Origin: Candidatus Kaftiobacterium secundum
GTDB lineage: Bacteria > Sysuimicrobiota > Sysuimicrobiia > Sysuimicrobiales > Kaftiobacteriaceae
Assembly (NCBI GenBank): GCA_031459765.1
Contig: JAVKHY010000001.1
Span: 221,701-285,700 of the forward strand
Length of the DNA stretch: 64,000 nt
Direction: 5' to 3'
Positions within the stretch are counted from its first letter, which is position 1, and every line of letters starts with the position of its first letter. Positions 1-64,000 of the stretch are shown piece by piece. The position numbers and the translations under genes were made by a program. Under the pieces are notes generated by a model that saw only the letters and a list, made by a program, of their open reading frames with translations, had not been told where the DNA came from and did not search any database.

Positions 1-2
1 TG

Positions 3-551
3 CTCCTCCTGTACTACCGCCTGGGATGGCTGCCCGGACCGGGGCGGCTGGACCTGGAAATCCTCCCGCCGCCCGGCCGCACCCGCCTGCTCATCCTGGA
101 CAGCCTGCTCGCCGGCCACTGGGCGGCCCTGCGCAACGCCCTGGCCCATCTGGTCATGCCGGCCTTCGTCCTGGGATATGTGGCCACAGCGACGATCGCC
201 CGCGTCACCCGGTCCAGCATGCTGGATGTCCTGTATCAGGACTACATCCGCACGGCACGGGCGAAGGGCCTGGTGGAACGCGTCGTCATCCTGCGGCACG
301 CGCTGCGCAATGCCCTGATTCCCACCGTCACTGTGATCGGCCTGGTCTTCGGCGGCCTCCTGGAAGGCTCGGTGCTCACCGAGACGATCTTCGCCTGGCC
401 GGGGCTGGGGCGGTATATCACGACCGGGTACGTCACGCTGGACTATCCCGCCGTGATGGGCGGGACGCTCTACATCGCCGTGGTGTTCTCCGTCGTGAAC
501 CTCATCGTGGACCTGACCTATGCCTTCCTCGACCCCCGCATCCGCCTCTGA
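3..551 (+). CDS. dppB: ABC peptide/nickel transporter permease (DppB/OppB family), 5' truncated by window edge
   Basis: Frame open from position 3 (LLLYYRLGWLP...); EAA loop ARAKGL..RVVILRHALRNAL; C-terminal DPRIRL. Confidence 0.9.
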   Translation, partial: LLLYYRLGWLPGPGRLDLEILPPPGRTRLLILDSLLAGHWAALRNALAHLVMPAFVLGYVATATIARVTRSSMLDVLYQDYIRTARAKGLVERVVILRHALRNALIPTVTVIGLVFGGLLEGSVLTETIFAWPGLGRYITTGYVTLDYPAVMGGTLYIAVVFSVVNLIVDLTYAFLDPRIRL

Positions 552-1428
552 GCCCGTCCGGGCGGCCGTGCGGCCCGCCTCGCCCCGATACGAGGAGGTG
601 CGCCGCGCCTACCGCCTGTGGCGCCGCAGCCTCCTGTCCGTCGTGGGCACCGTGCTGGTGGGCCTGATCATGGCCGTGGCGCTCTTCGCGCCGTGGATTG
701 CCCCCTACGACCCGCTGGCTCAGGACTTTTCCGTCCGACTGCAGCCTCCCAGCCGCGCGCACTGGTTCGGGACCGATCAGTTCGGCCGGGATATCTTCAG
801 CCGCGTCGTCTTCGGCTCCCGGATCGCGCTGGAGATCATCCTGATCGTCTCGGCGATCAGCGGCGGGGTGGGAGCGCTGGTGGGGTGGATCGCCGGCTAT
901 TTTGGCGGGCGGACGGACGAAATCCTCATGCGGATTACCGACATGTTCCTGGCCTTCCCCAGCCTCGTCCTGGCCATGGCCTTCGCCGCCGCGCTGGGCC
1001 CGAGCCTGCCGAACATGATCCTGGCCATCTCCCTGGTCACCTGGACCCCGTACGCCCGGCTGGCGCGCGGGGAGACGCTGCGCACGAAGGCCCAGGATTT
1101 CGTCGAGGCGGCCCGGGCGATGGGAGCCAGCGACCTGCGGATCATCTTCCGGCACGTCCTGCCCATGACGGTGTCGGTCCTCATCGTTCAGCTGACGCTG
1201 CGGATGGGAACGATCATCCTCACCGCCGCCGGCCTGGGATTTCTGGGATTGGGGGCGCAGCCGCCGACCCCGGAGTGGGGGGCCATGGTCAGCGACGGAC
1301 GCAACTACCTGGTCGATCAGTGGTGGATGTCCACCCTGCCCGGGTCGGCGATCGCCGCGGCGGTGCTCGGCTTCAACCTGCTGGGGGACGGCATTCGGGA
1401 CATTCTGGATCCGCGGCTCCGGCGCTAG
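520..1428 (+). CDS. dppC: ABC peptide transporter permease (DppC/OppC family); true start may be GTG 568
   Basis: HWFGTDQFGRDIFSR, EAARAMGAS, PPTPEWG motifs. Confidence 0.9.
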   Translation: MPSSTPASASEPVRAAVRPASPRYEEVRRAYRLWRRSLLSVVGTVLVGLIMAVALFAPWIAPYDPLAQDFSVRLQPPSRAHWFGTDQFGRDIFSRVVFGSRIALEIILIVSAISGGVGALVGWIAGYFGGRTDEILMRITDMFLAFPSLVLAMAFAAALGPSLPNMILAISLVTWTPYARLARGETLRTKAQDFVEAARAMGASDLRIIFRHVLPMTVSVLIVQLTLRMGTIILTAAGLGFLGLGAQPPTPEWGAMVSDGRNYLVDQWWMSTLPGSAIAAAVLGFNLLGDGIRDILDPRLRR

Positions 1429-1442
1429 GACGCCGGGCCGCG

Positions 1443-2462
1443 TCAGGCGCGGCCCAACTCGGTGCGCACCGCCCGGATGACGGCCTCGCCCTCGGCGCTG
1501 TCGGTCACGAGCTCGATGGCCTCCGGCGAGGGCGCACCGAGGCCGAGCTCCACGGCCCGTCGAATCTGGTCCTGGGCGAAGATCGGTCCTCTGGCGACCG
1601 GTCCGGTCGCGCCGTGTATTCGCAACAGCGCCACCCCCACGGCGTCGATCGCCACGCGGTCGCTCCCCGCCAGGACGACTTCCGGCCGCGCCAGCCGCCC
1701 GACCTCCGGCCCGCCTTCCACGAAGGCCTCGATGCCGTCCAGCACGACCACCGCGGGGCGGTAGAGCACATTGATCTCGGCGATCAGCGTCCGCTGCAGC
1801 GGAGAGCCGTGCAACTCCTGCATGTAATCGTAGCCGTCGGGCCCGACCTTGGCCACCATCCCGACGGAGTTCTTCAGGGAGAGGGTGAAGTGCCCGCCGA
1901 AGCGGTGCGTTTTCAGGCAGCAGGTCTGGATGAGGACGTCCGCCCGCTCCAGCAGCGCCGGGTACAGGACTCCCCTGCGCCAGTGCCCGCCCGGGATCGT
2001 CTTGGGAAGCCATTGCGTAGGAGGGAGCGCGTCCAGCGCCACCACGCGCGCGCCAAGCGATCCGGCCAGCGTGTCGATTCCCTTCTGCCGGATCACGGTG
2101 GCGGTGTTCCCCATGCCGCTCCGGTCGGCCACCACGATGTCGCGCGCTCCCGCGGCCCGGCACAGCTCGAGCAGGGTCTGCAGCGTCTCGTTGTGGGTGG
2201 AGCCGGGGAACGGATCGCTGCTGTTCAGATTCGGCTTGATCACGACGGACCGGTCCCGGAGGCTCAACGGCGGCAGCAGGCGCAGGGCGCGCAGCACGCC
2301 ATCCCGATGACCGGAGGTCTTGACCAGCGCCACCCGGGCCGTCCCCGGTGCCGCGTGCGCAGCCGCCTGCACGGCGGGCAGCGGAAGGGCAAGACGGCGC
2401 AGGGCTGCGGCCCCGCCGGCGGCCGCGGCCGCGGAGAGCAATCGCCGCCGTGTAAGCTTCAT
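1443..2462 (-). CDS. DUF362 family protein with twin-arginine (Tat) signal
   Basis: SD GGAGGA before ATG 2462; MKLTRRRLL..; VVIKPN, CLKTH..TLSLKN..G motifs. Confidence 0.8.
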   Translation of the reverse strand: MKLTRRRLLSAAAAAGGAAALRRLALPLPAVQAAAHAAPGTARVALVKTSGHRDGVLRALRLLPPLSLRDRSVVIKPNLNSSDPFPGSTHNETLQTLLELCRAAGARDIVVADRSGMGNTATVIRQKGIDTLAGSLGARVVALDALPPTQWLPKTIPGGHWRRGVLYPALLERADVLIQTCCLKTHRFGGHFTLSLKNSVGMVAKVGPDGYDYMQELHGSPLQRTLIAEINVLYRPAVVVLDGIEAFVEGGPEVGRLARPEVVLAGSDRVAIDAVGVALLRIHGATGPVARGPIFAQDQIRRAVELGLGAPSPEAIELVTDSAEGEAVIRAVRTELGRA

Positions 2463-2564
2463 GGCTCCTCCACCGCAGGCTTCGGCAGGAGGCGGGACGT
2501 TCCTGTGGCCGAAGTTACGACCATGAAGAGTATGAGCACCCACATCGGGCACGACCGGTAGAGC

Positions 2565-3470
2565 ATGCGGTACGGCGTCGTCTTCCCTCAGACCGAGATC
2601 GGCACCGACCCCGGGGCGATCCGCGCCTTCGCCCAGGCCGCGGAGAACCTAGGCTACCACCACATCCTCATCTATGACCACGTCCTGGGCGCCAGGCCGC
2701 GGGGCGGGGAGTGGCTGGGCTACACCGCCGACGATATGTTCCACGAGATCTTTGTGCTCCTGGGATTCCTGGCCGCAGTCACGACGCGCCTGGAACTGAC
2801 CACGGGCATCCTCATCCTCCCCCAGCGCCAGACCGCGCTCGTCGCCAAGCAGGCCGCCGAGGTCGACGTCCTGAGCGGCGGCCGCCTGCGTCTGGGCATC
2901 GGCGTGGGCTGGAACTACGTCGAGTACGAGGCCCTGGGCGAACGCTTTGAGGAGCGGGGCCGGAAGGTCGAGGAGCAGATCACCGTCCTGCGCGAACTGT
3001 GGACGAAGCCGCTCGTGAACTTCACGGGACGCTACCACCGCATCGTGGACGCCGGGTTGAATCCGCTGCCGGTGCAACGGCCGATTCCGATCTGGATGGG
3101 CGGAGAGAGCGACGCGGTGATACGCCGGATCGCCCGGATGGGCGACGGGTGGATCCTGGGCGGGACGCTGCGCTCTCCCCATGCGCGTCACCCCCAGGTA
3201 CCGGGTGGGTACGCGGCAATGGTCGCGCGGCTGCGCGCGTTCCAGCGGGAAGCCGGGCGCCCGCCGGACGCGGTGGGGCTGGAACGCCGCGTGGCGTACT
3301 CGGCCGGCCCGGAGAAGTGGGCGAGCACCCTCGAGGAGTGGCGTCGGCTCGGAGGGACGCACCTCTGCCTGAGCACCATGAACGCCGGCCTCGCTTCCCC
3401 CGACGGTCACATCGAGGCGATGCGGGCCTTCCGCGAGGCTCTGCCTCGCGCCCGGGCCGATGGCGGATAG
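2565..3470 (+). CDS. LLM-class (putatively F420-dependent) oxidoreductase
   Basis: DHVLG, LAAVTTRLELTTGILILPQRQ, SGGRLRLGIGVGW, PIPIWMGG. Confidence 0.85.
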   Translation: MRYGVVFPQTEIGTDPGAIRAFAQAAENLGYHHILIYDHVLGARPRGGEWLGYTADDMFHEIFVLLGFLAAVTTRLELTTGILILPQRQTALVAKQAAEVDVLSGGRLRLGIGVGWNYVEYEALGERFEERGRKVEEQITVLRELWTKPLVNFTGRYHRIVDAGLNPLPVQRPIPIWMGGESDAVIRRIARMGDGWILGGTLRSPHARHPQVPGGYAAMVARLRAFQREAGRPPDAVGLERRVAYSAGPEKWASTLEEWRRLGGTHLCLSTMNAGLASPDGHIEAMRAFREALPRARADGG

Positions 3471-3699
3471 AGGCGGCGCCATCAAGAGCGTGCTGCCCCT
3501 GCTGAACCCGGTGGTGCGCCGCCTGCCGGCGTACTCCCGGTTGACCTGGGCGATGATCGACGAAGATCTCCGCGCCCTGAACGCGACCGGGCGCATCCTG
3601 GGACGCACCGCCCTGCGCGTCGGCTGGCGGGCGGCCGGCGCAACGGCCCGCGGCGTCAGACATCTGGGGCGGCGGATCCTCGGGCGCTCTTCCGGATGA
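3460..3699 (+). CDS. Small hypothetical protein, possibly an internally deleted YkvA/DUF1232-type gene
   Basis: 79 aa ORF overlapping both neighbours; RLPAYSRLTWA resembles DUF1232 N-termini but the LxPIDLIPD core is absent. Confidence 0.4.
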   Translation: MADRGGAIKSVLPLLNPVVRRLPAYSRLTWAMIDEDLRALNATGRILGRTALRVGWRAAGATARGVRHLGRRILGRSSG

Positions 3700-4814
3700 A
3701 CTCTCGCCTCGGCGAGGTCGCCGCGCTCTTCCTGCGCCTGGGCGCCACGGCCTTCGGTGGGCCGGCCGCGCACATGGCGATGATGCGCGAGGAAGTCGTC
3801 CGCCGCCGGCAGTGGCTCTCCGACCAGGAGTTCCTGGACCTGATCGGCGCCAGCAACCTGATCCCCGGCCCGAACTCCACCGAGATGGCGATCCACGTGG
3901 GCTACAGGCGCGCCGGGCCCGCGGGCCTGATCGTCGCCGGCGTCTGTTTCATCGTCCCGGCGATGCTGATCGTCCTGGCCCTGGCCTGGGTCTACGTCAG
4001 GTATGGTGCCAGGCCCGAAGCGACCCGGCTGCTGTACGGCGTCAAGCCGGTGATCATCGCCATCGTCGCGCAGGCGCTGCTCGGTCTGGGCCGTACGGCG
4101 GTCAAGAGCCGCTTCCTCGCCGCCCTCGCCGTGACCGTGCTGGCGCTGTACTTCCTGGGGATCAACGAGATCGTGCTGCTCGCCGGCGGCGGTATGCTCG
4201 CGGTGGCCGCCGCCCGGCGGGTGCGCTCCGAAGCGGCGCTGCTGCTGGCGATGGCGCCGGCCTATGCCGCCTCCGCGGCGATTGCGCCGTCAGCACCGGC
4301 GAGCCTGGTGCGGATGTTCGCGATCTTCCTGAAGATCGGGGCGGTGCTCTACGGGAGCGGATACGTCTTGCTGGCCTTCCTGCGCTCGGACTTCGTCGTG
4401 CGTCTGGGCTGGCTCACTGAACGGCAGCTCCTGGACGCCGTGGCCGTCGGCCAGTTCACGCCCGGCCCGGTCTTCACCACCGCCACCTTCATCGGGTACC
4501 TTCTCGGCGGGGCGGGCGGAGCGTTGCTCGCCACGGCCGGCATCTTCCTGCCGGCGTTTGTCTTCGTGGCGATCAGCCACCCCTTCATCGCGCGCCTGCG
4601 GCGGTCGGAGGCGGCCGGCGCGGCGCTGGACGGCGTCAACGCCGCCTCGCTGGCGTTGATGGCCGGCGTGACGTTCCAGCTGGGGCGGACGGCGCTGGTG
4701 GATGTGTGGACGGTGGCCGCGGCGCTCGCGGCGTGGCTACTGCTGGCCCGCGGGCGCATCGACTCCAGCTGGCTGGTCCTCGGCGGAGGAATACTCGGAC
4801 TGCTGCTCCGCTGA
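3696..4814 (+). CDS. chrA: Chromate efflux transporter (long-chain CHR)
   Basis: AFGGPAAH, LIPGPNSTEM, YGSGY, GQFTPGP: two CHR repeats. Confidence 0.92.
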   Translation: MNSRLGEVAALFLRLGATAFGGPAAHMAMMREEVVRRRQWLSDQEFLDLIGASNLIPGPNSTEMAIHVGYRRAGPAGLIVAGVCFIVPAMLIVLALAWVYVRYGARPEATRLLYGVKPVIIAIVAQALLGLGRTAVKSRFLAALAVTVLALYFLGINEIVLLAGGGMLAVAAARRVRSEAALLLAMAPAYAASAAIAPSAPASLVRMFAIFLKIGAVLYGSGYVLLAFLRSDFVVRLGWLTERQLLDAVAVGQFTPGPVFTTATFIGYLLGGAGGALLATAGIFLPAFVFVAISHPFIARLRRSEAAGAALDGVNAASLALMAGVTFQLGRTALVDVWTVAAALAAWLLLARGRIDSSWLVLGGGILGLLLR

Positions 4815-4830
4815 TCCGCTCGGGTCCGCC

Positions 4831-5913
4831 CTAGTCTCCGCCGCCCCGCTCTTCGAGGGCGCGCAGGATGTCGGCTTCGCTGACCGTTCCGATCAGCCGT
4901 CCTTCCTGGACGACCGGTAGCCGGCGGAGGCGGCCGCGGGCCAGGCGCGCGGCACACTCCCAGACGGAGAGCTCGGGCACAACGGCCTGCTCCGGATCGA
5001 AGGGCTCGGTCTCGGAGGCGGGCTGCATCACGTCGGCGGCGATCTGGGACGCCGGCCAGCGGCGTCCCCGGTGTCCCCACCAGCGATGTCCCGCGAGCGC
5101 CGCCAGGATGTCGCTGTCGCTGACGATCCCGATGATCGTCCGCCCTTCCTGCACGGGGAACCGGCGCACGCCCTCCACGGCCATGCGGGAGGAGCAGGCC
5201 GGGATCGTGGCCTCGGGCTCGATGGTCATCACGGGGGAGGAGGCGACCTCTCCCACAGAAACGTCGCCGACGTCCAGACCGCGGGCCACGACCTTCGTCA
5301 CCACGTCGCGCTTGGTCACAATGCCCGCGGCGGGATCTCCGTCCTCGGGCACGAGCAGGCTGGCCACGCCGGCCCGGACCATCTTGGCCGTGGCCTCGCG
5401 GACCGTGGCGTCGGGAGCCACGGTGAGCACGGGAGAGGACATCAGATCCCGCACCGTCCGCACCGGCCCGGTCTGCGCCGCCCGCCTCACCGCGCGGGTC
5501 TTGCGGACCAGGCGCGCCTGCTGCCACTCCAGGGGCGGCACGAGGGCCGTGAAGACGTCGGTGTCGCTGACCAGCCCCACCAGACGCCCGCCGTCCACCA
5601 CCGGCAGCCGGCGGATGCGAGAGCGGGCCATCTGCGCCGCGACTTCCTGCAGCGACCAGGTCGGGGCCGCCGTGATCAGCCGCCAGGTAGTCACTTCCCC
5701 GACCCGCACCGCGTCGGGATCCAGGCCGTAGGTGACGATCTTGCTGATGATGTCGCGCATGGTCAGGATGCCGTGCACCAGGGTCCCGCCGGGCGGGGAG
5801 ACCAGGACACTGCTGATCCCGCGGTCGCGCATCGCGAGGAGGGCCTGCGCCACGGTATCCTCAGGGGCGGAAATCACCGGCCTGGGGGTCATCACGTCCG
5901 CAACCGTCACCAT
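4831..5913 (-). CDS. Multi-CBS domain protein (two full CBS pairs plus a degenerate third)
   Basis: Start at ATG 5913 with GGGAGG SD; repeated VADVMT..RRLPVVD.GRLVG..SD.D units. Confidence 0.85.
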   Translation of the reverse strand: MVTVADVMTPRPVISAPEDTVAQALLAMRDRGISSVLVSPPGGTLVHGILTMRDIISKIVTYGLDPDAVRVGEVTTWRLITAAPTWSLQEVAAQMARSRIRRLPVVDGGRLVGLVSDTDVFTALVPPLEWQQARLVRKTRAVRRAAQTGPVRTVRDLMSSPVLTVAPDATVREATAKMVRAGVASLLVPEDGDPAAGIVTKRDVVTKVVARGLDVGDVSVGEVASSPVMTIEPEATIPACSSRMAVEGVRRFPVQEGRTIIGIVSDSDILAALAGHRWWGHRGRRWPASQIAADVMQPASETEPFDPEQAVVPELSVWECAARLARGRLRRLPVVQEGRLIGTVSEADILRALEERGGGD

Positions 5914-5986
5914 GGGATGCCTCCCGGGGGAATAGCCGTACTTTTCACGAAGAGAACGGACACTTCCTGTTCGCCAGGTGATCGGG

Positions 5987-7306
5987 ATGTCACTGCTCCA
6001 GCACAACCGGAACCACCTCATCCATCCGGTCCACGCCGAGACGGAGGTGCGTGAGGCCGTGGTCCTCACGGACGGCCACGGGGCCGTACTGCGCGCCGCC
6101 GACGGCAGGGAATACCTGGATGGGTTGAGCGGCCTGTGGAACGTCCACGTCGGCCACGGCCGATCTGAACTGGCCGAGGCGGTGGAGCGACAGATGCGGC
6201 GGCTGGCCTACGCCTCGGCCTATGCCGGCTTCACCAACGAGCCGGCGATCCGCCTGGCCGGGGAGATCCTGCGCCGGGCGTATCCCCGCCTGACCGGCGT
6301 GTACTTCACAACCGGCGGAGCAGAGGCCAACGAGACGGCGTTCAAGATCGCCCGGTACTACTGGCGCCGGCAGAGACGACCGTCAAAGACCAAGGTGATT
6401 TCGCGCCACCACGCCTACCACGGCCTGACCCTGGGCGCGATGAGCGCGACGGGCATCCCGGCCTTCCACCGTATGTTCCAGCCCCTCGCCCCCGGTTTCA
6501 TCCACATTCCGCCGTCCTATCCCTACCGGTATCCGGGCTCGATGGCGGAGGCGCTGGAAGAGGCCATTCGCGAGGAGGGGCCCGACACGGTCGCGGCGTT
6601 CATCGCCGAGCCGGTGATCGGCGCCGGCGGCGTCATCCCGCCGACGCCGGACTACTTCCCGGCCATCCGTGAAATCTGCGACCGCCACGATGTTCTCTTC
6701 ATCGCCGATGAGGTCATCACCGGCTTCGGACGCACAGGCCGGTGGTTCGCCCTCGAACACTGGGGCGTGCAACCGGACCTCGTCACCTTCGCCAAGGGTG
6801 TGACCAGCGCCTACCTGCCGCTGGGAGGCGTGATGGTCTCCGCCGAGATTCACCGCGCCATCCGGGAGGCGCCGCCCGAGGAGCGCTTCATGCACGCCGC
6901 CACCTACTCCGCGCATCCCACCTGCTGCGCCGTGGGCCTGGCCAACCTGGAGATCTTCGAGCGGGAAGACCTGGTGCGCCGGGCGGAGGTGCTGGGGCGG
7001 CGGCTGTTCGCACGGCTGGAAGATCTCCGCGATCTCCCCCGGGTGGGCGACGTCCGCGGGCTGGGACTGATGGCGGGGGTGGAGCTGGTGGAAGACCGAG
7101 GGACGAAGGCGCCGGCCCTCGGCATCGGCGCCCGCATCCTGGCCGAGGCCCGCGCCCGCGGATTGATCACCCGGATCCGCCACGGCCAGTCCGGCGAGCA
7201 CCCGATCGGCGATACGCTCCTCCTGGCGCCCCCGCTGGTGACGTCGGAGGCGCAAATCGACCAGATGGTCGGAATCCTCCGGGAGGCGATCGCCGCCGTC
7301 GCGTAA
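5987..7306 (+). CDS. Class III PLP aminotransferase (omega-amino acid/putrescine-pyruvate type)
   Basis: DGLSGLWNVHVGH, AYHG, FIADEVITGFGRTG, TFAKG. Confidence 0.9.
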   Translation: MSLLQHNRNHLIHPVHAETEVREAVVLTDGHGAVLRAADGREYLDGLSGLWNVHVGHGRSELAEAVERQMRRLAYASAYAGFTNEPAIRLAGEILRRAYPRLTGVYFTTGGAEANETAFKIARYYWRRQRRPSKTKVISRHHAYHGLTLGAMSATGIPAFHRMFQPLAPGFIHIPPSYPYRYPGSMAEALEEAIREEGPDTVAAFIAEPVIGAGGVIPPTPDYFPAIREICDRHDVLFIADEVITGFGRTGRWFALEHWGVQPDLVTFAKGVTSAYLPLGGVMVSAEIHRAIREAPPEERFMHAATYSAHPTCCAVGLANLEIFEREDLVRRAEVLGRRLFARLEDLRDLPRVGDVRGLGLMAGVELVEDRGTKAPALGIGARILAEARARGLITRIRHGQSGEHPIGDTLLLAPPLVTSEAQIDQMVGILREAIAAVA

Positions 7307-7457
7307 CGGCGCGACCGGCAGCGGGCCGGTCGGACCGACCGGCTCTCCCAAAGCACACACACGGCTGTGAGCGTGTAGCCCACAGCCGCGCGTGCACACG
7401 TCGGTCCGGATCAGTTATTGTTATCTTATCACCCCGTGGTGCCCCAGGCAACGGCGG

Positions 7458-7739
7458 ATGAGACGCAACCGGATGGCCTCGGCCATCCTCCGGGCGATGG
7501 CCGTCTACACCGGCCTCCTGGGCCTGCTGTTTGCCGCCTACCACCCGGGCGCCGCGGCGTTGTTCCGGACCCCCGTGCGCGATCCGCGCAGCCTCTTCGG
7601 CTTCGGCGTCGCGCTGCTCACGATCGCCGCCCTGAAGGCCGTCATGGCCCAGGATCCGGCGCGCCACCGCACAATGGTGGGCATCATCCTGGCCGGCGAG
7701 GTGATCGTGCGTCGGTCCGGAAACCGGTCGCGGAGCTGA
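7458..7739 (+). CDS. Small membrane protein, possibly 3'-truncated or frameshifted
   Basis: Two to three hydrophobic segments, then a hydrophilic tail that overlaps the convergent M28 gene. Confidence 0.35.
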   Translation: MRRNRMASAILRAMAVYTGLLGLLFAAYHPGAAALFRTPVRDPRSLFGFGVALLTIAALKAVMAQDPARHRTMVGIILAGEVIVRRSGNRSRS

Positions 7740-9474
7740 TCGCCGCGACTATGAGGTGGATGGGGTGAGCCGCCCAGACCCCGACGGCCAGCAACCGGAT
7801 CCCCACGGCGAGGGTGGCGAAGGCCGGGACGACCTGCACCGGCGTGAACTGCCCGTAGGCGATCCCGAGGAAGACGTACCAGAGAATATACCAGCCCACC
7901 TGAAGGGTCGCCGCATACTGCGCGAGGAGCAGGACGACCGGAGTGAATCCACCCGCCACCAGGACGGCGTTGGCCGCCCGTCCGAGGGTGGAGGGGCGCA
8001 TCCGGATCCAGATCCACAGCAAGGCCGGGGGCAGGAGGAAGGTGACCGCGGCGAAGGGGTTGGCGGCCAACGTGACCACGACAAGCAGGGCGAGGACGCC
8101 CAGCAGGGCCCCGACCCGATGCTCCACCTCCTCCGGCCCGGCGGCCGGCCGGCGGGGCAACAAGAGACGGCCCCCCAGCGCCGCGGCGGCAAGAACGGCC
8201 AGGGACACCACCACCGCCGGCCACAGGACGCCGGTCAGGAGCGGATGGCGTGGCGGCGGGGCGTAGAGCGCGTAGCGCGGCAGCAGGCCCAGCCACGGCA
8301 GCAGTTTGATCGTCACGACCCAGACCAGCAGCACCCCGAGCACGGCGCCGGCGCGCAGCACCTCCTGCCCCATCACCCCGGGGGGCGCCTGCCCTGGACG
8401 CCACCGCAGCGCCAGGGCCGCGGCCAGAGGCGCGAAGACCACGACCTGCACCGCGCACAGCGGCCAGGAGGGTACCACCAGCCCCGGGCCGAGCCGCAGG
8501 TAGACCGATTCTTCGCTTGGCACGACCGAGAGGGTGTCGATCGCTCTGACTATCCGCTCCTGGATCCGGCCGTAGGCGAGAAGTGAAGCCGGTTGCATAT
8601 GCTCGATGGTGTCCTCGGGCAGGTGGTACACGCGCGCCTTCAGGACCGCGTCGTCGGTGCGGCCGGCGAGGTCGATGGCCGGGATGCCGGCGCCCAGGAA
8701 GGGCCCCTGGTCGGTGCTCGAGATGAGCAGGGACCGCTGGATCCACTCCAGCACCGGTGGGACTTCGTCGGTGCGGTAGCCTTCCCGCAAGGCGGCATCC
8801 GCCGCCAGCGCGCGCAGCCAGGCCGGGGCGAACCCCCGGAACTGTCCGATGCCGTCGATGCCGAGCGCGGCCAGCGGTCCCGGGTCGAGATCCTCGATGG
8901 AGAGGGCGGCGACGATCTGCCTGCGCTGCGGATAGGTGCGGACGAAGTGACGGGCGCCGAGCATCCCCCATTCCTCGCCGTCCGGGAAGAGAAAGAGCAG
9001 CGTGCGCCGATGGGGGACGGCGGTCAGAACGCGGGCCAGTTCGAGGATCGTGGCGACGTGACCCGCGGTGTCGCTCGCCGCCTGGAAACTGGTCGGCGCC
9101 ATGTCGTAGTTGCCGACCAGCACGACGATCTCGTTGCGGCGATCCGTTCCCGGGCTCAGCGCCCAGATGTTCTCCAGGACGGTCGGACTCGGTCCCCCCA
9201 TCCAGGCGCGAAAGGTCTCGCGCTGACCTTCGAGACCGATCCGGGTGAGGCGATCTGCGAGCCAGTGGGCGGCAGCCTGCCGATCCGGCCCGCCCGACCA
9301 GCGACGGGGGAACCGCGTGGCCAGCGTCCCCAGGTCGGCCCAGGCCCGCTCGCCGGAGAAGGTCACCGCGCCGGGCCAGGCAGGCGGTCCCGCGTAGGGC
9401 CGGGCCAGCCGCGGCAGGACGACGGGGAAGCCCAGGGCCGCCGCGCTGAGGAGCAGGAGGACCATCCGGCGCAC
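7684..9474 (-). CDS. M28 family peptidase-like protein with N-terminal anchor and C-terminal multi-TM region
   Basis: FSGERAW, GNYD, ASDTAG, DGEEWGMLGA, YHLPEDT, followed by several TM helices. Confidence 0.8.
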   Translation of the reverse strand: MRRMVLLLLSAAALGFPVVLPRLARPYAGPPAWPGAVTFSGERAWADLGTLATRFPRRWSGGPDRQAAAHWLADRLTRIGLEGQRETFRAWMGGPSPTVLENIWALSPGTDRRNEIVVLVGNYDMAPTSFQAASDTAGHVATILELARVLTAVPHRRTLLFLFPDGEEWGMLGARHFVRTYPQRRQIVAALSIEDLDPGPLAALGIDGIGQFRGFAPAWLRALAADAALREGYRTDEVPPVLEWIQRSLLISSTDQGPFLGAGIPAIDLAGRTDDAVLKARVYHLPEDTIEHMQPASLLAYGRIQERIVRAIDTLSVVPSEESVYLRLGPGLVVPSWPLCAVQVVVFAPLAAALALRWRPGQAPPGVMGQEVLRAGAVLGVLLVWVVTIKLLPWLGLLPRYALYAPPPRHPLLTGVLWPAVVVSLAVLAAAALGGRLLLPRRPAAGPEEVEHRVGALLGVLALLVVVTLAANPFAAVTFLLPPALLWIWIRMRPSTLGRAANAVLVAGGFTPVVLLLAQYAATLQVGWYILWYVFLGIAYGQFTPVQVVPAFATLAVGIRLLAVGVWAAHPIHLIVAAISSATGFRTDARSPRRPG

Positions 9475-9520
9475 GATGCCAGGAAATACGGCAGACCTCT
9501 GCTAGCCACCTTCGCAGCGC

Positions 9521-10453
9521 GTGGTGTATTGTGTTCGCGTGGGTGTCCGGCGGCTGGCCGACGATCTCGTTCTCATCGACACAGGCTACAACAGCACCCC
9601 GGAGGCCATCGGCGTCTATCTCCTCCTGGGGGACCCACCGGGACTGGTGGAAACCGGTCCGGCCTCGTGCGCCGATACGGTACTCCACGGCGTCCGGCAG
9701 GCGGGGGTGGATCCCGCCGACCTGCAGGCGCTCGCCGTCACGCACATCCATCTCGACCATGCCGGCGGCGCCGGCGCCCTGGCCCGGCGCCTGCCGCGGG
9801 CGCGCGTTTACGTGCACCCCGTCGGCGCACCACACCTGCTCGATCCCACCCGGCTGCTGGCCAGCGCCGGACGGCTGTACGGGAACGATCTCGTGCCGCT
9901 GTTCGGCGAAACGGTCCCGGTGCCGGCGGACCGTCTGCACATCCTCCGCGACGGCGAGCTGCTGGCCATCGGCCGGCGTCGCCTGCGGGCCGTGGACACG
10001 CCGGGCCACGCCCGCCACCATCACGCCTACTGGGACGAGGAGACCGGGGACCTCTTCAGCGGGGACATCGCCGGCGTGGCACTGCCGGGATCGCGGTATG
10101 TGCGGGCGCCGACGCCCCCGCCCGAGTTGGACATTCCCGCCTGGCAGGCTTCCCTGCGGCGGATCCGCCAGCTCGGGCCGCGTCGGCTGCTCCTTACCCA
10201 CTTCGGGGCGCACGACTGGGTAGACGACCTGCTGGCGCAGCTGGAGGAGCGGCTGCAGGAAGGCGTCGACCGGGTGCGCGAGGCGCTGGCCGCCGGGCTG
10301 GATGCGGCGGCGATCACAGCCCGAATGCGGGAGCAGGCCCGCCGGCAGATCGAGGCGCGCGACGGCGTTGGGGCGGCGGCCCGCTATGAGGTGATCATGC
10401 CGGTCCGCCAGAGCGTGCTGGGGCTGATCCGGTACATCGAAAAGACGGGGTGA
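9521..10453 (+). CDS. MBL-fold metallo-hydrolase
   Basis: THIHLDHAGG, TPGHARHH, LFSGD, LTHFG. Confidence 0.9.
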   Translation: MVYCVRVGVRRLADDLVLIDTGYNSTPEAIGVYLLLGDPPGLVETGPASCADTVLHGVRQAGVDPADLQALAVTHIHLDHAGGAGALARRLPRARVYVHPVGAPHLLDPTRLLASAGRLYGNDLVPLFGETVPVPADRLHILRDGELLAIGRRRLRAVDTPGHARHHHAYWDEETGDLFSGDIAGVALPGSRYVRAPTPPPELDIPAWQASLRRIRQLGPRRLLLTHFGAHDWVDDLLAQLEERLQEGVDRVREALAAGLDAAAITARMREQARRQIEARDGVGAAARYEVIMPVRQSVLGLIRYIEKTG

Positions 10454-10457
10454 GACG

Positions 10458-11252
10458 ATGCTGCTCACAGGAAAGCGGGCGCTGATCATGGGAGTGGCCA
10501 ACAAGCGAAGCATCGCCTGGGGCATCGCGGAGGCCTTCCACCGGGAGGGGGCGCAGCTGGCCTTTACCTATCAGAACGAGCGGTTGAAGGAGAACCTCGA
10601 CGAGCTGCTGGAGACCATCGGCGGGCGCGCGGCCTTTCCGACCTTCCCCGGCGACGTCACCTCCGACGAGCAGCTCGACGCCGTCTTCGCCGGCCTCCGG
10701 GATCGGTGGGGCGGGCTGGATGCGCTGGCCCACTGCATCGCCTACGCCGACCGCGACGACCTGGCCCGCCCGCTACACCAGGTCTCCCGCGACGGATACG
10801 GGTTGACGCTGAACATCAGCGCCTACTCCCTGCTGGCCGTGGCGCGGCGCGCCGCCCCGCTGATGACCGGCGGGGGCAGCATTGTCACGCTCACCTACAA
10901 CGCCGTGGAACGCGTGGTCCCGGGCTACAACGTCATGGCCGTGGCCAAAGCCGCCCTGGAGGCGGAGGTCCGCTACCTGGCCAGCGAACTCGGGCCCTCC
11001 GGGATCAGGGTGAACGCCATCTCTGCCGGCCCGCTGAAGACCCTGGCCGGGAGCGCGGTGAAGGGGATCTCACGGCTCCGCGACATCACCGAAGAGATCG
11101 CCCCCCTGCGCCGGAACATCACCATCGAGGATGTCGGCGACGTCGCCGTCTTCCTGGCCAGCGACCTGGCACGCGCCGTAACCGGCAACACCATCTTTGT
11201 GGACAGCGGATTCCACATCATGAGCGCCATCCCGCCCCAGACTCCCTCCTGA
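10458..11252 (+). CDS. fabI: Enoyl-ACP reductase
   Basis: GVANKRSIAWGIA, YNVMAVAKAALE, VNAISAGP. Confidence 0.95.
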   Translation: MLLTGKRALIMGVANKRSIAWGIAEAFHREGAQLAFTYQNERLKENLDELLETIGGRAAFPTFPGDVTSDEQLDAVFAGLRDRWGGLDALAHCIAYADRDDLARPLHQVSRDGYGLTLNISAYSLLAVARRAAPLMTGGGSIVTLTYNAVERVVPGYNVMAVAKAALEAEVRYLASELGPSGIRVNAISAGPLKTLAGSAVKGISRLRDITEEIAPLRRNITIEDVGDVAVFLASDLARAVTGNTIFVDSGFHIMSAIPPQTPS

Positions 11253-11281
11253 CGCCGCGTGCGGCGCGTCACTCCGCCATC

Positions 11282-12541
11282 TTAATCTTCCGCTTCCTCG
11301 ATCAGCAGGGCGCGCACGGAACGCAGTTCGTTGGCCGCGTACCGCACCGGGTTGCCCCAGTGGCTCGCCGGTTGGGAGAGCACCTGGTTCCCGGCCACGT
11401 AGAAGACGCCGTTGCGGACAACCCCCAGGCCCCGGCGGACGGCAAAGGCGATCCACTGCCGCACCCGGGCCTGCGGATGTTGCAGCACCTGGCGGTCGAC
11501 CGGCAACCCGAGGGCGGTCAGGGCCGCGGCCAACCCGGCTGTTTCATCGACCAGTGCCGCCTCGGCCAGGGCGGACTGCCCGCGGACCAGCCGTTCCCAG
11601 ACCACGTGGCTGCAGATCTGCGTCGCGGTCATGGTGTGCAACCGGGCCAGCCGGCGCCGGATCTCCTCCTGTGCCCCGGGGTCCGCTCCGGGGGCCATGG
11701 CGCGCCCCACGGTGATGAAGATGCGCAGGCGGCCCGGCTTCATGAAATCGTAGACGATGCAGCAGGGCAGGACCCTCGCTTCCGGCACCCGTGCGAGCAC
11801 GAGCCGCAGCCCCGACCGGAAGGGCTGCAGCCGGCCGTCGGGCGAGATCACCCCCTCCGGGGCCAGGTAGAGCACCCCGCCCCGCCGCAACACATCGGCC
11901 AGCCGGTCCATCTGCGCGAGCACCACCTGGCGCTGGCGATCCCTGAGCACCGTCCGCCACGGTTCGCGGAAGGCGGCCAGCGACGCCGGGCCCTGCCAGT
12001 GCGCCCGCCAGCGCCAGGTCAGGAGGTGGGAGAGCCGCAGAGAGGCCGGCCGCAGAGACATCCCGACCCTGGCGAGGTCGTCCCACACGGTGTCGGCCAG
12101 GATCTCCGCCGCCGGCCGGTCCCCCAGCACCTCCAGCGCCTCCCGCAACGCCTCTTCCATGGTGCGCTCCGGGAAGCGGCGCACCGGGTGAATCCGCAGC
12201 CCCTGCATCACCCGCGCCAGGTCGATTTTGTAGAGCGCCCGGCGCAACCAGACGGGGACGACGTCGTACCGGGCGAGGAAGCCCCGCAGGAACATGTCCT
12301 CACGCCCCGCGAACTCCAGGGGACGGCGGGGCGGGCGCTGCAGCCAGTACAGTGTCGCCGTGAGCACGACGCTGTCCAGATCCCGCTTGTGGTTGGCGAC
12401 GATGAGGGTCGAAGGGGCAAAGGTCGTGGCGTCCGCCTCGGCGATGCGGATCTCGTAGAGCAGGCGGGGCGCCGCGTAGAAGAGCGCGGCGAGGCCGAAG
12501 TAGAGGACCTCGTCCAGCCATCCCCGCGCCCGGCCGGCCAT
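11282..12541 (-). CDS. PlsC-like glycerolipid acyltransferase with C-terminal extension
   Basis: HX4D motif NHKRDLD; LAPEG; start placed at ATG 12541. Confidence 0.75.
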   Translation of the reverse strand: MAGRARGWLDEVLYFGLAALFYAAPRLLYEIRIAEADATTFAPSTLIVANHKRDLDSVVLTATLYWLQRPPRRPLEFAGREDMFLRGFLARYDVVPVWLRRALYKIDLARVMQGLRIHPVRRFPERTMEEALREALEVLGDRPAAEILADTVWDDLARVGMSLRPASLRLSHLLTWRWRAHWQGPASLAAFREPWRTVLRDRQRQVVLAQMDRLADVLRRGGVLYLAPEGVISPDGRLQPFRSGLRLVLARVPEARVLPCCIVYDFMKPGRLRIFITVGRAMAPGADPGAQEEIRRRLARLHTMTATQICSHVVWERLVRGQSALAEAALVDETAGLAAALTALGLPVDRQVLQHPQARVRQWIAFAVRRGLGVVRNGVFYVAGNQVLSQPASHWGNPVRYAANELRSVRALLIEEAED

Positions 12542-12564
12542 CAGAAGCCACTTCGCCCGGAGCG

Positions 12565-13635
12565 ATGCGCATCCTGTATGCGGTCGGATCGTGGGGACTG
12601 GGCCACGCCGCACGCAGCCTGCCGGTGCTCGAGGCCCTGCACAGGGACGGCCATGAGCTGACTGTGATCAGCCACGGCCGGGCCCTGCTGATGCTCCGCC
12701 GCGAGCTGGGCCACCGCTGCGAGTTCCTGGAGTGGCCCCACTTCCCCCATACCGTAGGCCGCAGCGCCCTGGGGCTCTACCTGCGGACCGCGCTGGCCAT
12801 CCCCGCGATGCTGCGGGTTATGGTCTGGGAACGTCGGGCCACAGGGGAGCTGCTCCGACGCCGACGCTTCGATCGGATCGTCTCCGACAACCGCTACGGG
12901 GTGCAGGACCGCAGGGTCCCGTCCTTCCACATCACCAACAACGTCCGCTTCCTGGCGCCGGGGCGGCTGAGGCCGCTGGAGTGGGTGCTGGAAGCCTTCA
13001 ACTACGCCTGGTTCCGGGGGCTCCGTCGGGTGATCGTCCCGGACACGCCGGAAGACGCGCTGGCCGGCGACCTGGCCCACCGGCTGCGGATCTTCCCTCC
13101 CGAGCTGCTCGCCTATGTCGGCCTCCTCTCGCCGGTCCGCGCCCGCCCGATGCCGCGGGACGTCGATGTCTTCATCACAATCTCGGGACCTGAGCCCCAG
13201 CGGTCGATCCTCGAGCGTCTGGTCCGTGCGCAGCTGGCCGGCCTTCCGGGCAGGGTGGTCGTGACCCTGGGACGTCCCGAGGGATCAGGCGTCGAACGGC
13301 TGGGCGCCGCCGAAGTTTACGATTTCCTCGACCGAAGACCGCAGGAAGAGATGATGAACCGGGCCCGGGTGGTCGTGGCCCGGCCCGGCTTCTCCACCCT
13401 CAGCGCGGTGGCCGAGGTGGAGCGACAGGCGGTGTTCATCCCGACACCGGGGCAGACCGAGCAGATGTATCTCGCCACCTACCACCATGCGCGGGGAACC
13501 ATCTACGCCGCTTCCCAGACCCGTCTACGCCTGCCGGAGGCCGTCGCCGAAGCCGCACGACGCAGCGGTCTCAGGGCACGGGTGAAGACGGCGGAGGGCG
13601 TCAGGCGCGTCGTTGAACTCGTCTCTGCCGGATGA
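12565..13635 (+). CDS. GT-B glycosyltransferase (GT28/MJ1255-like)
   Basis: MRILYAV..GLGHA.R; VVVARPGFSTL; FIPTPGQTEQ. Confidence 0.85.
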   Translation: MRILYAVGSWGLGHAARSLPVLEALHRDGHELTVISHGRALLMLRRELGHRCEFLEWPHFPHTVGRSALGLYLRTALAIPAMLRVMVWERRATGELLRRRRFDRIVSDNRYGVQDRRVPSFHITNNVRFLAPGRLRPLEWVLEAFNYAWFRGLRRVIVPDTPEDALAGDLAHRLRIFPPELLAYVGLLSPVRARPMPRDVDVFITISGPEPQRSILERLVRAQLAGLPGRVVVTLGRPEGSGVERLGAAEVYDFLDRRPQEEMMNRARVVVARPGFSTLSAVAEVERQAVFIPTPGQTEQMYLATYHHARGTIYAASQTRLRLPEAVAEAARRSGLRARVKTAEGVRRVVELVSAG

Positions 13636-13804
13636 AACCCGCTCGAACGGAGAGGGGCGAACAGAATCGCAACGAACAAAAAATTTTGGACCCAAATATA
13701 TTAGATTCATACCAAGAGCAAATCCGGTGGACAGACCACCGCGGGGGCGTGTCGCCATGGGGTACCACGAGGACTTGCGCGACACCCATCACGGTGAGAT
13801 AGCG

Positions 13805-14170
13805 ATGCGAGCACCGCTTCCTTCGGCGCTGGCGGCGGCCGCGGGAGTCCTCGCTGCGGCCGCCCTCACCTTTGGCGGGGCGACCGTGCAGAACGTGAAG
13901 ATCGTGGCCCGGGAGTTCGCCTTCGAGCCGAAAGAGGTCATGGCTCGTCCGGGTGATGTCATATTCACAATCCACAACGCAGGGGCGATCGAGCACAACT
14001 TCCTGGTCGACGACGCGGCGAAGAAGACCGTGATCAAAGTGGCGGTGATCGCACCCGGCGAGAGCGAAGAGGTGCGGGTCGGCGTGCGTGCCGGAACGTA
14101 CGCGATCTACTGCGACCTCCCCGGCCACAGAGAGGCGGGGATGGCCGCGGTGCTGCGCGTCAGGGAGTAG
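13805..14170 (+). CDS. Exported cupredoxin (type-1 blue copper protein); alternative start ATG 13757
   Basis: Signal-like N-terminus; EHNF and YCDLPGHREAGM copper ligands (His, Cys, His, Met). Confidence 0.85.
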   Translation: MRAPLPSALAAAAGVLAAAALTFGGATVQNVKIVAREFAFEPKEVMARPGDVIFTIHNAGAIEHNFLVDDAAKKTVIKVAVIAPGESEEVRVGVRAGTYAIYCDLPGHREAGMAAVLRVRE

Positions 14171-15443
14171 CCAGGGCCGGGGTCCTCAGGATGTCCCACC
14201 AGCCGTAGCGCTCCAGGTAGACAAGGTCGAACAGCATCGCCGCGCCGTGCAGGCGCAGCACCGTCTCCAGGGCGGCGCCGAACTGCTCCGGCCGGTCCTC
14301 ATACAGGGTCAGCAGCAGTGCGCCCACCGGCGGCGGACCGCCGGCCAGGAGCTCCTTCGCCATCAGGGCGGCCCCCTCGACGCTCATCCACGGCGAGGCG
14401 CCGGAGCGCAGGGCATCGGCGGACGTGATCGCCGGGTAGTACAGCCCGGGCATCAGGAAGTCCAGGAATTCGGCGATGCTCGCCTCCTTCCACGACGGCG
14501 TGACCCACGGGAGATCCGGCGTGGCCTCCGGAACCGCCCAGTTCGTCCCTTCCTGCCAGTAGGTGGGGTACCATCCTCCCACGTAGGCGGACAGCGTGGC
14601 TTCGGGCCTGATGGCGCGCACCACCGTCGCCGCGGCCCGGACGAACTGCCGGATGGCCTGCGCCCGCCAGGCCACCCACTCGGCGAACAGCGGCCCGGGC
14701 GTCAGGGTGGATCCGTTCGGCACCAGCACGTCCTCGGGCCAGTGCCCCACGGGCTGTCCCAGCCACTCCTCGAACTGGATGCGGCTCAGGGCAGAGAAGT
14801 CCGCGCTGCCGTCGGGAAAGCGGAGGCGGTCCAGGACAACGCCGTCCACGTCGTAGCGGCTCACGATCTCCTGAACAATGGCCAGTTCGTATAGCTGGAC
14901 CTCAGGGTGGAGGGGGTTGGCGAAGCCGATCACGCCGACCTCCGTGGCCGGGATGAGACGTCCGTCGGGGGCCAGGTGCTGCGCCCGCCACTCCGGCCGC
15001 TCAAAGAGCCGCCCGACCCCGGCGGTGTTCAACCCCTCGCCGAAGACGTTCACCGCGGCGTGGACGCGGAGCCCGCGGGCATGGGCCTCTTCGAGGACAA
15101 TCCGGAAAGGATCGCTATTCCGGGGGAACCAGGCCGCCGGCGCGTCATAGGTGGGAGGAACGGGCCGCGGGACCGGCGAGTCCCGGATGTGCGGAGCGAA
15201 GGCGCTCTCGTAGAGGACGTAGCCCCAGGCGTTCTTGGCCTCCGGAATGAGGTCGGTGATGCCGGCGGCCTTCGCCCGGTCGAGGACCTGGACCAGGCGC
15301 TCCCGCGAGGCAAAGATCGGCAGGTTGGCCGACACTTCCATCCAGAGGGCGAGGCGGGGCGCGGGGCGCGGGGCGGCGGCGGCGGGGACGCCGAAGGACA
15401 CGGGCAGCGCGACGAGGAGGAGCAGAGTGAACGCACGACGCAC
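14160..15443 (-). CDS. Secreted GHL10/DUF187 family glycoside hydrolase-like protein
   Basis: Signal peptide from GTG 15443; GLRVHA, NPLHPEVQ, YDVDGVVLDRLRF. Confidence 0.75.
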   Translation of the reverse strand: MRRAFTLLLLVALPVSFGVPAAAAPRPAPRLALWMEVSANLPIFASRERLVQVLDRAKAAGITDLIPEAKNAWGYVLYESAFAPHIRDSPVPRPVPPTYDAPAAWFPRNSDPFRIVLEEAHARGLRVHAAVNVFGEGLNTAGVGRLFERPEWRAQHLAPDGRLIPATEVGVIGFANPLHPEVQLYELAIVQEIVSRYDVDGVVLDRLRFPDGSADFSALSRIQFEEWLGQPVGHWPEDVLVPNGSTLTPGPLFAEWVAWRAQAIRQFVRAAATVVRAIRPEATLSAYVGGWYPTYWQEGTNWAVPEATPDLPWVTPSWKEASIAEFLDFLMPGLYYPAITSADALRSGASPWMSVEGAALMAKELLAGGPPPVGALLLTLYEDRPEQFGAALETVLRLHGAAMLFDLVYLERYGWWDILRTPALATP

Positions 15444-15549
15444 AGCGCGGGTATTCCGCCGCCGGGGAGGATTTTCCCTTCCCGCTCCCCAACTAAGTCC
15501 CCCGCACCATCCCCCCACGCCGGACAGCCGGAGGAGCGCTGTGCGCACG

Positions 15550-17271
15550 ATGATGCAGGTCGAGCCGCGCCGGGAATTCCCGCGGCGTTTCGTGCCCAAG
15601 GACGCGGACATGGGGAACTGGACCCATCTGGAGCCGCTGTTCCGGCAACTCCTGGCGCGGAAGCTCGACACGGTGTCCGACCTCGAACAGTGGTTGCTGG
15701 ATTGTTCCGAGTTGAGCGGTGCCGTTCTGGAGGAACGCACCCGTCGCTACATCGCCATGACCACGCAGACGGACGATCCCGTGCGCGAGGCGGCCTACAA
15801 CGAATTCCTCCAGGAGATCGACCCCAAGGTCAAACCCCTTTGGCACGCGCTGAACGTGGCCTACCTGCAGAGCCCGGCCCGGTCGCAGCTGCCCGCCTCC
15901 CGCTACGGGGTGCTGGACCGTCACGTCGAGAACGACGTCGCGCTGTTTCGCCAGGAGAACGTGCCGCTGGAGACCGAGGAGGCGCTGCTGGCCAAGGACT
16001 ACCAGAAGGTGATGGGGGCCATGACCGTCACCTACCGGGGCCAGGAACTCACGCTGCAGCAGGCGGGGAAGTACCTCGAGGAGACCGATCGCGCCGTGCG
16101 CCAGGAAGTGTGGGAGCTGGTCGCGCGGCGGAGGCTCCAGGACCGGGACACGATCGAAGACATCTACGACAGGCTGCTGGACCTGCGCCAGCGGATGGCC
16201 CGGAATGCCGGCTTTGCCAACTACAGGGATTATGCGTTCAAGCGCCGGCGACGGTTCGACTACACCCCGGAAGACTGCTTCGCCTTCCACCGGGGCGTGG
16301 AAGAAGCGATGCTCCCGCTGGTCCAGCGCATCTACGAGGATCGCCGGCGCAAGCTCGGGATCCCCACCGTGCGCCCCTGGGACACCCAGGTGGATCCCCT
16401 GGGCCGCCCGCCGCTGCGCCCCTTTGCCACCGCGGAGGACCTCGTCCGCGGGTGCGCCGAGATCTTCCGCCGCATCGACCCGGCCCTGGGTCGGCAGTTC
16501 GAGTTCCTGGCCGAAGCGCACCTGCTCGATCTGGAGAGCCGCAAGGGCAAGGCGCCCGGAGGCTACCAGAGCACTCTGCATGAGCGCCGCTGGCCGTTCA
16601 TCTTCATGAACGCGGTGGGCCGCGACGACGACCTGCGCACCCTGCTGCACGAAGCCGGGCACGCCTTCCACCAGCTGGCCGCCCGGGAGGAGCCGCTGAT
16701 TCACTACCGGCACGCGCCGCTGGAGTTTGCCGAGGTGGCCTCGATGGGGATGGAACTGCTGGCCGCCCCGCATCTGGACGTCTTCTACCGCGATGAGGCC
16801 GAGTACCGACGGGCCTACCGGAACACGCTCGAGGACGCCGTGCTGATCTTCCCCTGGATCGCCACCATCGACGCCTTCCAGCACTGGATCTACACCCACC
16901 AGGGCCACGGCCGCGAGGAGCGCCGCGACCGGTGGCTGGAGCTCTACCGCCGGTTTCAGCCCTCCCTGGACTGGAGCGGCTACGAGGAGGAACTGGCCTT
17001 CTACTGGCACCGCCAGCTGCACCTGTTCACGAGCCCCTTCTACTACATCGAGTACGGGATCGCCGAGATCGGGGCGCTGCAGGTCTGGCTGCAGAGCCGC
17101 ACCGATCACCGGGCCGCGGTGGAGCGGTACTGGCAGGCCCTCAGCCTGGGCGGCAGCCGGCCGCTGCCGGAACTGTTCGCGGCGGCGGGGGCGACGTTCA
17201 AGTTCGACGCCGAGACCCTCGCGCCGCTGGCAGAGGCGGTGGCAATGGAACTGGACCGGATCGGCGACTGA
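15550..17271 (+). CDS. pepF: M3 family oligoendopeptidase (PepF-like)
   Basis: HEAGH zinc motif, AEVASMGMEL, FYYIEYG. Confidence 0.88.
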   Translation: MMQVEPRREFPRRFVPKDADMGNWTHLEPLFRQLLARKLDTVSDLEQWLLDCSELSGAVLEERTRRYIAMTTQTDDPVREAAYNEFLQEIDPKVKPLWHALNVAYLQSPARSQLPASRYGVLDRHVENDVALFRQENVPLETEEALLAKDYQKVMGAMTVTYRGQELTLQQAGKYLEETDRAVRQEVWELVARRRLQDRDTIEDIYDRLLDLRQRMARNAGFANYRDYAFKRRRRFDYTPEDCFAFHRGVEEAMLPLVQRIYEDRRRKLGIPTVRPWDTQVDPLGRPPLRPFATAEDLVRGCAEIFRRIDPALGRQFEFLAEAHLLDLESRKGKAPGGYQSTLHERRWPFIFMNAVGRDDDLRTLLHEAGHAFHQLAAREEPLIHYRHAPLEFAEVASMGMELLAAPHLDVFYRDEAEYRRAYRNTLEDAVLIFPWIATIDAFQHWIYTHQGHGREERRDRWLELYRRFQPSLDWSGYEEELAFYWHRQLHLFTSPFYYIEYGIAEIGALQVWLQSRTDHRAAVERYWQALSLGGSRPLPELFAAAGATFKFDAETLAPLAEAVAMELDRIGD

Positions 17272-17283
17272 TGGGGGCGGCGG

Positions 17284-18141
17284 TCAGCCGACGACCACCA
17301 GCAGCACCCCGGCCACGGTCAGGACGGCGCCGGCCACGGTGGCGGCCCGGATCGTCTCCCCCTCGCGGAACAGCGCCAGCAGCGCCAGCGCGAACAGGGG
17401 GCTGGTGTTGGCCAGCGGGGTGACCCGCACCACCTCGCTCCGGCTCAGGGCGAAGAAGTAGGCCAGGAACCCGCCTGTCGTAAAGATCCCGCCGGCGACC
17501 AGATAGCTCAGGGACCGTCCATCCGCACGCAGCGGCTCCGTGCGGGACCGCAGCCAGAGGTAGGGGACCAGGGTGAGGAGCGACCCCGTCACGGTGAGGG
17601 CGGAGGCCACCGCGGGGTCGGGGAACATCCGCAGGCCGAGCTTGCGCAAAGTGAACGAGACGCTGGCCAGCACCGCGGTATTCAGAGCGAGCAGCGTCCC
17701 GGCCCACGGCCGTCCGGCCGGGGCGACGGGGTCCGGCCGCGCCGTCAGGGCCAGGCCCACGACGACACACAGCGTCCCGACGGCCAGCGACCACGAGACC
17801 GACTCGCCCAGGACGGGCACGGCCAGGAGCGCCGCAAACAGCGGCGTGGTGTTGCTGATGGTCGAGGCCCGCGCCACGCCGATCCGCCTGATGCTCTCAT
17901 AGTAGGTGAGGCGGGCCAGCGCCGGGGCGAGCGTGCCGGCGAGGAGAAAGGTCAGGACCGCCGCCCGAGGGATCCGACCGATCGCTCCCACGGCGAGGGC
18001 CAGGGCCCACATCGCCACCAGGTTGGTGGCGACCGAAACGAGGGTCGCCGTGCCGGCGTTGGACCCCGCCAGTCCTCGGCGCACCAACAGCGCGGCGGCG
18101 GCGAAGAGAACGGCCGAAGTGAGGGCGAAAACGCTGCCCAT
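17284..18141 (-). CDS. EamA/DMT family transporter
   Basis: About 10 TM helices in two EamA repeats. Confidence 0.85.
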   Translation of the reverse strand: MGSVFALTSAVLFAAAALLVRRGLAGSNAGTATLVSVATNLVAMWALALAVGAIGRIPRAAVLTFLLAGTLAPALARLTYYESIRRIGVARASTISNTTPLFAALLAVPVLGESVSWSLAVGTLCVVVGLALTARPDPVAPAGRPWAGTLLALNTAVLASVSFTLRKLGLRMFPDPAVASALTVTGSLLTLVPYLWLRSRTEPLRADGRSLSYLVAGGIFTTGGFLAYFFALSRSEVVRVTPLANTSPLFALALLALFREGETIRAATVAGAVLTVAGVLLVVVG

Positions 18142-18180
18142 CAGGACGGAGGCTGCGACGGCCGGGATGCCACCGCCACC

Positions 18181-20517
18181 TCAGGCCCGGCGCTTCTCGA
18201 GATTGCCGAACCGGCTGTGCTCCTTGTGGAAGAACAGCTCCACCTGCCCGATGGGGCCGTTGCGGTGCTTGGCGATGATGATCTCGGCGATGTTCTTCTT
18301 CTCGGTCTCCGCATTGTAGTAGTCGTCGCGGTAGATGAACAGCACCAGGTCGGCCACCTGCTCCAGTTCCCCGCTCTCCCGGAGATGGGAGAGCATCGGC
18401 CGACGGCTGCCCGTCAGCTCCACCGCACGGCTGAGCTGGGAGATGGCCAGGAGCGGGATATCGAGCTCCTTGGCCAGCGACTTCAGCGAGCGGGCGATCT
18501 CCGAGATCTCCTGCGTGCGGTTCTCCGTGCGCTTGTAGGACTGGATCATCTGCAGGTAGTCCACCACGATCAGCCCCAGGCCGTGCTCCGCCTTGAGTTT
18601 GCGCGCCTTGGCCCGCATCTCGATGACGGAGATGTTGGCCGAATCGTCGATGAACACCGGCGCCTCGGAGAGGCGGCCCATGGCCCGGGCCAGTTTCGGC
18701 CAGTCCGAGTCGGCCAGGAATCCGGTGCGCAGCTTGCTGCCGTCCACCTCCGCCTCGGCGCAGAGGAAGCGCTGGACCAGCTGCTCCTTGGAGGTTTCCA
18801 GGCTGAAGATGGCGCAGGGGATCCGGTGGTGGATGGCGGCGTGCGCGGCGATGTTCAGGGCGAAGGTGGTGTTGTGGACGCAGACGTCGCCGGCAATGAA
18901 GTTGTGCGTCCCGGGGACCGTGAGATCGTACACCTGGAAGTCGCCGGTATAGTCTATGTCGGTGACGGCATCCCACAGGATGTCTGAGGCGGGCAGCAGA
19001 CGCCCCTGATCGTATCTGGCCCAGGTCCGCAGCCGTTCCCAGCCGAGCATCCCGATCTCCCGGAACAGCAGGCGCGCATGGTCGCCGGTCAGCGTCAACA
19101 CCGTCCCCTCGGTGGTGGCCGCGATCCCGAAACGCAGCAACAGATGGCGCACCTGCTGCGCCGTGCGCGCGCCGGGGAAGGTCGCGCGCACCCGCACCTC
19201 CGGCTCGGTCTCGACCACGCTCAGGCAGGCCAGCAGGCGGGAGAGAAAGAGCGCCAGTTTCTCCCGGGTCAGCGTGAAGACGATGGGGGGCACGGCCCGC
19301 CCGTCGCCCGCTCGAGCCAGGACGGGGTACCGCGCCAGCAGTCCGCCCACGACGTCGGGGACGGCGCCGCCCTGCACCGGAGCGATCACCTCCCCCGCCG
19401 GCGCGGCGCGCTCCCGCGGCCCGGGACGTGTCGCCGTGCGGATCGCCTCGCCGACGGCGACGGCGTCGGCGTAGTCGGCGGCCAGCGCCGGCACGGCCGG
19501 CATCGTCCCCGCGGTGAGGTAGGCCAGGAGCTTCACTTCGTACGCCGGGAGGTCGAGGGTCCCGAAGACCGGCAGGCGCGCGGGAACGGCGATCAGTGCG
19601 CCGACGCCGAGCTCGGCCAGGCGCCGCCAGCCCTGCGGGGTGAGGAAGGGATGGGACAGCGTGGTCTCGACCTCGCGGCCGGAAGCGGTGCGCACGCGGT
19701 AGACGGGTTTGATTCCGTCGTCGACGAATCGCGCCGGTTCCACGCGCCGCAGCCTGCCCTCCCCGTCCAGGCTCCACAGCACCGTCCGGGCGCGCCCGAC
19801 CACCTCCTGGATTGAGAACACCTCCCCGGTCTGCGCGTCCACGATCTCGGTGTCGTACTTCAGGCACTTCCCCATGGCTGGCCGCGCCGCGACGATGACG
19901 AGGTCCGCGGGCTGCAGACCGCTGGTCAGCTGGTCCAGGTCGGTGAACCCGGTGGGAACGCCCGTGACGGTGCCCTTGTCCTGGTAGCGCCGGTCGATCC
20001 GCTCGAAGCTCTCCTTGAGGATCTCGCGGATGGGCATGAACTCCTGGAGCATGCGGCGGTTGGCGATGCTGAAGACCAGCTTCTCCGCCTGGTCGACCAG
20101 GATCTCCACATCCTGCGCCGCCTCGTAGCCCATGTGGGCGATCTGGGTGCCGGCGCTGATCAGCTGCCGGAGCATGGACTTCTGAAGGACGATGCGCGCG
20201 TAGTATTCCACGTTGGCCGCGGTGGGTACCGTATTCAGCAGCGAGGTGACATAGGAGGCGCCGCCCACGTCATCCAGCTGGCCCTTGTCCCGCAACCGGT
20301 CGGTGACGGTGATCAGATCGACCGGCTCCCCGCGTTCGAACAGATCGGTGATCGCTTCAAAGATCCGGCGGTGCGCGTCGCGGTAGAAGTCCTCGGCGCG
20401 GAGGAGCTCCACGACCCGGGCGATCGCGTCCCGATCCAACAGCATCGACCCCAGCACGCCCTGCTCCGCGTCCAGGTTTTGCGGCGGCACTCTCTCCAGG
20501 GAAACGCTGAGCGACAC
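18181..20517 (-). CDS. dnaB: Replicative DNA helicase DnaB precursor containing a 332-aa intein (spliced product ~446 aa)
   Basis: PPQNLDAEQGVLG, ARPAMGK/TT, DYLQ, LSQLSR, LRESG, KHRNGP; SD GGAGGA. Confidence 0.97.
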   Translation of the reverse strand: MSLSVSLERVPPQNLDAEQGVLGSMLLDRDAIARVVELLRAEDFYRDAHRRIFEAITDLFERGEPVDLITVTDRLRDKGQLDDVGGASYVTSLLNTVPTAANVEYYARIVLQKSMLRQLISAGTQIAHMGYEAAQDVEILVDQAEKLVFSIANRRMLQEFMPIREILKESFERIDRRYQDKGTVTGVPTGFTDLDQLTSGLQPADLVIVAARPAMGKCLKYDTEIVDAQTGEVFSIQEVVGRARTVLWSLDGEGRLRRVEPARFVDDGIKPVYRVRTASGREVETTLSHPFLTPQGWRRLAELGVGALIAVPARLPVFGTLDLPAYEVKLLAYLTAGTMPAVPALAADYADAVAVGEAIRTATRPGPRERAAPAGEVIAPVQGGAVPDVVGGLLARYPVLARAGDGRAVPPIVFTLTREKLALFLSRLLACLSVVETEPEVRVRATFPGARTAQQVRHLLLRFGIAATTEGTVLTLTGDHARLLFREIGMLGWERLRTWARYDQGRLLPASDILWDAVTDIDYTGDFQVYDLTVPGTHNFIAGDVCVHNTTFALNIAAHAAIHHRIPCAIFSLETSKEQLVQRFLCAEAEVDGSKLRTGFLADSDWPKLARAMGRLSEAPVFIDDSANISVIEMRAKARKLKAEHGLGLIVVDYLQMIQSYKRTENRTQEISEIARSLKSLAKELDIPLLAISQLSRAVELTGSRRPMLSHLRESGELEQVADLVLFIYRDDYYNAETEKKNIAEIIIAKHRNGPIGQVELFFHKEHSRFGNLEKRRA
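18871..19866 (-). mobile_element. Intein in the DnaB Walker A motif, with degenerate LAGLIDADG endonuclease
   Basis: GK|CLKYDT...TLSHPF (block B TxxH)...VYDLTVPGTHNF..VHN|TTF; Cys1, His-Asn end, Thr+1. Confidence 0.95.
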
Positions 20518-20549
20518 GGACCCGTCCTCCTCGCCGGTGACCCTCTGCG

Positions 20550-20578
20550 AGCATAGCGAACATACGTTCGCCTGTCAA
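20550..20578 (-). promoter_or_regulatory. Sigma70-type dnaB promoter with LexA (SOS) box in the spacer
   Basis: TTGACA-17 nt-TATGCT on minus strand; CGAACATACGTTCG at 20557-20570. Confidence 0.85.
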
Positions 20579-20623
20579 GCCTGCCCCCGCAGCCGATCGG
20601 GAGATGGAGTTCAGGACAGCCCC

Positions 20624-20752
20624 TGTGGGTCACCTTGTGGAGGGCTGTGCACAACTTCGGAGGACGGTGGGGACATCTGCGGATCCCCTGGGGAGAGACG
20701 GCTGTTTTTGCGTGGACGGCCCGGAAGCGGGGTGTGGATAAGCTGGGGAGAC
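20624..20752. promoter_or_regulatory. Co-oriented DnaA-box-like array between lonC and dnaB
   Basis: Perfect TGTGGATAA at 20733, TGTGCACAA at 20646, plus degenerate TGNGGA units at 10-12 or 22 bp spacing. Confidence 0.6.
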
Positions 20753-20761
20753 GCTCCGCGT

Positions 20762-22699
20762 TCAGGCCGGCGTTCGGCTGTGGGCGCGGTACCTGGACGG
20801 GAAGAGGTGAGGGAGAGCATCCTCCACGGTGGCCACGAAGACCACCTCGATCCCGCGCACACCGGCCGGGACGTCGTTACGGTTTTCCTCGGGGAGGACG
20901 ACCTTGCGCATCCCGGCCTGCCGCGCGCCGTAGATCTTCTCCGGAATGCCGCCGACCTGTTTGACCTTCCCCTGGATCGAGATCTCCCCCGTCACGGCCA
21001 CGTCCTGGCGCACGGGCACCCTCTGGATGGCGCTGAGCATGGCCAGGACCACGGCCAGCCCGGCGCTGGGACCGTCGATCAGCCCCCCGCCGACGACGTT
21101 GACGTGGATGTCGTAATTGCCGACGTCGATGCCGGCAATCCTGCGGATGACCGAGGCCGCGTTGAACACCGAGTCCTTGGCCATCGTGCCCGCCGTCTCG
21201 TTGAACCGAATCGTTCCGCGCTGCCGCTTGCCGACCGGGAAGGCGACGGCCTCGATCTCGATCAGCGATCCCACGTACTGCGTCACACCCAGGGCGAAGA
21301 CCTTGCCGACCTCAGGCACGTCGGAGGCCTTGGTGGGCACGGTCGCCGTCAGCCGCCCGCTGCGCACCACCTCCAGCAGATCGCGGCGCGTGATCCGGGG
21401 ATGCCCCCGGCCACGACGGCGATACAGCGCCACGCCGTAGGCGTCGGCCAGGAGGTTGACGGCCTTGCGGCCCTCCACCGTGTACTCGCTGATGGTCTCC
21501 GGCACGCCCGCCTCCAGTTCCACCCCGAGGCGCCGCGCTGCCTGGCGCACAATCTTCTGCACGTCCTCCTGGGAGAGGGGATCGAAGAACACCTCGGCGC
21601 AGCGGGAGCGCAGGGTGGGGCTGATCTCCTCCGGCTCCTTGGTCGTGGCGCCGATGAGCAGGAAATCGGCCGGCGCCCCTTCGGTGAACAGGCGCTTGAT
21701 GTACGCCGGCAGTTGCGGGTTGGTGGGATCGTAGTAACTGGACTCGAAGAAGACGCGCTTGTCCTCCAGCACCTTCAGCAGTTTCGCCTGCAGCACGGCG
21801 TCCAGTTCGCCGATCTCGTCGATGAACAGGACCCCGCCGTGGGCCCGGGTCACCAGCCCGAGTTTCGGTTCGGGGATGCCCAGCTCGGCGAACTCCCGGC
21901 GGCTGCCCTGGTAGATGGGATCGTGCACCGAACCCAGCAGCGGATTGGTGGCTTCGCGGGCGTCCCAGCGCAGGGTGGAGGCGTCCACCTCGATGAAGGG
22001 CGCCTGCGGCCCGAAGGGGCTCTGGGGCAGGCGCTTGGCCTCCTCGAGCACCAGGCGCGCCACCGTCGTCTTGCCGACGCCGGGCGGCCCGTAGAGGATG
22101 ACGTGCTGCGGAATGGGCACGGCCAGTTTGGCCAGCAGCGCCCGGATGGCGCGCTCCTGGCCCACGACCTGGGAGAGTTTCCTCGGCCGCAGGGCTTCCA
22201 GCGCCGTGCGGGCCAGACGGACCTCCTCCAGCCGCTGCAACTCCTCGAGCTTGGCCCGTGTGCTCTCCGTCTCCGGCCCCAGCGCGTCCTGCATCACCTG
22301 CATCCGGATGGCGCGGAGGTACTCGTCCTGCCGCTCTTTCATCCGGTCCTGCACCCGGCGCTCGATCTCGTCCTCGATGGACTTGCGCGCCATGAGGTCG
22401 GCGATGCGTTCCTGCAGATCCTCCAGGATGGCCGGGATCTCCGCCTCGCGCGGCACGGCGTTGAGGTTCGGATCGTCGAAGACCAGGCGCTGCAGCGCCA
22501 GGACCCGGCGTCCCAGTTGCGGGCTGTTCAACATGGCGCGGGCGCCGACGCGTTCCGCGCGCTTGCTGAGGCGCTCCTGCCCGTACAGGCTGCTCAGGAC
22601 GCCGGCCAGGGCGGCCGCCTTGCGCCGCAGCACCTCCCGTTCGCTGACGCGCCCGGTGGGATTGATCGGCCGGATGGCCTTCGCCTGCCGGACCCTCAT
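20762..22699 (-). CDS. lonC: Lon-family ATP-dependent protease, LonC/LonB-like (Firmicutes sporulation-associated type)
   Basis: YGPPGVGKT, GGVLFIDEIGE, IDGPSAG catalytic Ser, GGIPEK catalytic Lys; position between rplI and dnaB. Confidence 0.85.
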   Translation of the reverse strand: MRVRQAKAIRPINPTGRVSEREVLRRKAAALAGVLSSLYGQERLSKRAERVGARAMLNSPQLGRRVLALQRLVFDDPNLNAVPREAEIPAILEDLQERIADLMARKSIEDEIERRVQDRMKERQDEYLRAIRMQVMQDALGPETESTRAKLEELQRLEEVRLARTALEALRPRKLSQVVGQERAIRALLAKLAVPIPQHVILYGPPGVGKTTVARLVLEEAKRLPQSPFGPQAPFIEVDASTLRWDAREATNPLLGSVHDPIYQGSRREFAELGIPEPKLGLVTRAHGGVLFIDEIGELDAVLQAKLLKVLEDKRVFFESSYYDPTNPQLPAYIKRLFTEGAPADFLLIGATTKEPEEISPTLRSRCAEVFFDPLSQEDVQKIVRQAARRLGVELEAGVPETISEYTVEGRKAVNLLADAYGVALYRRRGRGHPRITRRDLLEVVRSGRLTATVPTKASDVPEVGKVFALGVTQYVGSLIEIEAVAFPVGKRQRGTIRFNETAGTMAKDSVFNAASVIRRIAGIDVGNYDIHVNVVGGGLIDGPSAGLAVVLAMLSAIQRVPVRQDVAVTGEISIQGKVKQVGGIPEKIYGARQAGMRKVVLPEENRNDVPAGVRGIEVVFVATVEDALPHLFPSRYRAHSRTPA

Positions 22700-23142
22700 C
22701 GCCTGGCCACGACGTTGACATCAACGTGGGCCACGATGCCCGGGCCCACGCGCACCGGGATCTTGTAGAACCCCGCCATCTTGATCGGCTCCGCCAGGTC
22801 CACCTGTTTCTTCGTCACGGCGAACCCCCGCTGCACCAGCGCCTCGGCGACGTCCTGGGCCGTGACCGACCCGAACAGCCGGCCCCCCTCCCCGCCGCGG
22901 GCGGCGACCTCGACCACGGCCGCCTCCAGCGCCGCCGCCAGGCGCTCCGCCTCCTCGCGCTCCCGCTGCTGGCGCTGGAGTTGCGCCTGCTGCCGGCCGG
23001 CCAGGGCGCGCAGGTTCCCGGGGGTGGCTTCGGCGGCCAGCCCCCGCGGGATCAGATAGTTGCGGGCGTACCCCTCCTTGACGTCCTTCACCGCGCCCGC
23101 CTGCCCGAGAGCGGGGATGTCCTTCAGAAGGATCACCTTCAC
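22696..23142 (-). CDS. rplI: 50S ribosomal protein L9
   Basis: GTG start; KVILLKD...VKEGYARNYLIP; GRLFGSVT. Confidence 0.97.
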   Translation of the reverse strand: MKVILLKDIPALGQAGAVKDVKEGYARNYLIPRGLAAEATPGNLRALAGRQQAQLQRQQREREEAERLAAALEAAVVEVAARGGEGGRLFGSVTAQDVAEALVQRGFAVTKKQVDLAEPIKMAGFYKIPVRVGPGIVAHVDVNVVARR

Positions 23143-24203
23143 GGGGACGCCTCCGCGGTGCGCGCCGCCCGCCACCGGCCCCGGAGATCGAACGCCGCGT
23201 CGGCCAGCCCCAGGAAGAAGACCACCATCCCCAGCGGCGGGGACGTGAAGGCGAAGGCCAGAGCCGTCCACCGCAGCCAGCGCGGAGCCCGGTAGCGCTC
23301 CAGCAGGACCCAGGCCGCCACCAGCCCGAGCAGGGAGTACACCATCTGGGCCAGGATGGAGAGGTTCAGGCCCAGAGCCTGCAGGGCGGGGAAGCGGGGG
23401 GCGGCCGTCCGGGCCACCGCCGTCAGATCGTCGTACGGCAGCATCCGCAGCGTTTCGCCGGGGACGGCGAAGGGGACCGCCCAGGCACTGGAGGCCCAGA
23501 GCAGGCCCATCCCCGCCGGCAGAGTCCACAAGAAGAGGGCCGGTGCCCGCCAGGAAGACACCGGCGGCAGCGCGGGCACGACGATTCCGAAACGCCGCAG
23601 GACGAAGCGCGTGACCTCGAAGTTCACGTAGGCGGTGGTCACCCCGCCGATCACGATGAGCAGCGGGATGATCCGCGGCATGAGCTCGACGACCTGCCGC
23701 ATCACCCCGCTCATCTGCTCCAGCTGGTCGCCGCTGATGCCCAGCCGGTTGTAGAAGCGAAGGGCGTTCTCCTGCCCCTGGCGCATCGCCTCGATCGTCG
23801 TGGTCACCGGGTTGACCCCGGAGATGACCAGGGTGAGCCCGAGGTTGACCAGGATCGAGGCGGTGGCCACCGCCCCGCAGACGATCAGCGTCCGCGCTGC
23901 CGGACGGGGCGCCCGCAGCCGGACACCCAGGGCGATCCCCAGGGGGGCAAAGGTCAGGATGATCACCAGCCCGGTCAGCGGCCCCCCCAGCGCGGCGGCG
24001 ATGAGGGCGGCGACCAGCGCGGCCAGGACGGCGATCCGGGCGCCGTGGCGCACCACCAGCAGGGTCAGCGGAATGGGAGTGACATAGAAAGAGGCGATGC
24101 CCGCCACGGGCAGGAACGTCGCCGCGACGGTGAACAGAGCGACGAGGGCGGCCAGGATAGCGCCTTCGGTCAGGCCGCGCACCGGGATGGGGCCAGGGGT
24201 CAT
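23139..24203 (-). CDS. yybS: YybS/DUF2232 family membrane protein
   Basis: RGLTEGAILAAL N-terminus, multi-TM, position between rpsR and rplI. Confidence 0.8.
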   Translation of the reverse strand: MTPGPIPVRGLTEGAILAALVALFTVAATFLPVAGIASFYVTPIPLTLLVVRHGARIAVLAALVAALIAAALGGPLTGLVIILTFAPLGIALGVRLRAPRPAARTLIVCGAVATASILVNLGLTLVISGVNPVTTTIEAMRQGQENALRFYNRLGISGDQLEQMSGVMRQVVELMPRIIPLLIVIGGVTTAYVNFEVTRFVLRRFGIVVPALPPVSSWRAPALFLWTLPAGMGLLWASSAWAVPFAVPGETLRMLPYDDLTAVARTAAPRFPALQALGLNLSILAQMVYSLLGLVAAWVLLERYRAPRWLRWTALAFAFTSPPLGMVVFFLGLADAAFDLRGRWRAARTAEASP

Positions 24204-24228
24204 GGACGCGCCTCCGCGCGCCTGGACG

Positions 24229-24489
24229 TTACTCGGCGGTGTACGGGAGCAGCGCCAGTTCGCGCGCGCGCTTGAGGGCTGTGGCCAGGACGCGTTGGTG
24301 CCGCGCGCACGTCCCCGAGACCCGGCGCGGAAGGATCTTGCCGCGCTCGGTGATGAACCGGCGCAACCGGTTGACATCCTTGTAGTCGATGGCGTCGGCC
24401 TTCTCCACGCAGAACTGGCAGTTCCGCCGCTTCGGCCGCCGCCCGCGCCACTCTTTCTTGCCCTGCCGTCGTTCGCGTGCTTCCGCCAT
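24229..24489 (-). CDS. rpsR: 30S ribosomal protein S18 (Zn-binding C+ form)
   Basis: CQFC...IDYKD...[17 protein letters not shown]. Confidence 0.97.
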
Positions 24490-24523
24490 GCCCGCTACTC
24501 CGTCCGGGGATAGTCTCTAAGAT

Positions 24524-24922
24524 CTAGAACGGCACGTCGTCCGCGCCCTCGCCCTCCGGCTCGACCTCGCCTCCGGGGACTTCGGCTGCGGCCGCCGCGC
24601 CCGGTTTGCGGTCCAGAAAGCGCACCGCGTCCGCGACCACTTCGGCGACCTTGCGCTTCTGGCCGTCCTGGGTCTCGTAGTTTCGGATTTGGAGCCGGCC
24701 CTCCACGGCGACGAGGCGACCCTTGTTCAGGTGCTGCGTGACCTGCTCGGCCAGGCGCCGCCAGGCCACGACGTCGATGAAGTCGGTGGCCCGCTCCCCC
24801 TGCTGGTTGACGAACGGCCGGTCCACGGCCAGAGTGAAACTGGCCACGGGCTGCCCGCTGGGGACGTAGCGCAGCTCGGGGTCCCGCGTCAGCCGCCCGA
24901 TCAGGATGATGCGATTCAGCAC
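24524..24922 (-). CDS. ssb: Single-stranded DNA-binding protein
   Basis: LNRIILIGRLTRDPELRY; acidic C-terminal DDVPF. Confidence 0.97.
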   Translation of the reverse strand: MLNRIILIGRLTRDPELRYVPSGQPVASFTLAVDRPFVNQQGERATDFIDVVAWRRLAEQVTQHLNKGRLVAVEGRLQIRNYETQDGQKRKVAEVVADAVRFLDRKPGAAAAAEVPGGEVEPEGEGADDVPF

Positions 24923-24923
24923 C

Positions 24924-25283
24924 TCAGCCCTCCGCCGTCCCGGCCGGCTGCGCGGGCGCCGCGGGGACCGGCGACTCCGCCTTCGCCTGCGGTAGTTTGC
25001 CTACGGCACTGGTGATCGTGGCGCGCAGGACGTCCTCGGTCAGCGCCGCCGCCCGCCGGATCTCCTCCACCTTCCTGGGGTCGAGGGCGAAGCGGGTGTG
25101 GACGAAGACGCCCTCGCGGTACTTCTTCACCGCGTAGGCCAGGCGCTTCTTGCCCCAGACGTCGACAGCCTCCACGGTCCCGCCCTGATCCACAATACGC
25201 TGGTTCATGCGCTCCGTGATCGCCCGGAGCGCCTCCGCCTCAAGATCGGGGCGGACGATATACACCAGATCGTAGCTCTTCAC
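24924..25283 (-). CDS. rpsF: 30S ribosomal protein S6
   Basis: GTG 25283; YDLVYIVRPDL, WGKKRLAY. Confidence 0.95.
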   Translation of the reverse strand: MKSYDLVYIVRPDLEAEALRAITERMNQRIVDQGGTVEAVDVWGKKRLAYAVKKYREGVFVHTRFALDPRKVEEIRRAAALTEDVLRATITSAVGKLPQAKAESPVPAAPAQPAGTAEG

Positions 25284-25358
25284 ACCGTACCCCCGGTGGG
25301 TCGACCCAGCCGTAAAGAAATCCCGCGGGACACCCCACGGGTCCACAGCATTATAGCA
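25284..25358 (-). promoter_or_regulatory. rpsF promoter (extended -10) and structured leader, candidate S6:S18 autoregulatory RNA
   Basis: TGCTATAAT at 25358-25350; leader CCCGUGGG can pair with CCCACCGGG next to the SD. Confidence 0.55.
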
Positions 25359-25415
25359 CCCGCCGGGGGATGGGGCATAGCCTCCCCCGGGCAGTCTCTT
25401 GACGACGGCGATCGG

Positions 25416-26540
25416 CTACACGGCAAACCGGAAGTGAATCACGTCGCCGTCGCGGACGACATAGTCCCGGCCCTCCAGCGCGATCTGGCCGTGATCGTGG
25501 GCGGCCTTGAGCGATCCGACCCGGACCAGGGTTTCCCAGTTGATCACCTCGGCCCGAATGAATCCCCGCTCCATGTCGCTGTGGATCTGCCCGGCGGCCT
25601 GCGGGGCCTTCGTCCCCCGCGGCACCGACCAGGCGCGGACCTCCCTGGAGTCTGTGCTGAAGAACGTCACCAGGTCCAGCACCCTCTGCGCCGCCCGGAC
25701 CAGACTCCACAGGCCCGGTTCCTCCAGCCCGTAGGCGCGGAGCACCTCCCTGGCTTCGGCCTCGGGCAGCCCCGCCGCCTCGGCCTCGAGTTTGGCGGCC
25801 AGGATCACCGCCTCCGCCCCCACGGCGCGGGCGTGGCGGCGGACCTGGTCCCCGCCCGGGCCGCCGCCGGGGAGATCCTCCTCGGCGATGTTGGCGACGT
25901 AGACGACCGGTTTCGCCGTCAGGAGGCGCAGAGGCCGCAGGAGCGCAACCTGTTCGGAAGCGGCGGGGAGGCGGCGGACCATGCCGCCGCGCTTGAGCGC
26001 GTCGGCGACGACCGTCAGGGCGTCGAGGCGTTCTGCGGCGCGGGCGTCGTGTGCGCGGGCCCGTCCGCGCTGCCGCTCCATCTCCCGCTCCACCACGGAC
26101 AGATCGGCCAGCGCCAGCTCCGTCTCCACGATCTCGATGTCGCGCTGCGGATCGGGGACGCCTTCCACGTGGGGAACGTCCGGGGCGGGGAAACAGCGCA
26201 CGATGTGCGCCACGGCGTCCACCTCCCGGATGTGGGCCAGGAACTGGTTGCCGAGCCCCTCGCCGCGGGACGCCCCGCGGACCAGGCCGGCGATATCGAC
26301 GAACTCCACGGTGGCGGGGACCGTCCGCTCCGGACGGGTGACCCGGGCCACGGCCTCAAGGCGCGCGTCGGGCACGGGCACGACACCGCGGTGCGGCTCG
26401 ACGGTGGTGAAGGGGTAGGGGGCGACCGCCACGGCGGCACGCGTCAGTGCGTTGAAGACCGTGGACTTGCCGGCATTGGGCAGACCCACGATCCCGATGG
26501 AGAGCCCCACACCAGGTGCCTTCGCGGGGCGGGGCGCCAT
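25416..26540 (-). CDS. ychF: Redox-regulated ribosome-binding ATPase YchF
   Basis: GIVGLPNAGKST, YPFTT, DIAGLV, GLGNQFL, HSDMERGFIRAE. Confidence 0.96.
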   Translation of the reverse strand: MAPRPAKAPGVGLSIGIVGLPNAGKSTVFNALTRAAVAVAPYPFTTVEPHRGVVPVPDARLEAVARVTRPERTVPATVEFVDIAGLVRGASRGEGLGNQFLAHIREVDAVAHIVRCFPAPDVPHVEGVPDPQRDIEIVETELALADLSVVEREMERQRGRARAHDARAAERLDALTVVADALKRGGMVRRLPAASEQVALLRPLRLLTAKPVVYVANIAEEDLPGGGPGGDQVRRHARAVGAEAVILAAKLEAEAAGLPEAEAREVLRAYGLEEPGLWSLVRAAQRVLDLVTFFSTDSREVRAWSVPRGTKAPQAAGQIHSDMERGFIRAEVINWETLVRVGSLKAAHDHGQIALEGRDYVVRDGDVIHFRFAV

Positions 26541-26573
26541 GAACCTCCCGGGGAGGGCGATCTGCCGTGCACT

Positions 26574-27116
26574 TCACTGAACTTCTCGAGCCACGGCACC
26601 AAGCAACAGCAGTAGTGCGGCAATCCAATACACCCAATCGCCTGTCTGCGGGCTCCAACGCTTCTCCCTGAGCCGACGCACGCTCCAAAGACCCCGCTGT
26701 TCCCAGAGTGCCCAACCTCTCGTTGCTTCATAAGCCGCCGTATAGGCGAGCAGTTCCATGAAGCCGGTCCGCGTCCAAAGCACCGCGGCGGAAAATGTTA
26801 CGGGCCGACCTGCGAAGACAAAGGAGTTGGTGCCCAACAACAGGCCATAGAGGATCCAGAAGACAGGGAGAACATACAGGCCGCCGGCGTACTTGCCCGC
26901 TTGGAACAGGTTCATGAACTGGATACCGAAGAAGGGCACCAGGTTCGCCAAGAACACGCGTCCGAATGTGAACTCACCGACGCGTGCTGAGAACAGGCGA
27001 GAGAAGTAAGGACGGAAGACCCCTTCTGGCAAGGTCAGCCGGCTAAGCCACCACGTGCCGAACATCAACGCGGTGAGCACCACGACCAACCTGAGAAAAG
27101 AGAGCAATCGCCTCAT
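26574..27116 (-). CDS. Hypothetical membrane protein, lower GC than flanks
   Basis: 180 aa, about 5 hydrophobic segments; no recognised family (faint SpoIIM-like pattern). Confidence 0.55.
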   Translation of the reverse strand: MRRLLSFLRLVVVLTALMFGTWWLSRLTLPEGVFRPYFSRLFSARVGEFTFGRVFLANLVPFFGIQFMNLFQAGKYAGGLYVLPVFWILYGLLLGTNSFVFAGRPVTFSAAVLWTRTGFMELLAYTAAYEATRGWALWEQRGLWSVRRLREKRWSPQTGDWVYWIAALLLLLGAVAREVQ

Positions 27117-27223
27117 TGCAAGACCCGCGGCATGATGGTGCCGCGCGGGTTAACGTTCCGGTTCTGCGACGGCCCCGCAGCGGACCGTCTGCTGCGACCG
27201 ATTGTATCCTTTCGCGGGATGAC

Positions 27224-30200
27224 TCAGCGGATGAGGTGGGCGACCTGGACCTTGTTGCCGCCGGAGCGCTTGGCCGTGTACTGGGCGCGGTCCACGGCGT
27301 CGACCAGCGCGTCCACCCCCTCGCCGTCTTCCGGCATGGCGGCCACGCCCACGCTCAGCGTCACCGTGGTCACCACGTTTTCCCCGAGCAGAAAGGGATA
27401 GGCTTCCACGGCCCGGCGCAGACGCTCGGCGACCTCGAAGGCGGTGTCCTTGGAGGTGTTGGGCAGGACGATCATGAACTCGTCGCCGCCGTAGCGCGCC
27501 ACCAGATCGGCGGTGCGGCTCCCCTTGCGCAGGAGATCGGCCACGGTGCGCAGCACCTCATCCCCCTGCTGGTGGCCGTAGGTGTCATTGTAGCGTTTGA
27601 AGTTGTCGATCTCCAGCATGATCAGGGCCAGCGGCTGCCCGTCGCGGCGGCAGCGCTCCAGGGTGCGTTCCATCGCCTCGTGCAGGTAGCGGTGGTTGTA
27701 CAGTTCGGTGAGCCCGTCCGTGATCGCCATGTGCTTGGTCTGCTCGAAGAGGCGGGCGTTCTGGATGGCTACGGTCGCATACCCGGCCAGGGCGGTGAGG
27801 ATGCCCAGGTCGCGGGGACCGAAGGCGCCCCGGCGGGTGCTCTCGATATTGAACACGCCGATGACCCGTCCTTCGCCGATCAGCGGGACGGCGATCTCGG
27901 AGGCGACCCGGTCGTTGATCCCGACGTAGCGCGGGTCCTGGCGCACGTCGGCGACGATCTCGGCCTTCCCCGTGCGCTGGACCCACCCCGTGATCCCCTT
28001 CCCGGACGGAATCCGATAGCCGTGGAACCCCGCGGGGTAGCCGTAGGTGGCCTCCACGACGAGGTCGCCGGTGCGGTCGTCGGTGAGAAGGATCGCTCCA
28101 TACTCGTAGCCGAAGGCGCGGCAGGGGACCTGGATCAGGTTGTCCAGCACCGTTTCGACCTCCAGGGAACTGCTGATCGTCTTCGCCGCCTCGTAGAGCA
28201 CGCTGAGCTCGTCCCGGGCCTGCTGCGCCTCCTCGTAGAGCGTCGCGTTGCGCAGGGCGATGGACAGCTGGCGGGCCAGCGTCTCCAGCAGGGCCAGATC
28301 GCTGTCCGTGAGCGGCCGGTCGGCGCGCGCCTCGATGTTCAGGACGCCGATCACGGCGTCGTCGCTGACGATCGGCACCGCCGCCTGGGATCGCACCGTC
28401 TCATCGGCGGGGATGTACTCGCGTTCGCGGGTGACATCGGCAACGAGAATCGGCTTCCCCGTGCGCGCCACCCGGCCGATCACGCCCTTGGTGATGTGGA
28501 GGCGCTCGTGCACCTGGGCGTAGCCCACCTGGGCCGCCAGCCTCAGGTACTCCCCCTCGCGACGGTAGATGCTGACGTGGGTGTACCCGAAGGTGGCGGC
28601 CACCTCGGCCACGATGCGCCGCACCAGCTCTTCCAGATGCAGGGTCCCGGAGAGGGTGCTCATCAACCGGTTGAGCAGATCCACCTCCGCCGCGCGCCGC
28701 TGGATCTGGGCGAACAGCGAGGCGTTGTTCACCGCGCTGGCGGCCTGGCTGGCGATGGCCCGGGCCAGGAGCAGGTCGTCCTCGGTATAGGGCCGGACGC
28801 GGTCGTGGAAGAAGACGATGGCGCCGATCTGCTCCCCGCGGTACAGCAACGGTAGAAAGGCCAGGGTGCGCACCGGAGCCAGCATCTCGGCCAGCGCCCG
28901 GCATTCTCCCGAGAACAGCCGCTCCTGCAGCATCTGCATCCCCGGGTGGCTGCGCAGGTCGTCGATGACCTGGACCTGGCCGAAGTCGACCGGCAGCGGC
29001 GTCCCCGCCGGCGGCGCGGCCCGCCGCATCAGGGCGGCGAACTCCGGCGGGAATCCTTCCGCGTAGACGGCCGCCACCCCGCCCTGGGGGGCCCGGACGA
29101 AGACCGCGCAGCGGTCGACCTCCAGGACCTGGCCCGCCTCCTCCATGACGGCGCGGACCAGCGTCTCTATGTCCAGGGTGCCGGCGAAGGCCGCGGACAG
29201 CCGCTGCAGAGTGGTCAGCCGCTCGATGTTGCGGCGGCTGGCCTCAAACAGACGGGTGTTCTCGATGGCCGTGGCCACCTGTCCGGCGATGGCTTCCAGC
29301 AGGCGCAGATCGCGCTCGGAGTAGGCGTAAAAGGTGTAGCTCTGGACGGAGATCAGGCCGATGGTCTGCTCGCCCTTGATCACCGGCACGAACATCAGCG
29401 AGGCGCTGCGTTTCTCCTCCCGCCCTACGCGTTCAAAGGTGTCGGGCTGGTTCATCTCCTCGGGCGTACGGTTGATCAGGACGGGCCGGCGGCCCTTGAG
29501 GATCTCGCCCATGGCCCGCCCGTGATCGTAGGGCTGGCGTGGGAAGCGCTGTCCGGAATCCACCAGGAAGTCAAAGTAGAGCCGTGCCGTCTCCGTGTCG
29601 TAGATCGCCACGTAGAAGGCGTCCGCAGACATGGCCCGGCTGATCTCCCGGTACAGGGTCTCGTACAACTCGGCGAGATTCAGGGTCATCGCTGCGCGGC
29701 CGATGCGTTCCACGATCTGCAGCTGGCGGTGGGACTGCTCCCGGGTCGTGGACAGCATCAGGATGTAGCCCACCACCAGCAGTGGCGCGGTCAGGATCGC
29801 CGCCCCGGCCGGCAGGGCGTGAAGATAGATCAGGGCCAGCATCAGACCCAGGGTGGCGAAGGCCAGGCTGTTCAGCAACTCCCAGGCGATGTTGGCGCGG
29901 AAGACGGCCAGAAAGGAGGTCGCGCCGCGCATCGCCACCATGCCGCTGACGAAGAGGCTGGTGGCGAGGACGTAGCAGAAGATCGCGGCCAGGAAGGCCG
30001 CCCAGAAGACGACATCGATGCGGCCGGAAAAGAGGGGAGCCCGGAGGACGGCGCCTGTGGGCGCGATGGCATGGAAGACGAGGCCGGCCAGCAGCACGGA
30101 CAGGATGTACTGTCCGCTGTTGAACACCGTATTGAGGTAGGGACGCCGGTGGAGCAGGCCGTTGCCCACCACGACCCCGGCGGCCATGATCAGCGCCGCG

Positions 30201-30415
30201 TAAACCGGGCCCACGATCAGCAGCGCGGCGGAGGCCACGACCGGCCCGGCCGACTGGAAGCCGCCGCGGGGAAGCGGCACCATCAGCCACTCCGCGGCCA
30301 CGGCCATGATCGTGAAGATGGCGACGAGCGCCGGCGGCGGCGGAAGGGTGCCGGCCAGGAAGGCAAGGAGCACCGCCCACCCCGCCACCGCGACGCTCCA
30401 GGCGTAGAGCATCAC
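27224..30415 (-). CDS. Membrane-anchored multi-GAF diguanylate cyclase
   Basis: N-terminal TM bundle, four GAF-like repeats, TDGLTELYN, RTAD I-site, RYGGDEF. Confidence 0.92.
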   Translation of the reverse strand: MMLYAWSVAVAGWAVLLAFLAGTLPPPPALVAIFTIMAVAAEWLMVPLPRGGFQSAGPVVASAALLIVGPVYAALIMAAGVVVGNGLLHRRPYLNTVFNSGQYILSVLLAGLVFHAIAPTGAVLRAPLFSGRIDVVFWAAFLAAIFCYVLATSLFVSGMVAMRGATSFLAVFRANIAWELLNSLAFATLGLMLALIYLHALPAGAAILTAPLLVVGYILMLSTTREQSHRQLQIVERIGRAAMTLNLAELYETLYREISRAMSADAFYVAIYDTETARLYFDFLVDSGQRFPRQPYDHGRAMGEILKGRRPVLINRTPEEMNQPDTFERVGREEKRSASLMFVPVIKGEQTIGLISVQSYTFYAYSERDLRLLEAIAGQVATAIENTRLFEASRRNIERLTTLQRLSAAFAGTLDIETLVRAVMEEAGQVLEVDRCAVFVRAPQGGVAAVYAEGFPPEFAALMRRAAPPAGTPLPVDFGQVQVIDDLRSHPGMQMLQERLFSGECRALAEMLAPVRTLAFLPLLYRGEQIGAIVFFHDRVRPYTEDDLLLARAIASQAASAVNNASLFAQIQRRAAEVDLLNRLMSTLSGTLHLEELVRRIVAEVAATFGYTHVSIYRREGEYLRLAAQVGYAQVHERLHITKGVIGRVARTGKPILVADVTREREYIPADETVRSQAAVPIVSDDAVIGVLNIEARADRPLTDSDLALLETLARQLSIALRNATLYEEAQQARDELSVLYEAAKTISSSLEVETVLDNLIQVPCRAFGYEYGAILLTDDRTGDLVVEATYGYPAGFHGYRIPSGKGITGWVQRTGKAEIVADVRQDPRYVGINDRVASEIAVPLIGEGRVIGVFNIESTRRGAFGPRDLGILTALAGYATVAIQNARLFEQTKHMAITDGLTELYNHRYLHEAMERTLERCRRDGQPLALIMLEIDNFKRYNDTYGHQQGDEVLRTVADLLRKGSRTADLVARYGGDEFMIVLPNTSKDTAFEVAERLRRAVEAYPFLLGENVVTTVTLSVGVAAMPEDGEGVDALVDAVDRAQYTAKRSGGNKVQVAHLIR

Positions 30416-30449
30416 TGGTACTTCTTCCCGTCCGACGGAACGGGTACTC

Positions 30450-30659
30450 CTACCCGGCTGTGGCCTCCGGCGGCCGGCTGATGAACCGCTTGATGCGCCG
30501 CTCGAACTTGACGCGGTCCATTAGCACATACCGTCCGCACCCCTGGCAGCGGATGCCGACGTCGGCGCCGAGCCGTTCCACCTTCCACCGGTCGCTGCCG
30601 CAGGGATGGGTCTTCTTCGTCTGGACGACGTCGCCGAGGTAGAGCTTCAGCACAGGCAC
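30450..30659 (-). CDS. DUF951 family protein (YyzM-like)
   Basis: GDVVQTKKTHPCGS..W..R.GAD..IRC.GC. Confidence 0.9.
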   Translation of the reverse strand: MPVLKLYLGDVVQTKKTHPCGSDRWKVERLGADVGIRCQGCGRYVLMDRVKFERRIKRFISRPPEATAG

Positions 30660-30665
30660 GGCAGG

Positions 30666-32167
30666 CTACCGCGGCCGGAGGAGGATCTCCACGGGGGCGT
30701 AGTCGTCGGTCAGGGTCGGGACGTCCTCCACCGGGATGGGCTCAGTATAGAGGTCCGCGGCCGCTTCCAGGAAGCGGGGGATGGTCACCCCCGCCCGGGC
30801 CTGTGCGGTCCGCGCCGCGGCGCGGACGGCCTCCGGCGACCGCGGGGGAGAGGTGCTGCCGACGATGATGATGTTGCGCAGACTGTCTCTGCCGCCGTAG
30901 CGCCCCCAGTCCGTGGGGAAGACGTACACCGCGGGGAACACCTCCCGGGAGGTCCTGTAGACCGCCCGGAAGAAGCCGCTGCGCGGCCCCTCCAGCGCCC
31001 CGATGACGTTGCTGGCCAGCACCCCGCCCGGCGTCAGGTGGGCGCGCACCGTCTGGAAGAACTCCCGCGTGGCCAGATGGAAGGGAATGGTGTCGATGAG
31101 GTACGCGTCCAGCACGATGATGTCGTACCGTTCGGAGGAGCGGGCCACGAACAGGCGCCCGTCCTGGGCCACCAGCCGCATCCGGAGGTCCTGGGGGACG
31201 CCGAAGTAGCGGCGGGCCGCCGCGATCACCGCGGGGTCGATCTCCACCACGTCGATCCTCATCCGCGGATAGTCCTCGTGGTAGCGACGGGGCGCGGTCC
31301 CGCCGCCCAGGCCCACAAACAGCACCCGCGAGGCTTCGGGCCGGAACAGCAGGGGCAGGTGGAGATAGTCGGAGTAGGCAAAGACCGTCCGGCGGGGATC
31401 GGTCAGATCCATTCCGCTCTGCCAGTAGGCGTCCAGGCGCAGATAGCGCACCCCGGCCTCGTCGTCCACGGTGATCCGGTGGTACACAGTGTCGCGCTGG
31501 AACCGGCGGCCGGGAGGAGACTGCTGCCGTCCGGCCATCGGGACGCCCGCGAGCAGCAGCAGGGCGACGGCCCCGGCGACGGCGGCCGCAGCCCCGCGCC
31601 CTGCCGCCAGCCAGGTCGGCACGGCCAGAAGCATCATCGTCCCGCCAAGGAGGTAGATGATGACGGGGACGCTCATCCAGGAGAGCAGCACGAAGGCGGC
31701 CAGCAGGGTCCCGAGGATGCTCCCCACGGTGTTGAGGGCGTACAATCCCCCGGCCACGTTGCCAATGGTGGCCACCGTGCGGGCGTGCAGGCGGACGGCG
31801 AAGGGAGAGAGGGCCCCGATCACCACGGCCGGCAGGAAGAAGAGGGTGACCGCCGCAAGAAGCGGCGCCGTCCGGGGACCCACCGCGCTCAAGGCGATCG
31901 TCCCCAGCACGCCAGGCGCCGTGAGGGGGATTGGCACGAGCAGCGCGCCCGCCAGGAACACCAGCCCCGCAAACACCGCGGCGCTCGCCGTGCGATCCGC
32001 GACCAGCCCGCCGAGGAAATACCCGACGGCCAGGGCACCGAGGAAGACTCCGATCAGCGCACCCCAGACGTAGACGGAATTCCCGAGAAATGGGGCGACC
32101 ACGCGGCTGGCCACGATCTCCAGGGCGAGGAGCACAGCCCCGCTCAGGAAGACGACCAGCCTGAGGA

Positions 32168-32171
<4 letters not shown>
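30666..32171 (-). CDS. Fused membrane (MFS-like)/spermidine synthase-like SAM-fold protein
   Basis: N-terminal TMs; [34 protein letters not shown]. Confidence 0.85.
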
Positions 32172-34783
<2,612 letters not shown>

Positions 34784-34789
34784 GGTCGT

Positions 34790-35731
34790 TTACGTCCTCA
34801 CCCGCTCCTTTCGCAGCCGGCCCAGCTCCTCCACCAGCTCCCGCTCGCGCCTGGTAAGGTTCTTGGGCAGGACGACCTTGACACGCACCAGCTGGTCCCC
34901 GCGACCGCCCTCCCGGCGCGGCATGCCCAGACCGCGGAGACGAAAGATCTGCCCCGGCTGCGTCTCGGGAGGGACCGTCATCTCCACGGGGCCCTCCAGC
35001 GTGGGCACCTCGATCGTTGCGCCCAGGAGGGCCTCGGTCAGGGCGACCGGGACCTCGGTGATCAGGGCGTCGCCCTGCCGCTCGAACCGGGGATCCGGAC
35101 GGACCTGGACCGTCAGGTAGAGATCCTCCCCGTCCAGGGCGCCGGGCAACCGGATGCGCTGGCCGCTGCGCACACCCCGCGGGATGGAGACGTCCAGGCG
35201 GCGTGTCGTTCCGTCCATCCGCACGGTGACCGACTTCTGTGCGCCGCGAAAGGCTTCTTCCAGGGTCACCTCGATCGTCGCCGCGGGCTCGGGCGCCCCG
35301 GCCGGTTGGGTGGCGGAAACACGCCGGCCGCGCCGGGCCGCACCCACCGGGCCGCCGCCGAAGAACTGCTGGAAGAAATCGCTGAATCCGCCCAGGCCGC
35401 CCAGCAGATCCCTCAGATCTTCGGGGATATCGTAGGTCACCGTCCATCCGCCGGGCGGCCGCCCCCAGGGTGCCGCGCCGCCGAACATCGTCTGCCAGTC
35501 CATCCCGCCGCGCTGGTAGACCTCGTACATCTGGTCGTAGCGCGCGCGCTTCTGCGGGTCGCCCAGCACCTGGTAGGCCTCGTTGATCTCTTTGAAGCGC
35601 TCCTCGGCGCCCTTGGTCTTGTTGATGTCGGGGTGGTACTGGCGGGCCAGCTTCCGGTACGCGGCGCTGATCGCCTTCTGATCGCTGCCGCGGTCCACGC
35701 CGAGGATCTTGTAGTAGTCCTTGAACTCCAT
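34790..35731 (-). CDS. dnaJ: J-domain co-chaperone lacking the Zn finger (class B DnaJ/CbpA-like)
   Basis: KDYYKILGV, HPD, C-terminal DnaJ_C; no CxxCxGxG repeats. Confidence 0.9.
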   Translation of the reverse strand: MEFKDYYKILGVDRGSDQKAISAAYRKLARQYHPDINKTKGAEERFKEINEAYQVLGDPQKRARYDQMYEVYQRGGMDWQTMFGGAAPWGRPPGGWTVTYDIPEDLRDLLGGLGGFSDFFQQFFGGGPVGAARRGRRVSATQPAGAPEPAATIEVTLEEAFRGAQKSVTVRMDGTTRRLDVSIPRGVRSGQRIRLPGALDGEDLYLTVQVRPDPRFERQGDALITEVPVALTEALLGATIEVPTLEGPVEMTVPPETQPGQIFRLRGLGMPRREGGRGDQLVRVKVVLPKNLTRRERELVEELGRLRKERVRT

Positions 35732-35752
35732 CGCCCCGCCCGGCTCCCCGAT

Positions 35753-36289
35753 CTACCTGGCCACCCGCACGCGCGCGGGGCGGAGGACCTCCCCGTGCCA
35801 CAGGTAGCCGCGCTGCAGCTCCTCCACCACGGTGTCCGGCGGCGCCTCCTGGTCCAGGGCGATGTCCACCGCCTCGTGGAGGCGCGGGTCGAAGGTCTTG
35901 CCCCGCGCCTCCATGGGCTCCACGCCCATGGTCTTCAGGACCTCCAGGACCTGCCGGTGGGTCATGCGGATCCCTTCCAGGATCGCCTGCGGATCCGCCG
36001 TCGTCCCGTGTTCCAGGGCGCGCTCGAGGTTGTCCACCACGGTCAGGATCACGCCCAGCAACTGGGCGCGTACGCCCTGGACGGCATCCTCGCGCTGGCG
36101 GGCGGCCTGCTTCTTGTAGTTCTCCAGGTCCGCCGCCGCATGGAGAAACTGCTGCCAGTTGCGCTCCGCCTCTTCCCTGGCCCGCGCCAGTTCCGCCTGG
36201 AGCTCCTCCACACTGACTGTGGGGGCGGCCGGTTCCTCAGGTCCCGCCGGACGCGGCTCCTCGGCCGGCCGCCCGCTGTGCTCGTCCAT
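35753..36289 (-). CDS. grpE: Nucleotide exchange factor GrpE
   Basis: ADLENYKK, FDPRLHEAV, GY...VLRPARV. Confidence 0.95.
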   Translation of the reverse strand: MDEHSGRPAEEPRPAGPEEPAAPTVSVEELQAELARAREEAERNWQQFLHAAADLENYKKQAARQREDAVQGVRAQLLGVILTVVDNLERALEHGTTADPQAILEGIRMTHRQVLEVLKTMGVEPMEARGKTFDPRLHEAVDIALDQEAPPDTVVEELQRGYLWHGEVLRPARVRVAR

Positions 36290-36292
36290 CGC

Positions 36293-38209
<1,917 letters not shown>

Positions 38210-38272
38210 ATCAGATGGCTCCTCTCACGTTTCAGCCACTCCCCTGAGGCGGCGCGGGGGAGGTCGGCGGGC

Positions 38273-38722
38273 CTAGCCGCCGACCTCCACCTTGACCGTC
38301 TTGGGCTTGGCCCGCTCGCTCTTCGGCACCCGGATCTCCAGGATGCCGTTCTTGTAGGTGGCCTTCGCCGCCTCGCCCTGCACTCCCGTAGGCAGCGACA
38401 GCTGGCGCACGAAGGAGCCGTAGCGCAGCTCGCGCCGGTAGTAGTTGCGCTTCTTCTCCTCCTGCTCGCTCTTCGCCTCGCCCTTGATCGTCAGAGTGTC
38501 CTCCGTGACCGAGACGTCCACCTGGTTCGGGTCGACGCCGGGCAGCTCGGCCCGCACGACGAAGTCGTGGTCGGTCTCATAGGCTTCGATCGCCGGCTGC
38601 CAGACCACGGGCACCCCGCCGCGGCGCTCCGGGCGCCGGGTGAAGAACTCCTCGAACAGCTTGTCCATCGACTCCCGCAGGGACGCGAGATCGTCGAAGG
38701 GATCCCACCGAATCAGGCTCAT
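38273..38722 (-). CDS. Hsp20/alpha-crystallin small heat-shock protein
   Basis: RWDPF, AELPGV, YGSFVR, ATYKNGILEI. Confidence 0.95.
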   Translation of the reverse strand: MSLIRWDPFDDLASLRESMDKLFEEFFTRRPERRGGVPVVWQPAIEAYETDHDFVVRAELPGVDPNQVDVSVTEDTLTIKGEAKSEQEEKKRNYYRRELRYGSFVRQLSLPTGVQGEAAKATYKNGILEIRVPKSERAKPKTVKVEVGG

Positions 38723-39036
38723 CGCACTCGCCTCCTTCGCACCGTGCGTTCAAAGATCCAGCTCATCGAATCCCCCGAGCCGCGGTACTCCAGCCGCTCG
38801 TACACGTCCAGCAGCACGCGCACCCCGGCCAGGTTCAGGCCCAGCTCCTGGGTGAGGTGGCGGATCAGGCGCACCCGCTCCAGGTCGCGGTCCGAGTAGA
38901 GGCGGGTGTTGTTCCGCCGGGCCGGATGGACCAGGCCCTTCTCCTCGTAGATCCGCAACGTCCGCGGGTGCAACCCGGTGAGGTCCGCGGCGACGCTGAT
39001 CACATAGACCGGCCTGTCGTCCTGGCGCGACCTCAC
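38719..39036 (-). CDS. hspR: MerR-family heat-shock repressor HspR
   Basis: PVYVISVAADLTGLHPRTLRIYE, GLNLAGV; GTG 39036 with SD; first gene of chaperone operon. Confidence 0.9.
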   Translation of the reverse strand: MRSRQDDRPVYVISVAADLTGLHPRTLRIYEEKGLVHPARRNNTRLYSDRDLERVRLIRHLTQELGLNLAGVRVLLDVYERLEYRGSGDSMSWIFERTVRRRRVR

Positions 39037-39060
39037 GTCCTTCCTCCCCCCCGCCTCCCC

Positions 39061-39114
39061 ACGATAGCCATTGACAAAGGTATTGTCAAGAAGCTTGACA
39101 ATGGTATTGTCATA
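39061..39114 (-). promoter_or_regulatory. hspR-operon promoter overlapped by two tandem 21-bp inverted-repeat operators
   Basis: -35 TTGACA (39089-39084), 17 nt, -10 TATCGT (39066-39061); ATTGACA-N7-TGTCAAG at 39070-39090 and CTTGACA-N7-TGTCATA at 39094-39114. Confidence 0.8.
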
Positions 39115-39199
39115 GGGGCCGGAGCCGATGGCCGGGGCTTCCCCCCGGAATAGAATGACGAAGAGGGGGCGTAATAGCGGCGGAGGTTTGGACAGGACG

Positions 39200-40129
39200 A
39201 TGCGCAACGTGATCATCCTGGGCTCCGGGCCGGCGGGGCTCACCGCGGCGATCTATACGACGCGGGCCGGCCTGGAGCCGCTGGTGGTGGCCGGCGCCGA
39301 GGCCGGCGGCCAACTCATGCTCACCACGGAGGTGGAGAACTACCCCGGGTTTGCCGAGCCCATCCTGGGACCGGACCTGATCGCGGCGATGCGCGCCCAG
39401 GCCGAGCGCGTCGGCGCGACCTTCGTCGCCGAGGACGCGGTGGCTGTGGACTTCTCCCGCCGCCCCTTCCGGATCACCCTGCAGTCGGGCGAGGTGGAAG
39501 AGGCCAGGGCGGTGATCATCGCCACCGGGGCGAAGGCCAAGCTGCTGGGACTGCCCGGGGAGCAGCGGTTCATGGGGCGCGGCGTGAGCACCTGCGCCAC
39601 CTGCGACGGGTTCTTCTTCCGCAACCGCGACGTGATCGTAGTCGGCGGCGGGGACACCGCCATGGAGGAAGCGCTCTACTTGGCCAAACTGGCCCGCGCC
39701 GTCACCGTGGTGCACCGCCGGGACCGCCTGCGCGCCAGCAAGATCATGCAGCAGCGGGCCATGGCCCAGGAGAAGATCAGTTTCCTCTGGAACACCGTGG
39801 TGACGGAGATCCTGGGCAACGGCAAGGTCAGCGCCGTCAGACTCCAGGACGTCCGAACCGGCGAGGTCACGACCCGCCCCACCGACGGCGTCTTCGTGGC
39901 CATCGGCCACAAGCCCAACACCGAGCTCTTCCGCGGCCAGCTGGAGATGGACGAGCAGGGCTACATCATCCGCGTGCGGCGCTCCATGACCAGCGTGGAA
40001 GGCGTCTTCGTCGCGGGAGACGTCCACGACCACACCTACCGGCAGGCCGTGACGGCCGCAGGATACGGCTGCGAAGCGGCCATCGACGCCGAACGCTGGC
40101 TGGCCGCGGCGGGCGAGGCGACCGGCTGA
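39200..40129 (+). CDS. trxB: Thioredoxin reductase
   Basis: GSGPAG, CATCDG, GGGDTAMEE, GVFVAGD. Confidence 0.97.
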   Translation: MRNVIILGSGPAGLTAAIYTTRAGLEPLVVAGAEAGGQLMLTTEVENYPGFAEPILGPDLIAAMRAQAERVGATFVAEDAVAVDFSRRPFRITLQSGEVEEARAVIIATGAKAKLLGLPGEQRFMGRGVSTCATCDGFFFRNRDVIVVGGGDTAMEEALYLAKLARAVTVVHRRDRLRASKIMQQRAMAQEKISFLWNTVVTEILGNGKVSAVRLQDVRTGEVTTRPTDGVFVAIGHKPNTELFRGQLEMDEQGYIIRVRRSMTSVEGVFVAGDVHDHTYRQAVTAAGYGCEAAIDAERWLAAAGEATG

Positions 40130-40468
40130 TCAGCTGATCGGCCGGCCGATCACCTGGTCGATCCGCTTCTTCAACTCCGGTTTCGGCATGTACCCCACCA
40201 GCCGTTCCACCATCTGGCCGCCCTTGAAGATCCCCAGGGTGGGAATGCTCATCACCCCGTAGCGGTAGGCCAGGGCGTTGTTCTCGTCCACATCGACCTT
40301 CACGACCTTCAACCGCCCGGCGTACTCGCTGGCCAGGTCCTCCACAACGGGGGCAATCATCCGGCACGGGCCGCACCACTCGGCCCAGAAGTCCACCAGG
40401 ACCGGGACGTCACTCTGGATGACCTGCGCCTCGAAGTCTCGCTCGCTCACATGGACGGCCTTGCCCAT
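40130..40468 (-). CDS. trxA: Thioredoxin
   Basis: DFWAEWCGPC, VMSIPT. Confidence 0.97.
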   Translation of the reverse strand: MGKAVHVSERDFEAQVIQSDVPVLVDFWAEWCGPCRMIAPVVEDLASEYAGRLKVVKVDVDENNALAYRYGVMSIPTLGIFKGGQMVERLVGYMPKPELKKRIDQVIGRPIS

Positions 40469-40560
40469 CACCTGCGCCTCCCTCTCCATCCGTCTCCTGC
40501 ACCGACCTGCCAGGAGCGCAGAACGTCGTCCCGACGGAGACTATTCCCCTGCATTATACG

Positions 40561-41556
40561 CTAGAGGATCAGGCGCAAAACCCAGGTCACCAGCGCCGCG
40601 ATCAGCGCGCAGGCCGGAAAGGTGAGCACCCAGGCCGTGACGATCTCCAGGCCCACCCCCCAGCGCACGGCGGACAGCCGGCGTGTGGCGCCCACGCCCA
40701 TGATGGCGGTGTTGATGGTGTGCGTCGTGCTGAGGGGGATTCCCAGCCGTGTGGCCAGCTCGATCGCCGAGGCCGCCGCGGTCTCCGCGGCGAACCCCTG
40801 AAAGGACTCGAGCCGGGTCAGGCGCAGACCCATCGTGTGCACGATGCGCCAGCCGCCGACCGCGGTCCCCAGGCCCATCGTCAGCGCGCAGAGGAGGATC
40901 ACCCAGAAGGGGATGCGGAACTCGGGGATCACCCCGCCCAGCAGCAGGGCCAGGGTGAAGACCCCGATGAACTTCTGGCCGTCGTTCGTCCCGTGGCTGA
41001 AGGCCATGAAGGCGGCGGAAAGCACCTGGGCCCGGCCGAAGACCCGCCGAACCTGCCCCAGCGGAGTACGGCGGAACAGCCAGGCGATGCCGACCATGAG
41101 TCCGCACCCGCCGCCGAAGCCCAGCAGGGTGGAGAAACCCAGGCCGATCAGCACCTTCCGCCAGCCCTCCCACTGCAGCACCTGCGGTCCCGCGGTGGCC
41201 AGCCCGGCGCCGGCCAGGGCCGCGACCAGGGCGTGGCTCTCGCTGGTGGGCAGGCCGCGCAGCCAGGCCAGTGTACTCCAGGTGACGATCGCCACCATGG
41301 CTGCGGCGATGGTCACCGTATCGATGGTCTCGGGGTTGACGATGCCCTTGCCGATCGTCGCGGCCACCGCGGTGCCGGCCATCGTTCCCACGACGTTGAG
41401 CACGGTGGCCATGCCCAGGGCCGCCGACGGCGTGAGCACCCGGGTGCTCACCACCGTGGCGATGGCGTTGGGCGCGTCGGTCCACCCGTTGACGAACTCC
41501 GCAGCCAGCACCAGGAGCAGGACGGGGAGGAGACCGGCAGGGATGAGCACCGGCAT
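40561..41556 (-). CDS. pit: Inorganic phosphate transporter (PiT family)
   Basis: NGWTDAPNAIAT, HGTND, PLSTTH. Confidence 0.93.
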   Translation of the reverse strand: MPVLIPAGLLPVLLLVLAAEFVNGWTDAPNAIATVVSTRVLTPSAALGMATVLNVVGTMAGTAVAATIGKGIVNPETIDTVTIAAAMVAIVTWSTLAWLRGLPTSESHALVAALAGAGLATAGPQVLQWEGWRKVLIGLGFSTLLGFGGGCGLMVGIAWLFRRTPLGQVRRVFGRAQVLSAAFMAFSHGTNDGQKFIGVFTLALLLGGVIPEFRIPFWVILLCALTMGLGTAVGGWRIVHTMGLRLTRLESFQGFAAETAAASAIELATRLGIPLSTTHTINTAIMGVGATRRLSAVRWGVGLEIVTAWVLTFPACALIAALVTWVLRLIL

Positions 41557-41559
41557 CCC

Positions 41560-42174
41560 CTACAGGTGTTTCGTCTGGATGCTTTCGAGCACGTGGGCCA
41601 CGTGCTCGCACTGGTCGGTCGCCTCTTCCAGCGTTTCCAGAATCTCTTTCCACTTGATGACGTCGATGGGATCCCGCGTCTCGGCGAAGAGCCGGGCAAT
41701 GGCATCGCGCTGCACAAGGTCGGCGAGATTCTCCAGCCGGTGGATCTCCTGCAGGTGGGCGGCGACGCGATCCAGGCGCCGGAGGTGCGCCACCGCGGCG
41801 GCGATCGCCTCGCAGGCGCCGACGATAATCTGCCCCAGCTCTTTCGCCGCGGCGGGGATCTCCCCCACGCGGTAGAGCGCCAGTCGCGAGGAAGAGGCCT
41901 CGATCCAGTCAATCACATCGTCGAGCTGCTTGGCCAGGGCGAAGATGTCGTCGCGGTCCAACGGGGTGACAAAGGTCCTGTTCAGTCGATCGATGATCCC
42001 GTGGGTCAGTTCGTCGCCCCTGTCTTCCAGAGCCTTGATCTCGCCTGCGCGCCGGTCCACGTCTGTGAAATCCTCGAGCAGCGCCCGGAGGCCGCGTGCC
42101 GCGGCCAGGATGTTCTCGGCCGTAGCGGTGAACAGGTCGAAAAAGACCTCTTCGCGCGGAAGAAGACGCACCAT
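41560..42174 (-). CDS. DUF47 / PhoU-like Pit accessory protein
   Basis: LLPREE.FF, EDRGD, TFVTPLDRDDI, KWKEI. Confidence 0.92.
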   Translation of the reverse strand: MVRLLPREEVFFDLFTATAENILAAARGLRALLEDFTDVDRRAGEIKALEDRGDELTHGIIDRLNRTFVTPLDRDDIFALAKQLDDVIDWIEASSSRLALYRVGEIPAAAKELGQIIVGACEAIAAAVAHLRRLDRVAAHLQEIHRLENLADLVQRDAIARLFAETRDPIDVIKWKEILETLEEATDQCEHVAHVLESIQTKHL

Positions 42175-42208
42175 CCTCACCCCCGTGGTGCTGGTTGGCC
42201 CAGCCCGT

Positions 42209-42739
42209 TCAACCCCGCATTGTCCAGAAGACCGCCGCGGCGGCAACGACGGCCGCCGCCGCGACAACGCGCGTCAGGCATCCCCCCCGACGGGCGGCCG
42301 CGGCCGGCCGACCAGGACGCCGGACCGATAACCGGGTGGCTTTCTTGAAGTGCTCCACCGCCTCCCCGATCCGGCCCATCTGCTTGTAGAGTGCCCCGAG
42401 GTTCTGATGGGCGACCCAGTAGTCCGGATCCAGGGCCACGGCCCGCTCGTAGGCGGCCAGCGCCTGATCCAGCATGCCCTTCTCGCGGTAAACGTTGCCG
42501 AGGTTGCTGTAGGCGGGCGCGTAGGTGGGCTGCAGGGCGATGGCTCTGGAGAACTCGGCGATGGCGGCATCAAGTTGCCCCTGCTGGGCCAACGCCACGC
42601 CGAGTTTGCTGTGCGCCACGGCCGACTCGGGCGCCGCAGCCACCGCGGCGCGGAAGGCCGCCTCCGCCGCGGCATAGTCGCCGGCGTCGAGATGCCGCTC
42701 TCCGGCCTCCAGGAACGGCCGGGCCTCCGCCTCACCCAC
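42209..42739 (-). CDS. TPR-repeat protein with C-terminal TM anchor
   Basis: About four TPRs (AHSKLGVAL, AYSNLGNVY, AHQNLGALY), hydrophobic C-terminus. Confidence 0.85.
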   Translation of the reverse strand: MGEAEARPFLEAGERHLDAGDYAAAEAAFRAAVAAAPESAVAHSKLGVALAQQGQLDAAIAEFSRAIALQPTYAPAYSNLGNVYREKGMLDQALAAYERAVALDPDYWVAHQNLGALYKQMGRIGEAVEHFKKATRLSVRRPGRPAAAARRGGCLTRVVAAAAVVAAAAVFWTMRG

Positions 42740-42781
42740 AACAGGTTTGCTTCGGCGGGCGACCCGCGGGTCCTTGACCGT

Positions 42782-43240
42782 CTATTGGGTGCGGGAGGTT
42801 GAGAACAGGGGGAGGGAGTCGAGGTCGTCCAGTTCAAAGGAGGGCTCGAGGACCTCCTGGTCGAGCGCCTCCATGGCGGCCAGGGCCGCCTCCGTGTTGC
42901 GCTCGCGGGGGAGATGCTCGACCGAGCTCCACCGGTAGGCGTTGAGGAGCGCGCGCGTCTGCAGGTACAGGCCGACCAGCTCGCCCGGGACCTCCGCGCG
43001 GCCGGCGATCTGATCGACCACGGCGGGCTCGTCGCAGAAGACGCGGATCCGCCGCGCCCCCGTCCCGCGCGCCTTCCATACCCCATGAAGCAACGCCCGA
43101 TACGCCCCCTCGGCGCGGGATCCCGCACGGACAGTGCGGCGCGTCATGCGCACAGGCTGCCCCGCGGAGCGGATCACGACCCCGATCCCGGCCTTGCCGT
43201 CGCGGAACGCCGCGCTCGCGAACACCTCCAGCGGCCTCAC
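42782..43240 (-). CDS. RNase HI-fold protein with degenerate catalytic residues
   Basis: AGIGVVI, AY.AL..G, RIRVFCD, HLPRERN.EA; GTGA overlap with upstream gene. Confidence 0.7.
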   Translation of the reverse strand: MRPLEVFASAAFRDGKAGIGVVIRSAGQPVRMTRRTVRAGSRAEGAYRALLHGVWKARGTGARRIRVFCDEPAVVDQIAGRAEVPGELVGLYLQTRALLNAYRWSSVEHLPRERNTEAALAAMEALDQEVLEPSFELDDLDSLPLFSTSRTQ

Positions 43241-43443
43241 AGCTGCAGCGGCACCTCCAGGGCCACGACCACCAGGACCAGCAAGCCGAGCAACAGGAGC
43301 TTTGCCCCGATCAGCCTCCGGTCGTCAGCAAAACGTTCCCAGGCACCGCGCGCCGCGAATCCCCACCGCGGCTGGGCGCGGCCGCGGCTCGGACGCGTTC
43401 CGGGGAGGGCCACCGCGAAGGCAGACAGGGCACGGAAGCTCAT
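43237..43443 (-). CDS. Small single-pass membrane protein coupled to lexA
   Basis: 68 aa; ATGA overlap with lexA stop and GTGA overlap with next gene; C-terminal TM helix. Confidence 0.65.
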   Translation of the reverse strand: MSFRALSAFAVALPGTRPSRGRAQPRWGFAARGAWERFADDRRLIGAKLLLLGLLVLVVVALEVPLQL

Positions 43444-44069
43444 GCCTGCCCCCCGGCGTAGCGGCGCAACAAACCCACCACGACCCCGATGATCTCGAAT
43501 TCCCCGCCGATCGGCCCATACCGCGGATTCTCGGGCATCAAGTAGGGTTGCGGTCCGTCGTAGCGCAGCCGCTTGACCGTCGCCTCCTCCCCCAGCAGGG
43601 CCACGACGATCTCGCCGGCCCGGGCGGTCGGCTGCGAGCGGACGATCACCAGGTCGCCGTCGTAGATCCCGGCATTGATCATCGAGTCTCCCCGCACGGT
43701 GAGCAGGAAGCAGTTGTCGTCCTGCCAGCCCACCATCCGGCGGGGAACGGGGATCATCTCCTCCACGTTCTCCTCCGCCAGCACGGGGAGCCCCGCCGAG
43801 ATGCGGCCGACCAGCGGTAGGTGGGCCACGTCTCCACCGCCGGGAACCATCCGGCGGTCCAGGACTTCCAGCACGCGCATGCGGTCGCCGGCACGCCTGA
43901 TATAGCCCTTGCGCTCGAGGGCGGTCAGATGCTGGTGGACCGTCGAGGGCGAGCGCATTCCCAGGGCGCTGCCGATCTCGCGGACGGAGGGCACGATGCC
44001 GCTGCGCCGGATGGACGCCGCGATGTGCTCGAGGACCTGCCGCTGTCGGTCGGTAAGTGGTGCGGCCAT
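43440..44069 (-). CDS. lexA: SOS repressor LexA
   Basis: PSVREIG..LG..SPSTVH, SAG cleavage site, GDSM (Ser), ATVK (Lys). Confidence 0.97.
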   Translation of the reverse strand: MAAPLTDRQRQVLEHIAASIRRSGIVPSVREIGSALGMRSPSTVHQHLTALERKGYIRRAGDRMRVLEVLDRRMVPGGGDVAHLPLVGRISAGLPVLAEENVEEMIPVPRRMVGWQDDNCFLLTVRGDSMINAGIYDGDLVIVRSQPTARAGEIVVALLGEEATVKRLRYDGPQPYLMPENPRYGPIGGEFEIIGVVVGLLRRYAGGQA

Positions 44070-44096
44070 TCCGTCACCTCCGCACCTATCATATAG

Positions 44097-44165
44097 CGAA
44101 CATATGTACGAATATCAAGGGCCGGGAAAGGCGGCCAGAGACAGACCATGGCGAACAAACGTACG
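44097..44165. promoter_or_regulatory. Two LexA boxes upstream of lexA
   Basis: CGAACATATGTACG 44097-44110 (between TTGATA and a TAT-starting -10 on minus strand) and CGAACAAACGTACG 44152-44165. Confidence 0.85.
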
Positions 44166-44225
44166 TATTACGAGCTTGCCTTCAGTTGCTCGCAGAAGCT
44201 CGCGTTTTCGAGGTTTTCCGGGAAC

Positions 44226-45164
44226 TCAGGAGGGGGCCAGGCAGCGCAGCAGGACGGGGAGGTCTACGTTCCCTCCGCTGACGATCGCCACAGCCGTCGG
44301 GCCGGTAAGACCGCCGTCCAGCGCACAGGCGACGCTCGTCGCGCCCGAGGGCTCGGCCAGAAGATGTCCCTCCAGGAGGAGCCGCCGCATCGCCTCCAGG
44401 ATCCTCTCGTCGAGGACGGGACGGAACTCATCGACGTACCGCGAGGTGACCTCCCAGGTGAGGCGCCCCGGCGCCAGGACGCGAAGCCCGTCGGCGATCG
44501 TCTCCGCCTTCTCCAGGGCCACCGGGTGCCCTACCTTGCGGGAACGGGCGAAGCGATCGGCGCCGGCCGGTTCTGCACCTATGACCCTGGCCTGAGGCTT
44601 CAGCGACTTGACTGCGGCCGCGACGCCGGCAACGAGACCGCCTCCGCTCACCGGGACCACCACCGCCTCGACCTCCGGACACTGCTCCACAATCTCCAGA
44701 CCGACCGTCCCCTGGCCGGCAACGATGAAGGGATCGTCGTACGGAGGTACATAGTGGAGGCCCCGGCGCTCCGACAGCTCCCGAGCAAGCGCGATCCGCT
44801 CGTCGGAGTAGCGACCCCGGCGGATCAACTCCGCGCCGTAGCCGGTGATCGCCTCGGCCTTTGTCGCGGCCACGTTCTCCGGGACCACGACCACCGCGTG
44901 CAGACCGAGCGTCCTGGCGACGAACGCCACGGCCTGGCCGTGGTTGCCGGAGGAGGCTGTGATGACCCCGGCGGCGCAGGCCTCGCGGTGGGCGAGGACA
45001 TAGTTGAACGCCCCCCGCGGCTTGAACGATCCGGTGACCTGGAGGTTCTCCAGCTTCAGCTGCGGACCGCCCGGCAGGGGATGGATGGGCGTCCGCCGTA
45101 CGTAGGGCGCGATCCGCTCGCGCGCCGCGCGGATGTCGTCGAGGGTCACCGGCCCCGCATCCAC
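44226..45164 (-). CDS. Threonine/serine dehydratase (catabolic, PLP); start approximate
   Basis: KLENLQVTGSFKPRGA, ASSGNHGQ, GQGTVGLEI, SGGN. Confidence 0.9.
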   Translation of the reverse strand: MDAGPVTLDDIRAARERIAPYVRRTPIHPLPGGPQLKLENLQVTGSFKPRGAFNYVLAHREACAAGVITASSGNHGQAVAFVARTLGLHAVVVVPENVAATKAEAITGYGAELIRRGRYSDERIALARELSERRGLHYVPPYDDPFIVAGQGTVGLEIVEQCPEVEAVVVPVSGGGLVAGVAAAVKSLKPQARVIGAEPAGADRFARSRKVGHPVALEKAETIADGLRVLAPGRLTWEVTSRYVDEFRPVLDERILEAMRRLLLEGHLLAEPSGATSVACALDGGLTGPTAVAIVSGGNVDLPVLLRCLAPS

Positions 45165-45192
45165 GGGGTGCAGGTCAGCCGGAAGAGGATCT

Positions 45193-46653
45193 TCATCCGC
45201 CTCTCCAGCGCAGGTCGGGCTGGCGCGCCGCGCGTACCTCATCCAGCCTCCGGACCGGCGTGGTGTGCGGCGCGTCGTGGACGATCTGAGGGTTCTCCTG
45301 GGCCTCGCGGTCGATGGCCCGCATCGCCTCGATGAACTCATCCAGGGTGCGCTTGCTCTCCGTCTCCGTGGGCTCGATCATGATCGCCTCGTCCACGATG
45401 AGCGGGAAGTAGATCGTCGGGGCGTGGAAGCCGTAGTCCAGCAGGCGCTTGGCCATGTCGCGGGTGGTGACGCCGTACTGCTTCTTCTGCCGGGTACCGG
45501 AGAGGACGAACTCGTGCTTGCACAACCGATCGTAGGGCAGGTCGAAGCGGTCGCGCAGCCGGGCCAGGACGTAGTTGGCGTTGAGCACCGCGGTCTCCGC
45601 CACCTGGCGCAGGCCGTCGGCGCCCATGGAGCGGATGTACGCATAGGCCCGGATCAGGTTTCCGAAGTTCCCGTAGAAGGCGCGGATCTTCCCGATAGAC
45701 TGCGGACGGTCATAGTCCAGCCGGAAGCGGTCGCCCTCCTTCTCCACCACCGGGACGGGGAGGAAGGGCACCAGGTGCGCCTTCACCCCCACCGCCCCCG
45801 CCCCCGGGCCGCCCCCGCCGTGGGGGGTGGAGAAGGTTTTGTGCAGGTTCATGTGCATCACGTCGAACCCCTGGTCGCCGGGCCGGGTGACGCCGAGGAT
45901 CGCGTTGAAGTTGGCGCCGTCCAGGTACATCTGCCCGCCGCGGCCGTGGACGATCTCCTCCACCTCGACGATGTGCTCTTCGAACAACCCCAGGGTGTTG
46001 GGATTCGTGAGCATGATCGCGGCCACGGAGGAGTCCATCGCCTCGCGCAGCGCCTGGACGTCCAGGTTCCCGCGGGCGTCCGATTTGACGGTGATTACCT
46101 GGTAGCCGGCCATGGCGGCGGTGGCGGGGTTGGTCCCGTGGGCCGAGTCGGGCACGATGACCTTCGTCCGGCGCTCGCCCCGGGCCTCGAAGTAGGCACG
46201 GATCATCAGGATTCCGGTGAGTTCTCCGTGGGCGCCGGCCGCGGGCTGAAAGGTCACCCGGTCCATGCCGCTGATCTCGGCCAGCGCCTGCTCCAGTTCC
46301 CAGATGAGCTCCAGCGCCCCCTGCGCGTCCTCCGGCATCGTGTAGGGATGGAGACGGCTGAACCCCGGGAGGCGCGCCGCATCCTCGTGGATCTTCGGAT
46401 TGTACTTCATGGTGCACGAACCCAGCGGGTAGAACCCTTCGTCGATGCTGAAGTTCCGGTGGGACAGCCGCGTGTAGTGGCGCACGACGTCCAGCTCGCT
46501 GACCTCCGGCAACCCCGGCGGCACCTGGCGGATCTGGTCGGCGGGGAGCAGGGCGTTCAGGGGCCGGCGCGGGACATCGGGTTCGGGGTAGGACGCGCCG
46601 ATGCGGCCGGGGGTGCTCAGCTCAAAGATCACCGGGAAGTCCCGCCCCTTCAT
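45193..46653 (-). CDS. gcvPB: Glycine dehydrogenase (decarboxylating) subunit 2
   Basis: [30 protein letters not shown]. Confidence 0.96.
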
Positions 46654-48038
46654 CGGATCCCCTCCAGCACCGCCACCAGCCGGTCGATCTGCGCCCGCGT
46701 CCGCTGTTCGGTGACGCAGACCAGCCAGCCGTCCGCCAGCTCGGGATAGTACCGGCCCAGGGGCAGCCCGCCCAGGATGCCTTCCCGGCGCAGCCGCTGG
46801 TTGACCTCCTCGGGCGGGACGGGCGTGCGGACTACGAACTCGTTGAAGATGGGCCCGTCGAAGGCGAGCCGAAAGCCCGGCAGCGCGCCGATCGCCTCTC
46901 GGGCGTAGGCCGCCTTGTAGAGGTTGAGTTCCGCCACCTTCCGCAGGCCCTGCGGCCCGAGCGCGGCCATGTAGATTCCCGCGGCCAGGGCCAGCAGCGC
47001 CTCGTTGGTGCAGATGTTGCTGGTGGCCTTCTCCCGCCGGATGTGCTGCTCCCGGGTCTGCAGCGTGAGCACGAACCCACGCCGCCCCTCCACATCGACC
47101 GTGGCCCCGACCAGGCGGCCGGGAATGCGCCGCACGTACTCGCGACGCGTGGCCATCATCCCCAGATAGGGACCGCCGAAGTTCAGGTGGTTGCCCAGGG
47201 GCTGCCCTTCACCGGCCACGATATCCGCGCCCCAGATCCCCGGCGGGGTGAGCAACCCCAGGGAAAGCGGCTCGGCCACGGCACAGATCAGAAGCGCCCC
47301 GCGGCGGTGGGCGATCTCGACCAGCGCCCGGCCGTCTTCGAGCAGACCGAAGAAGTTGGGGTGCTGGACGATGACCGCGGCCGTGCGTTCCGACAGGTGC
47401 GCGACGACGGTCTCGCCGTCGGTGCGGCCGTGACGGTGGGGGACCTCGACGACCTGGATCCCCAGGGGCCGGGTGTAGGTCTTCAGAACCTGGCGGTACT
47501 CCGGATGGACGGCGGTCGAGACGATGACCTCGTCCCGCCTGGTCAGGTCTCTGGCCATCACCGCCGCTTCGGCGGTGGCCGAGGCGCCGTCATACATGGA
47601 CGCGTTGGCCACGTCCATCGCCGTCAGCTCGCACAGCATGCTCTGATACTCGTAGATGGCCTGCAGCTCGCCCTGCATCATCTCGGCCTGATAGGGCGTA
47701 TAGGCCGTGAGGAACTCGCCGCGGCCGGCCAGGGCCCAGACCACGCTGGGCACGTAGTGGTCGTAGGCGCCCGCGCCCAGGAAACAGGCCGCGGCGTCGG
47801 CGTGGAGGTTCTTCGCGGCGAGGGCGCCGAGGGCGGTCATGACCTCAGGGTCGCTGAGGGGCGGGGGAAGCCGCAGCGGCGCCCGGAGCCGCACCGCCGC
47901 GGGGATATCGGCAAAGAGCGCCTCCACCGAGGGCACGCCCACGACCCGCAGCATCTCCGCCCGCTCGGCCTCCGTGGCGGGAATGTACTTGTGCTGCGCG
48001 CGGGGCGTCGCCGCCACAGGCTGCGGTTCGGCTTTCAT
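46650..48038 (-). CDS. gcvPA: Glycine dehydrogenase (decarboxylating) subunit 1
   Basis: [34 protein letters not shown]. Confidence 0.96.
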
Positions 48039-48421
48039 CAGGCCTCCTCCCCGATGACTTTCAGATACTGCTCCACGGTCATCAACTTGTCCAGCTCCTT
48101 CGGATCGCTGGGCTCCACCACGATGATCCAGCCTGCTCCGTAGGGATCGCTGTTCACGACCTCCGGGCTGTCCCGCAGCGCGGTGTTAACCTCAACCACG
48201 TTCCCGGAGACGGGGGCGTAGAGGTCCGAGACCGCTTTGACCGACTCGATCACCCCGAAGGGCTGCATGAAGGTCACCACGGCGCCTACCTCGGGGAGTT
48301 CGACGAAGACGACGTCACTGAGTCTGTCCGCGGCAAACTTCGTAATCCCGACGCGCACGCGGTCGCCCTCGACCCTGGCCCACTCGTGCTCACTGCTGTA
48401 CCGCAGGTCCTTGGGATACAT
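48038..48421 (-). CDS. gcvH: Glycine cleavage H protein
   Basis: HEW, IESVKAVSDLY lipoyl-Lys, NSDPYG.GW. Confidence 0.97.
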   Translation of the reverse strand: MYPKDLRYSSEHEWARVEGDRVRVGITKFAADRLSDVVFVELPEVGAVVTFMQPFGVIESVKAVSDLYAPVSGNVVEVNTALRDSPEVVNSDPYGAGWIIVVEPSDPKELDKLMTVEQYLKVIGEEA

Positions 48422-49522
48422 TCACGCGCTCCTTTTGTAGAAGGGAAGTCTGACCACGACGGCCCGCACCGGCTGCCCCCGAACCTCCACGTCGATCTCA
48501 ACTCCGGGCCGGGCGAACTCGGGCGGGACATAGCCCAGGCCGATGCCCTTTTGCACCCAGGGACCGAAGGTGCCGCTGGTCGCCCGGCCGATGGCGCGAC
48601 CTCCGGCCAGCAGGGTGTAGCCACGGCGGGGGATGGCCCGGTCCCGCATCTCGAACCCCACGAGCCTGCGGCGCACACCCTCCTGCTTCTGGCGGAGCAG
48701 GGCTTCCCGTCCAATGAACTCGCCCTTGTCCAGTTTGACCGTCCAGCCCAGGGGCGCTTCCAGCGGCGTGGTGGTTTCGTCGATGTCGTTGCCGTAGAGC
48801 ATCAACGCCGCCTCCAGTCGCAGGGTGTCCCGCGCCCCCAGCCCGACCGGAACCAGCCCCTCCTCCCGCCCGGCGTCCAGGAGGGTCTCCCACAGCCGCG
48901 GCGCCTCATCCCAGGGACAGCCGATCTCGAACCCGTCCTCCCCCGTATAGCCGCTCCGTGAGATAAAGCAGCGCACCCCCGCCACGTCCACCCCTTCGAC
49001 GATGTGGAAGAAGGGCAGATCGGCCGACCCAGGCCGGGTCAGACGGGCCAGGATCGCGGAGGCCCGGGGTCCCTGCAGGGCGAGGAGCGCGATCTCCGCC
49101 GAGCGGTTCCGCACCGCGGCGTTGACCGCGTGCTCGTGGATCCAGGCGAGATCCTTGTCCGTTGTGGCGGCGTTGACCACGAAGAGGAAGCGCCGCTCCC
49201 CCATCCGGAAGACGGTGAGGTCGTCCACGATGCCTCCGGTCGGCAGGCACATGGGACTGTACAGCCCCGCCCCGACCTCCAGGCGGGCGGCGTCGTTGGT
49301 GATGAGCCGCTGCACCGTGTCCAGCGCTCCCGGCCCCTCCACCTCGACCTCGCCCATGTGGGACACATCGAACAGGCCGGCGGCTGTGCGCACCGCCCGG
49401 TGCTCCTCGACGATGCCGGCGTACTGAACCGGCATCTCCCACCCGCCGAACTCGACCAGGCGCGCCCCGCGCCGCAGGTGCGCGGGATACAGGCTGGTCC
49501 GCTTCAGCCCCTCAGCGGCCAT
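48422..49522 (-). CDS. gcvT: Glycine cleavage aminomethyltransferase
   Basis: [36 protein letters not shown]. Confidence 0.97.
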
Positions 49523-50162
49523 AGAGTTCGCGCTCCCTGGCCCGCAGCAGGGCGATCGCCTCCTCGTCGGATGTCTGGGCGAAGTCCTCGTAGAACTGCC
49601 CGACGGCGTAGAACATGACCGGCGTGTAGAGACAGACGACCTCGTCCGCCTCGGCCCGCAGGCTCTCACAGCCCTCCGGCGGGGCCACGGGCACGGCGGC
49701 CACGGTCGCCTCCGGCCGCATCCGCCGCACCGCCCGGAGCGCGGCGATCATCGTCGAGCCGGTGGCGATGCCGTCGTCCACCACGATCGCCACACGTCCG
49801 TCCAGGGCCGGCGGCGGACGGTCTCCGCGATAGGCGGCCAGCCGCCGCCGGATCTCCTCCATCTGGAAGGCGACCTCGTCCTTCAGGTAGTCCTCCGGCA
49901 CCTGCAGCGTCCCGACCAGCGGCGAGTCGTAGTACACGCTGCCGTCCTGCGCCACGGCACCGATCGCCAGTTCCGGATTGTGGGGGGCGCGGAGCTTGCG
50001 CGGGACGACGACGTCCAGCGGCGCCTCTAACGCTTTGGCCACCTCATAGCCGACAACGATCCCGCCGCGCGGGATGGCCAGGACGAAAGGCCGGCGGGAA
50101 CGGTAGCCGTCCAGGGCTGCGGCCAGCGCACGACCAGCCTCCCGGCGGTCGCGGAACGTCAT
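49512..50162 (-). CDS. Type I phosphoribosyltransferase-like protein
   Basis: FRDRREAG, AIPRGG, VVDDGIATGST, AVGQFY. Confidence 0.9.
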   Translation of the reverse strand: MTFRDRREAGRALAAALDGYRSRRPFVLAIPRGGIVVGYEVAKALEAPLDVVVPRKLRAPHNPELAIGAVAQDGSVYYDSPLVGTLQVPEDYLKDEVAFQMEEIRRRLAAYRGDRPPPALDGRVAIVVDDGIATGSTMIAALRAVRRMRPEATVAAVPVAPPEGCESLRAEADEVVCLYTPVMFYAVGQFYEDFAQTSDEEAIALLRARERELYGR

Positions 50163-50300
50163 CGCCGCGCACACACCTTCCGGAGATCTCCCGGCGGCGT
50201 CATCCTTCCACGACGGGAAATCGGTTTCCTGTGGCCGCTCCGCGGGCCCGCCTCCTCCATGGTGGAGGCCGCCGCGGGCGCCGACCATAGCCCGAACCGG

Positions 50301-51758
50301 CTAGCGGGGCTCGGTCAGCCGACGGAGTTCGCGGCGGAGGAGGTTCCAGGCGGCGCGGACGTGGCTCTCTCCGGTGCGGATGTGACCGATGGCGAAGCGC
50401 AGCGTGAAGGCTCCGCGCAGGCGGGTGTGGGACAGGAAAGCGTCCCCGGTCGCGTTCACGGCGTCGAGCAGCGCCGCATTCACCTCATCCAGCCGGTCCG
50501 GGGGCACGCCTCGGGGGCGGGCCCGGAAGCAGACGGTGCTGAAGGGCGTGGGGGCCAGGCGTTCGAACTCCGGGTCCCCGTCGATCCACGACGCCAGGAG
50601 CTGCCCCAGCCGGACGTGCTCGCGGATCCGCGCCGCCAGCCCTTCCCAGCCGAAGTAGCGGATCACCATCCACAGCTTCAGGGCCCGGAAGCGGCGGCCC
50701 AACTGGATGCCGTAGTCCATAAAGTCCCGCACGCCGGCGGCCTCTGCCTCTGCGGTGCGCAGGTACTCGGGCACGAGGCTGAACGCCGCACGCAGCACCT
50801 CCGGCCGCCGACAGTAGAACGCGCTGCAGTCAATAGGGGTGAACAGCCACTTGTGCGGGTTGATCACCACCGAATCGGCGTGGTCGCAGCCGTCGAGCGC
50901 CCACCGGAACTCCGGCGCGATCGCCGCCATGCCGGCGTAGGCGCCGTCCACATGGAGCCACAGGCCTTCCTGACGGCAGACCTCGGCGATGGCCGGCACG
51001 GGATCCACGCTCGTCGTCGAGGTCGTGCCCACCGTCGCCGCCACGCAGAACGGCCGCCACCCGGCGTCCCGGTCCTCGGCCACGGCCCGACGGAGCGCCG
51101 CCACGTCCATGCGGAACGCGCTGTCGGTGGGGATCTTGCGCACGCCCGATCGCCCCAGGCCCAGCACGATCCCCGCCTTCTCGATGGAGGAGTGGGCCTG
51201 CTCCGAGGTGTACAGCCGCAACCGCGGCCCGCCGGCCATCCCTTCCTCCCGGAACCGGTGCTCGGCCACCGCTTCGCGCGCCGCAGCGATGGCGCAGAGG
51301 CTGGCCACGGAGGCGGTGTCCATGATGATCCCCATGAACCCCTCGGGGAGCCCGACCATCTGGCGAAGCCAGTTCAGGGCGACCTCCTCGAGTTCGGTGG
51401 CGGCGGGCGAGGTCTTCCAGAGCATGGCGTTCACGTTGAGCGCGGCCGCCAGCAGTTCTCCCAGGATCCCCGGCGCCGATCCGGTGATGGCAAAGTACGC
51501 GAAGAAGGCCGGGTGATTCCAGTGCGTGATGCCGGGCAGCAGCACCTGTTCGAAATCCGCCAGGATGCGGTCCATCGGCTCACCGCGACGGGGCGGCTCC
51601 GCGGGCAGCGCGGCTTTGATCGCTCCGGGGCGGGTCCGCGCCAGGACGGGATATCGCTCGGGGTGGGCGAGATAGTCCGCGGCCCAGGCCACGACCCGGC
51701 GCCCGTACTCCTCGAACTCCTCCGCCGGCATGTCGCCGAACAGTCCCTCACCGGCCAT
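50301..51758 (-). CDS. Group II PLP decarboxylase, aromatic-L-amino-acid decarboxylase-like
   Basis: THWNHP, SPAATELE, HVDGAYAG, NPHKW, GRRFRALKLW. Confidence 0.9.
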   Translation of the reverse strand: MAGEGLFGDMPAEEFEEYGRRVVAWAADYLAHPERYPVLARTRPGAIKAALPAEPPRRGEPMDRILADFEQVLLPGITHWNHPAFFAYFAITGSAPGILGELLAAALNVNAMLWKTSPAATELEEVALNWLRQMVGLPEGFMGIIMDTASVASLCAIAAAREAVAEHRFREEGMAGGPRLRLYTSEQAHSSIEKAGIVLGLGRSGVRKIPTDSAFRMDVAALRRAVAEDRDAGWRPFCVAATVGTTSTTSVDPVPAIAEVCRQEGLWLHVDGAYAGMAAIAPEFRWALDGCDHADSVVINPHKWLFTPIDCSAFYCRRPEVLRAAFSLVPEYLRTAEAEAAGVRDFMDYGIQLGRRFRALKLWMVIRYFGWEGLAARIREHVRLGQLLASWIDGDPEFERLAPTPFSTVCFRARPRGVPPDRLDEVNAALLDAVNATGDAFLSHTRLRGAFTLRFAIGHIRTGESHVRAAWNLLRRELRRLTEPR

Positions 51759-51785
51759 TGCCGCCCCCCTCAGCCTCCACCGTGC

Positions 51786-52340
51786 TCACAACCCCAGCTC
51801 CGGCGCAATCGCCCGCAGCGCCTCGATCACAAACGCGATGTGCTCCTCCAGCGGAATCCCCAGTTCCTCCGCCCCTCTGAGCACATCCTCCCGGCTGACC
51901 CCGCGGGCGAAGGCCTTGTCCTTCAGCTTCTTCCGGACGGCCTGGACATCGACCTCAGCCAGCGACCGGTTGGGGCGCACGTAAGCCACCGCCGTGATGA
52001 AGCCCACGAGCTCGTCCACCGCGTAGAGCGCCTTCTCCAGCCGCGTCTGTCGCGGCACGCCGGTGTACTCGGCATGCGAGAGGATGGCCCGCGTCCACAT
52101 CTCGGGCACCCCGCGCCGGCGCAGCTCCTCCACCCCGACGAAGGGGTGGCCGGCCTCCTGCGATGGACACCGCTCGTAGTCCAGGTCGTGCAGCAGGCCG
52201 ATCACTCCCCACAGCTCCTCGTCCTCCCCGAACTTCCGGGCGTAGGCGCGCATCGCGGCCTCGGAGGCCAGGAGGTGCTTGCGCAGGTTCGGATTGTGAA
52301 TCCACTCGCAGACCAGTTGCCAGGCCTCGTCGCGGGTCAT
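51786..52340 (-). CDS. HD-domain phosphohydrolase
   Basis: KH, GLLHDLD, AVDEL; start at ATG 52340. Confidence 0.85.
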   Translation of the reverse strand: MTRDEAWQLVCEWIHNPNLRKHLLASEAAMRAYARKFGEDEELWGVIGLLHDLDYERCPSQEAGHPFVGVEELRRRGVPEMWTRAILSHAEYTGVPRQTRLEKALYAVDELVGFITAVAYVRPNRSLAEVDVQAVRKKLKDKAFARGVSREDVLRGAEELGIPLEEHIAFVIEALRAIAPELGL

Positions 52341-52432
52341 GCCGTGCGAATTCGCGACACGGCCTCCGCGGGCCTGCGGTCCACGTCCCCGACGGCAAGA
52401 GTTCTCCGCCGGCGTGTCGAACAGCACGCGCC

Positions 52433-53467
52433 GTGATTCCCGCAGGTGGCGATCCGGCGCCCGTCCTCTCCGGCCGCCCCGTCCTCGTCACCGGGGCCAC
52501 CGGGTTCATCGGCAGTCATCTCGCCGAGCGCCTGCTGCGGGCGGGCGCGAGGGTCCGCGCGGCGGTGCGCCGCCCCGAGCGCGCCCTCCAGCTGCGCTCG
52601 GCGGGAGCGGAGATCAGGACGATCGATCTCACCGCTCCCGGGACGCTCACCGGATGCTGCGACGGCGTCGAAGTGGTCTTTCACTGCGCGGCCTGGCTCG
52701 GATCTCCCTACACCCGGGAGGCGGCCTACGCCACCAATGTGGCCGGAACGCGGGCCCTGGCGGCGGAAGCGCTGCGCGCCGGCGTGGCGCGCTTCGTCCA
52801 CCTCAGTTCAATCGCTGTGTACGGCCCCGTGCGCGCGGGAACCGTCACGGAAGAGAGCCCGCTGTGGCGAGGCGTGGAGCTGTACGGGGACAGCAAGATC
52901 GGGGCCGAAGAGGCGCTGGGTGAGGTGGCCGCGCAGGGACTTGCCTCGGTGATCGCCCGCCCGGGGATGGTCTACGGGCCGCGCTCGCGGGGGTGGACGA
53001 TCCGCCTGGTGCAGTGGATCGACCGGGGGCGCCCCGCCATGGTCGCCGACGGCGGCGGGTACGCCCGGCCGATCTTCATCGAGAACCTGGTGGACGCGTT
53101 GATCCTCTGCGCCGTCCGCCCGGTGGCCGGCGAGGCCTTCACGCTGATCGACACCAATATGCGCTGGCGCGACTACCTCGACCGGTACGCCCGGATGGTC
53201 GGAAAGCGGGCGCGTGCCGTCTCGCCCCTCACCAGCTGGTTGATCGCCGTCGCCGACGAGACGCGGTCCCTCTTTACCCGTCGGCCGCCGAGGGTCCGCC
53301 GAACCGCGCTGGGATACGCGGTCAGCCAGGCCACATTCAGCACGGAGAAGGCCCGGCGCCTGCTCGGCTGGTCGCCGCGCTACTCCATGGATGAGGCGAT
53401 GGAGATCACCCGGACCTGGCTGACCGAGAACGGCTATCTGAAACCCGCGGCCGGCAAGCGCCCGTAG
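52433..53467 (+). CDS. NAD-dependent epimerase/dehydratase (extended SDR); start approximate
   Basis: VTGATGFIGS, HLSSIAVYG, YGDSK, RPGMVYGP. Confidence 0.88.
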   Translation: MIPAGGDPAPVLSGRPVLVTGATGFIGSHLAERLLRAGARVRAAVRRPERALQLRSAGAEIRTIDLTAPGTLTGCCDGVEVVFHCAAWLGSPYTREAAYATNVAGTRALAAEALRAGVARFVHLSSIAVYGPVRAGTVTEESPLWRGVELYGDSKIGAEEALGEVAAQGLASVIARPGMVYGPRSRGWTIRLVQWIDRGRPAMVADGGGYARPIFIENLVDALILCAVRPVAGEAFTLIDTNMRWRDYLDRYARMVGKRARAVSPLTSWLIAVADETRSLFTRRPPRVRRTALGYAVSQATFSTEKARRLLGWSPRYSMDEAMEITRTWLTENGYLKPAAGKRP

Positions 53468-53579
53468 ATAGCCCTCTCAAAGCAAGAAGTACAGGCAATC
53501 ATCCAGGAAAGAATAGACTATCGCCTATAGATAGCCGGTAACTGAATACTGGTCTCTGTATATTGCATATCCATCCTAG

Positions 53580-53606
53580 CAAGTGGCACTGATCGGGCCG
53601 CCACTT
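53580..53606. terminator. Hairpin between convergent epimerase and parB genes
   Basis: AAGTGGC...GCCACTT inverted repeat just 3' of the parB stop. Confidence 0.45.
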
Positions 53607-53607
53607 T

Positions 53608-54474
53608 CTACCCAAGCAACAGGTCCAGAAGTCTTTGCAGGTCCTCTTCGGAGTAGTACTCGAAGGCCAGGCGTCCCCGGGTCCTCGTCCCGTCCACCGA
53701 GACCTTGGTCGCGTACCTACGGGAGAGATCCTGCTCGACCGTCATCAGCTGGGGATCCCTTGCCCGGGAGCGAGGGCGTATTTCACGGGAAATAGCGGCT
53801 CTGGCCAGCTGCTCGGTCTCCCTCACCGAAAGGCCTCGGCGCTCCACCCGTTCCCAGAGCCTCAGCATGGCGGCCTCGGTGCCTGCGGAGAGCAGCGCCC
53901 TGGCATGGCCCTCTGTGATCCGACCGGACTCGAGGCTCGCCTGGATCTGCGGAGGGAGGTTGAGCAGCCGCAGGGAGTTTGCCACGGACGGCTGACTCTT
54001 ACCCACCCGCTCGGCGACGTCTTCCTGCTTCAATCCGAAGTCGCTGATCAGGCGCCGATAGGCTCTGGCCCGCTCCATGGGGTTGAGGTCTTCCCGCTGG
54101 AGGTTCTCGACCAACGCCAGCTCAAGCGCCTCCTGGTCGGTCAGACTCCTCACGACGGCCGGAATCGTACTCAGTCCTGCTGCCTCGGCGGCCCTCCACC
54201 GCCGCTCCCCGGCGACGACCTCGAATCCCCCGGACGACGGCCGCACCACGATGGGCTGCAGCACCCCGTGACGACGGATGGAATCCACGAGACCGGCCAT
54301 CTCCTGGGGATCGACCGCCTGCCTGGGCTGGAGGGGATTGGCGTTCAACTGTCTCAGTGGGATCTCCGCCGGACGCTCCCCGCCGGCCGCCTCTGCTCCG
54401 GGGATCAGGGCCCCCAGACCCTTTCCCAATCCGCGGCGGCGCGATTCACTCGGCAACTGCGGGTTGTCCGGCAC
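53608..54474 (-). CDS. parB: Chromosome partitioning protein ParB/Spo0J
   Basis: GLGKGLGALI, QPR, GERRWRA, ENLQREDLNP. Confidence 0.96.
   Translation of the reverse strand: MPDNPQLPSESRRRGLGKGLGALIPGAEAAGGERPAEIPLRQLNANPLQPRQAVDPQEMAGLVDSIRRHGVLQPIVVRPSSGGFEVVAGERRWRAAEAAGLSTIPAVVRSLTDQEALELALVENLQREDLNPMERARAYRRLISDFGLKQEDVAERVGKSQPSVANSLRLLNLPPQIQASLESGRITEGHARALLSAGTEAAMLRLWERVERRGLSVRETEQLARAAISREIRPRSRARDPQLMTVEQDLSRRYATKVSVDGTRTRGRLAFEYYSEEDLQRLLDLLLG
53779..53794. promoter_or_regulatory. parS-like centromere site within parB
   Basis: TATTTCACGGGAAATA, 13/16 to TGTTTCACGTGAAACA, with symmetric changes at positions 2 and 15. Confidence 0.65.
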
Positions 54475-55228
54475 GACTCCTCACCTCTTCCGCCAGGGCC
54501 ATGTAGGCCTGGGCTCCCTTCGATGCTGGATCGTAGGTCACGACGGGCTGCCCGAAGGACGGAGCCTCGGCCAGCCGGACGCTGCGGGGGATCACCGTCT
54601 GGAACACCTCGCCGGGGAAGTATCGGCGCACCTCGGCGGCCACCTGCTCGGAAAGATTGGTGCGCGCATCGTACATCGTCAGCAGGACTCCTCCGACGCG
54701 CAGCCGGGGGTTCAGGTTCCGCCGGATCAGGTTCACGGACTCCATCAGCTGGGCCAGCCCCTCCAGCGCATAGTATTCGCACTGCAGCGGGATGAGGATC
54801 TCGTCCGAGGCCACCAGCGCGTTGATCGTGAGCAGACCGAGGGAAGGAGGGCAATCGATGAAGACGGCTTCGTACCAGTCACGGGCCTGACGGAGGCTGT
54901 CCCTGAGGCGGTACTCCCGGGAGTGAATGGAGGCCAGCTCGACCTCGGCTCCGGCCAGATGGATGCTCCCGGGAGCGAGGTCCAGGCCCTTGATGGCCGT
55001 CGGAATCAGGGCTGATGCCAGGGACAGTCCGTTGATGAGCACATCGTACACCGAAACCCCCACGGCCCCTTTCGCCACTCCGACGCCGCTCGTGGCGTGA
55101 GACTGGGGATCCATGTCCACCAGCAGGATGCGCAGGCCCCCAAGGGCCATGGCGGCAGACAGATTGACCGCCGTCGTGGACTTTCCCACGCCGCCTTTCT
55201 GATTGGCAATCGCGATGATGCGTCCCAC
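54446..55228 (-). CDS. parA: Chromosome partitioning ATPase ParA/Soj
   Basis: ANQKGGVGKST, DCPPSLG, PLQCEYYALEG, LAEAPS. Confidence 0.96.
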   Translation of the reverse strand: MGRIIAIANQKGGVGKSTTAVNLSAAMALGGLRILLVDMDPQSHATSGVGVAKGAVGVSVYDVLINGLSLASALIPTAIKGLDLAPGSIHLAGAEVELASIHSREYRLRDSLRQARDWYEAVFIDCPPSLGLLTINALVASDEILIPLQCEYYALEGLAQLMESVNLIRRNLNPRLRVGGVLLTMYDARTNLSEQVAAEVRRYFPGEVFQTVIPRSVRLAEAPSFGQPVVTYDPASKGAQAYMALAEEVRSRAGQPAVAE

Positions 55229-55277
55229 TGTTCGCTGTTGTGGTTCGGGATATAGTGGTAGGGTCCTCCGAATGGGA

Positions 55278-55997
55278 CTACCGGTTGAGGATCGGACGCC
55301 GGAGGGCTCCACCTCGCCTGGGGAAGGTGTCGGGGGTCCTGGTTTCCTTCTCGACGACGACGAGGATTCTCCCTTCCCCTCCCTTGAGAACAGCGTCGAT
55401 CATTCTCGGTTCGCCTCCGCCGAGGACGCGCACGGCTGCGCCCCAGCGGGCGAGTTCGGCGCGGACGGAGACGCCCTTGAGCAGGATGACCCGCCCTCCG
55501 ACCCGGACGAGGGGAAGCGTCAACTCGTAGAGCAGGGGCAGCCTGGCCACGGCCCTGGCGACGGCCACGTCGAACCGTTCTCTCAGCTGTCCGCGTCCGG
55601 CATCCTCGGCCCGTGCGCAGACCACACGCGCCTGAAGCCCCAGTTCATCGACAGCCGTTTCCAGAAATGCCGCCCTGCGCGCTTCCGCCTCGAGCAGGGT
55701 GATCCGCAGATCCTCCCTGGCGATGACCAGGGGGATTCCGGGCAGCCCCGCACCGCTTCCGACGTCGACGAGTTCGGCCCCTTCAGGAATTCCCGCGGCC
55801 AGGCAGAGCAGCGAGTCCGCGATGTGCAGACGGGCCGCGGAGATCGGATCGGCAATGGCGGTGAGCCTGGCGCGTGCGCGCCACCGCGCGATCAGCCCGA
55901 GGTAGGCGACGAACAACTCCAGCTGGCGCCGGGACGGCGTCATGCCCAGGGCGCCGAGTTCGGATCGGAGCGCGGCGTACACCCGGTCGGCCGTCAC
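55278..55997 (-). CDS. rsmG: 16S rRNA m7G527 methyltransferase
   Basis: HIADSL, DVGSGAGLPG, VARAV. Confidence 0.93.
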   Translation of the reverse strand: MTADRVYAALRSELGALGMTPSRRQLELFVAYLGLIARWRARARLTAIADPISAARLHIADSLLCLAAGIPEGAELVDVGSGAGLPGIPLVIAREDLRITLLEAEARRAAFLETAVDELGLQARVVCARAEDAGRGQLRERFDVAVARAVARLPLLYELTLPLVRVGGRVILLKGVSVRAELARWGAAVRVLGGGEPRMIDAVLKGGEGRILVVVEKETRTPDTFPRRGGALRRPILNR

Positions 55998-56698
55998 GCT
56001 TCCGGGAAGCCGTTGCCGTTTTCCGGGAGGTCCTCACCTCCACCTCTCTGTCGTCCTGAATCGCCTCTGTCTTCGGGAAGGCCTCCCAGGGGGGACACGG
56101 TGACCCGTCGGTCCGCTCCCTCGCCACTGCTGGCCGTTGTGACCCCTCCACGCGAGGCCAGGACGGTGTGAACAATCCGTCGCTCCCGAGCGGACATCGG
56201 GGGAAGGACGACCGGGCGGCGCTGGCGCTCGGCCCGGTCGGCGGCCTGCCGTGCCATGCGTTCCACCCATGCCCGGCGCCGCTGCCAGTATCCCTCAATG
56301 TCTACGGAGATGCGGAGACGGCTGTCCACCGCCTTCGCCACGATGAGGCCCAGAAGGAGCTCCACAGCCTCGAGCGTCGCCCCCCGCCGGCCGATCAGCG
56401 GACCGAGATCCCTGCCGTGAAACTCCACGTGGATCGCGTCCGCCCCCTCGCGGACGCGCACCGTGGCGGAGAATCCCAGCGCCCTGATGAAGCGTTCGGC
56501 TACCCGCTGGACCGCCGCAGCCGGGCTCTCTTTGAGCGTGGCGCGGACACGCGCCTCGCGGGCGCCCAGTCCCAGCATCCCCCGGGTCCCGGGGTCCAGG
56601 ACCTCCACAGTCACGTCCTCGGCCGTCGCGCCGAGGCGGGTCAGGGCGCGCTCCACCGCCTCCTCCACGGTCCGGCCCGACGCTTCGACCTGCCTCAC
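55994..56698 (-). CDS. jag: RNA-binding protein Jag/KhpB/EloR
   Basis: Jag_N, KH (LIGRRG), R3H (ERRIVH). Confidence 0.93.
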   Translation of the reverse strand: MRQVEASGRTVEEAVERALTRLGATAEDVTVEVLDPGTRGMLGLGAREARVRATLKESPAAAVQRVAERFIRALGFSATVRVREGADAIHVEFHGRDLGPLIGRRGATLEAVELLLGLIVAKAVDSRLRISVDIEGYWQRRRAWVERMARQAADRAERQRRPVVLPPMSARERRIVHTVLASRGGVTTASSGEGADRRVTVSPLGGLPEDRGDSGRQRGGGEDLPENGNGFPEA

Positions 56699-57429
56699 TT
56701 CCTCTTGGTCCCCTTCGGGCGCTGCGGCAGCACCGCCACGGGCGGTTTGGCGGCGCCCGCCGGCGCCGCTGGGGCGGGCGGCGTCAGGCGCCCGACCACG
56801 ATGTAGAACTCCAGGATGTAGGCCAGCGTCGAGGTGACCCAGTAGACGGACATCGCCACCGGGACGTACATCGCGAAGTAGGCCACCATGATCGGCATGA
56901 GGATGAACAGGCGAGCCTGCTGCGGGTCGGTCACGGACATCCGCTGCTGCAGATACGTCGAGACTCCGACCAGGGCGGGCCAGACGATGAGCAGCGGGTC
57001 CCTGGCGATGGCGCCGAAGTTGGGTACCGCGTCGAGCGCCACGCCGAGAAATCTGGCGCCGTCAAAGAGCCCCTGGCGACGGAAAACGGCGAAGAGCGCG
57101 TAGAGGATCGGCATCTGGACGATCAGCGGCAGACATCCGCCGAAGGGGTTCACCTTGTGCTGGCGGTACAGGTTCATGATCTCCATGTTCATGCGCTGCG
57201 GATCGCTCCGGTACTTCTCGCGCAGCGCAGCCATCTGCGGGGCCAGAGACTGCATCTCCTTCATCGACCGCAGCTGGCGCCGCGTCAGCGGGTGCAGGAC
57301 GATCTTCACGGCCAGGGTGAGCAGGATGATCGCCAGGCCGTAACTGCCCGTCCAGTCGAAGAACAGGCCGAGCACGGTGACAAGGAAATCGACGATCGCG
57401 GCGAACATGGCGCCAAACGCCTCTCTCAA
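56695..57429 (-). CDS. yidC: Membrane protein insertase YidC
   Basis: YGLAIILLT, NPFGGCLP..QMP. Confidence 0.95.
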   Translation of the reverse strand: MREAFGAMFAAIVDFLVTVLGLFFDWTGSYGLAIILLTLAVKIVLHPLTRRQLRSMKEMQSLAPQMAALREKYRSDPQRMNMEIMNLYRQHKVNPFGGCLPLIVQMPILYALFAVFRRQGLFDGARFLGVALDAVPNFGAIARDPLLIVWPALVGVSTYLQQRMSVTDPQQARLFILMPIMVAYFAMYVPVAMSVYWVTSTLAYILEFYIVVGRLTPPAPAAPAGAAKPPVAVLPQRPKGTKRK

Positions 57430-57460
57430 CGGGGGCCTCCGATCTTGTCGGCAGAACTCC

Positions 57461-57673
57461 TCATCGCGGCACCGGGTCGTAGCCCCCCGGATGCAGGGGG
57501 TGGCACCGCAGCAACCGCCGCAGGGCCAGGTAGCCGCCCTTCAGGGCGCCGTGGCGGGCGATGGCCTCCGCCGCGTACTGCGAGCACGACGGGTAGAAGC
57601 GACACGACGGCGGGAGCAGGGGAGAGATGACTCTCCTGTAGAGGTGAATGAGCACCAGCAGCAGTTGCCTCAT
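57461..57673 (-). CDS. yidD: Membrane protein insertion efficiency factor YidD
   Basis: [25 protein letters not shown]. Confidence 0.95.
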
Positions 57674-57987
57674 CGGGCTCCCGCAGCCCGATTGAACAGC
57701 GCGCGGACGGAATCCTGCAGCGCGGCGAAGGGCGCCTCTCCCGCCGGGGGTCGCCCCACAACCACGACATCGGTCCCCGACGGCAGCAGGGCCGCGGCCA
57801 TCCGACTGGCTTCGCGCAGGCGCCGCTTCAGACGATTCCGCCGGACGGCACTGCCCACACGCGCCGGCACGACGATCCCGAGCCGCCGGACAGCCAGCTT
57901 GTTCGGACGGGCGTACACAATCAGCAACCCATCGGTGACTCGCGCGCCTTCTCGGTAGGCCAGACGGAAGTGTTCCGGGGCGGTCAA
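57670..57987 (-). CDS. rnpA: Ribonuclease P protein component; start uncertain (TTG 57987 assumed)
   Basis: [22 protein letters not shown] (RNR motif). Confidence 0.88.
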
Positions 57988-58006
57988 CCGCCGGAACGTC
58001 GCGCCC

Positions 58007-58141
58007 TCAGATGGCGAGGCGGTGCCGACCCTTGGCTCTCCGACGCTTGAGGACATTCCGCCCGCCGGGAGTGCGCATTCGGGCACGGAATCCGTGCCGC
58101 CGTTGCCGGCGACGAACCTTCGGCTGGTACGTCCCCTTCAC
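58007..58141 (-). CDS. rpmH: 50S ribosomal protein L34 (missing from the supplied ORF track)
   Basis: Translated by hand: [44 protein letters not shown]. Confidence 0.96.
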
Positions 58142-58148
58142 GACCACC

Positions 58149-58157
58149 ACTATACCA
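58149..58157 (-). promoter_or_regulatory. Extended -10 promoter of rpmH
   Basis: TGGTATAGT, 7 nt before the GTG start. Confidence 0.7.
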
Positions 58158-58202
58158 TGCTCCAGGCGGCGTCGACAGGACGAATCCCTTCTGCGTCGCG
58201 GC

Positions 58203-58371
58203 TGTGGAGAACCTGAGGATAATCGGGGGGGTTGCCCACAGATTTCGGGGCCGAACTGGGTGTGCCGCCAGCCCGGTGTGCCCGCACCGGCGGCCGGTCC
58301 GAGGCAATCCTCCGCCGTCGTTTCCTCCTGCCGTCAGGGTTGTCCACAGGGTTTTTCACATCTGTGGAAAA
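58203..58371. promoter_or_regulatory. DnaA-box cluster upstream of the dnaA operon
   Basis: TGTGGAGAA 58203, TTGCCCACA 58232, TTGTCCACA 58340, TTTTTCACA 58352, TGTGGAAAA 58363. Confidence 0.8.
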
Positions 58372-58631
58372 CTCGCGGCGCGCTGATCTGACGCCCGCTT
58401 TGACGCACTCACGTTCGGCAGGAACGGCCCCCTGCACTCAAGAAATCGCCCACACTTCCCCTCGAGCTATCCACCATCACGGTCATCTCTTGGTGATCTA
58501 TGGCGCACCGTGAAATTCTTTCCGGCAACGCCCGCTGGGTAGGAGATCCCCGCGACCCGGATAACTCAGGCATCCGTTGTCAGCACCTTCGTCGCCCGAT
58601 CGCCCCCGGCGTGTGGTGGAGTCGCTGAGCC

Positions 58632-59429
58632 ATGCCGGACCTTGCACGGTTCTTGCATCCGCCCGATCGGGAAGCCGAGAGCGACGGGGGGCGCGGCGAG
58701 GCGGAAGTGCGTCTGGCGATTTACGACTCCCCGCTGGCCACGCCGCGGGTGATCACGCTGCGCGGAGAGGAGTTTCATCAGTTCGTGGGGGAACTCGCCG
58801 CGCGCACGTACCACCACTCCCGCGAGCGGGGTGGACGGATTCCCTACGTGGTGATCAGGGAAATTGTAGAGAACCTTATCCACGCCTACTTCGAAGGCGC
58901 CGTGATCAGTATTCTCGACGACGGGAACACCATCCGCATCTCGGACCAAGGGCCCGGAGTCGCCGATCCCGAGAAGGCCCTCCTCCCCGGATACACGACG
59001 GCCACCGCGGAGATGCGGCGCTACATCAAGGGCGTCGGATCCGGCCTTCCGGTGGCCAAAGAGCAGCTGGCGTTCCTCGGGGGAGCCCTCCGCATCGACT
59101 CCAACCTCTCCCGCGGGACCGTGGTCACGCTCTCCGTCGGACCGGCGTCGCCCCCCCAGACCGCCGCGGCGGTCACGTCTCCGCCGGACCCCGCCTCCAC
59201 CCGTCCCCCTGAACTGACGCCGCGTCAGAAAAAGGTTCTGCTGCTGATTGCGGAAATGGGCTCGGCCGGTCCATCCGCCGTGGCCAAGGAACTCGGCGTC
59301 AGCCAGAGTACGGCCTATCGCGAACTGCAGGCGCTCAGCGCGCTCCGCCTCATCCACAGCCGCCGTTCAGGCAAACGCACCCTGACCGAGGACGGGATCG
59401 CCGTCCTCGGAACCGTGTTCAAGTCCTAG
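58632..59429 (+). CDS. GHKL (HATPase_c-like) ATP-binding protein with C-terminal winged HTH, directly upstream of dnaA
   Basis: N-box EIVENLIHA, G1 DQGPG, GYTT, GVGSGL; C-terminal LTPRQ..GPSAVAKELGVSQSTAYRELQAL. Confidence 0.85.
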   Translation: MPDLARFLHPPDREAESDGGRGEAEVRLAIYDSPLATPRVITLRGEEFHQFVGELAARTYHHSRERGGRIPYVVIREIVENLIHAYFEGAVISILDDGNTIRISDQGPGVADPEKALLPGYTTATAEMRRYIKGVGSGLPVAKEQLAFLGGALRIDSNLSRGTVVTLSVGPASPPQTAAAVTSPPDPASTRPPELTPRQKKVLLLIAEMGSAGPSAVAKELGVSQSTAYRELQALSALRLIHSRRSGKRTLTEDGIAVLGTVFKS

Positions 59430-59438
59430 GAGGAGGCC

Positions 59439-60785
59439 ATGGTCGTCGATACGACATCCGCATCGGGAGTCTGGCAGGAGGCGCTCCGCCGCATCGAGGG
59501 TCGGCTGACCAAGCCGAGTTTCGAGTCCTTCGTCAAGGCCATGGCCCCCGTATCCCTGCACGACGACACCTTCGTCTTCTCCGTCCCCAGCCGCCTGGCC
59601 AAAGAGTGGGTCGAAACGCGGTTCAGCGCCCTGATCCACGGAGCGCTGCGCGAAGTCCTGGCCCGCGCCGTCTCCATTCAGCTCGTCATCGCCGAGGACC
59701 ACCCCGCCGCACCGTCCTCTCCCCCCGCGCCGGTAGCGCCGCCGCGACTGTCGGAGACACCCCAGCTCAGCCCCAAATACACCTTCGATACCTTTGTCAT
59801 CGGCACAGGAAACCGCTTCGCCCACGCCGCGGCGATGGCGGTGGCCGAATCGCCCGCCCGTGCCTACAACCCGCTCTTCATCTACGGCGGCGTGGGCCTG
59901 GGCAAGACGCATCTGCTGCAGGCCATCGGGCACTACGTCATCCACCGCCTGGGGCTGCCGCGGGTTGCCTACATCAGCAGCGAGAAGTTCACCAACGAGT
60001 TGATCAACGCCATTCGGGATGACCGGACCCTGGAGTTCCGTACGCGGTATCGCAACGTGGACGTGTTGCTCATCGACGACATCCAGTTCCTGGCCGGCAA
60101 AGAGCGCACCCAGGAGGAGTTCTTTCACACCTTCAACACCCTCCACGAGGCCAGCCGGCAGATCATTATCACCAGCGATCGCCCGCCCAAAGAGATCCCC
60201 ACGCTCGAAGACCGGCTTCGTTCGCGCTTCGAGTGGGGCCTGATCGCCGACATCCAGCCGCCCGATCTGGAGACCCGCATCGCCATCCTCCGCAAGAAAG
60301 CCGAGCTGGACGGTATTGACGTCCCCGACCAGGTGGCCGAATTCATCGCCCAGCGCATCCGTTCCAACATCCGCGAGCTGGAGGGAGCCCTGGTCCGTGT
60401 CGTAGCCTACGCCAACCTCACGCGCCAGCCGATCACGATCGACCTGGCCACCGAGATCCTGAGAACGTTGCTCCCCGCGACCACCACGCGGGAGATCACC
60501 ATCCCCGTTCTGCAGAAGGCCGTGGCCGAGCACTTCGGCATTCGCGTCGAAGAGATGCGGGCCAAACGGCGAACCAAAGGGGTGGCCTTCCCCCGTCAGG
60601 TCGCCATGTACCTGGCGCGCGAACTCACCGACGCCTCGCTACCGCGCATCGGCCACGAGTTCGGCGGAAGGGACCACACCACGGTGATGCACGCCTGCGA
60701 ACGGGTCAAAGCCGCGCTGGCCCGAGATCCTCAGCTCGCGGCGCGGCTGGAAAAACTTGTGGACACCCTGCGTGCCGGCGAGTAA
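59439..60785 (+). CDS. dnaA: Chromosomal replication initiator DnaA
   Basis: [39 protein letters not shown]. Confidence 0.98.
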
Positions 60786-60845
60786 CCCCGTCCGCCCCCA
60801 GGCCCGGCGTGGGTCCGTGGGCGCCGGTGCACGTCTATCCTCAGG

Positions 60846-60955
60846 CTATACACACCCAATACACCCTGCTATCGTTACCGTGAAACTGTCTCGACCACAG
60901 TATCCACAGGTCTATTAGTAGTGGGATGAAGTTCATTGTAATAAATCTTGGAGGA
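60846..60955. other. oriC: Probable oriC unwinding region (DnaA boxes, trio-like run, AT-rich tract)
   Basis: CTATACACA 60846, GTATCCACA 60900 followed by GGT-CTA TTA GTA; AT-rich tract; plus strand changes from C-rich to G-rich here. Confidence 0.75.
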
Positions 60956-60960
60956 TAGTC

Positions 60961-62070
60961 ATGTGGGTTGTGTGTACACAGACCGCGTTGGCTAAAGGGG
61001 TGCATCTGGCCAGTCGCGCTATTTCCAGCCGCACCACCATGCCTATTCTGGGCTATATCCTCCTGGAGACGCTGAAGAACGGTGTGCGGCTTACGGCCAC
61101 CGATCTGGAGCTGGCCGTACAGGTGGATATCGACGCCGAGGTGAAACGCGGCGGGCAGGTGACGCTCCCGGCGAAGATTCTGGCTGAGATCGTGGGAAAT
61201 CTCCCGGAAGCGACCGTGGAGCTGAAGCGGGAGGAAGGGTCTCACCAGGTAGAGATCACTTGTGAGGCCAGCGCCTTTGAAATTCTGGGGCTGCCCCCGG
61301 ACGATTTCCCGGCGCTGCCGAAGGGTGAGGGGGCGGAAGTCGGGGCGATCGACGCCGATCTGTTGCGCAAGATGGTGAGTCAGACGATTTTCGCCGTCTC
61401 GGCCGACGAGACGCGGCCTTTTCTCACAGGTGTGTACGTCACCATGGAGGGAGCCGAGGTGCGCTGCGTGGCTACGGACGGTGGGCGTCTGGCCCTGCGC
61501 AAGGCCGCTCTGGATTCTCCGGCCAAGCAGAAGCTGGGCGCCATCGTGCCGGCCAAGGCCATGCAGGAGCTGATGCGCGCCCTGGCCGGTGCCGCAGGAG
61601 AGGTTCGGGTGAGCATGGTGGACAACCAGCTGCTGTTTGCCGTACCGGGGTTGCGGATCTACTCCCGGTTGATTGGCGGCCAGTTTCCGAACTACCAGCA
61701 GGTGATTCCCCAGGAGTTCAAGCAGCGCATCCGGGTGCCCACGGAACGGCTGCTCCGCGCCGTCCGGCGGGTAGCGATTACCGCCCGGGACTCGGCCAAC
61801 GTGGTGCGGATTGCGGCCAGGGGGAACCGTCTGGTCATCACCTCCAATACGCCTGAGGTGGGCAAGGCCCGCGAAGAGGTGGAGGTGGCCAGCGAGGGCG
61901 ACACCGTGGAGGCGGCCTTTAACGCGCGGTACCTGATGGATTGTCTCAACACGATTGACGCCGACGAGCTCTATTTCGACCTCACCGGACAACTCAGTCC
62001 GGGTACCCTCCGGCCTACCGGGCACACCGATTACGTCTATGTTCTGGCGCCTGTCCGCGTCTACGGGTGA
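60961..62070 (+). CDS. dnaN: DNA polymerase III beta clamp
   Basis: ATDLE, RPFLTG, ATDG.RL, FPNYQQVIP, AFNARYL. Confidence 0.97.
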   Translation: MWVVCTQTALAKGVHLASRAISSRTTMPILGYILLETLKNGVRLTATDLELAVQVDIDAEVKRGGQVTLPAKILAEIVGNLPEATVELKREEGSHQVEITCEASAFEILGLPPDDFPALPKGEGAEVGAIDADLLRKMVSQTIFAVSADETRPFLTGVYVTMEGAEVRCVATDGGRLALRKAALDSPAKQKLGAIVPAKAMQELMRALAGAAGEVRVSMVDNQLLFAVPGLRIYSRLIGGQFPNYQQVIPQEFKQRIRVPTERLLRAVRRVAITARDSANVVRIAARGNRLVITSNTPEVGKAREEVEVASEGDTVEAAFNARYLMDCLNTIDADELYFDLTGQLSPGTLRPTGHTDYVYVLAPVRVYG

Positions 62071-62296
62071 GCGCGGAAAGGTCCGGCCGGTCGTCATCCG
62101 TTCCCCGACGATCGGCCTGGGCGCGCTGCTGAAGCTGGCGCAGCTGGCCCCTACGGGCGGGGCGGCGAAACGGATGATTCAGGGCGGGGGCGTCGCCGTC
62201 AACGGCGTCGTGGAACGTCGCCGGGGCCGCCAGGTCCGTCCGGGGGACGTCGTGAACGCCGGCGGGACGATCCTCAGGGTGGAACGCGGGGCGTGA
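62067..62296 (+). CDS. yaaA: S4-domain RNA-binding protein YaaA-like; no clean in-frame start (possible frameshift)
   Basis: IGLGALLKL...TGGAAK..I..G.V.VNG..E.RRGR; the GTG overlapping the dnaN stop is out of frame by one base. Confidence 0.7.
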
Positions 62297-63411
62297 CGAT
62301 GCGCCTCACGCACCTCCGTCTCGTGCAGTTCCGCAACCACCGGCATACGGACGTCGCGCCGGGACCGGGCCTCACACTCTTTGTGGGGGGCAATGCGCAG
62401 GGCAAGTCCGCGCTGCTCGAAGCCGTCCAGGTGGCGGCCACCGGGCGGTCGTTCCGGGCGCGTCAGGACCTGGAAATGATCGCCTTCGGCGGGGAGTGGG
62501 CCCGGGTGCGGGCGGGGGTCGAACGCGGCGGTCGGCTCGAGGAGATCGACATCGTGCTGCGCCGCGAAGACGGCGCCGGGGCGCCGCGCGTCACGCGTGA
62601 GCTACGTATCAACGGGGTGTCCGTACGCCGCGGGGAACTCTTCGGTCACCTGCGATGCGTGCTGGCCGCCCCGGACGACGCCGAGGTGGTCACCGGCCCG
62701 CCGCACCGCCGCCGGCAGGTGCTGGATCAACTCCTCGCCCAGATCAGTCCCGCCTATTATTACGTCGCCCTGCGCTACGGGCGGGTCCTCGCCCAGCGCA
62801 ACCGGCTGTTGCGCCTGCGGGGCCGGGGGCTGGAGGTGTGGGACGAGCAACTGGCCGCGCTGGGAGCGCGGCTCACGGTCCGCAGGCGCCAGTTGGTCGA
62901 CAGGCTGGCCCGCGTCGCGGCCCCGGTCTATGCGACGCTGTGCCAGGGACGGGAGCGGCTGGTTCTGGAGTACCGTCCGTCGCTGCGCGGTGAGGCGGAG
63001 GCGGCGTTGGTCGAGTGGGCGCGCGAGGCGTTGCTGCGTCGTCGCGCCGAGGAAGCGGCCGGAGGGGCCACCCTGGTCGGCCCCCATCGGGACGACCTGG
63101 CCCTGCTCCTGGACGGCCGCGACCTGCGCGCCTACGGATCACGCGGTCAGCAGTTGACCGCCATGTTGGCCCTGCGCCTTGCCGAACGATCGGTGCTGCT
63201 GGAGGAGACCGGCGAGGAACCCGTGCTCCTGCTGGACGACGTGTTCCTCACGCTCGATGCGTCCCGGCAGGCCTACCTGCTGGAGAGTGTGCGCGGAGTG
63301 CAGACGCTGATGACGGTCACCACCGCGCCGCAGGTCGACCTCCCGCCCGGCGCGCTGGTCTACCGGATTCGGGACGGGGCGGTGGAAGGCGAGCATGCTC
63401 ACCTCCCTTAG
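62293..63411 (+). CDS. recF: DNA replication/repair protein RecF
   Basis: QFRN, GGNAQGKS, GPHRDDL, GSRGQQ, LLLDDV. Confidence 0.95.
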   Translation: MTMRLTHLRLVQFRNHRHTDVAPGPGLTLFVGGNAQGKSALLEAVQVAATGRSFRARQDLEMIAFGGEWARVRAGVERGGRLEEIDIVLRREDGAGAPRVTRELRINGVSVRRGELFGHLRCVLAAPDDAEVVTGPPHRRRQVLDQLLAQISPAYYYVALRYGRVLAQRNRLLRLRGRGLEVWDEQLAALGARLTVRRRQLVDRLARVAAPVYATLCQGRERLVLEYRPSLRGEAEAALVEWAREALLRRRAEEAAGGATLVGPHRDDLALLLDGRDLRAYGSRGQQLTAMLALRLAERSVLLEETGEEPVLLLDDVFLTLDASRQAYLLESVRGVQTLMTVTTAPQVDLPPGALVYRIRDGAVEGEHAHLP

Positions 63412-63877
63412 GAGTATCCTGCGGCGGGCGGCCAGGACGCTGGGAGTAGAGCGGGCAGCCTATGCCGCGCTCATCGAGGAGATGTGGTCCGAGGTGGTCG
63501 GCCCGGAGGCGGCGGCGCACAGCCGGCCGGCGGGGCTGCGGGCGGGGGTGCTTGTGGCGGAAGCCGAGGGGCCGATGTGGACCCAGGACCTCTCGGCCCG
63601 GCGGGCGGGGATTGCCGCGGAACTGAACAGGCGTCTGGAGGGGGAGGTGGTTCGGGAGATCCGGTTTCGCCAGGTGGCGCCTCGGGCGGTGGAGGAAGTC
63701 CCGGCACGGCCCCGGCCGGCGGCGGAAGCGGCGGAGGAGCTCTCCCCCGACGAGATCGTCGCCGTGGAGCGGACCGCGGCGGAGATCGCCGATTCCGAGG
63801 TGCGTGAGGCCGTTCGGAAGGCGATGGTGAGCCAGCTCAGCTGGAGGAAGCGGCATGTACCTCCATCTGGGCGGTGA
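63395..63877 (+). CDS. dciA: DUF721/DciA family protein (helicase loader-like)
   Basis: W..VVG...AAHSRP....GVL.V; typical position after recF. Confidence 0.8.
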   Translation: MLTSLRSILRRAARTLGVERAAYAALIEEMWSEVVGPEAAAHSRPAGLRAGVLVAEAEGPMWTQDLSARRAGIAAELNRRLEGEVVREIRFRQVAPRAVEEVPARPRPAAEAAEELSPDEIVAVERTAAEIADSEVREAVRKAMVSQLSWRKRHVPPSGR

Positions 63878-64000
63878 AAGCGTCGTCGCCGTATTGGACG
63901 TCGTGGCCATCCTCGACATCCGCGTCCTTGAGGGGTCGGAGGTCAACCGGGAGTTCCTCGACAGGGCGGTGGCGGATCGGCGGCTCCGAGGCGACGGGCT
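63855..64000 (+). CDS. remB: DUF370/RemB(YaaB)-like protein, 3' truncated by window edge
   Basis: ATG 63855: MYLHLGGESVVAVLDVVAILD; position after recF as in Bacillus. Confidence 0.75.
   Translation, partial: MYLHLGGESVVAVLDVVAILDIRVLEGSEVNREFLDRAVADRRLRGDG

Follow-up and report, generated by a model that had tools for sequence, protein, structure and literature searches.

SOS regulons usually comprise genes for repair, recombination, translesion synthesis and division arrest, and core genes of the replisome are rarely direct targets of LexA. The dnaB locus of the 64-kb window (the whole stretch of DNA that was analysed) raises the question of whether a replicative helicase can be one of these rare targets: its promoter holds a palindrome of the LexA type between the -35 and -10 hexamers. 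An initial annotation read this arrangement as apparent direct LexA repression of dnaB, and that reading stands up well, in that both the motif and a layout shared with the autoregulated lexA promoter have the look of a genuine LexA operator. If the regulation is real, helicase supply would be damage-regulated across a globally abundant, uncultured phylum of soils and hot springs, which gives a testable handle on fork restart in bacteria that use a DciA-type helicase loader. The elements of the locus are as follows.

18181-20517, minus strand: dnaB, chromosomal replicative helicase precursor of 778 aa (446 aa after splicing), with Pfam domains DnaB, DnaB_C and Intein_splicing
18871-19866, minus strand: 332-aa intein in the DnaB Walker A motif (P-loop), junctions placed by comparison with intein-less relatives
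20532-20526, minus strand: ribosome-binding site GAGGAGG, 8 nt before the GTG start, by direct reading
20555-20550, minus strand: -10 hexamer TATGCT, by direct reading and consensus scan
20557-20570, plus-strand coordinates: putative LexA operator, the palindrome CGAACATACGTTCG, a perfect CGAAC-N4-GTTCG
between TTGACA and TATGCT, minus strand: 17-nt spacer GGCGAACGTATGTTCGC, by direct reading
20578-20573, minus strand: -35 hexamer TTGACA of the dnaB promoter, by direct reading, the sole promoter-like site in 20300-21000
20762-22699, minus strand: gene for a Lon-like AAA+ protease (Pfam Lon_C and AAA), upstream of dnaB and co-oriented with it

The near-consensus TTGACA-17 nt-TATGCT promoter that had been reported ahead of the dnaB GTG is present on the minus strand, and the perfect box said to fill its spacer can be read there directly. 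The layout is TTGACA-GG-box-C-TATGCT, in which the box (CGAAC-GTAT-GTTCG on the minus strand) fills the spacer, lies 1 nt from the -10 and overlaps the core promoter elements; TATGCT is separated from the GTG (20517) by 32 nt, which include GAGGAGG. A consensus scan of 20300-21000 returned exactly one sigma-70-like site, the dnaB promoter, with 10 of 12 matches where 0.0 sites were expected, and detected nothing resembling a terminator between the Lon-like gene and dnaB. Within the 245-nt gap between these two genes the box-bearing promoter is the only promoter-like element, and an Rfam scan of the whole window found no RNA family and thus no known leader or riboswitch at dnaB.

The gene itself encodes the chromosomal DnaB, as judged from its N- and C-terminal domains, its Walker A and B motifs and the conserved rpsF-ssb-rplI neighbourhood. 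The gene order, ychF, rpsF, ssb, DUF2232, rplI, Lon-like protease and dnaB, is the Firmicutes-like chromosomal setting of a primary replicative helicase. Intein-less paralogues 66-68% identical to the window DnaB were found at two other loci, L167 (2878-4257) and L168 (771-2126), in contexts that resemble mobile elements, with overlapping upstream genes of unknown function and, nearby, an 811-aa protein of unknown function and an OLD-like TOPRIM/AAA protein. No LexA box was found at these paralogues. Since they exist at this level of identity in such contexts, some genomes may hold a second DnaB-like helicase. The 66-68% identical DnaB proteins P0077, P0078 and P0084 were considered as basal orthologues that might mark the phylogenetic edge of the box and were rejected as paralogues from a mobile-element-like context without the box.

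For the palindrome to be an operator, the organism must have a LexA that can read it. Firmicutes and Actinobacteria, B. subtilis included, have CGAAC-N4-GTTCG as their textbook LexA box, and the palindrome at dnaB also fits the Gram-positive (Cheo) LexA box, CGAACRNRYGTTYC. The window contains a lexA gene with two such sites in front of it.

43440-44069, minus strand: lexA, 209 aa, with Pfam LexA_DNA_bind and Peptidase_S24 domains
44118-44090, minus strand: lexA promoter TTGATA-TT-CGTACATATGTTCG-C-TATATG, by direct reading
44152-44165, no strand assigned: distal lexA box CGAACAAACGTACG, some 55 nt farther upstream than the proximal box, 18.9 bits by matrix

The encoded protein has both the DNA-binding domain and the self-cleaving S24 domain, with the Ala-Gly cleavage site, the serine (GDSM) and the lysine (VKRL) aligned to solved LexA structures (PDB chains, E = 3e-34). 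Its promoter has the same layout as that of dnaB, as had been noted at the outset (TTGATA, 2 nt, box, C, TAT), and the reading at 44118-44090 bears this out. The arrangement is general among relatives: the 15 closest lexA loci recovered from metagenomes, whose LexA proteins are 80-89% identical, all have the proximal box in an equivalent promoter layout, and most of them have a distal box-like site about 55 nt upstream. The dnaB motif recurs in lexA's own promoter in the window and throughout these 15 loci. An unusual half-site variant, CGTAC, is common to the lexA boxes and many of the dnaB boxes, as would be expected if one protein reads both. Downstream of lexA by 200 nt lies an RNase H-like (RVT_3) gene (42782-43240, minus strand), which may be co-transcribed, followed by TPR, PhoU-like and PHO4 phosphate-transporter genes.

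The dnaB box is the only perfect CGAAC-N4-GTTCG in the 64-kb window, where 0.11 are expected by chance, and 11 of 100 shuffles contained at least one; taken on its own the perfect box is thus only weakly significant, and the case for an operator therefore rests on specificity and conservation. Looser searches, with one mismatch allowed to CGAAC-N4-GTTCG or GAAC-N4-GTTC, gave counts near chance, and for this reason a matrix trained on lexA promoters was used instead. This matrix was built from the relatives' lexA boxes only, and when it was scanned over the 64-kb window the three best matches were the proximal lexA box (27.5 bits), the dnaB box (23.1 bits) and the distal lexA box (18.9 bits), so that the dnaB box was the top match outside lexA; the next best match in the window scored 12.2 bits. 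Across some 420 kb of related DNA, most of it from the lineage, matches of at least 16 bits were confined to the promoters of dnaB and lexA with a single exception, and a scan of a further 17 kb flanking the window gave no match of at least 16 bits. Canonical SOS genes (recA, uvrA/B, ruvAB and translesion polymerases) were looked for in the window and in its 17-kb flanks, and none is encoded there.

The exception, and the only matrix match outside dnaB and lexA promoters in the 420 kb, is a LexA-type box in Ca. Geohabitans tengchongensis (L007, 172-185), where CGAACAAAAGTTCG is followed by TATATC; DUF2232 and rplI, which come before dnaB in that genome, lie about 115 nt downstream of the box. 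The remainder of the window includes a gene for a 1,063-aa protein with four GAF domains and a C-terminal GGDEF diguanylate cyclase domain (27224-30415, minus strand), and a heat-shock cluster (hsp20, dnaK, grpE, dnaJ and clpB) together with a glycine-cleavage operon (gcvT, gcvH, gcvPA and gcvPB), both on the minus strand within 32168-38722 and 44226-49669. The glycine-cleavage operon fits the reductive glycine pathway that a study of the phylum has reported (PMC11604079).

The conservation of the box was examined at 80 loci from species-representative genomes, obtained with the DnaB N-extein as the query. The lineage set comprises the 29 loci at 70% identity or more (N-extein 70-93% identical; DnaB orthologues 70-94%), which belong to a single uncultured lineage, CSP1-3 or Sysuimicrobiota; two named members of this phylum, Ca. 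Geohabitans tengchongensis and Ca. Fervidifonticultor tertius (PMC11604079), are among them, as are records labelled 'Bacillati bacterium ANGP1' or (mis-)labelled 'Armatimonadota'. The box, as CG[A/T]AC-N4-GTTCG with at most one mismatch, is present in 29/29 of these loci at 46-61 nt before the dnaB start, so that absence from close relatives, which would have told against an operator, was not seen. It follows a TTGAC-like hexamer at the place equivalent to the window -35 by 2-3 nt in most relatives, and it precedes by 0-1 nt, or overlaps, a -10 at the matching offset that reads TAnnnT or TATAAT. Two further relatives, which are intein-less (P0012 and P0024, at six places), also have the box between the -35 and the -10. 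In contrast, none of 51 outgroup loci, which come from other Firmicutes, Streptomyces, Chloroflexota and further groups and do not exceed 60% identity, had a box within 350 nt, and a matrix scan of 50 outgroup loci gave a best score of 5.3 versus 21.7 for the window box.

Within the lineage the footprint is sharply bounded. When the upstream regions are anchored on the box, the columns inside it average 1.62 bits of information, as opposed to 0.17-0.3 on either side, and a MAFFT alignment (A1) of the dnaB upstream regions has the same pattern of a conserved box amid diverged flanks. The -35, the box and the -10 are conserved together as a module, including in relatives that have a different gene upstream, and this co-conservation argues that the module is the working dnaB promoter. 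The promoter-operator layout is ancestral to CSP1-3 / Sysuimicrobiota, or at least general in it. A second palindrome with LexA-type arms surrounds the Shine-Dalgarno sequence in many relatives (L002, L003, L004, L006, L010-L012, L015, L017, L018 and L036) and is absent from the window. It lies 13-21 nt before the dnaB start, has perfect or near-perfect arms (for example CGAAC-GGAG-GTTCG and CGAAC-AGGA-GTTCG) and with its flanks is predicted to form a hairpin of -5.6 to -11.5 kcal/mol; it may serve as another operator, or it may fold in the mRNA and so hide the ribosome-binding site.

We put the probability at about 0.78 that the dnaB palindrome is an operator for the organism's own LexA, set in the spacer of a strong, near-consensus promoter of the sigma-70 type. 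The sequences themselves show the anatomy of the locus, the specificity of the motif, its conservation, the intact cleavage motifs of LexA and the independence from inteins; that LexA binds and represses this promoter, that damage induces it, where basal expression comes from and that DnaA contributes (discussed below) we infer from them. In an undamaged cell a LexA dimer would lie over the spacer between the -35 and -10 hexamers, abutting the -10, and would block RNA polymerase. RecA-stimulated self-cleavage of LexA is the established mechanism by which LexA operators are derepressed, and upon DNA damage it would free this promoter and raise synthesis of the DnaB precursor. The organism has a helicase loader of the DciA type, and the extra DnaB would supply helicase for reloading at collapsed forks. 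Because DnaB is essential, a source of basal expression is needed despite the operator in the core promoter; it could be incomplete repression, read-through from the co-oriented rplI-lon-like genes, or both, read-through being a candidate because no terminator was found.

That dnaB is essential and yet has a perfect operator in its core promoter does count against LexA control, given that a second source of expression must presumably exist, and it opens the way to the alternative that survives best. This holds that LexA binds and contributes little: most dnaB expression would stem from transcripts that read through from rplI-lon, or from a start under DnaA control, and the operator would trim expression or act as a weak roadblock with no marked induction by damage. 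Tight repression is implausible because dnaB is essential, and both the missing terminator between the Lon-like gene and dnaB and a conserved cluster of DnaA boxes upstream are in keeping with a minor role, as is the precedent of M. tuberculosis, whose LexA binds some sites without apparent regulation and whose dnaB induction is partly RecA-dependent (PMC3381160; PMC8151990). The DnaA boxes are the following.

20624-20741, minus strand: DnaA-box cluster upstream of the dnaB promoter, from alignment A1 and box counts
20624-20641, minus strand: conserved block TCCACA-AGG-TGACCCACA, with the AGG invariant in alignment A1
20733-20741, minus strand (the dnaB strand): perfect DnaA box TTATCCACA, the only perfect one in the window

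Degenerate boxes accompany the perfect one in the window, and across the lineage the block in alignment A1 reads TTATCC(A/C)CAG...TCCACA-AGG-nAAnnCACAG. A count over 32 lineage loci, restricted to the gene strand and to boxes with no more than one mismatch, gave 35 in the 330-nt stretches ahead of dnaB; the background rate is 0.005 per 330 nt, and the boxes are enriched about 200-fold. Conservation of the cluster, which was seen at L001-L027 and L066, suggests a second, DnaA-dependent input: DnaA may act on dnaB expression, or the site may titrate DnaA, and the cluster probably adds information on replication status. What weighs against the operator having only a minor part is that the sole promoter-like element in the 245-nt gap is near-consensus and bears the box, and that the module of -35, box and -10 is kept in all relatives, those with a different upstream gene among them. 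We therefore regard a minor role for LexA as unlikely.

The DnaA boxes upstream of dnaB were also considered as oriC itself and rejected, given that the dnaA-dnaN region, four one-mismatch DnaA boxes at 58.2-58.4 kb (58203-58371) and a cumulative GC-skew minimum near 60 kb place oriC about 38 kb away. The origin region (53600-63877, continuing in L171) begins with rpmH-rnpA-yidD-yidC-jag-gidB-parA-parB on the minus strand and goes on to dnaA (59439-60785), dnaN (60961-62070), an S4-like gene, recF (62293-63411) and a DciA-family gene (63395-63877), then gyrB and gyrA. Between the DnaA-box region and dnaA lies a gene for a 265-aa protein with HATPase_c and a faint HTH_IclR match (58632-59429, plus strand), which is unusual for the rpmH-dnaA gap.

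LexA control of dnaB can be extended to a bolder proposition, in which the SOS response of the whole phylum has the replicative helicase among its ancestral core genes, and the dnaB promoter integrates two sensors of replication stress, LexA and, through the box cluster, DnaA. We consider this unlikely. If it were true, making new DnaB would belong to the fork-restart programme of a lineage that uses DciA, and stress-sensitive splicing of the P-loop intein would form a third layer in the members that bear it.

That last point touches on a further alternative, which is close to what the initial annotation had proposed, namely an intein-gated helicase under joint transcriptional and splicing control. 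SOS control would here have evolved together with the P-loop intein, with damage-induced transcription and stress-sensitive splicing forming a two-layer gate on helicase supply. The window intein lends itself to such a role. It is inserted in frame after the GK of Walker A (PAMGK|CLKYD...VCVHN|TTFALN) and has the features of a class 1 intein, with Cys1 (CLKYD), block B TLSH, a C-terminal HN and T at +1; all splicing residues are apparently intact. Pfam finds Intein_splicing and, below threshold only, a LAGLIDADG remnant, pointing to a degenerate endonuclease. DnaB induced in this organism must therefore, on the evidence of the insertion site, splice before it can bind ATP. In addition, most lineage members carry the P-loop intein, and in mycobacteria the splicing of DnaB inteins at this site is conditional and responds to stress (PMC8557812).

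When the exteins were mapped onto each locus, however, the operator was found not to track the intein. Two intein sites were recovered, the P-loop and a second one (LRE|...HN|SGELEQVAD), which is occupied in about one third of the lineage and gives two-intein precursors of about 1,190-1,290 aa; carriers of the second-site intein are L004, L006, L012, L013, L014, L016, L023 and L026. Of these L016 has the second-site intein only, without that of the P-loop, and L019 has no intein. Intein-less DnaB proteins 75-80% identical were traced to contigs (P0012 to L081-83 and P0024 to L084-86), and both have the promoter-operator module. The box is thus present with one intein (as in the window), with two, or with none (L019 and L081-86), and also in L016, and the check for a correlation between box and intein that had been suggested at the start found none. 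The module being equally present in intein-free and intein-bearing dnaB, the correlation is ruled out, and joint evolution of operator and intein is improbable; the idea of the two as one regulatory unit was appealing, is unsupported and has been corrected here. At two loci (L007 and L024) the frame changes between the N- and C-extein matches, possibly through an assembly error or a pseudogene.

It is more improbable still that some regulator besides LexA binds the palindrome and governs both lexA and dnaB. The opening for this is that the assignment of the motif to LexA draws on a single canonical SOS gene, lexA, through its autoregulation, and on resemblance to the known Gram-positive LexA box. 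Against it, the motif is a textbook LexA box that sits in the core promoter of lexA in the window and in the 15 lineage lexA loci, a hallmark of autoregulation, and no other candidate regulator is encoded beside either site. Finally, the notion of a chance palindrome in an AT-rich promoter spacer, to which the 11% of shuffles with a perfect box per window lend something, is effectively refuted by the comparative data, that is, by 29/29 orthologues and two intein-less relatives with the box amid diverged flanks, by its presence in 0/50 outgroups and by the exclusivity of the matrix to lexA and dnaB.

LexA control of dnaB as proposed here has one precedent in the literature searched, that of M. 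tuberculosis. The promoter of its dnaB (Rv0058) has a LexA motif and a weak, sub-threshold ChIP peak, the gene is damage-inducible partly via RecA, and LexA binds some other sites in this organism without apparent regulation (PMC3381160). Lowering both RecA and PafBC leaves M. tuberculosis dnaB inducible (PMC8151990). The remark in the initial annotation that the helicase is not a usual SOS gene is a fair one, but the case is not unprecedented, given the LexA motif at M. tuberculosis dnaB. The two systems are alike in the GAAC-N4-GTTC core in the promoter region, in the intein in the gene and, as far as M. tuberculosis is concerned, in damage induction. They differ in that the M. tuberculosis site was found by motif scan and is weakly bound in ChIP, induction is partly independent of RecA (PafBC) and no phylum-wide conservation is reported, whereas the window box is perfect, lies inside the core promoter, is kept in every orthologue examined and belongs to a different, uncultured phylum. 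Elsewhere, none of 22 Streptomyces dnaB loci has the box, and dnaB of Leptospira is not induced by UV (PMC3789691). The two papers on CSP1-3 that were consulted (one of them PMC11604079) make no mention of SOS targets or inteins.

The P-loop DnaB inteins of mycobacteria (PMC8557812) resemble that of the window in their insertion into Walker A, which leaves the helicase inactive until it is spliced. The window intein differs from them in being longer, at 332 aa with a degenerate endonuclease remnant, and in that the LexA operator here is independent of the intein. For the upstream boxes, similar head-to-tail DnaA-box-like 9-mers, which are intergenic, near a replication gene and tens of kb from oriC, are known from the DBCs of B. 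subtilis and from dnaA and nrdAB of E. coli. Among known DnaA-regulated promoters a cluster directly upstream of a helicase promoter combined with a LexA operator was not found described.

Gram-positive SOS promoters (B. subtilis lexA, recA, dinB, dinC and others) are alike in form, with the same CGAAC-N4-GTTCG operator overlapping the core promoter. B. subtilis lexA is also autoregulated through more than one box. The target is different: dnaC, which encodes the replicative helicase of B. subtilis, is not known to belong to the LexA regulon, and the Firmicutes outgroup dnaB loci retrieved are without the box. The operator type and position at the window dnaB are thus standard for a Gram-positive LexA box and the target gene is unusual. 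What is new here is that target gene, the perfection and position of its putative operator, and the conservation of the arrangement in 29/29 of the species-representative dnaB loci retrieved for the lineage.

Follow-up and report, generated by a model that had tools for sequence, protein, structure and literature searches.

The locus lies in a 64-kb window (the whole stretch of DNA that was analysed, about 69% GC), in which DUF2232, rplI, lonC and dnaB follow one another on the minus strand. The replicative helicase gene dnaB has lonC as its co-directional upstream neighbour, and the gap between the two genes is about 65% GC. A LonC protein identical to that encoded here is present in the MAG GCA_031459255.1, and the nearest named locus is that of Candidatus Thermofontivivens primus, a member of Candidatus Sysuimicrobiota, the phylum once known as CSP1-3 (PMC11604079). 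No intrinsic terminator was predicted after lonC in the window. In the region upstream of dnaB one promoter-like site was found against 0.1 expected, a near-consensus promoter with a 17-nt spacer (Table 1), and equivalent dnaB promoters were found in 24 of 27 relatives. The spacer holds a Cheo-type LexA box, a CGAAC-N4-GTTCG palindrome being accepted as such where it overlaps the core promoter or the 5′ UTR, and a Shine-Dalgarno sequence was read from the sequence ahead of the dnaB GTG start.

The gap is filled by co-oriented DnaA-box-like 9-mers, and Table 1 gives their positions together with those of the other features. All nine had been listed in an earlier sequence-only reading of the window, and their coordinates, sequences and common orientation proved to be as given there. 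They comprise all plus-strand sites with at most 3 mismatches to TGTGGATAA within 20624-20752, plus the weaker site at 20711; one is perfect, two have 2 mismatches, five have 3 and the one at 20711 has 4. Read along the dnaB strand, the lonC-dnaB gap consists of twelve consecutive 11-bp slots of which nine are boxed, in the order Boxes 1 and 2, an empty slot, Box 3, an empty slot, Boxes 4, 5 and 6, an empty slot, and Boxes 7, 8 and 9. The unit is TTATCC(A/C)CA plus a GG spacer, and every box is oriented as dnaB. Box 1 begins 10 bp past the lonC stop codon, and 46 bp separate the end of Box 9 from the -35 hexamer of the dnaB promoter.

Table 1. Positions of the DnaA boxes, the dnaB promoter region, genes and origin features in the window, and of features in loci of other genomes (the latter numbered within the respective locus).
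Feature	Position	Strand	Sequence or assignment	Remark
Box 1	20744..20752	-	GTCTCCCCA, + strand TGGGGAGAC; 3 mismatches	weak partner 11 bp upstream of strong box
Box 2	20733..20741	-	TTATCCACA, + strand TGTGGATAA; 0 mismatches	distal anchor
Box 3	20711..20719	-	CCGTCCACG, + strand CGTGGACGG; 4 mismatches	on lattice, weak, uncertain
Box 4	20689..20697	-	CTCTCCCCA, + strand TGGGGAGAG; 3 mismatches	
Box 5	20678..20686	-	GGATCCGCA, + strand TGCGGATCC; 3 mismatches	
Box 6	20668..20676	-	ATGTCCCCA, + strand TGGGGACAT; 3 mismatches	
Box 7	20646..20654	-	TTGTGCACA, + strand TGTGCACAA; 2 mismatches	
Box 8	20636..20644	-	CCCTCCACA, + strand TGTGGAGGG; 3 mismatches	first half of proximal double box
Box 9	20624..20632	-	TGACCCACA, + strand TGTGGGTCA; 2 mismatches	proximal anchor
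dnaB promoter	20550..20578	-	TTGACA 20578-20573, 17-nt spacer, TATGCT 20555-20550	near-consensus
LexA (Cheo-type) box	20557..20570		CGAACGTATGTTCG	within spacer of dnaB promoter
Shine-Dalgarno	20526..20532	-	GAGGAGG	8 nt ahead of dnaB GTG start
dnaB	18181..20517	-	replicative helicase, 778 aa	intein in P-loop
lonC	20762..22699	-	TIGR02903, 926 bits	co-directional upstream neighbour of dnaB
dnaA	59439-60785		TIGR00362, 575 bits	canonical four-domain DnaA
dnaN	60961-62070			
recF	62293-63411			
oriC DnaA-box cluster	58203-58371			rpmH side
oriC DnaA-box cluster	60835-60908			
Probable oriC unwinding site	60900-60950		GTATCCACAgg, then TCTATTAGTAGTGGGATGAAG	dnaA-dnaN gap
HATPase_c gene	58632-59429	+	265 aa	between rpmH-side cluster and dnaA
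Methyltransferase gene	L107 1748-2752	-		between rplI and dnaB
Ktedonobacteria box cluster	L047 5712-5876			divergent intergenic region
Ktedonobacteria box cluster	L046 5543-5684			
Ktedonobacteria box cluster	L048 5323-5466			
Ktedonobacteria box cluster	L053 5571-5714			
Ktedonobacteria box cluster	L069 5675-5827			

Boxes 1 and 2 form a distal double box. The TCCmCA of Box 1 is kept in alignment A2, in which the proximal double box, CCACAAGG-TGACCCACAGG, is an invariant block. Box 2 scores 17.1 bits with a matrix trained on the oriC boxes and is almost invariant among relatives; its TTATCCACA, noticed earlier as a perfect match, is the only perfect box in the entire window. The array had been proposed to be seeded by a single strong box. 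This picture has to be refined: there are two conserved double-box anchors, and the weak sites lie promoter-ward of the strongest box, on its CACA side. Nor is the genome G-rich, as had been cautioned: it is the plus strand of the array that is locally 43% G, being the complement of C-rich boxes.

Enrichment and phasing of the boxes are real. The stretch 20624-20752 holds 8 co-oriented 9-mers with at most 3 mismatches to TGTGGATAA, where 0.58 would be expected from the window-wide rate per 129 nt, and in sliding windows over both strands no other 129-nt stretch of the 64 kb holds as many, the runner-up being one with 5 sites in the dnaA-dnaN gap. That the array is a chance product of local base composition could be argued from the degeneracy of most units and from the 43% G of the strand. 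However, dinucleotide shuffles of the array sequence itself, in which this G content was kept, averaged 1.45 sites and never had more than 6, so that none of 5000 reached 8. A matrix built solely from the 10 oriC boxes of this window found 6 matches in the array, where shuffles averaged 1.23 (P = 0.0003); the array was again the top stretch. The site starts follow a 10.9-bp period (Rayleigh R = 0.965, P~0.001) relative to random non-overlapping placement, the scan over periods of 9-13 bp being allowed for. Together with the presence of the array at all 31 clade loci described below, these sliding windows, local shuffles, matrix scans and the periodicity test leave chance with a negligible probability, and it was rejected. 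The phased, co-oriented array thus withstood the comparisons with a shuffled background and with the origin that had been proposed for it. Further matrix matches in the window at about 38.4-39.0 kb and at 42.0 kb are without a box of at most 2 mismatches and were dismissed as noise rather than counted as other DnaA arrays.

The origin of this genome lies at the other end of the window. Two DnaA-box clusters and the dnaA, dnaN and recF genes are found there, the cumulative GC skew turns at a minimum at about 60-61 kb, and the array lies 37.5-40 kb from the box clusters, in line with the roughly 38 kb first estimated. Within the dnaA-dnaN gap a box is followed by TCTATTAGTAGTGGGATGAAG, which consists of TAG trio-like repeats, and by an AT-rich stretch, and this is the probable unwinding site of oriC. 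The oriC boxes and the array have a common core, aGG..GG flanks and pairs spaced at 11-12 bp.

DnaA very likely binds the array, as judged from sequence, because the motif pooled from 176 sites at 27 loci, which reads T, T, A, T, C, C, A/C, C, A, matches the DnaA box at each of its nine positions, because the oriC boxes are alike and because a canonical DnaA is encoded. The same conclusion draws on precedents in other bacteria. In E. coli, ChIP-seq showed a preference of DnaA for co-oriented box pairs 2 or 3 bp apart (PMC11317965), and it is on direct repeats separated by 2 bp that ATP-DnaA assembles into head-to-tail oligomers, in dependence on its arginine finger (PMC5742627, PMC10316083). 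The 11-bp pitch had been taken as typical of ATP-DnaA, and these three reports bear this out. With its one-way direct repeats and 2-bp gaps, the array would have the geometry for head-to-tail oligomerisation.

Recognition of the repeats by a protein other than DnaA, or their serving to encode a structured RNA, is very improbable. In favour of such a reading, most units match the 3′ half TCC(A/C)CA alone, and the variant with C at position 7 (TCCCCA) is frequent. Yet the pooled motif includes the TTAT half, and the motif and its flanks are common to the array and the oriC boxes. For an RNA, the folding z-scores were +1.61 in sense and -0.20 in antisense, and an Rfam search of the array gave no match at the gathering thresholds nor at E≤1; on these two results a structured RNA or known RNA family was rejected. 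The conserved unit, moreover, consists of 9-mers on an 11-bp lattice with indels of whole helical turns, not of paired columns.

Conservation was followed in 160 loci from DnaB-based scans, of which 27 non-redundant clade loci were used for box counts. Sense-oriented DnaA-like boxes precede dnaB in all 31 loci with a DnaB N-extein of at least 70% identity (Sysuimicrobiota/CSP1-3), at about -90 to -350 relative to the dnaB start, and the LexA box is kept in 29 of these 31. The pairing of the array with a LexA-controlled dnaB promoter, and its conservation in relatives, were thereby confirmed. The approximately 110 loci at or below 63% DnaB identity, Ktedonobacteria excepted, are without the DnaA array, and there the LexA box is missing as well, with the exception of one LexA-like match. 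Some members of the clade (L087-L094, L096, L099-L102 and L111) have CGAACGGAGGTTCG as their LexA palindrome, around -16 to -21 relative to the dnaB start; it contains the Shine-Dalgarno sequence GGAGG and lies in the 5′ UTR, not in the promoter spacer.

With the expected numbers drawn from the background of each locus itself, boxes of at most 2 mismatches occur 77 times in sense and once in antisense orientation in the 27 non-redundant loci (4.4 expected per strand), and those of at most 1 mismatch 28 times in sense and never in antisense (0.2 expected). Motif-free 6-mer enrichment in the 27 relatives yielded only tiles of AGG-TTATCC(A/C)CA-(A/G)GG, and these were strand-specific. Neighbouring boxes are spaced by 11 bp (31 cases), 12 bp (13), 21-23 bp (38) or 32-34 bp (21), with almost none between. 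By histogram count 115 of 139 spacings fall within 1 bp of a multiple of 11, against 27% expected, although the loci are kin, so that these events are not independent; the boxes and the number of slots vary among the loci. The alignment of the lonC-bearing subclade has two invariant blocks, the distal TCCmCAGG-TTATCCACAG and the proximal CCCACAAGG-TrAyCCmCAGG. The distances from anchor to anchor are 109, 108, 54, 56, 56 and 77 bp, corresponding to about 10, 10, 5, 5, 5 and 7 turns, so that the arrays vary in length by whole turns of the helix.

The array lies immediately ahead of dnaB, in fixed orientation, under four upstream contexts, namely lonC, rplI, a STAS gene (L105) and a divergent methyltransferase (L107), and by calculation it begins 5-40 bp past the upstream stop codon. 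In L107, from a soil-metagenome relative, rplI and dnaB are separated by the insertion of the methyltransferase gene, which lies on the opposite strand. This locus keeps the DnaA array beside dnaB, and the notion that the upstream gene is always co-directional was discarded for it. A fixed helical phase between the array and the -35 hexamer was sought across the loci without success; each locus has one constant phase, which is not that of the others, and the distance from the proximal box to the -35 hexamer ranges from about 18 to 124 bp.

In the Ktedonobacteria (Chloroflexota), too, DnaA boxes are densely clustered upstream of dnaB (Table 1). The cluster holds 4-6 near-perfect TGTGGATAA boxes, 10-12 or 21 bp apart and antisense to dnaB, and overlapping ATATCCACATATCCACA in sense orientation. 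These clusters are either the oriC of these bacteria or an independent dnaB-linked array.

DnaA boxes, head-to-tail arrays at 11 bp, clusters outside oriC, replication genes regulated by DnaA and LexA boxes are each established. The low-affinity arrays in the left and right DnaA-oligomerisation regions of E. coli oriC resemble the dnaB array in their co-oriented 9-mers with a 2-bp gap, giving the 11-bp pitch, and in their mixture of strong and weak boxes, and head-to-tail ATP-DnaA oligomers would be expected in both (PMC5742627, PMC10316083). Unlike them, the dnaB array lies outside the origin and is without an unwinding element, is single instead of two facing arrays, has up to 12 slots, and commonly has empty slots (steps of 22 and 33 bp). 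The R4 array of E. coli oriC, furthermore, extends from the TTAT side of its strong box, whereas the weak sites here lie on the opposite, CACA side of the strongest box.

The B. subtilis clusters (yydA-yycS, ywcI-vpr, sda, ywlC and others) likewise occupy intergenic promoter regions near oriC, and can both regulate the downstream gene and restrain initiation (PMC3245932). In contrast to the present array, no cluster is reported upstream of the B. subtilis replicative helicase gene dnaC, and neither a strict one-way orientation nor an 11-bp lattice is described for those clusters, among which the authors found no discriminating structural feature (PMC3245932). The E. coli uvrB promoter with DARS1, and recN, are LexA-repressed and have DnaA boxes a short way upstream, a co-oriented double box among them (PMC8203912, PMC11317965), and DnaA and LexA jointly regulate both genes (PMC8203912). 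The dnaB array differs from DARS1/uvrB in the absence of an inverted box, in its 8-10 sites and in the gene regulated. Predicted DnaA boxes also lie upstream of the helicase gene in Caulobacter crescentus, the DnaA regulon of which includes dnaB, dnaQ and nrd, and there the expression of dnaB is DnaA-dependent (Hottes 2005, as cited in PMC8203912); in this unrelated lineage, however, the boxes are single or few, and no phased array or LexA box is reported. The E. coli datA locus is alike in being a high-capacity DnaA-binding locus outside oriC with head-to-tail ATP-DnaA oligomers (PMC5742627), binding at the dnaB array being predicted. The combination of a strictly one-way, origin-style array of up to 12 slots with a helicase promoter, a LexA box and phylum-wide conservation with indels of whole turns was not found described in the literature consulted for comparison.

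The array is best explained as a platform for head-to-tail DnaA oligomers that would regulate the dnaB promoter and may also soak up DnaA, a reading to which we give about an even chance. DnaA would first take the two double-box anchors, after which ATP-DnaA would fill the weaker sites on the same face head-to-tail, as it does on the direct-repeat arrays of E. coli oriC. The resulting complex would stop about 46 bp short of the -35 hexamer and modulate initiation at the dnaB promoter, while LexA would separately repress this promoter through the box in its spacer. Helicase expression would then read two signals, the DnaA-ATP level and DNA damage, and the array probably ties SOS-controlled, that is LexA-controlled, helicase expression to the status of the initiator. 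Either half of this scheme has a precedent, in the Caulobacter dnaB boxes and in the joint action of DnaA and LexA at E. coli uvrB and recN (PMC8203912). An array of this size so near oriC would also hold several DnaA molecules.

As for the sign of the proposed effect of DnaA on dnaB, we lean to a tuning that is positive or biphasic, since the array has its core upstream of the promoter. The variable lattice phase and the variable distance to the -35 hexamer argue against a rigid face-of-helix contact with RNA polymerase, and a promoter so near to consensus does not need an activator, which counts against a rigid activator geometry. Many slots, moreover, are boxes with 3 mismatches and C at position 7 (TCCCCA), which also counts against the platform. 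To our knowledge, known DnaA-regulated promoters use fewer than eight to ten sites, and in this respect a titration site fits equally well.

A DnaA sink or inactivation site like the B. subtilis clusters or E. coli datA, which soon after its own duplication would bind up or inactivate DnaA and thereby restrain re-initiation, and for which the adjacency to dnaB would be incidental or secondary, is the main rival; we hold it possible, and it and a regulation of dnaB are not mutually exclusive. The 8-10 sites, which are more than in either oriC sub-cluster of the window, the location in this genome about 38-40 kb from oriC and the variation of phase and distance to the promoter among the loci would all suit a sink, and the B. 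subtilis box clusters likewise lie near oriC, restrain initiation and in many cases serve as promoter regions too (PMC3245932). On the other hand, the strict orientation and the position directly upstream of dnaB were kept through four gene contexts, which a pure sink need not do. datA, moreover, needs an IHF site between specific boxes for promoting hydrolysis of DnaA-bound ATP (PMC5742627), whereas the IHF site WATCAANNNNTTR is without a match in the window and at the dnaB array, although this is the E. coli consensus, which may not apply, and only 0.04 matches are expected at this GC content.

Strict orientation relative to transcription would also be accounted for if the array were an orientation-dependent DnaA roadblock or insulator, keeping RNA polymerase from reading through from strongly expressed rplI(-lonC) into dnaB, which we consider improbable. 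DnaA/box complexes do block RNA polymerase (Schaefer and Messer 1988/1989, as cited in PMC10950094). The array begins just past the upstream stop codon, and in the window as in nearly all relatives the interval from the upstream gene to dnaB has no predicted intrinsic terminator. Such an orientation-dependent roadblock by DnaA has reportedly been seen at the E. coli asnC terminator. Against it, the array of L107 has the same orientation even though its neighbour is divergent, and GC-rich genomes are frequently without canonical terminators in any case. A second origin or helicase-loading site, the latter having been suggested in the sequence-only reading, is still harder to sustain and is highly improbable. 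The array does have more phased boxes than the oriC sub-clusters and adjoins the helicase gene, but beside it there is no AT-rich unwinding element, no TAG trio and no GC-skew switch in its gap of about 65% GC, and it is the dnaA-dnaN gap that holds a box, TAG trio-like repeats and an AT-rich stretch instead. The suggestion of a DARS-like locus was also dropped. In the DARS core of three boxes, box I faces the other way from II and III, the head-to-head contact releasing ADP (PMC5742627), but no antisense box of at most 2 mismatches is present in the array of the window, and there is no inverted box, the clade as a whole having a single antisense box.

A bolder version of the regulatory platform, which we regard as rather unlikely, would make the array an initiator-to-helicase feedback module. 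It would be a filament track of up to 12 slots outside any origin that gauges DnaA-ATP and sets the helicase supply, an IHF-independent counterpart of datA fixed through the whole history of the Sysuimicrobiota. Something similar may then have arisen independently in the Ktedonobacteria, where dnaB is likewise preceded by phased DnaA boxes.

DnaA is known as a transcription factor that is buffered by box clusters outside oriC, and the features that distinguish regulatory sites from titration sites and from sites of origin-type oligomers are at issue (PMC3245932). Here an origin-style phased array was kept at a promoter for the depth of a phylum, and whole-turn spacing was held while the number of slots changed. 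The array would offer a clean natural substrate for the questions of how oligomers of ATP-DnaA assemble on double-stranded DNA at a distance from any unwinding element, how DnaA oligomers affect a neighbouring promoter, and whether the supply of helicase is linked not only to the SOS response but also to the status of the initiator. With the proposed platform there is also a first concrete prediction on how replication is controlled in this phylum, which is uncultured and abundant in soil and hot springs.

Two genes of the window have features of their own. The DnaB protein carries an intein of about 314 aa, at codons 218-531, in its P-loop (GK|CLKYD...VHN|TTF), and the DnaB matches of the nearest genome relatives (L005-L007) are uninterrupted by an intein. 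At the origin, the gene between the rpmH-side box cluster and dnaA encodes a SpoIIAB-like HATPase_c domain together with a winged helix-turn-helix; it ends 10 nt ahead of the dnaA ATG and is an unusual occupant of the oriC-dnaA interval.

Follow-up and report, generated by a model that had tools for sequence, protein, structure and literature searches.

A GHKL-ATPase/winged-helix gene conserved directly upstream of dnaA: a strong candidate regulator of the initiation of chromosome replication

In the bacterial cell cycle the central decision is how DnaA is controlled, and the regulators that act on DnaA or at oriC are lineage-specific. They include Spo0A, SirA, Soj and YabA in Bacillus, MtrA in Mycobacterium, CtrA in Caulobacter, HP1021 and HobA in Helicobacter, AdpA in Streptomyces, and SeqA, Hda, DiaA and IciA in E. 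coli. MtrA, CtrA, Spo0A and HP1021 are wHTH/HTH proteins in which a phosphoryl group switches origin binding. To our knowledge, essentially all of the known, lineage-specific DnaA regulators were found in a few model organisms, none of the DnaA/oriC regulators contains a GHKL domain, and none is encoded as the head gene of the dnaA operon across whole phyla. Described GHKL proteins include the anti-sigma kinases SpoIIAB and RsbW, which bind sigma factors and phosphorylate their antagonists, BCK and PDK, which phosphorylate serine, and the ATPases GyrB, MutL and MORC, which dimerise by ATP.

Here we describe a gene that combines a GHKL domain with a winged helix and heads the dnaA cluster in a 64-kb stretch of DNA from Candidatus Kaftiobacterium secundum (the window, to which all coordinates refer). 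We use X as a working name for the 265-aa protein that it encodes. The features of the locus are collected in Table 1.

Table 1. Features of the X-dnaA locus (window coordinates)
Feature	Position	Strand	Basis
rpmH (L34), divergent from X	58007..58150	-	ORF listing, synteny
DnaA-box cluster between rpmH and X; boxes at 58203, 58214, 58232, 58340, 58352, 58363	58203..58371	.	Box scan
Head-to-head DnaA-box palindrome TTTTTCACA-TC-TGTGGAAAA	58352..58371	.	Conserved across loci
Shine-Dalgarno-like GGTGGAG, 10 nt 5' of the X ATG	58615..58621	+	Read from sequence
Gene X, 265-aa GHKL-ATPase + linker + winged helix	58632..59429	+	ORF listing, Pfam, homologues
GHKL (histidine-kinase CA-like) ATP-binding domain, residues ~25-170	58704..59141	+	Predicted models, Foldseek, phmmer/hmmsearch vs PDB
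N box E77-I-V-E-N81-L-I-H84-A85, with Mg2+/ATP-binding Asn and Glu at -4	58860..58886	+	Invariant across alignments
G1 box D105-Q-G-P-G109	58944..58958	+	D105, G107, P108, G109 invariant across phyla
G2 box G134-V-G-S-G-L-P140, end of ATP lid	59031..59051	+	Invariant across phyla
Pro/Ala-rich disordered linker, residues ~170-195	59139..59216	+	pLDDT <50 at 176-186; alignment gap-rich
C-terminal winged helix-turn-helix, residues 196-265	59217..59426	+	Pfam matches, pLDDT 89-97
dnaA Shine-Dalgarno AGGAGGAGG, overlapping the X stop codon, within the 9-nt gap	59428..59436	+	Read from sequence
dnaA, 448 aa, directly 3' of X, same strand	59439..60785	+	ORF, tblastn synteny
dnaA-dnaN spacer module: DnaA box, trios, AT-rich stretch	60900..60949	+	Sequence

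X is the first gene of an X-dnaA(-dnaN) cluster and starts with ATG; an in-frame TGA at 58626-58628 rules out an N-terminal extension. The sequence TGGTGGA ahead of the start is kept in close relatives. X stops at a TAG (59427-59429), leaving a 9-nt gap to the dnaA ATG at 59439. We found no terminator-like sites in 57900-61100, and a scan for sigma-70 promoters, whose consensus may not suit this phylum, gave no convincing promoter for X. X and dnaA share a reading frame in the window (807 nt from ATG to ATG), but a read-through fusion was rejected: in the nearest relatives the two genes stand 10 nt apart, and the shared frame is not conserved. We also looked for a structured RNA leader between the boxes and the X start (58460-58631): conserved blocks there are limited to close relatives, RNAalifold on five relatives returned a covariation term of +0.32 with few compensatory pairs, and Rfam gave no match above threshold. 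The window contains no paralogues of X.

X lies directly 5' of dnaA, on the same strand, in all 94 testable loci, which come from at least three phylum-level lineages. This adjacency holds in 19 of 19 testable genome loci and 68 of 68 testable metagenome loci (tblastn synteny), and for all seven proteins looked up, among them one from a 2.5-Mb complete genome, one from an Atopobiaceae member and one from a Clostridia-labelled MAG. dnaA was recognised in the related loci by Pfam domain calls; the one apparent exception, locus L103, was dismissed, as dnaA there is merely truncated by the contig end. The X-dnaA gap measures 9-96 nt in the genome loci; over 67 metagenome loci it ranges from 3 to 92 nt, and its median is 45 nt. 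Throughout the genome loci and the looked-up proteins, the neighbours of X are rpmH/rnpA and dnaA. The linkage to dnaA is kept in a lineage without rpmH/rnpA as upstream neighbours, which argues that it is tied to dnaA specifically. No described regulator is tied to dnaA as tightly as this family, with its constant strand and its gap of 3-96 nt. The initial annotation had proposed X as a candidate regulator of replication initiation or of dnaA, and had asked whether its homologues are scattered or linked to dnaA; they are linked, and the candidacy gains support from it.

Homologue searches with X returned 1795 and 4223 matches. The family is sharply bounded, with 393 representative clusters at E<1e-30 versus 8092 generic HATPase matches at E<1e-3 (X-family clusters, ~390, being defined at 50% identity). 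Members occur in Sysuimicrobiota (CSP1-3), in Coriobacteriia, including Atopobiaceae, and in Clostridia-labelled MAGs; the initial annotation had already pointed, correctly, to similar unannotated proteins in Coriobacteriia. In databases these proteins carry no label beyond ‘ATP-binding protein’, ‘histidine kinase’ or ‘hypothetical protein’, and the first two of these labels mask what appears to be a specific, conserved function. We searched the literature for a comparable gene ahead of dnaA and found no description. We considered and rejected membership of X in a defence-system or phage family: PADLOC and PHROGs returned single-domain matches only (those of PADLOC confined to residues ~187-260), and no full-length relatives were found on plasmids or phages.

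X matches Pfam HATPase_c over residues 72-169 (E=9e-11; 42.6 bits versus a gathering cutoff of 26.4), and the same match is seen in 59 of 59 family members. Invariance of the N, G1 and G2 boxes was judged on a cross-phylum alignment of 59 sequences, and in the HMMER alignment N81 falls on the Mg-binding Asn of KinB. The first 70 aa are predicted to form a beta-beta-alpha element, which precedes the N-box helix. The AlphaFold model of full-length X, in which the GHKL and wHTH domains are confident, has a pLDDT of 82.5, and a model of the GHKL domain alone has 87.2, with a pTM of 0.83; for the full-length model the pTM is 0.58, and the interdomain geometry is not confidently predicted. By sequence and modelled fold, the domain is nearest to the CA domains of histidine kinases (KinB, CpxA, HK853 and WalK), and then to BCK/PDK and CheA. 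CA domains are both its best sequence matches (E 1.6e-6 to 1e-4) and its best structural matches (Foldseek E~2e-7, TMq~0.5), the latter joined by the BCK kinase, and phmmer and hmmsearch against the PDB matched KinB, CheA, WalK, BCK and SpoIIAB. With these CA domains (KinB 3d36, CpxA 4biz, HK853 3dge, WalK 3sl2) X shares the Bergerat fold, the N/G1/G2 boxes and a P-G/Y-F-T-T motif in the ATP lid. Unlike sensor histidine kinases, however, X has no DHp/HisKA domain, phospho-acceptor His, sensor/TM region or cognate response regulator, its GHKL domain is fused to a wHTH, and its gene is fixed upstream of dnaA. None of the 59 family members contains a HisKA/DHp, PAS/GAF or TM domain, and the sole invariant His of the family, H84, lies inside the N box. 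As X has no DHp domain, His autophosphorylation in cis is not possible. The catalytic set is complete, including the Glu at -4 from the Mg-binding Asn, and an enzyme, be it a kinase or an ATPase, would fit this no worse than a passive ATP sensor would.

The linker that follows varies in length over the family, reaching >200 aa in Atopobiaceae, and representatives of 330-490 aa align as two separate stretches. The C-terminal wHTH contains the recognition helix S224-Q-S-T-A-Y-R230 and the wing G247-K-R-T-L-T; within these, S226, T227, A228, R230, G247 and R249 are invariant across phyla. The wHTH is best matched by Csa3/CasR, TrmB, IclR and MarR models, all below their cutoffs except the IclR HTH: HTH_IclR scores 24.4 bits (cutoff 22), MarR_2, TrmB and HVO_A0261_N fall short, and TIGR01884 (Csa3/CasR) reaches 27.2 bits versus a cutoff of 60.2, over the wHTH part only. 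Between 33 and 40 of the 59 family members match IclR/MarR/TrmB-type HTH models at E<1e-3. An IclR C-terminal domain, a TrmB sugar domain and MarR dimer helices were not detected in X. Judged by these matches, the wHTH appears to be of the Csa3/CasR/TrmB/IclR type found in ligand-gated transcription factors. X also resembles such regulators (the CARF-wHTH proteins Csa3/CasR, as well as TrmB, IclR and MarR) in placing a nucleotide- or ligand-binding domain ahead of a C-terminal wHTH, but its putative sensor is a GHKL ATPase, whereas Csa3/CasR, IclR and TrmB use CARF, IclR-effector and TrmB-sugar domains, respectively. The architecture described in the initial annotation (the Bergerat boxes N, G1 and G2, neither a His-phosphoacceptor nor a sensor domain beside them, a winged HTH reached through a Pro-rich linker, and a stop 9 bp before the dnaA ATG with the dnaA Shine-Dalgarno in the gap) agrees in each of these elements with the sequence, the 59-member alignment and the model, in which the linker is disordered at 176-186.

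X lies inside a bipartite origin, with a DnaA-box cluster on its 5' side and a DnaA box, DnaA-trio-like repeats and an AT-rich stretch between dnaA and dnaN. Bipartite origins flanking dnaA are also found in B. subtilis and H. pylori (PMC8203912). Two further features speak for an origin here: the gene order, which is parB-parA-rsmG-jag-yidC-yidD-rnpA-rpmH, then X-dnaA-dnaN-S4-recF-dciA, with rpmH heading the minus-strand series rpmH-rnpA-yidD-yidC-jag-rsmG-parA-parB, and the GC-skew minimum, which falls at ~58-62 kb of the window. The upstream cluster, which the initial annotation had already placed here, includes four DnaA-box sites with at most one mismatch and others with two. The whole 64-kb window holds 10 DnaA-box sites versus 2.26 expected, and 10 were reached in 0 of 100 shuffles. 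Three to six boxes precede X in all 23 loci checked. The downstream module, a probable unwinding element, comprises the box GTATCCACA (60900-60908), the NAN trios TAT, TAG, TAG, TGG, GAT and GAA (60913-60930) and an AT-rich stretch (60931-60949). TAC/CTA/TAG trinucleotide runs adjoin the DnaA box in most related loci, and the GC content of the dnaA-dnaN spacer is 54% versus ~68-70% for the window.

The head-to-head palindrome within the upstream cluster is a candidate operator for DnaA and/or X. The motif CCACA-N2-TGTGG (with at most one mismatch) is present in 73 of 93 loci, while shuffled sequences reach at most 4 loci, and it lies a median of 297 nt upstream of the conserved core of X (IQR 244-308). 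In the window a further DnaA box at 58340-58348 immediately precedes it. Its information profile does not differ from that of a pair of DnaA boxes, and DnaA is therefore enough to account for the palindrome. Of 58 loci with a canonical S-T-A-Y/F-R recognition helix, 54 also have the palindrome, which is missing in 11 of the 18 loci with variant helices; in the variant-helix clade its right half-site is fixed in the derived form TGTCGAAAA. We treat this association, behind which stand some two to three independent evolutionary events, as a weak lead towards an operator. Enumeration of k-mers and gapped palindromes in the flanking intergenic regions found no cross-phylum operator motif other than the DnaA box; it gave DnaA-box-derived motifs upstream, trio repeats downstream and nothing else. 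A DnaA-box-like site inside X (TTATCCACG at 58876, on the N-L-I-H-A codons) was set aside as incidental: it occurs with at most one mismatch in 3 of 94 loci, and its codon use follows genomic bias.

We see about an even chance that X is a lineage-specific, origin-encoded, ATP-gated one-component regulator, in which the GHKL domain controls DNA binding by the wHTH and the target is dnaA and/or oriC. The spacing of the two genes suggests that X is co-transcribed with dnaA, and in the window the two are probably also translationally coupled, so that X and DnaA would be made together. X would then bind origin-region DNA as a dimer, with the head-to-head palindrome ~220-300 nt upstream of its gene as the best candidate site. 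ATP binding or hydrolysis by the GHKL domain may switch this binding, or a contact between X and DnaA, and such a switch could couple dnaA transcription and/or initiation to the nucleotide or energy state of the cell. The net effect could be repression or activation. In this proposed role, X resembles the known initiation regulators as a lineage-restricted modulator of DnaA, oriC or dnaA transcription; its Pfam/NCBIfam matches reveal no homology to YabA, SirA, Soj, Hda, DiaA, HobA, SeqA, IciA, CtrA/MtrA/Spo0A/HP1021 or AdpA. More tentatively, we conjecture that X founds a new regulator class: a GHKL ‘anti-initiator/co-initiator’, driven by ATP and produced from one mRNA with DnaA in stoichiometric amounts. 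It would read the palindrome with its invariant winged helix, gate DnaA at the dnaA promoter and oriC through ATP binding, hydrolysis or phosphotransfer, and be conserved from Sysuimicrobiota to human-associated Atopobiaceae and some Bacillota-like lineages. This fuller proposal is possible, though we would not yet expect it to hold in all its parts.

Alternatively, X may be mainly an enzyme that acts on a protein, either as a Ser/Thr (or trans-His) kinase tethered to DNA or as an ‘anti-initiator’ that uses ATP in binding or phosphorylating DnaA; the wHTH would then serve to localise the enzyme at oriC. Such an activity is suggested by SpoIIAB/RsbW (HATPase_c_2, TIGR01925), which are likewise kinase-branch GHKL proteins without DHp, with a domain of ~145 aa and an N box of the E-x3-N plus H-(A/G)-Y flavour. 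X keeps every catalytic element, the placing of its E77 four residues ahead of N81 is shared with SpoIIAB, PDK and GHL ATPases, its H-A-Y resembles the N-A-x-x-H-G/A-Y of anti-sigma kinases, and BCK and SpoIIAB are among its PDB matches. The missing DHp, which excludes the cis-His route, fits such a kinase as well, and the obligate co-expression with DnaA that the adjacency implies would suit a stoichiometric partner or substrate. Yet the match to the SpoIIAB model TIGR01925 is weak (E=1.7e-5) and at 24.7 bits far below the cutoff of 135, HATPase_c_2 (PF13581) scores 15.3 versus 27.4 bits and is matched by only 1 of 59 members at E<1e-3, and the closest structures are histidine-kinase CA domains. 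This differs in nuance from the initial annotation, which had named RsbW/SpoIIAB among stand-alone GHKL domains. Moreover, SpoIIAB/RsbW regulate by binding a DNA-binding partner, whereas X carries its own DNA-binding domain; the conserved neighbourhood contains no STAS, sigma or PP2C gene, and no X-DnaA fusion occurs among the matches listed (lengths up to 535 aa). On balance we judge a kinase or DnaA-binding ‘anti-initiator’ to be unlikely.

It is also conceivable, but improbable, that X has a structural role and is neither a transcription factor nor a kinase: its GHKL ATPase would dimerise with ATP, and X would remodel origin DNA or bridge parts of it, for example by looping the box cluster to the dnaA-dnaN unwinding module. 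Its gene does sit between the two DnaA-box modules of the bipartite origin, and its E-x3-N is the motif of hydrolytic GHL enzymes. Among solved structures, just one matches the X model in both of its domains, that of another GHKL+wHTH protein, DIP2311 of Corynebacterium diphtheriae (PDB 3lmm), with a Foldseek E of 2.4e-7 over 264-279 aligned columns, although the TMq is only 0.44-0.47, with an rmsd of ~11 A and 16% identity, and DIP2311 is twice as long as X and has extra N-terminal domains. DIP2311 is a structural-genomics protein without a known function or a known link to dnaA. Against such bridging, sequence and fold put the X domain in the kinase branch, with an ATP-lid P-G-F-T-T shared with KinB and CheA, and not in the GyrB/MutL/Hsp90/MORC branch; MutL matches are marginal (E~1.5e-3) and cover the N box only, and X is small and has neither a transducer domain nor an N-terminal strap. 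Finally, wHTH regulators are ubiquitous and origin-proximal gene order is very stable in bacteria generally, but it is most improbable that X has hitch-hiked beside dnaA as an ordinary transcription factor whose targets are unrelated genes or the divergent rpmH-rnpA-yidC operon, given an adjacency without exception across lineages whose X proteins are only 40-50% identical, its persistence where the rpmH-side neighbours are replaced, the tight spacing and common strand everywhere, and a family never found elsewhere, plasmids and phages included.

An ATP-gated regulator of dnaA and/or oriC remains our preferred reading of X. X is strongly conserved and unstudied. Every relative examined, across several phyla, encodes directly upstream of dnaA this fusion of a kinase-like ATP-binding domain with a DNA-binding one, which makes X a strong candidate for a hitherto undescribed regulator of the initiation of chromosome replication. 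The family spans an uncultivated phylum, Coriobacteriia, including Atopobiaceae of the gut, mouth and vagina, and Clostridia-labelled genomes. If X regulates initiation, a GHKL/kinase-type ATP switch would join the AAA+ switch of DnaA itself in initiation control, and the coordination of dnaA transcription with origin firing at bipartite origins would become testable. We know of no work on replication control in Coriobacteriia, and X would, on the same condition, offer a direct handle on it in these bacteria.

Adjacency to dnaA is obligate for X, the 265-aa protein (GHKL ATP-binding domain, linker and winged helix) encoded directly upstream of dnaA. The initial annotation, which proposed X as a candidate replication-initiation regulator, offered conserved adjacency as a test, and this expectation was borne out in 94 of 94 testable loci, with three samples agreeing. 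Species-representative genomes supplied 20 loci, and wherever contig ends leave the neighbours visible X is flanked by rpmH/rnpA on one side and dnaA on the other (dnaA in 19 of 19). The arrangement recurs in all seven further X proteins picked for divergence and long contigs, which come from, among others, a complete 2.5-Mb genome, a member of the Atopobiaceae, and a Clostridia-labelled MAG, and which include N-terminally extended members. A profile-guided scan of metagenome contigs yielded 80 more X loci (48–78% identity); dnaA is directly downstream on the same strand in 67 of the 68 that have at least 400 bp downstream, and in the 68th the dnaA N-terminus is cut by the contig end. X–dnaA gaps are 9–96 nt in the genome loci, with a median of 45 nt in the metagenome loci. 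One lineage (X ∼51% identical to the window protein; L078, L080, L082, L087, L090, L102, L103, and L108) carries a thiamine-pyrophosphokinase-like gene and a multi-pass membrane protein in place of the rpmH/rnpA/yidD/yidC side and keeps X–dnaA intact, so the constraint is on X–dnaA and not on X–rpmH. Gene order in this lineage is altered on the upstream side of X; X-dnaA-dnaN-recF is kept.

In the window, an in-frame TGA (58626–58628) two codons before the X ATG makes an N-terminal extension impossible. The surrounding gene order is the classic origin-proximal cluster, and the GC skew, negative from ∼32 to 62 kb before turning positive in the final bin, fits an origin here. We found no terminator-like sites in 57900–61100, and the spacing by itself suggests that X and dnaA are co-transcribed. 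The two genes share a reading frame (807 nt from ATG to ATG, with no stop in the gap), and read-through of the TAG would yield an X-EEA-DnaA fusion (58632–60785). A conserved read-through frame was rejected because the nearest relatives have 10-nt gaps and do not keep the frame. A weak Rfam match to AsdA, an antisense RNA of dnaA mRNA, at 59883–59935 (−) (21.9 bits against a gathering cutoff of 52, E = 0.21) is most likely due to chance. The longest rnpA ORF (57670–58086, −) overlaps the rpmH ORF (58007–58150, −) by 80 nt; relatives align only from about residue 25–34, and the true rnpA start probably lies further downstream. Upstream of the par genes, 46650–52424 (−) encodes the P and T proteins of glycine cleavage together with a phosphoribosyltransferase, a PLP-dependent decarboxylase, and an HD-domain protein. 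CSP1-3/Sysuimicrobiota are reported to have reductive-glycine-pathway potential (PMC11604079), and the glycine-cleavage genes here agree with that.

Features of the X–dnaA locus in the window
Feature	Position	Strand	Details
X ORF	58632–59429	+	real ORF, ATG start
Shine-Dalgarno-like GGTGGAG	10 nt upstream of X ATG	+	
X stop TAG	59427–59429	+	overlaps dnaA ribosome-binding site AGGAGGAGG
dnaA ATG	59439	+	X–dnaA gap 9 nt
rpmH-rnpA-yidD-yidC-jag-rsmG-parA-parB	upstream of X		divergent from X
dnaA-dnaN-S4(yaaA-like)-recF-dciA	downstream of X		
Triple DnaA-box element	58340–58371		TTGTCCACA, 3 nt, TTTTTCACA, 2 nt, TGTGGAAAA; last two boxes form the palindrome
Palindrome	58352–58371		TTTTTCACATCTGTGGAAAA; third box before it at 58340
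dnaA–dnaN spacer module	60900–60949		box GTATCCACA; NAN trios TAT TAG TAG TGG GAT GAA; AT-rich stretch

The X family is discrete and moderately large. A word-indexed search returned 1795 relatives of the window X, the best 120 of which are 61–100% identical; the sources name them only ‘ATP-binding protein’, ‘histidine kinase’, or ‘hypothetical protein’, or give them generic regulator labels. When 1.84 billion representatives were searched exhaustively with a profile, 393 clusters (50% identity) matched at E < 1e-30, rising to 558 at E < 1e-10, compared with 8092 generic matches at E < 1e-3. By named source, members occur in MAGs of CSP1-3/Sysuimicrobiota, an uncultivated phylum (PMC11604079), including eight Candidatus Fervidifonticultor species; in Coriobacteriia (Anaerosomatales, Coriobacteriales, Atopobiaceae, and Tractidigestivibacter; RefSeq WP_433569812.1, ‘ATP-binding protein’), where linkers are much longer and total length is 330–490 aa; and in Clostridia-labelled MAGs. 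For many of these contigs the taxonomy comes from MAG labels, and mis-binning is probable for some. Contigs labelled ‘Roseiflexaceae’ (L020, DATMBA010000540.1) and ‘Bryobacteraceae’ (P0037) encode an X 78–85% identical to the window protein, with X and DnaA together 78–88% identical to their window counterparts; these are probably mis-binned Sysuimicrobiota-like contigs within MAGs of unrelated phyla. Searches of 72,556 plasmids and 50,697 phage records turned up no full-length relatives.

X belongs to the GHKL superfamily by both its motifs and a Pfam HATPase_c match above threshold (residues 72–169; E = 9e-11, 42.6 bits, cutoff 26.4). Winged helix-turn-helix (wHTH) models match residues ∼195–261, namely IclR-HTH, which scores above cutoff, HVO_A0261_N, TrmB, and MarR. 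NCBIfam holds no family-level model for X, and its best partial matches (Csa3 wHTH and SpoIIAB) are far below cutoff. AlphaFold2, run on a 59-sequence family alignment, predicts both domains confidently (pLDDT mostly 85–97) and the Pro/Ala-rich interdomain linker and N-terminal ∼20 residues as disordered; the GHKL domain modelled alone reaches a pLDDT of 87 and a pTM of 0.83. The nearest solved proteins by sequence are KinB, CheA, WalK, HK853, and BCK/PDK kinases, with weaker matches to SpoIIAB and MutL, and the nearest folds to the GHKL domain are the CA domains of CpxA, HK853, WalK, and EnvZ-type chimeras, plus BCK. These neighbours place the ATP-binding domain in the kinase branch of the superfamily.

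Cross-phylum alignment (numbered on the window X) reveals invariant residues in the N box (E77, E80, N81, H84, and A85), the G1 box (D105, G107, P108, and G109), the lid motif (P119-G-x-T-T/A), the G2 box (G134-V-G-S-G-L-P140), and a G-T motif at 162–163. N81 falls on the KinB Mg-binding Asn in the HMMER alignment. E77 is at the −4 position relative to N81, which holds the catalytic Glu in GyrB/MutL/Hsp90, PDK, and SpoIIAB. The wHTH recognition helix (S-x-S-T-A-Y-R-E/D-L) and wing (G-K-R-x-L-T) are nearly invariant in the family alignments. On sequence evidence, both the ATP site and the DNA-reading surface are intact and under selection. None of the family members scanned contains a HisKA/DHp, PAS, GAF, TM, or STAS domain, and conserved His in the family is confined to the N box. 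We rejected a sensor histidine kinase, as X has no DHp/His domain, input domain, or response regulator.

X is also located inside the origin. The window contains ten DnaA boxes (TTATCCACA, at most one mismatch) versus 2.26 expected, a count reached by none of 100 shuffles; four of them, along with weaker boxes, are within 58203–58371. Such an upstream cluster, with 3–6 boxes and most of the boxes of each locus, is present in 23 of 23 loci examined. The cluster can include a head-to-head pair spaced by exactly 2 bp (consensus TTnTCCACA-NN-TGTGGAnAA). The resulting palindrome (CCACA-N2-TGTGG, at most one core mismatch) appears in 73 of 93 loci across phyla, compared with at most 4 loci in shuffled controls, and its distance to the conserved core of X is nearly constant (median 297 nt upstream, IQR 244–308). 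The dnaA–dnaN spacer is less GC-rich and carries a DnaA box, then central-A trinucleotide repeats, then an AT-rich stretch; where the window has its trios, relatives carry TAC/CTA runs. This segment looks like the DnaA-box/DnaA-trio/DUE unwinding module reportedly described in B. subtilis by Richardson et al. in 2016. An unwinding-like module here implies a bipartite origin with X and dnaA between its two halves; B. subtilis and H. pylori likewise place dnaA there (PMC8203912). DnaA autoregulates at its own promoter in several phyla (PMC8203912).

Between the boxes and the X start, 58400–58580 holds conserved non-coding blocks (GCGCACTCACGTTCGGCAGGAAC, GAGCTATCCACcATCACGGT, TGAAAT, GGGTAGGAG, and CGGATAACTCAgGCATCCGT) with small inverted repeats, common only to the closest relatives (L001, L002, L007, and L013). 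RNAalifold detected no convincing covariation in these blocks and Rfam gave no match; they could be a promoter, a 5′-UTR leader, or extra origin elements. DnaA-box-like 9-mers also occur within the X coding sequence at 58876–58884 (N-L-I-H-A, N box) and 59350–59358 (R-L-I-H-S, wHTH wing), both on L-I-H codons. As DNA, the former recurs in only 3 of 94 relatives, and it is probably incidental.

The palindrome is the best candidate for an X operator: one helical turn separates its half-sites, the spacing expected of a dimeric wHTH, and no other element matches the X recognition helix in breadth of conservation. Its information profile equals that of two DnaA boxes, so DnaA alone can explain it; the triple-box element could be a DnaA autoregulatory operator, an X operator, or both. 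Of 58 loci with the canonical helix, 54 have the palindrome, and it is missing from 11 of the 18 with variant helices; on the tree this association amounts to about 2–3 events, chiefly in one clade. In this metagenome clade (L072, L078, L094, L095, L101, L102, and L107), A-P-A-T-A-Y/F-R replaces S-x-S-T-A-Y-R in the helix, and TGTCGAAAA, a poor DnaA box, has become fixed at the right half-site in place of TGTGGAAAA; the change is essentially one evolutionary event. We treat possible co-variation of helix and palindrome as a lead, not as evidence.

The most economical reading, to which we give about an even chance, is that X would act as a one-component regulator with ATP-switched DNA binding in the origin/dnaA-promoter region; it draws on the ATP site, the DNA-reading surface, the dnaA adjacency with very probable co-expression, and the origin location. 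X may be enzymatic, either a kinase with DnaA or some other protein as its substrate or a SpoIIAB-style ATP-dependent anti-initiator. Retention of every catalytic residue makes this a serious rival, if an unlikely one, and it is not mutually exclusive with ATP-switched regulation. Less likely than either are a GHKL clamp or bridging protein and simple hitch-hiking beside dnaA, both of which we consider improbable.

As an ATP-switched regulator, X would formally resemble ligand-gated wHTH regulators, its own wHTH being of the Csa3/TrmB/IclR type. Its proposed role is functionally akin to that of the wHTH/HTH origin-binding response regulators MtrA, CtrA, Spo0A, and HP1021; these use phosphorylation by a partner kinase, whereas X would carry an on-board ATP domain. 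X falls outside the SpoIIAB/RsbW, Csa3, IclR, MarR, and TrmB family definitions, and Pfam, NCBIfam, and family domain scans gave no homology to known initiation regulators. The only solved structure with both domains, DIP2311 (3lmm), is loosely similar and itself uncharacterised. Full-text literature searches returned no description of an X-type gene upstream of dnaA. Judged by its sequence and neighbourhood, X is a candidate lineage-specific origin regulator, built from known domains whose combination and genomic position are undescribed.
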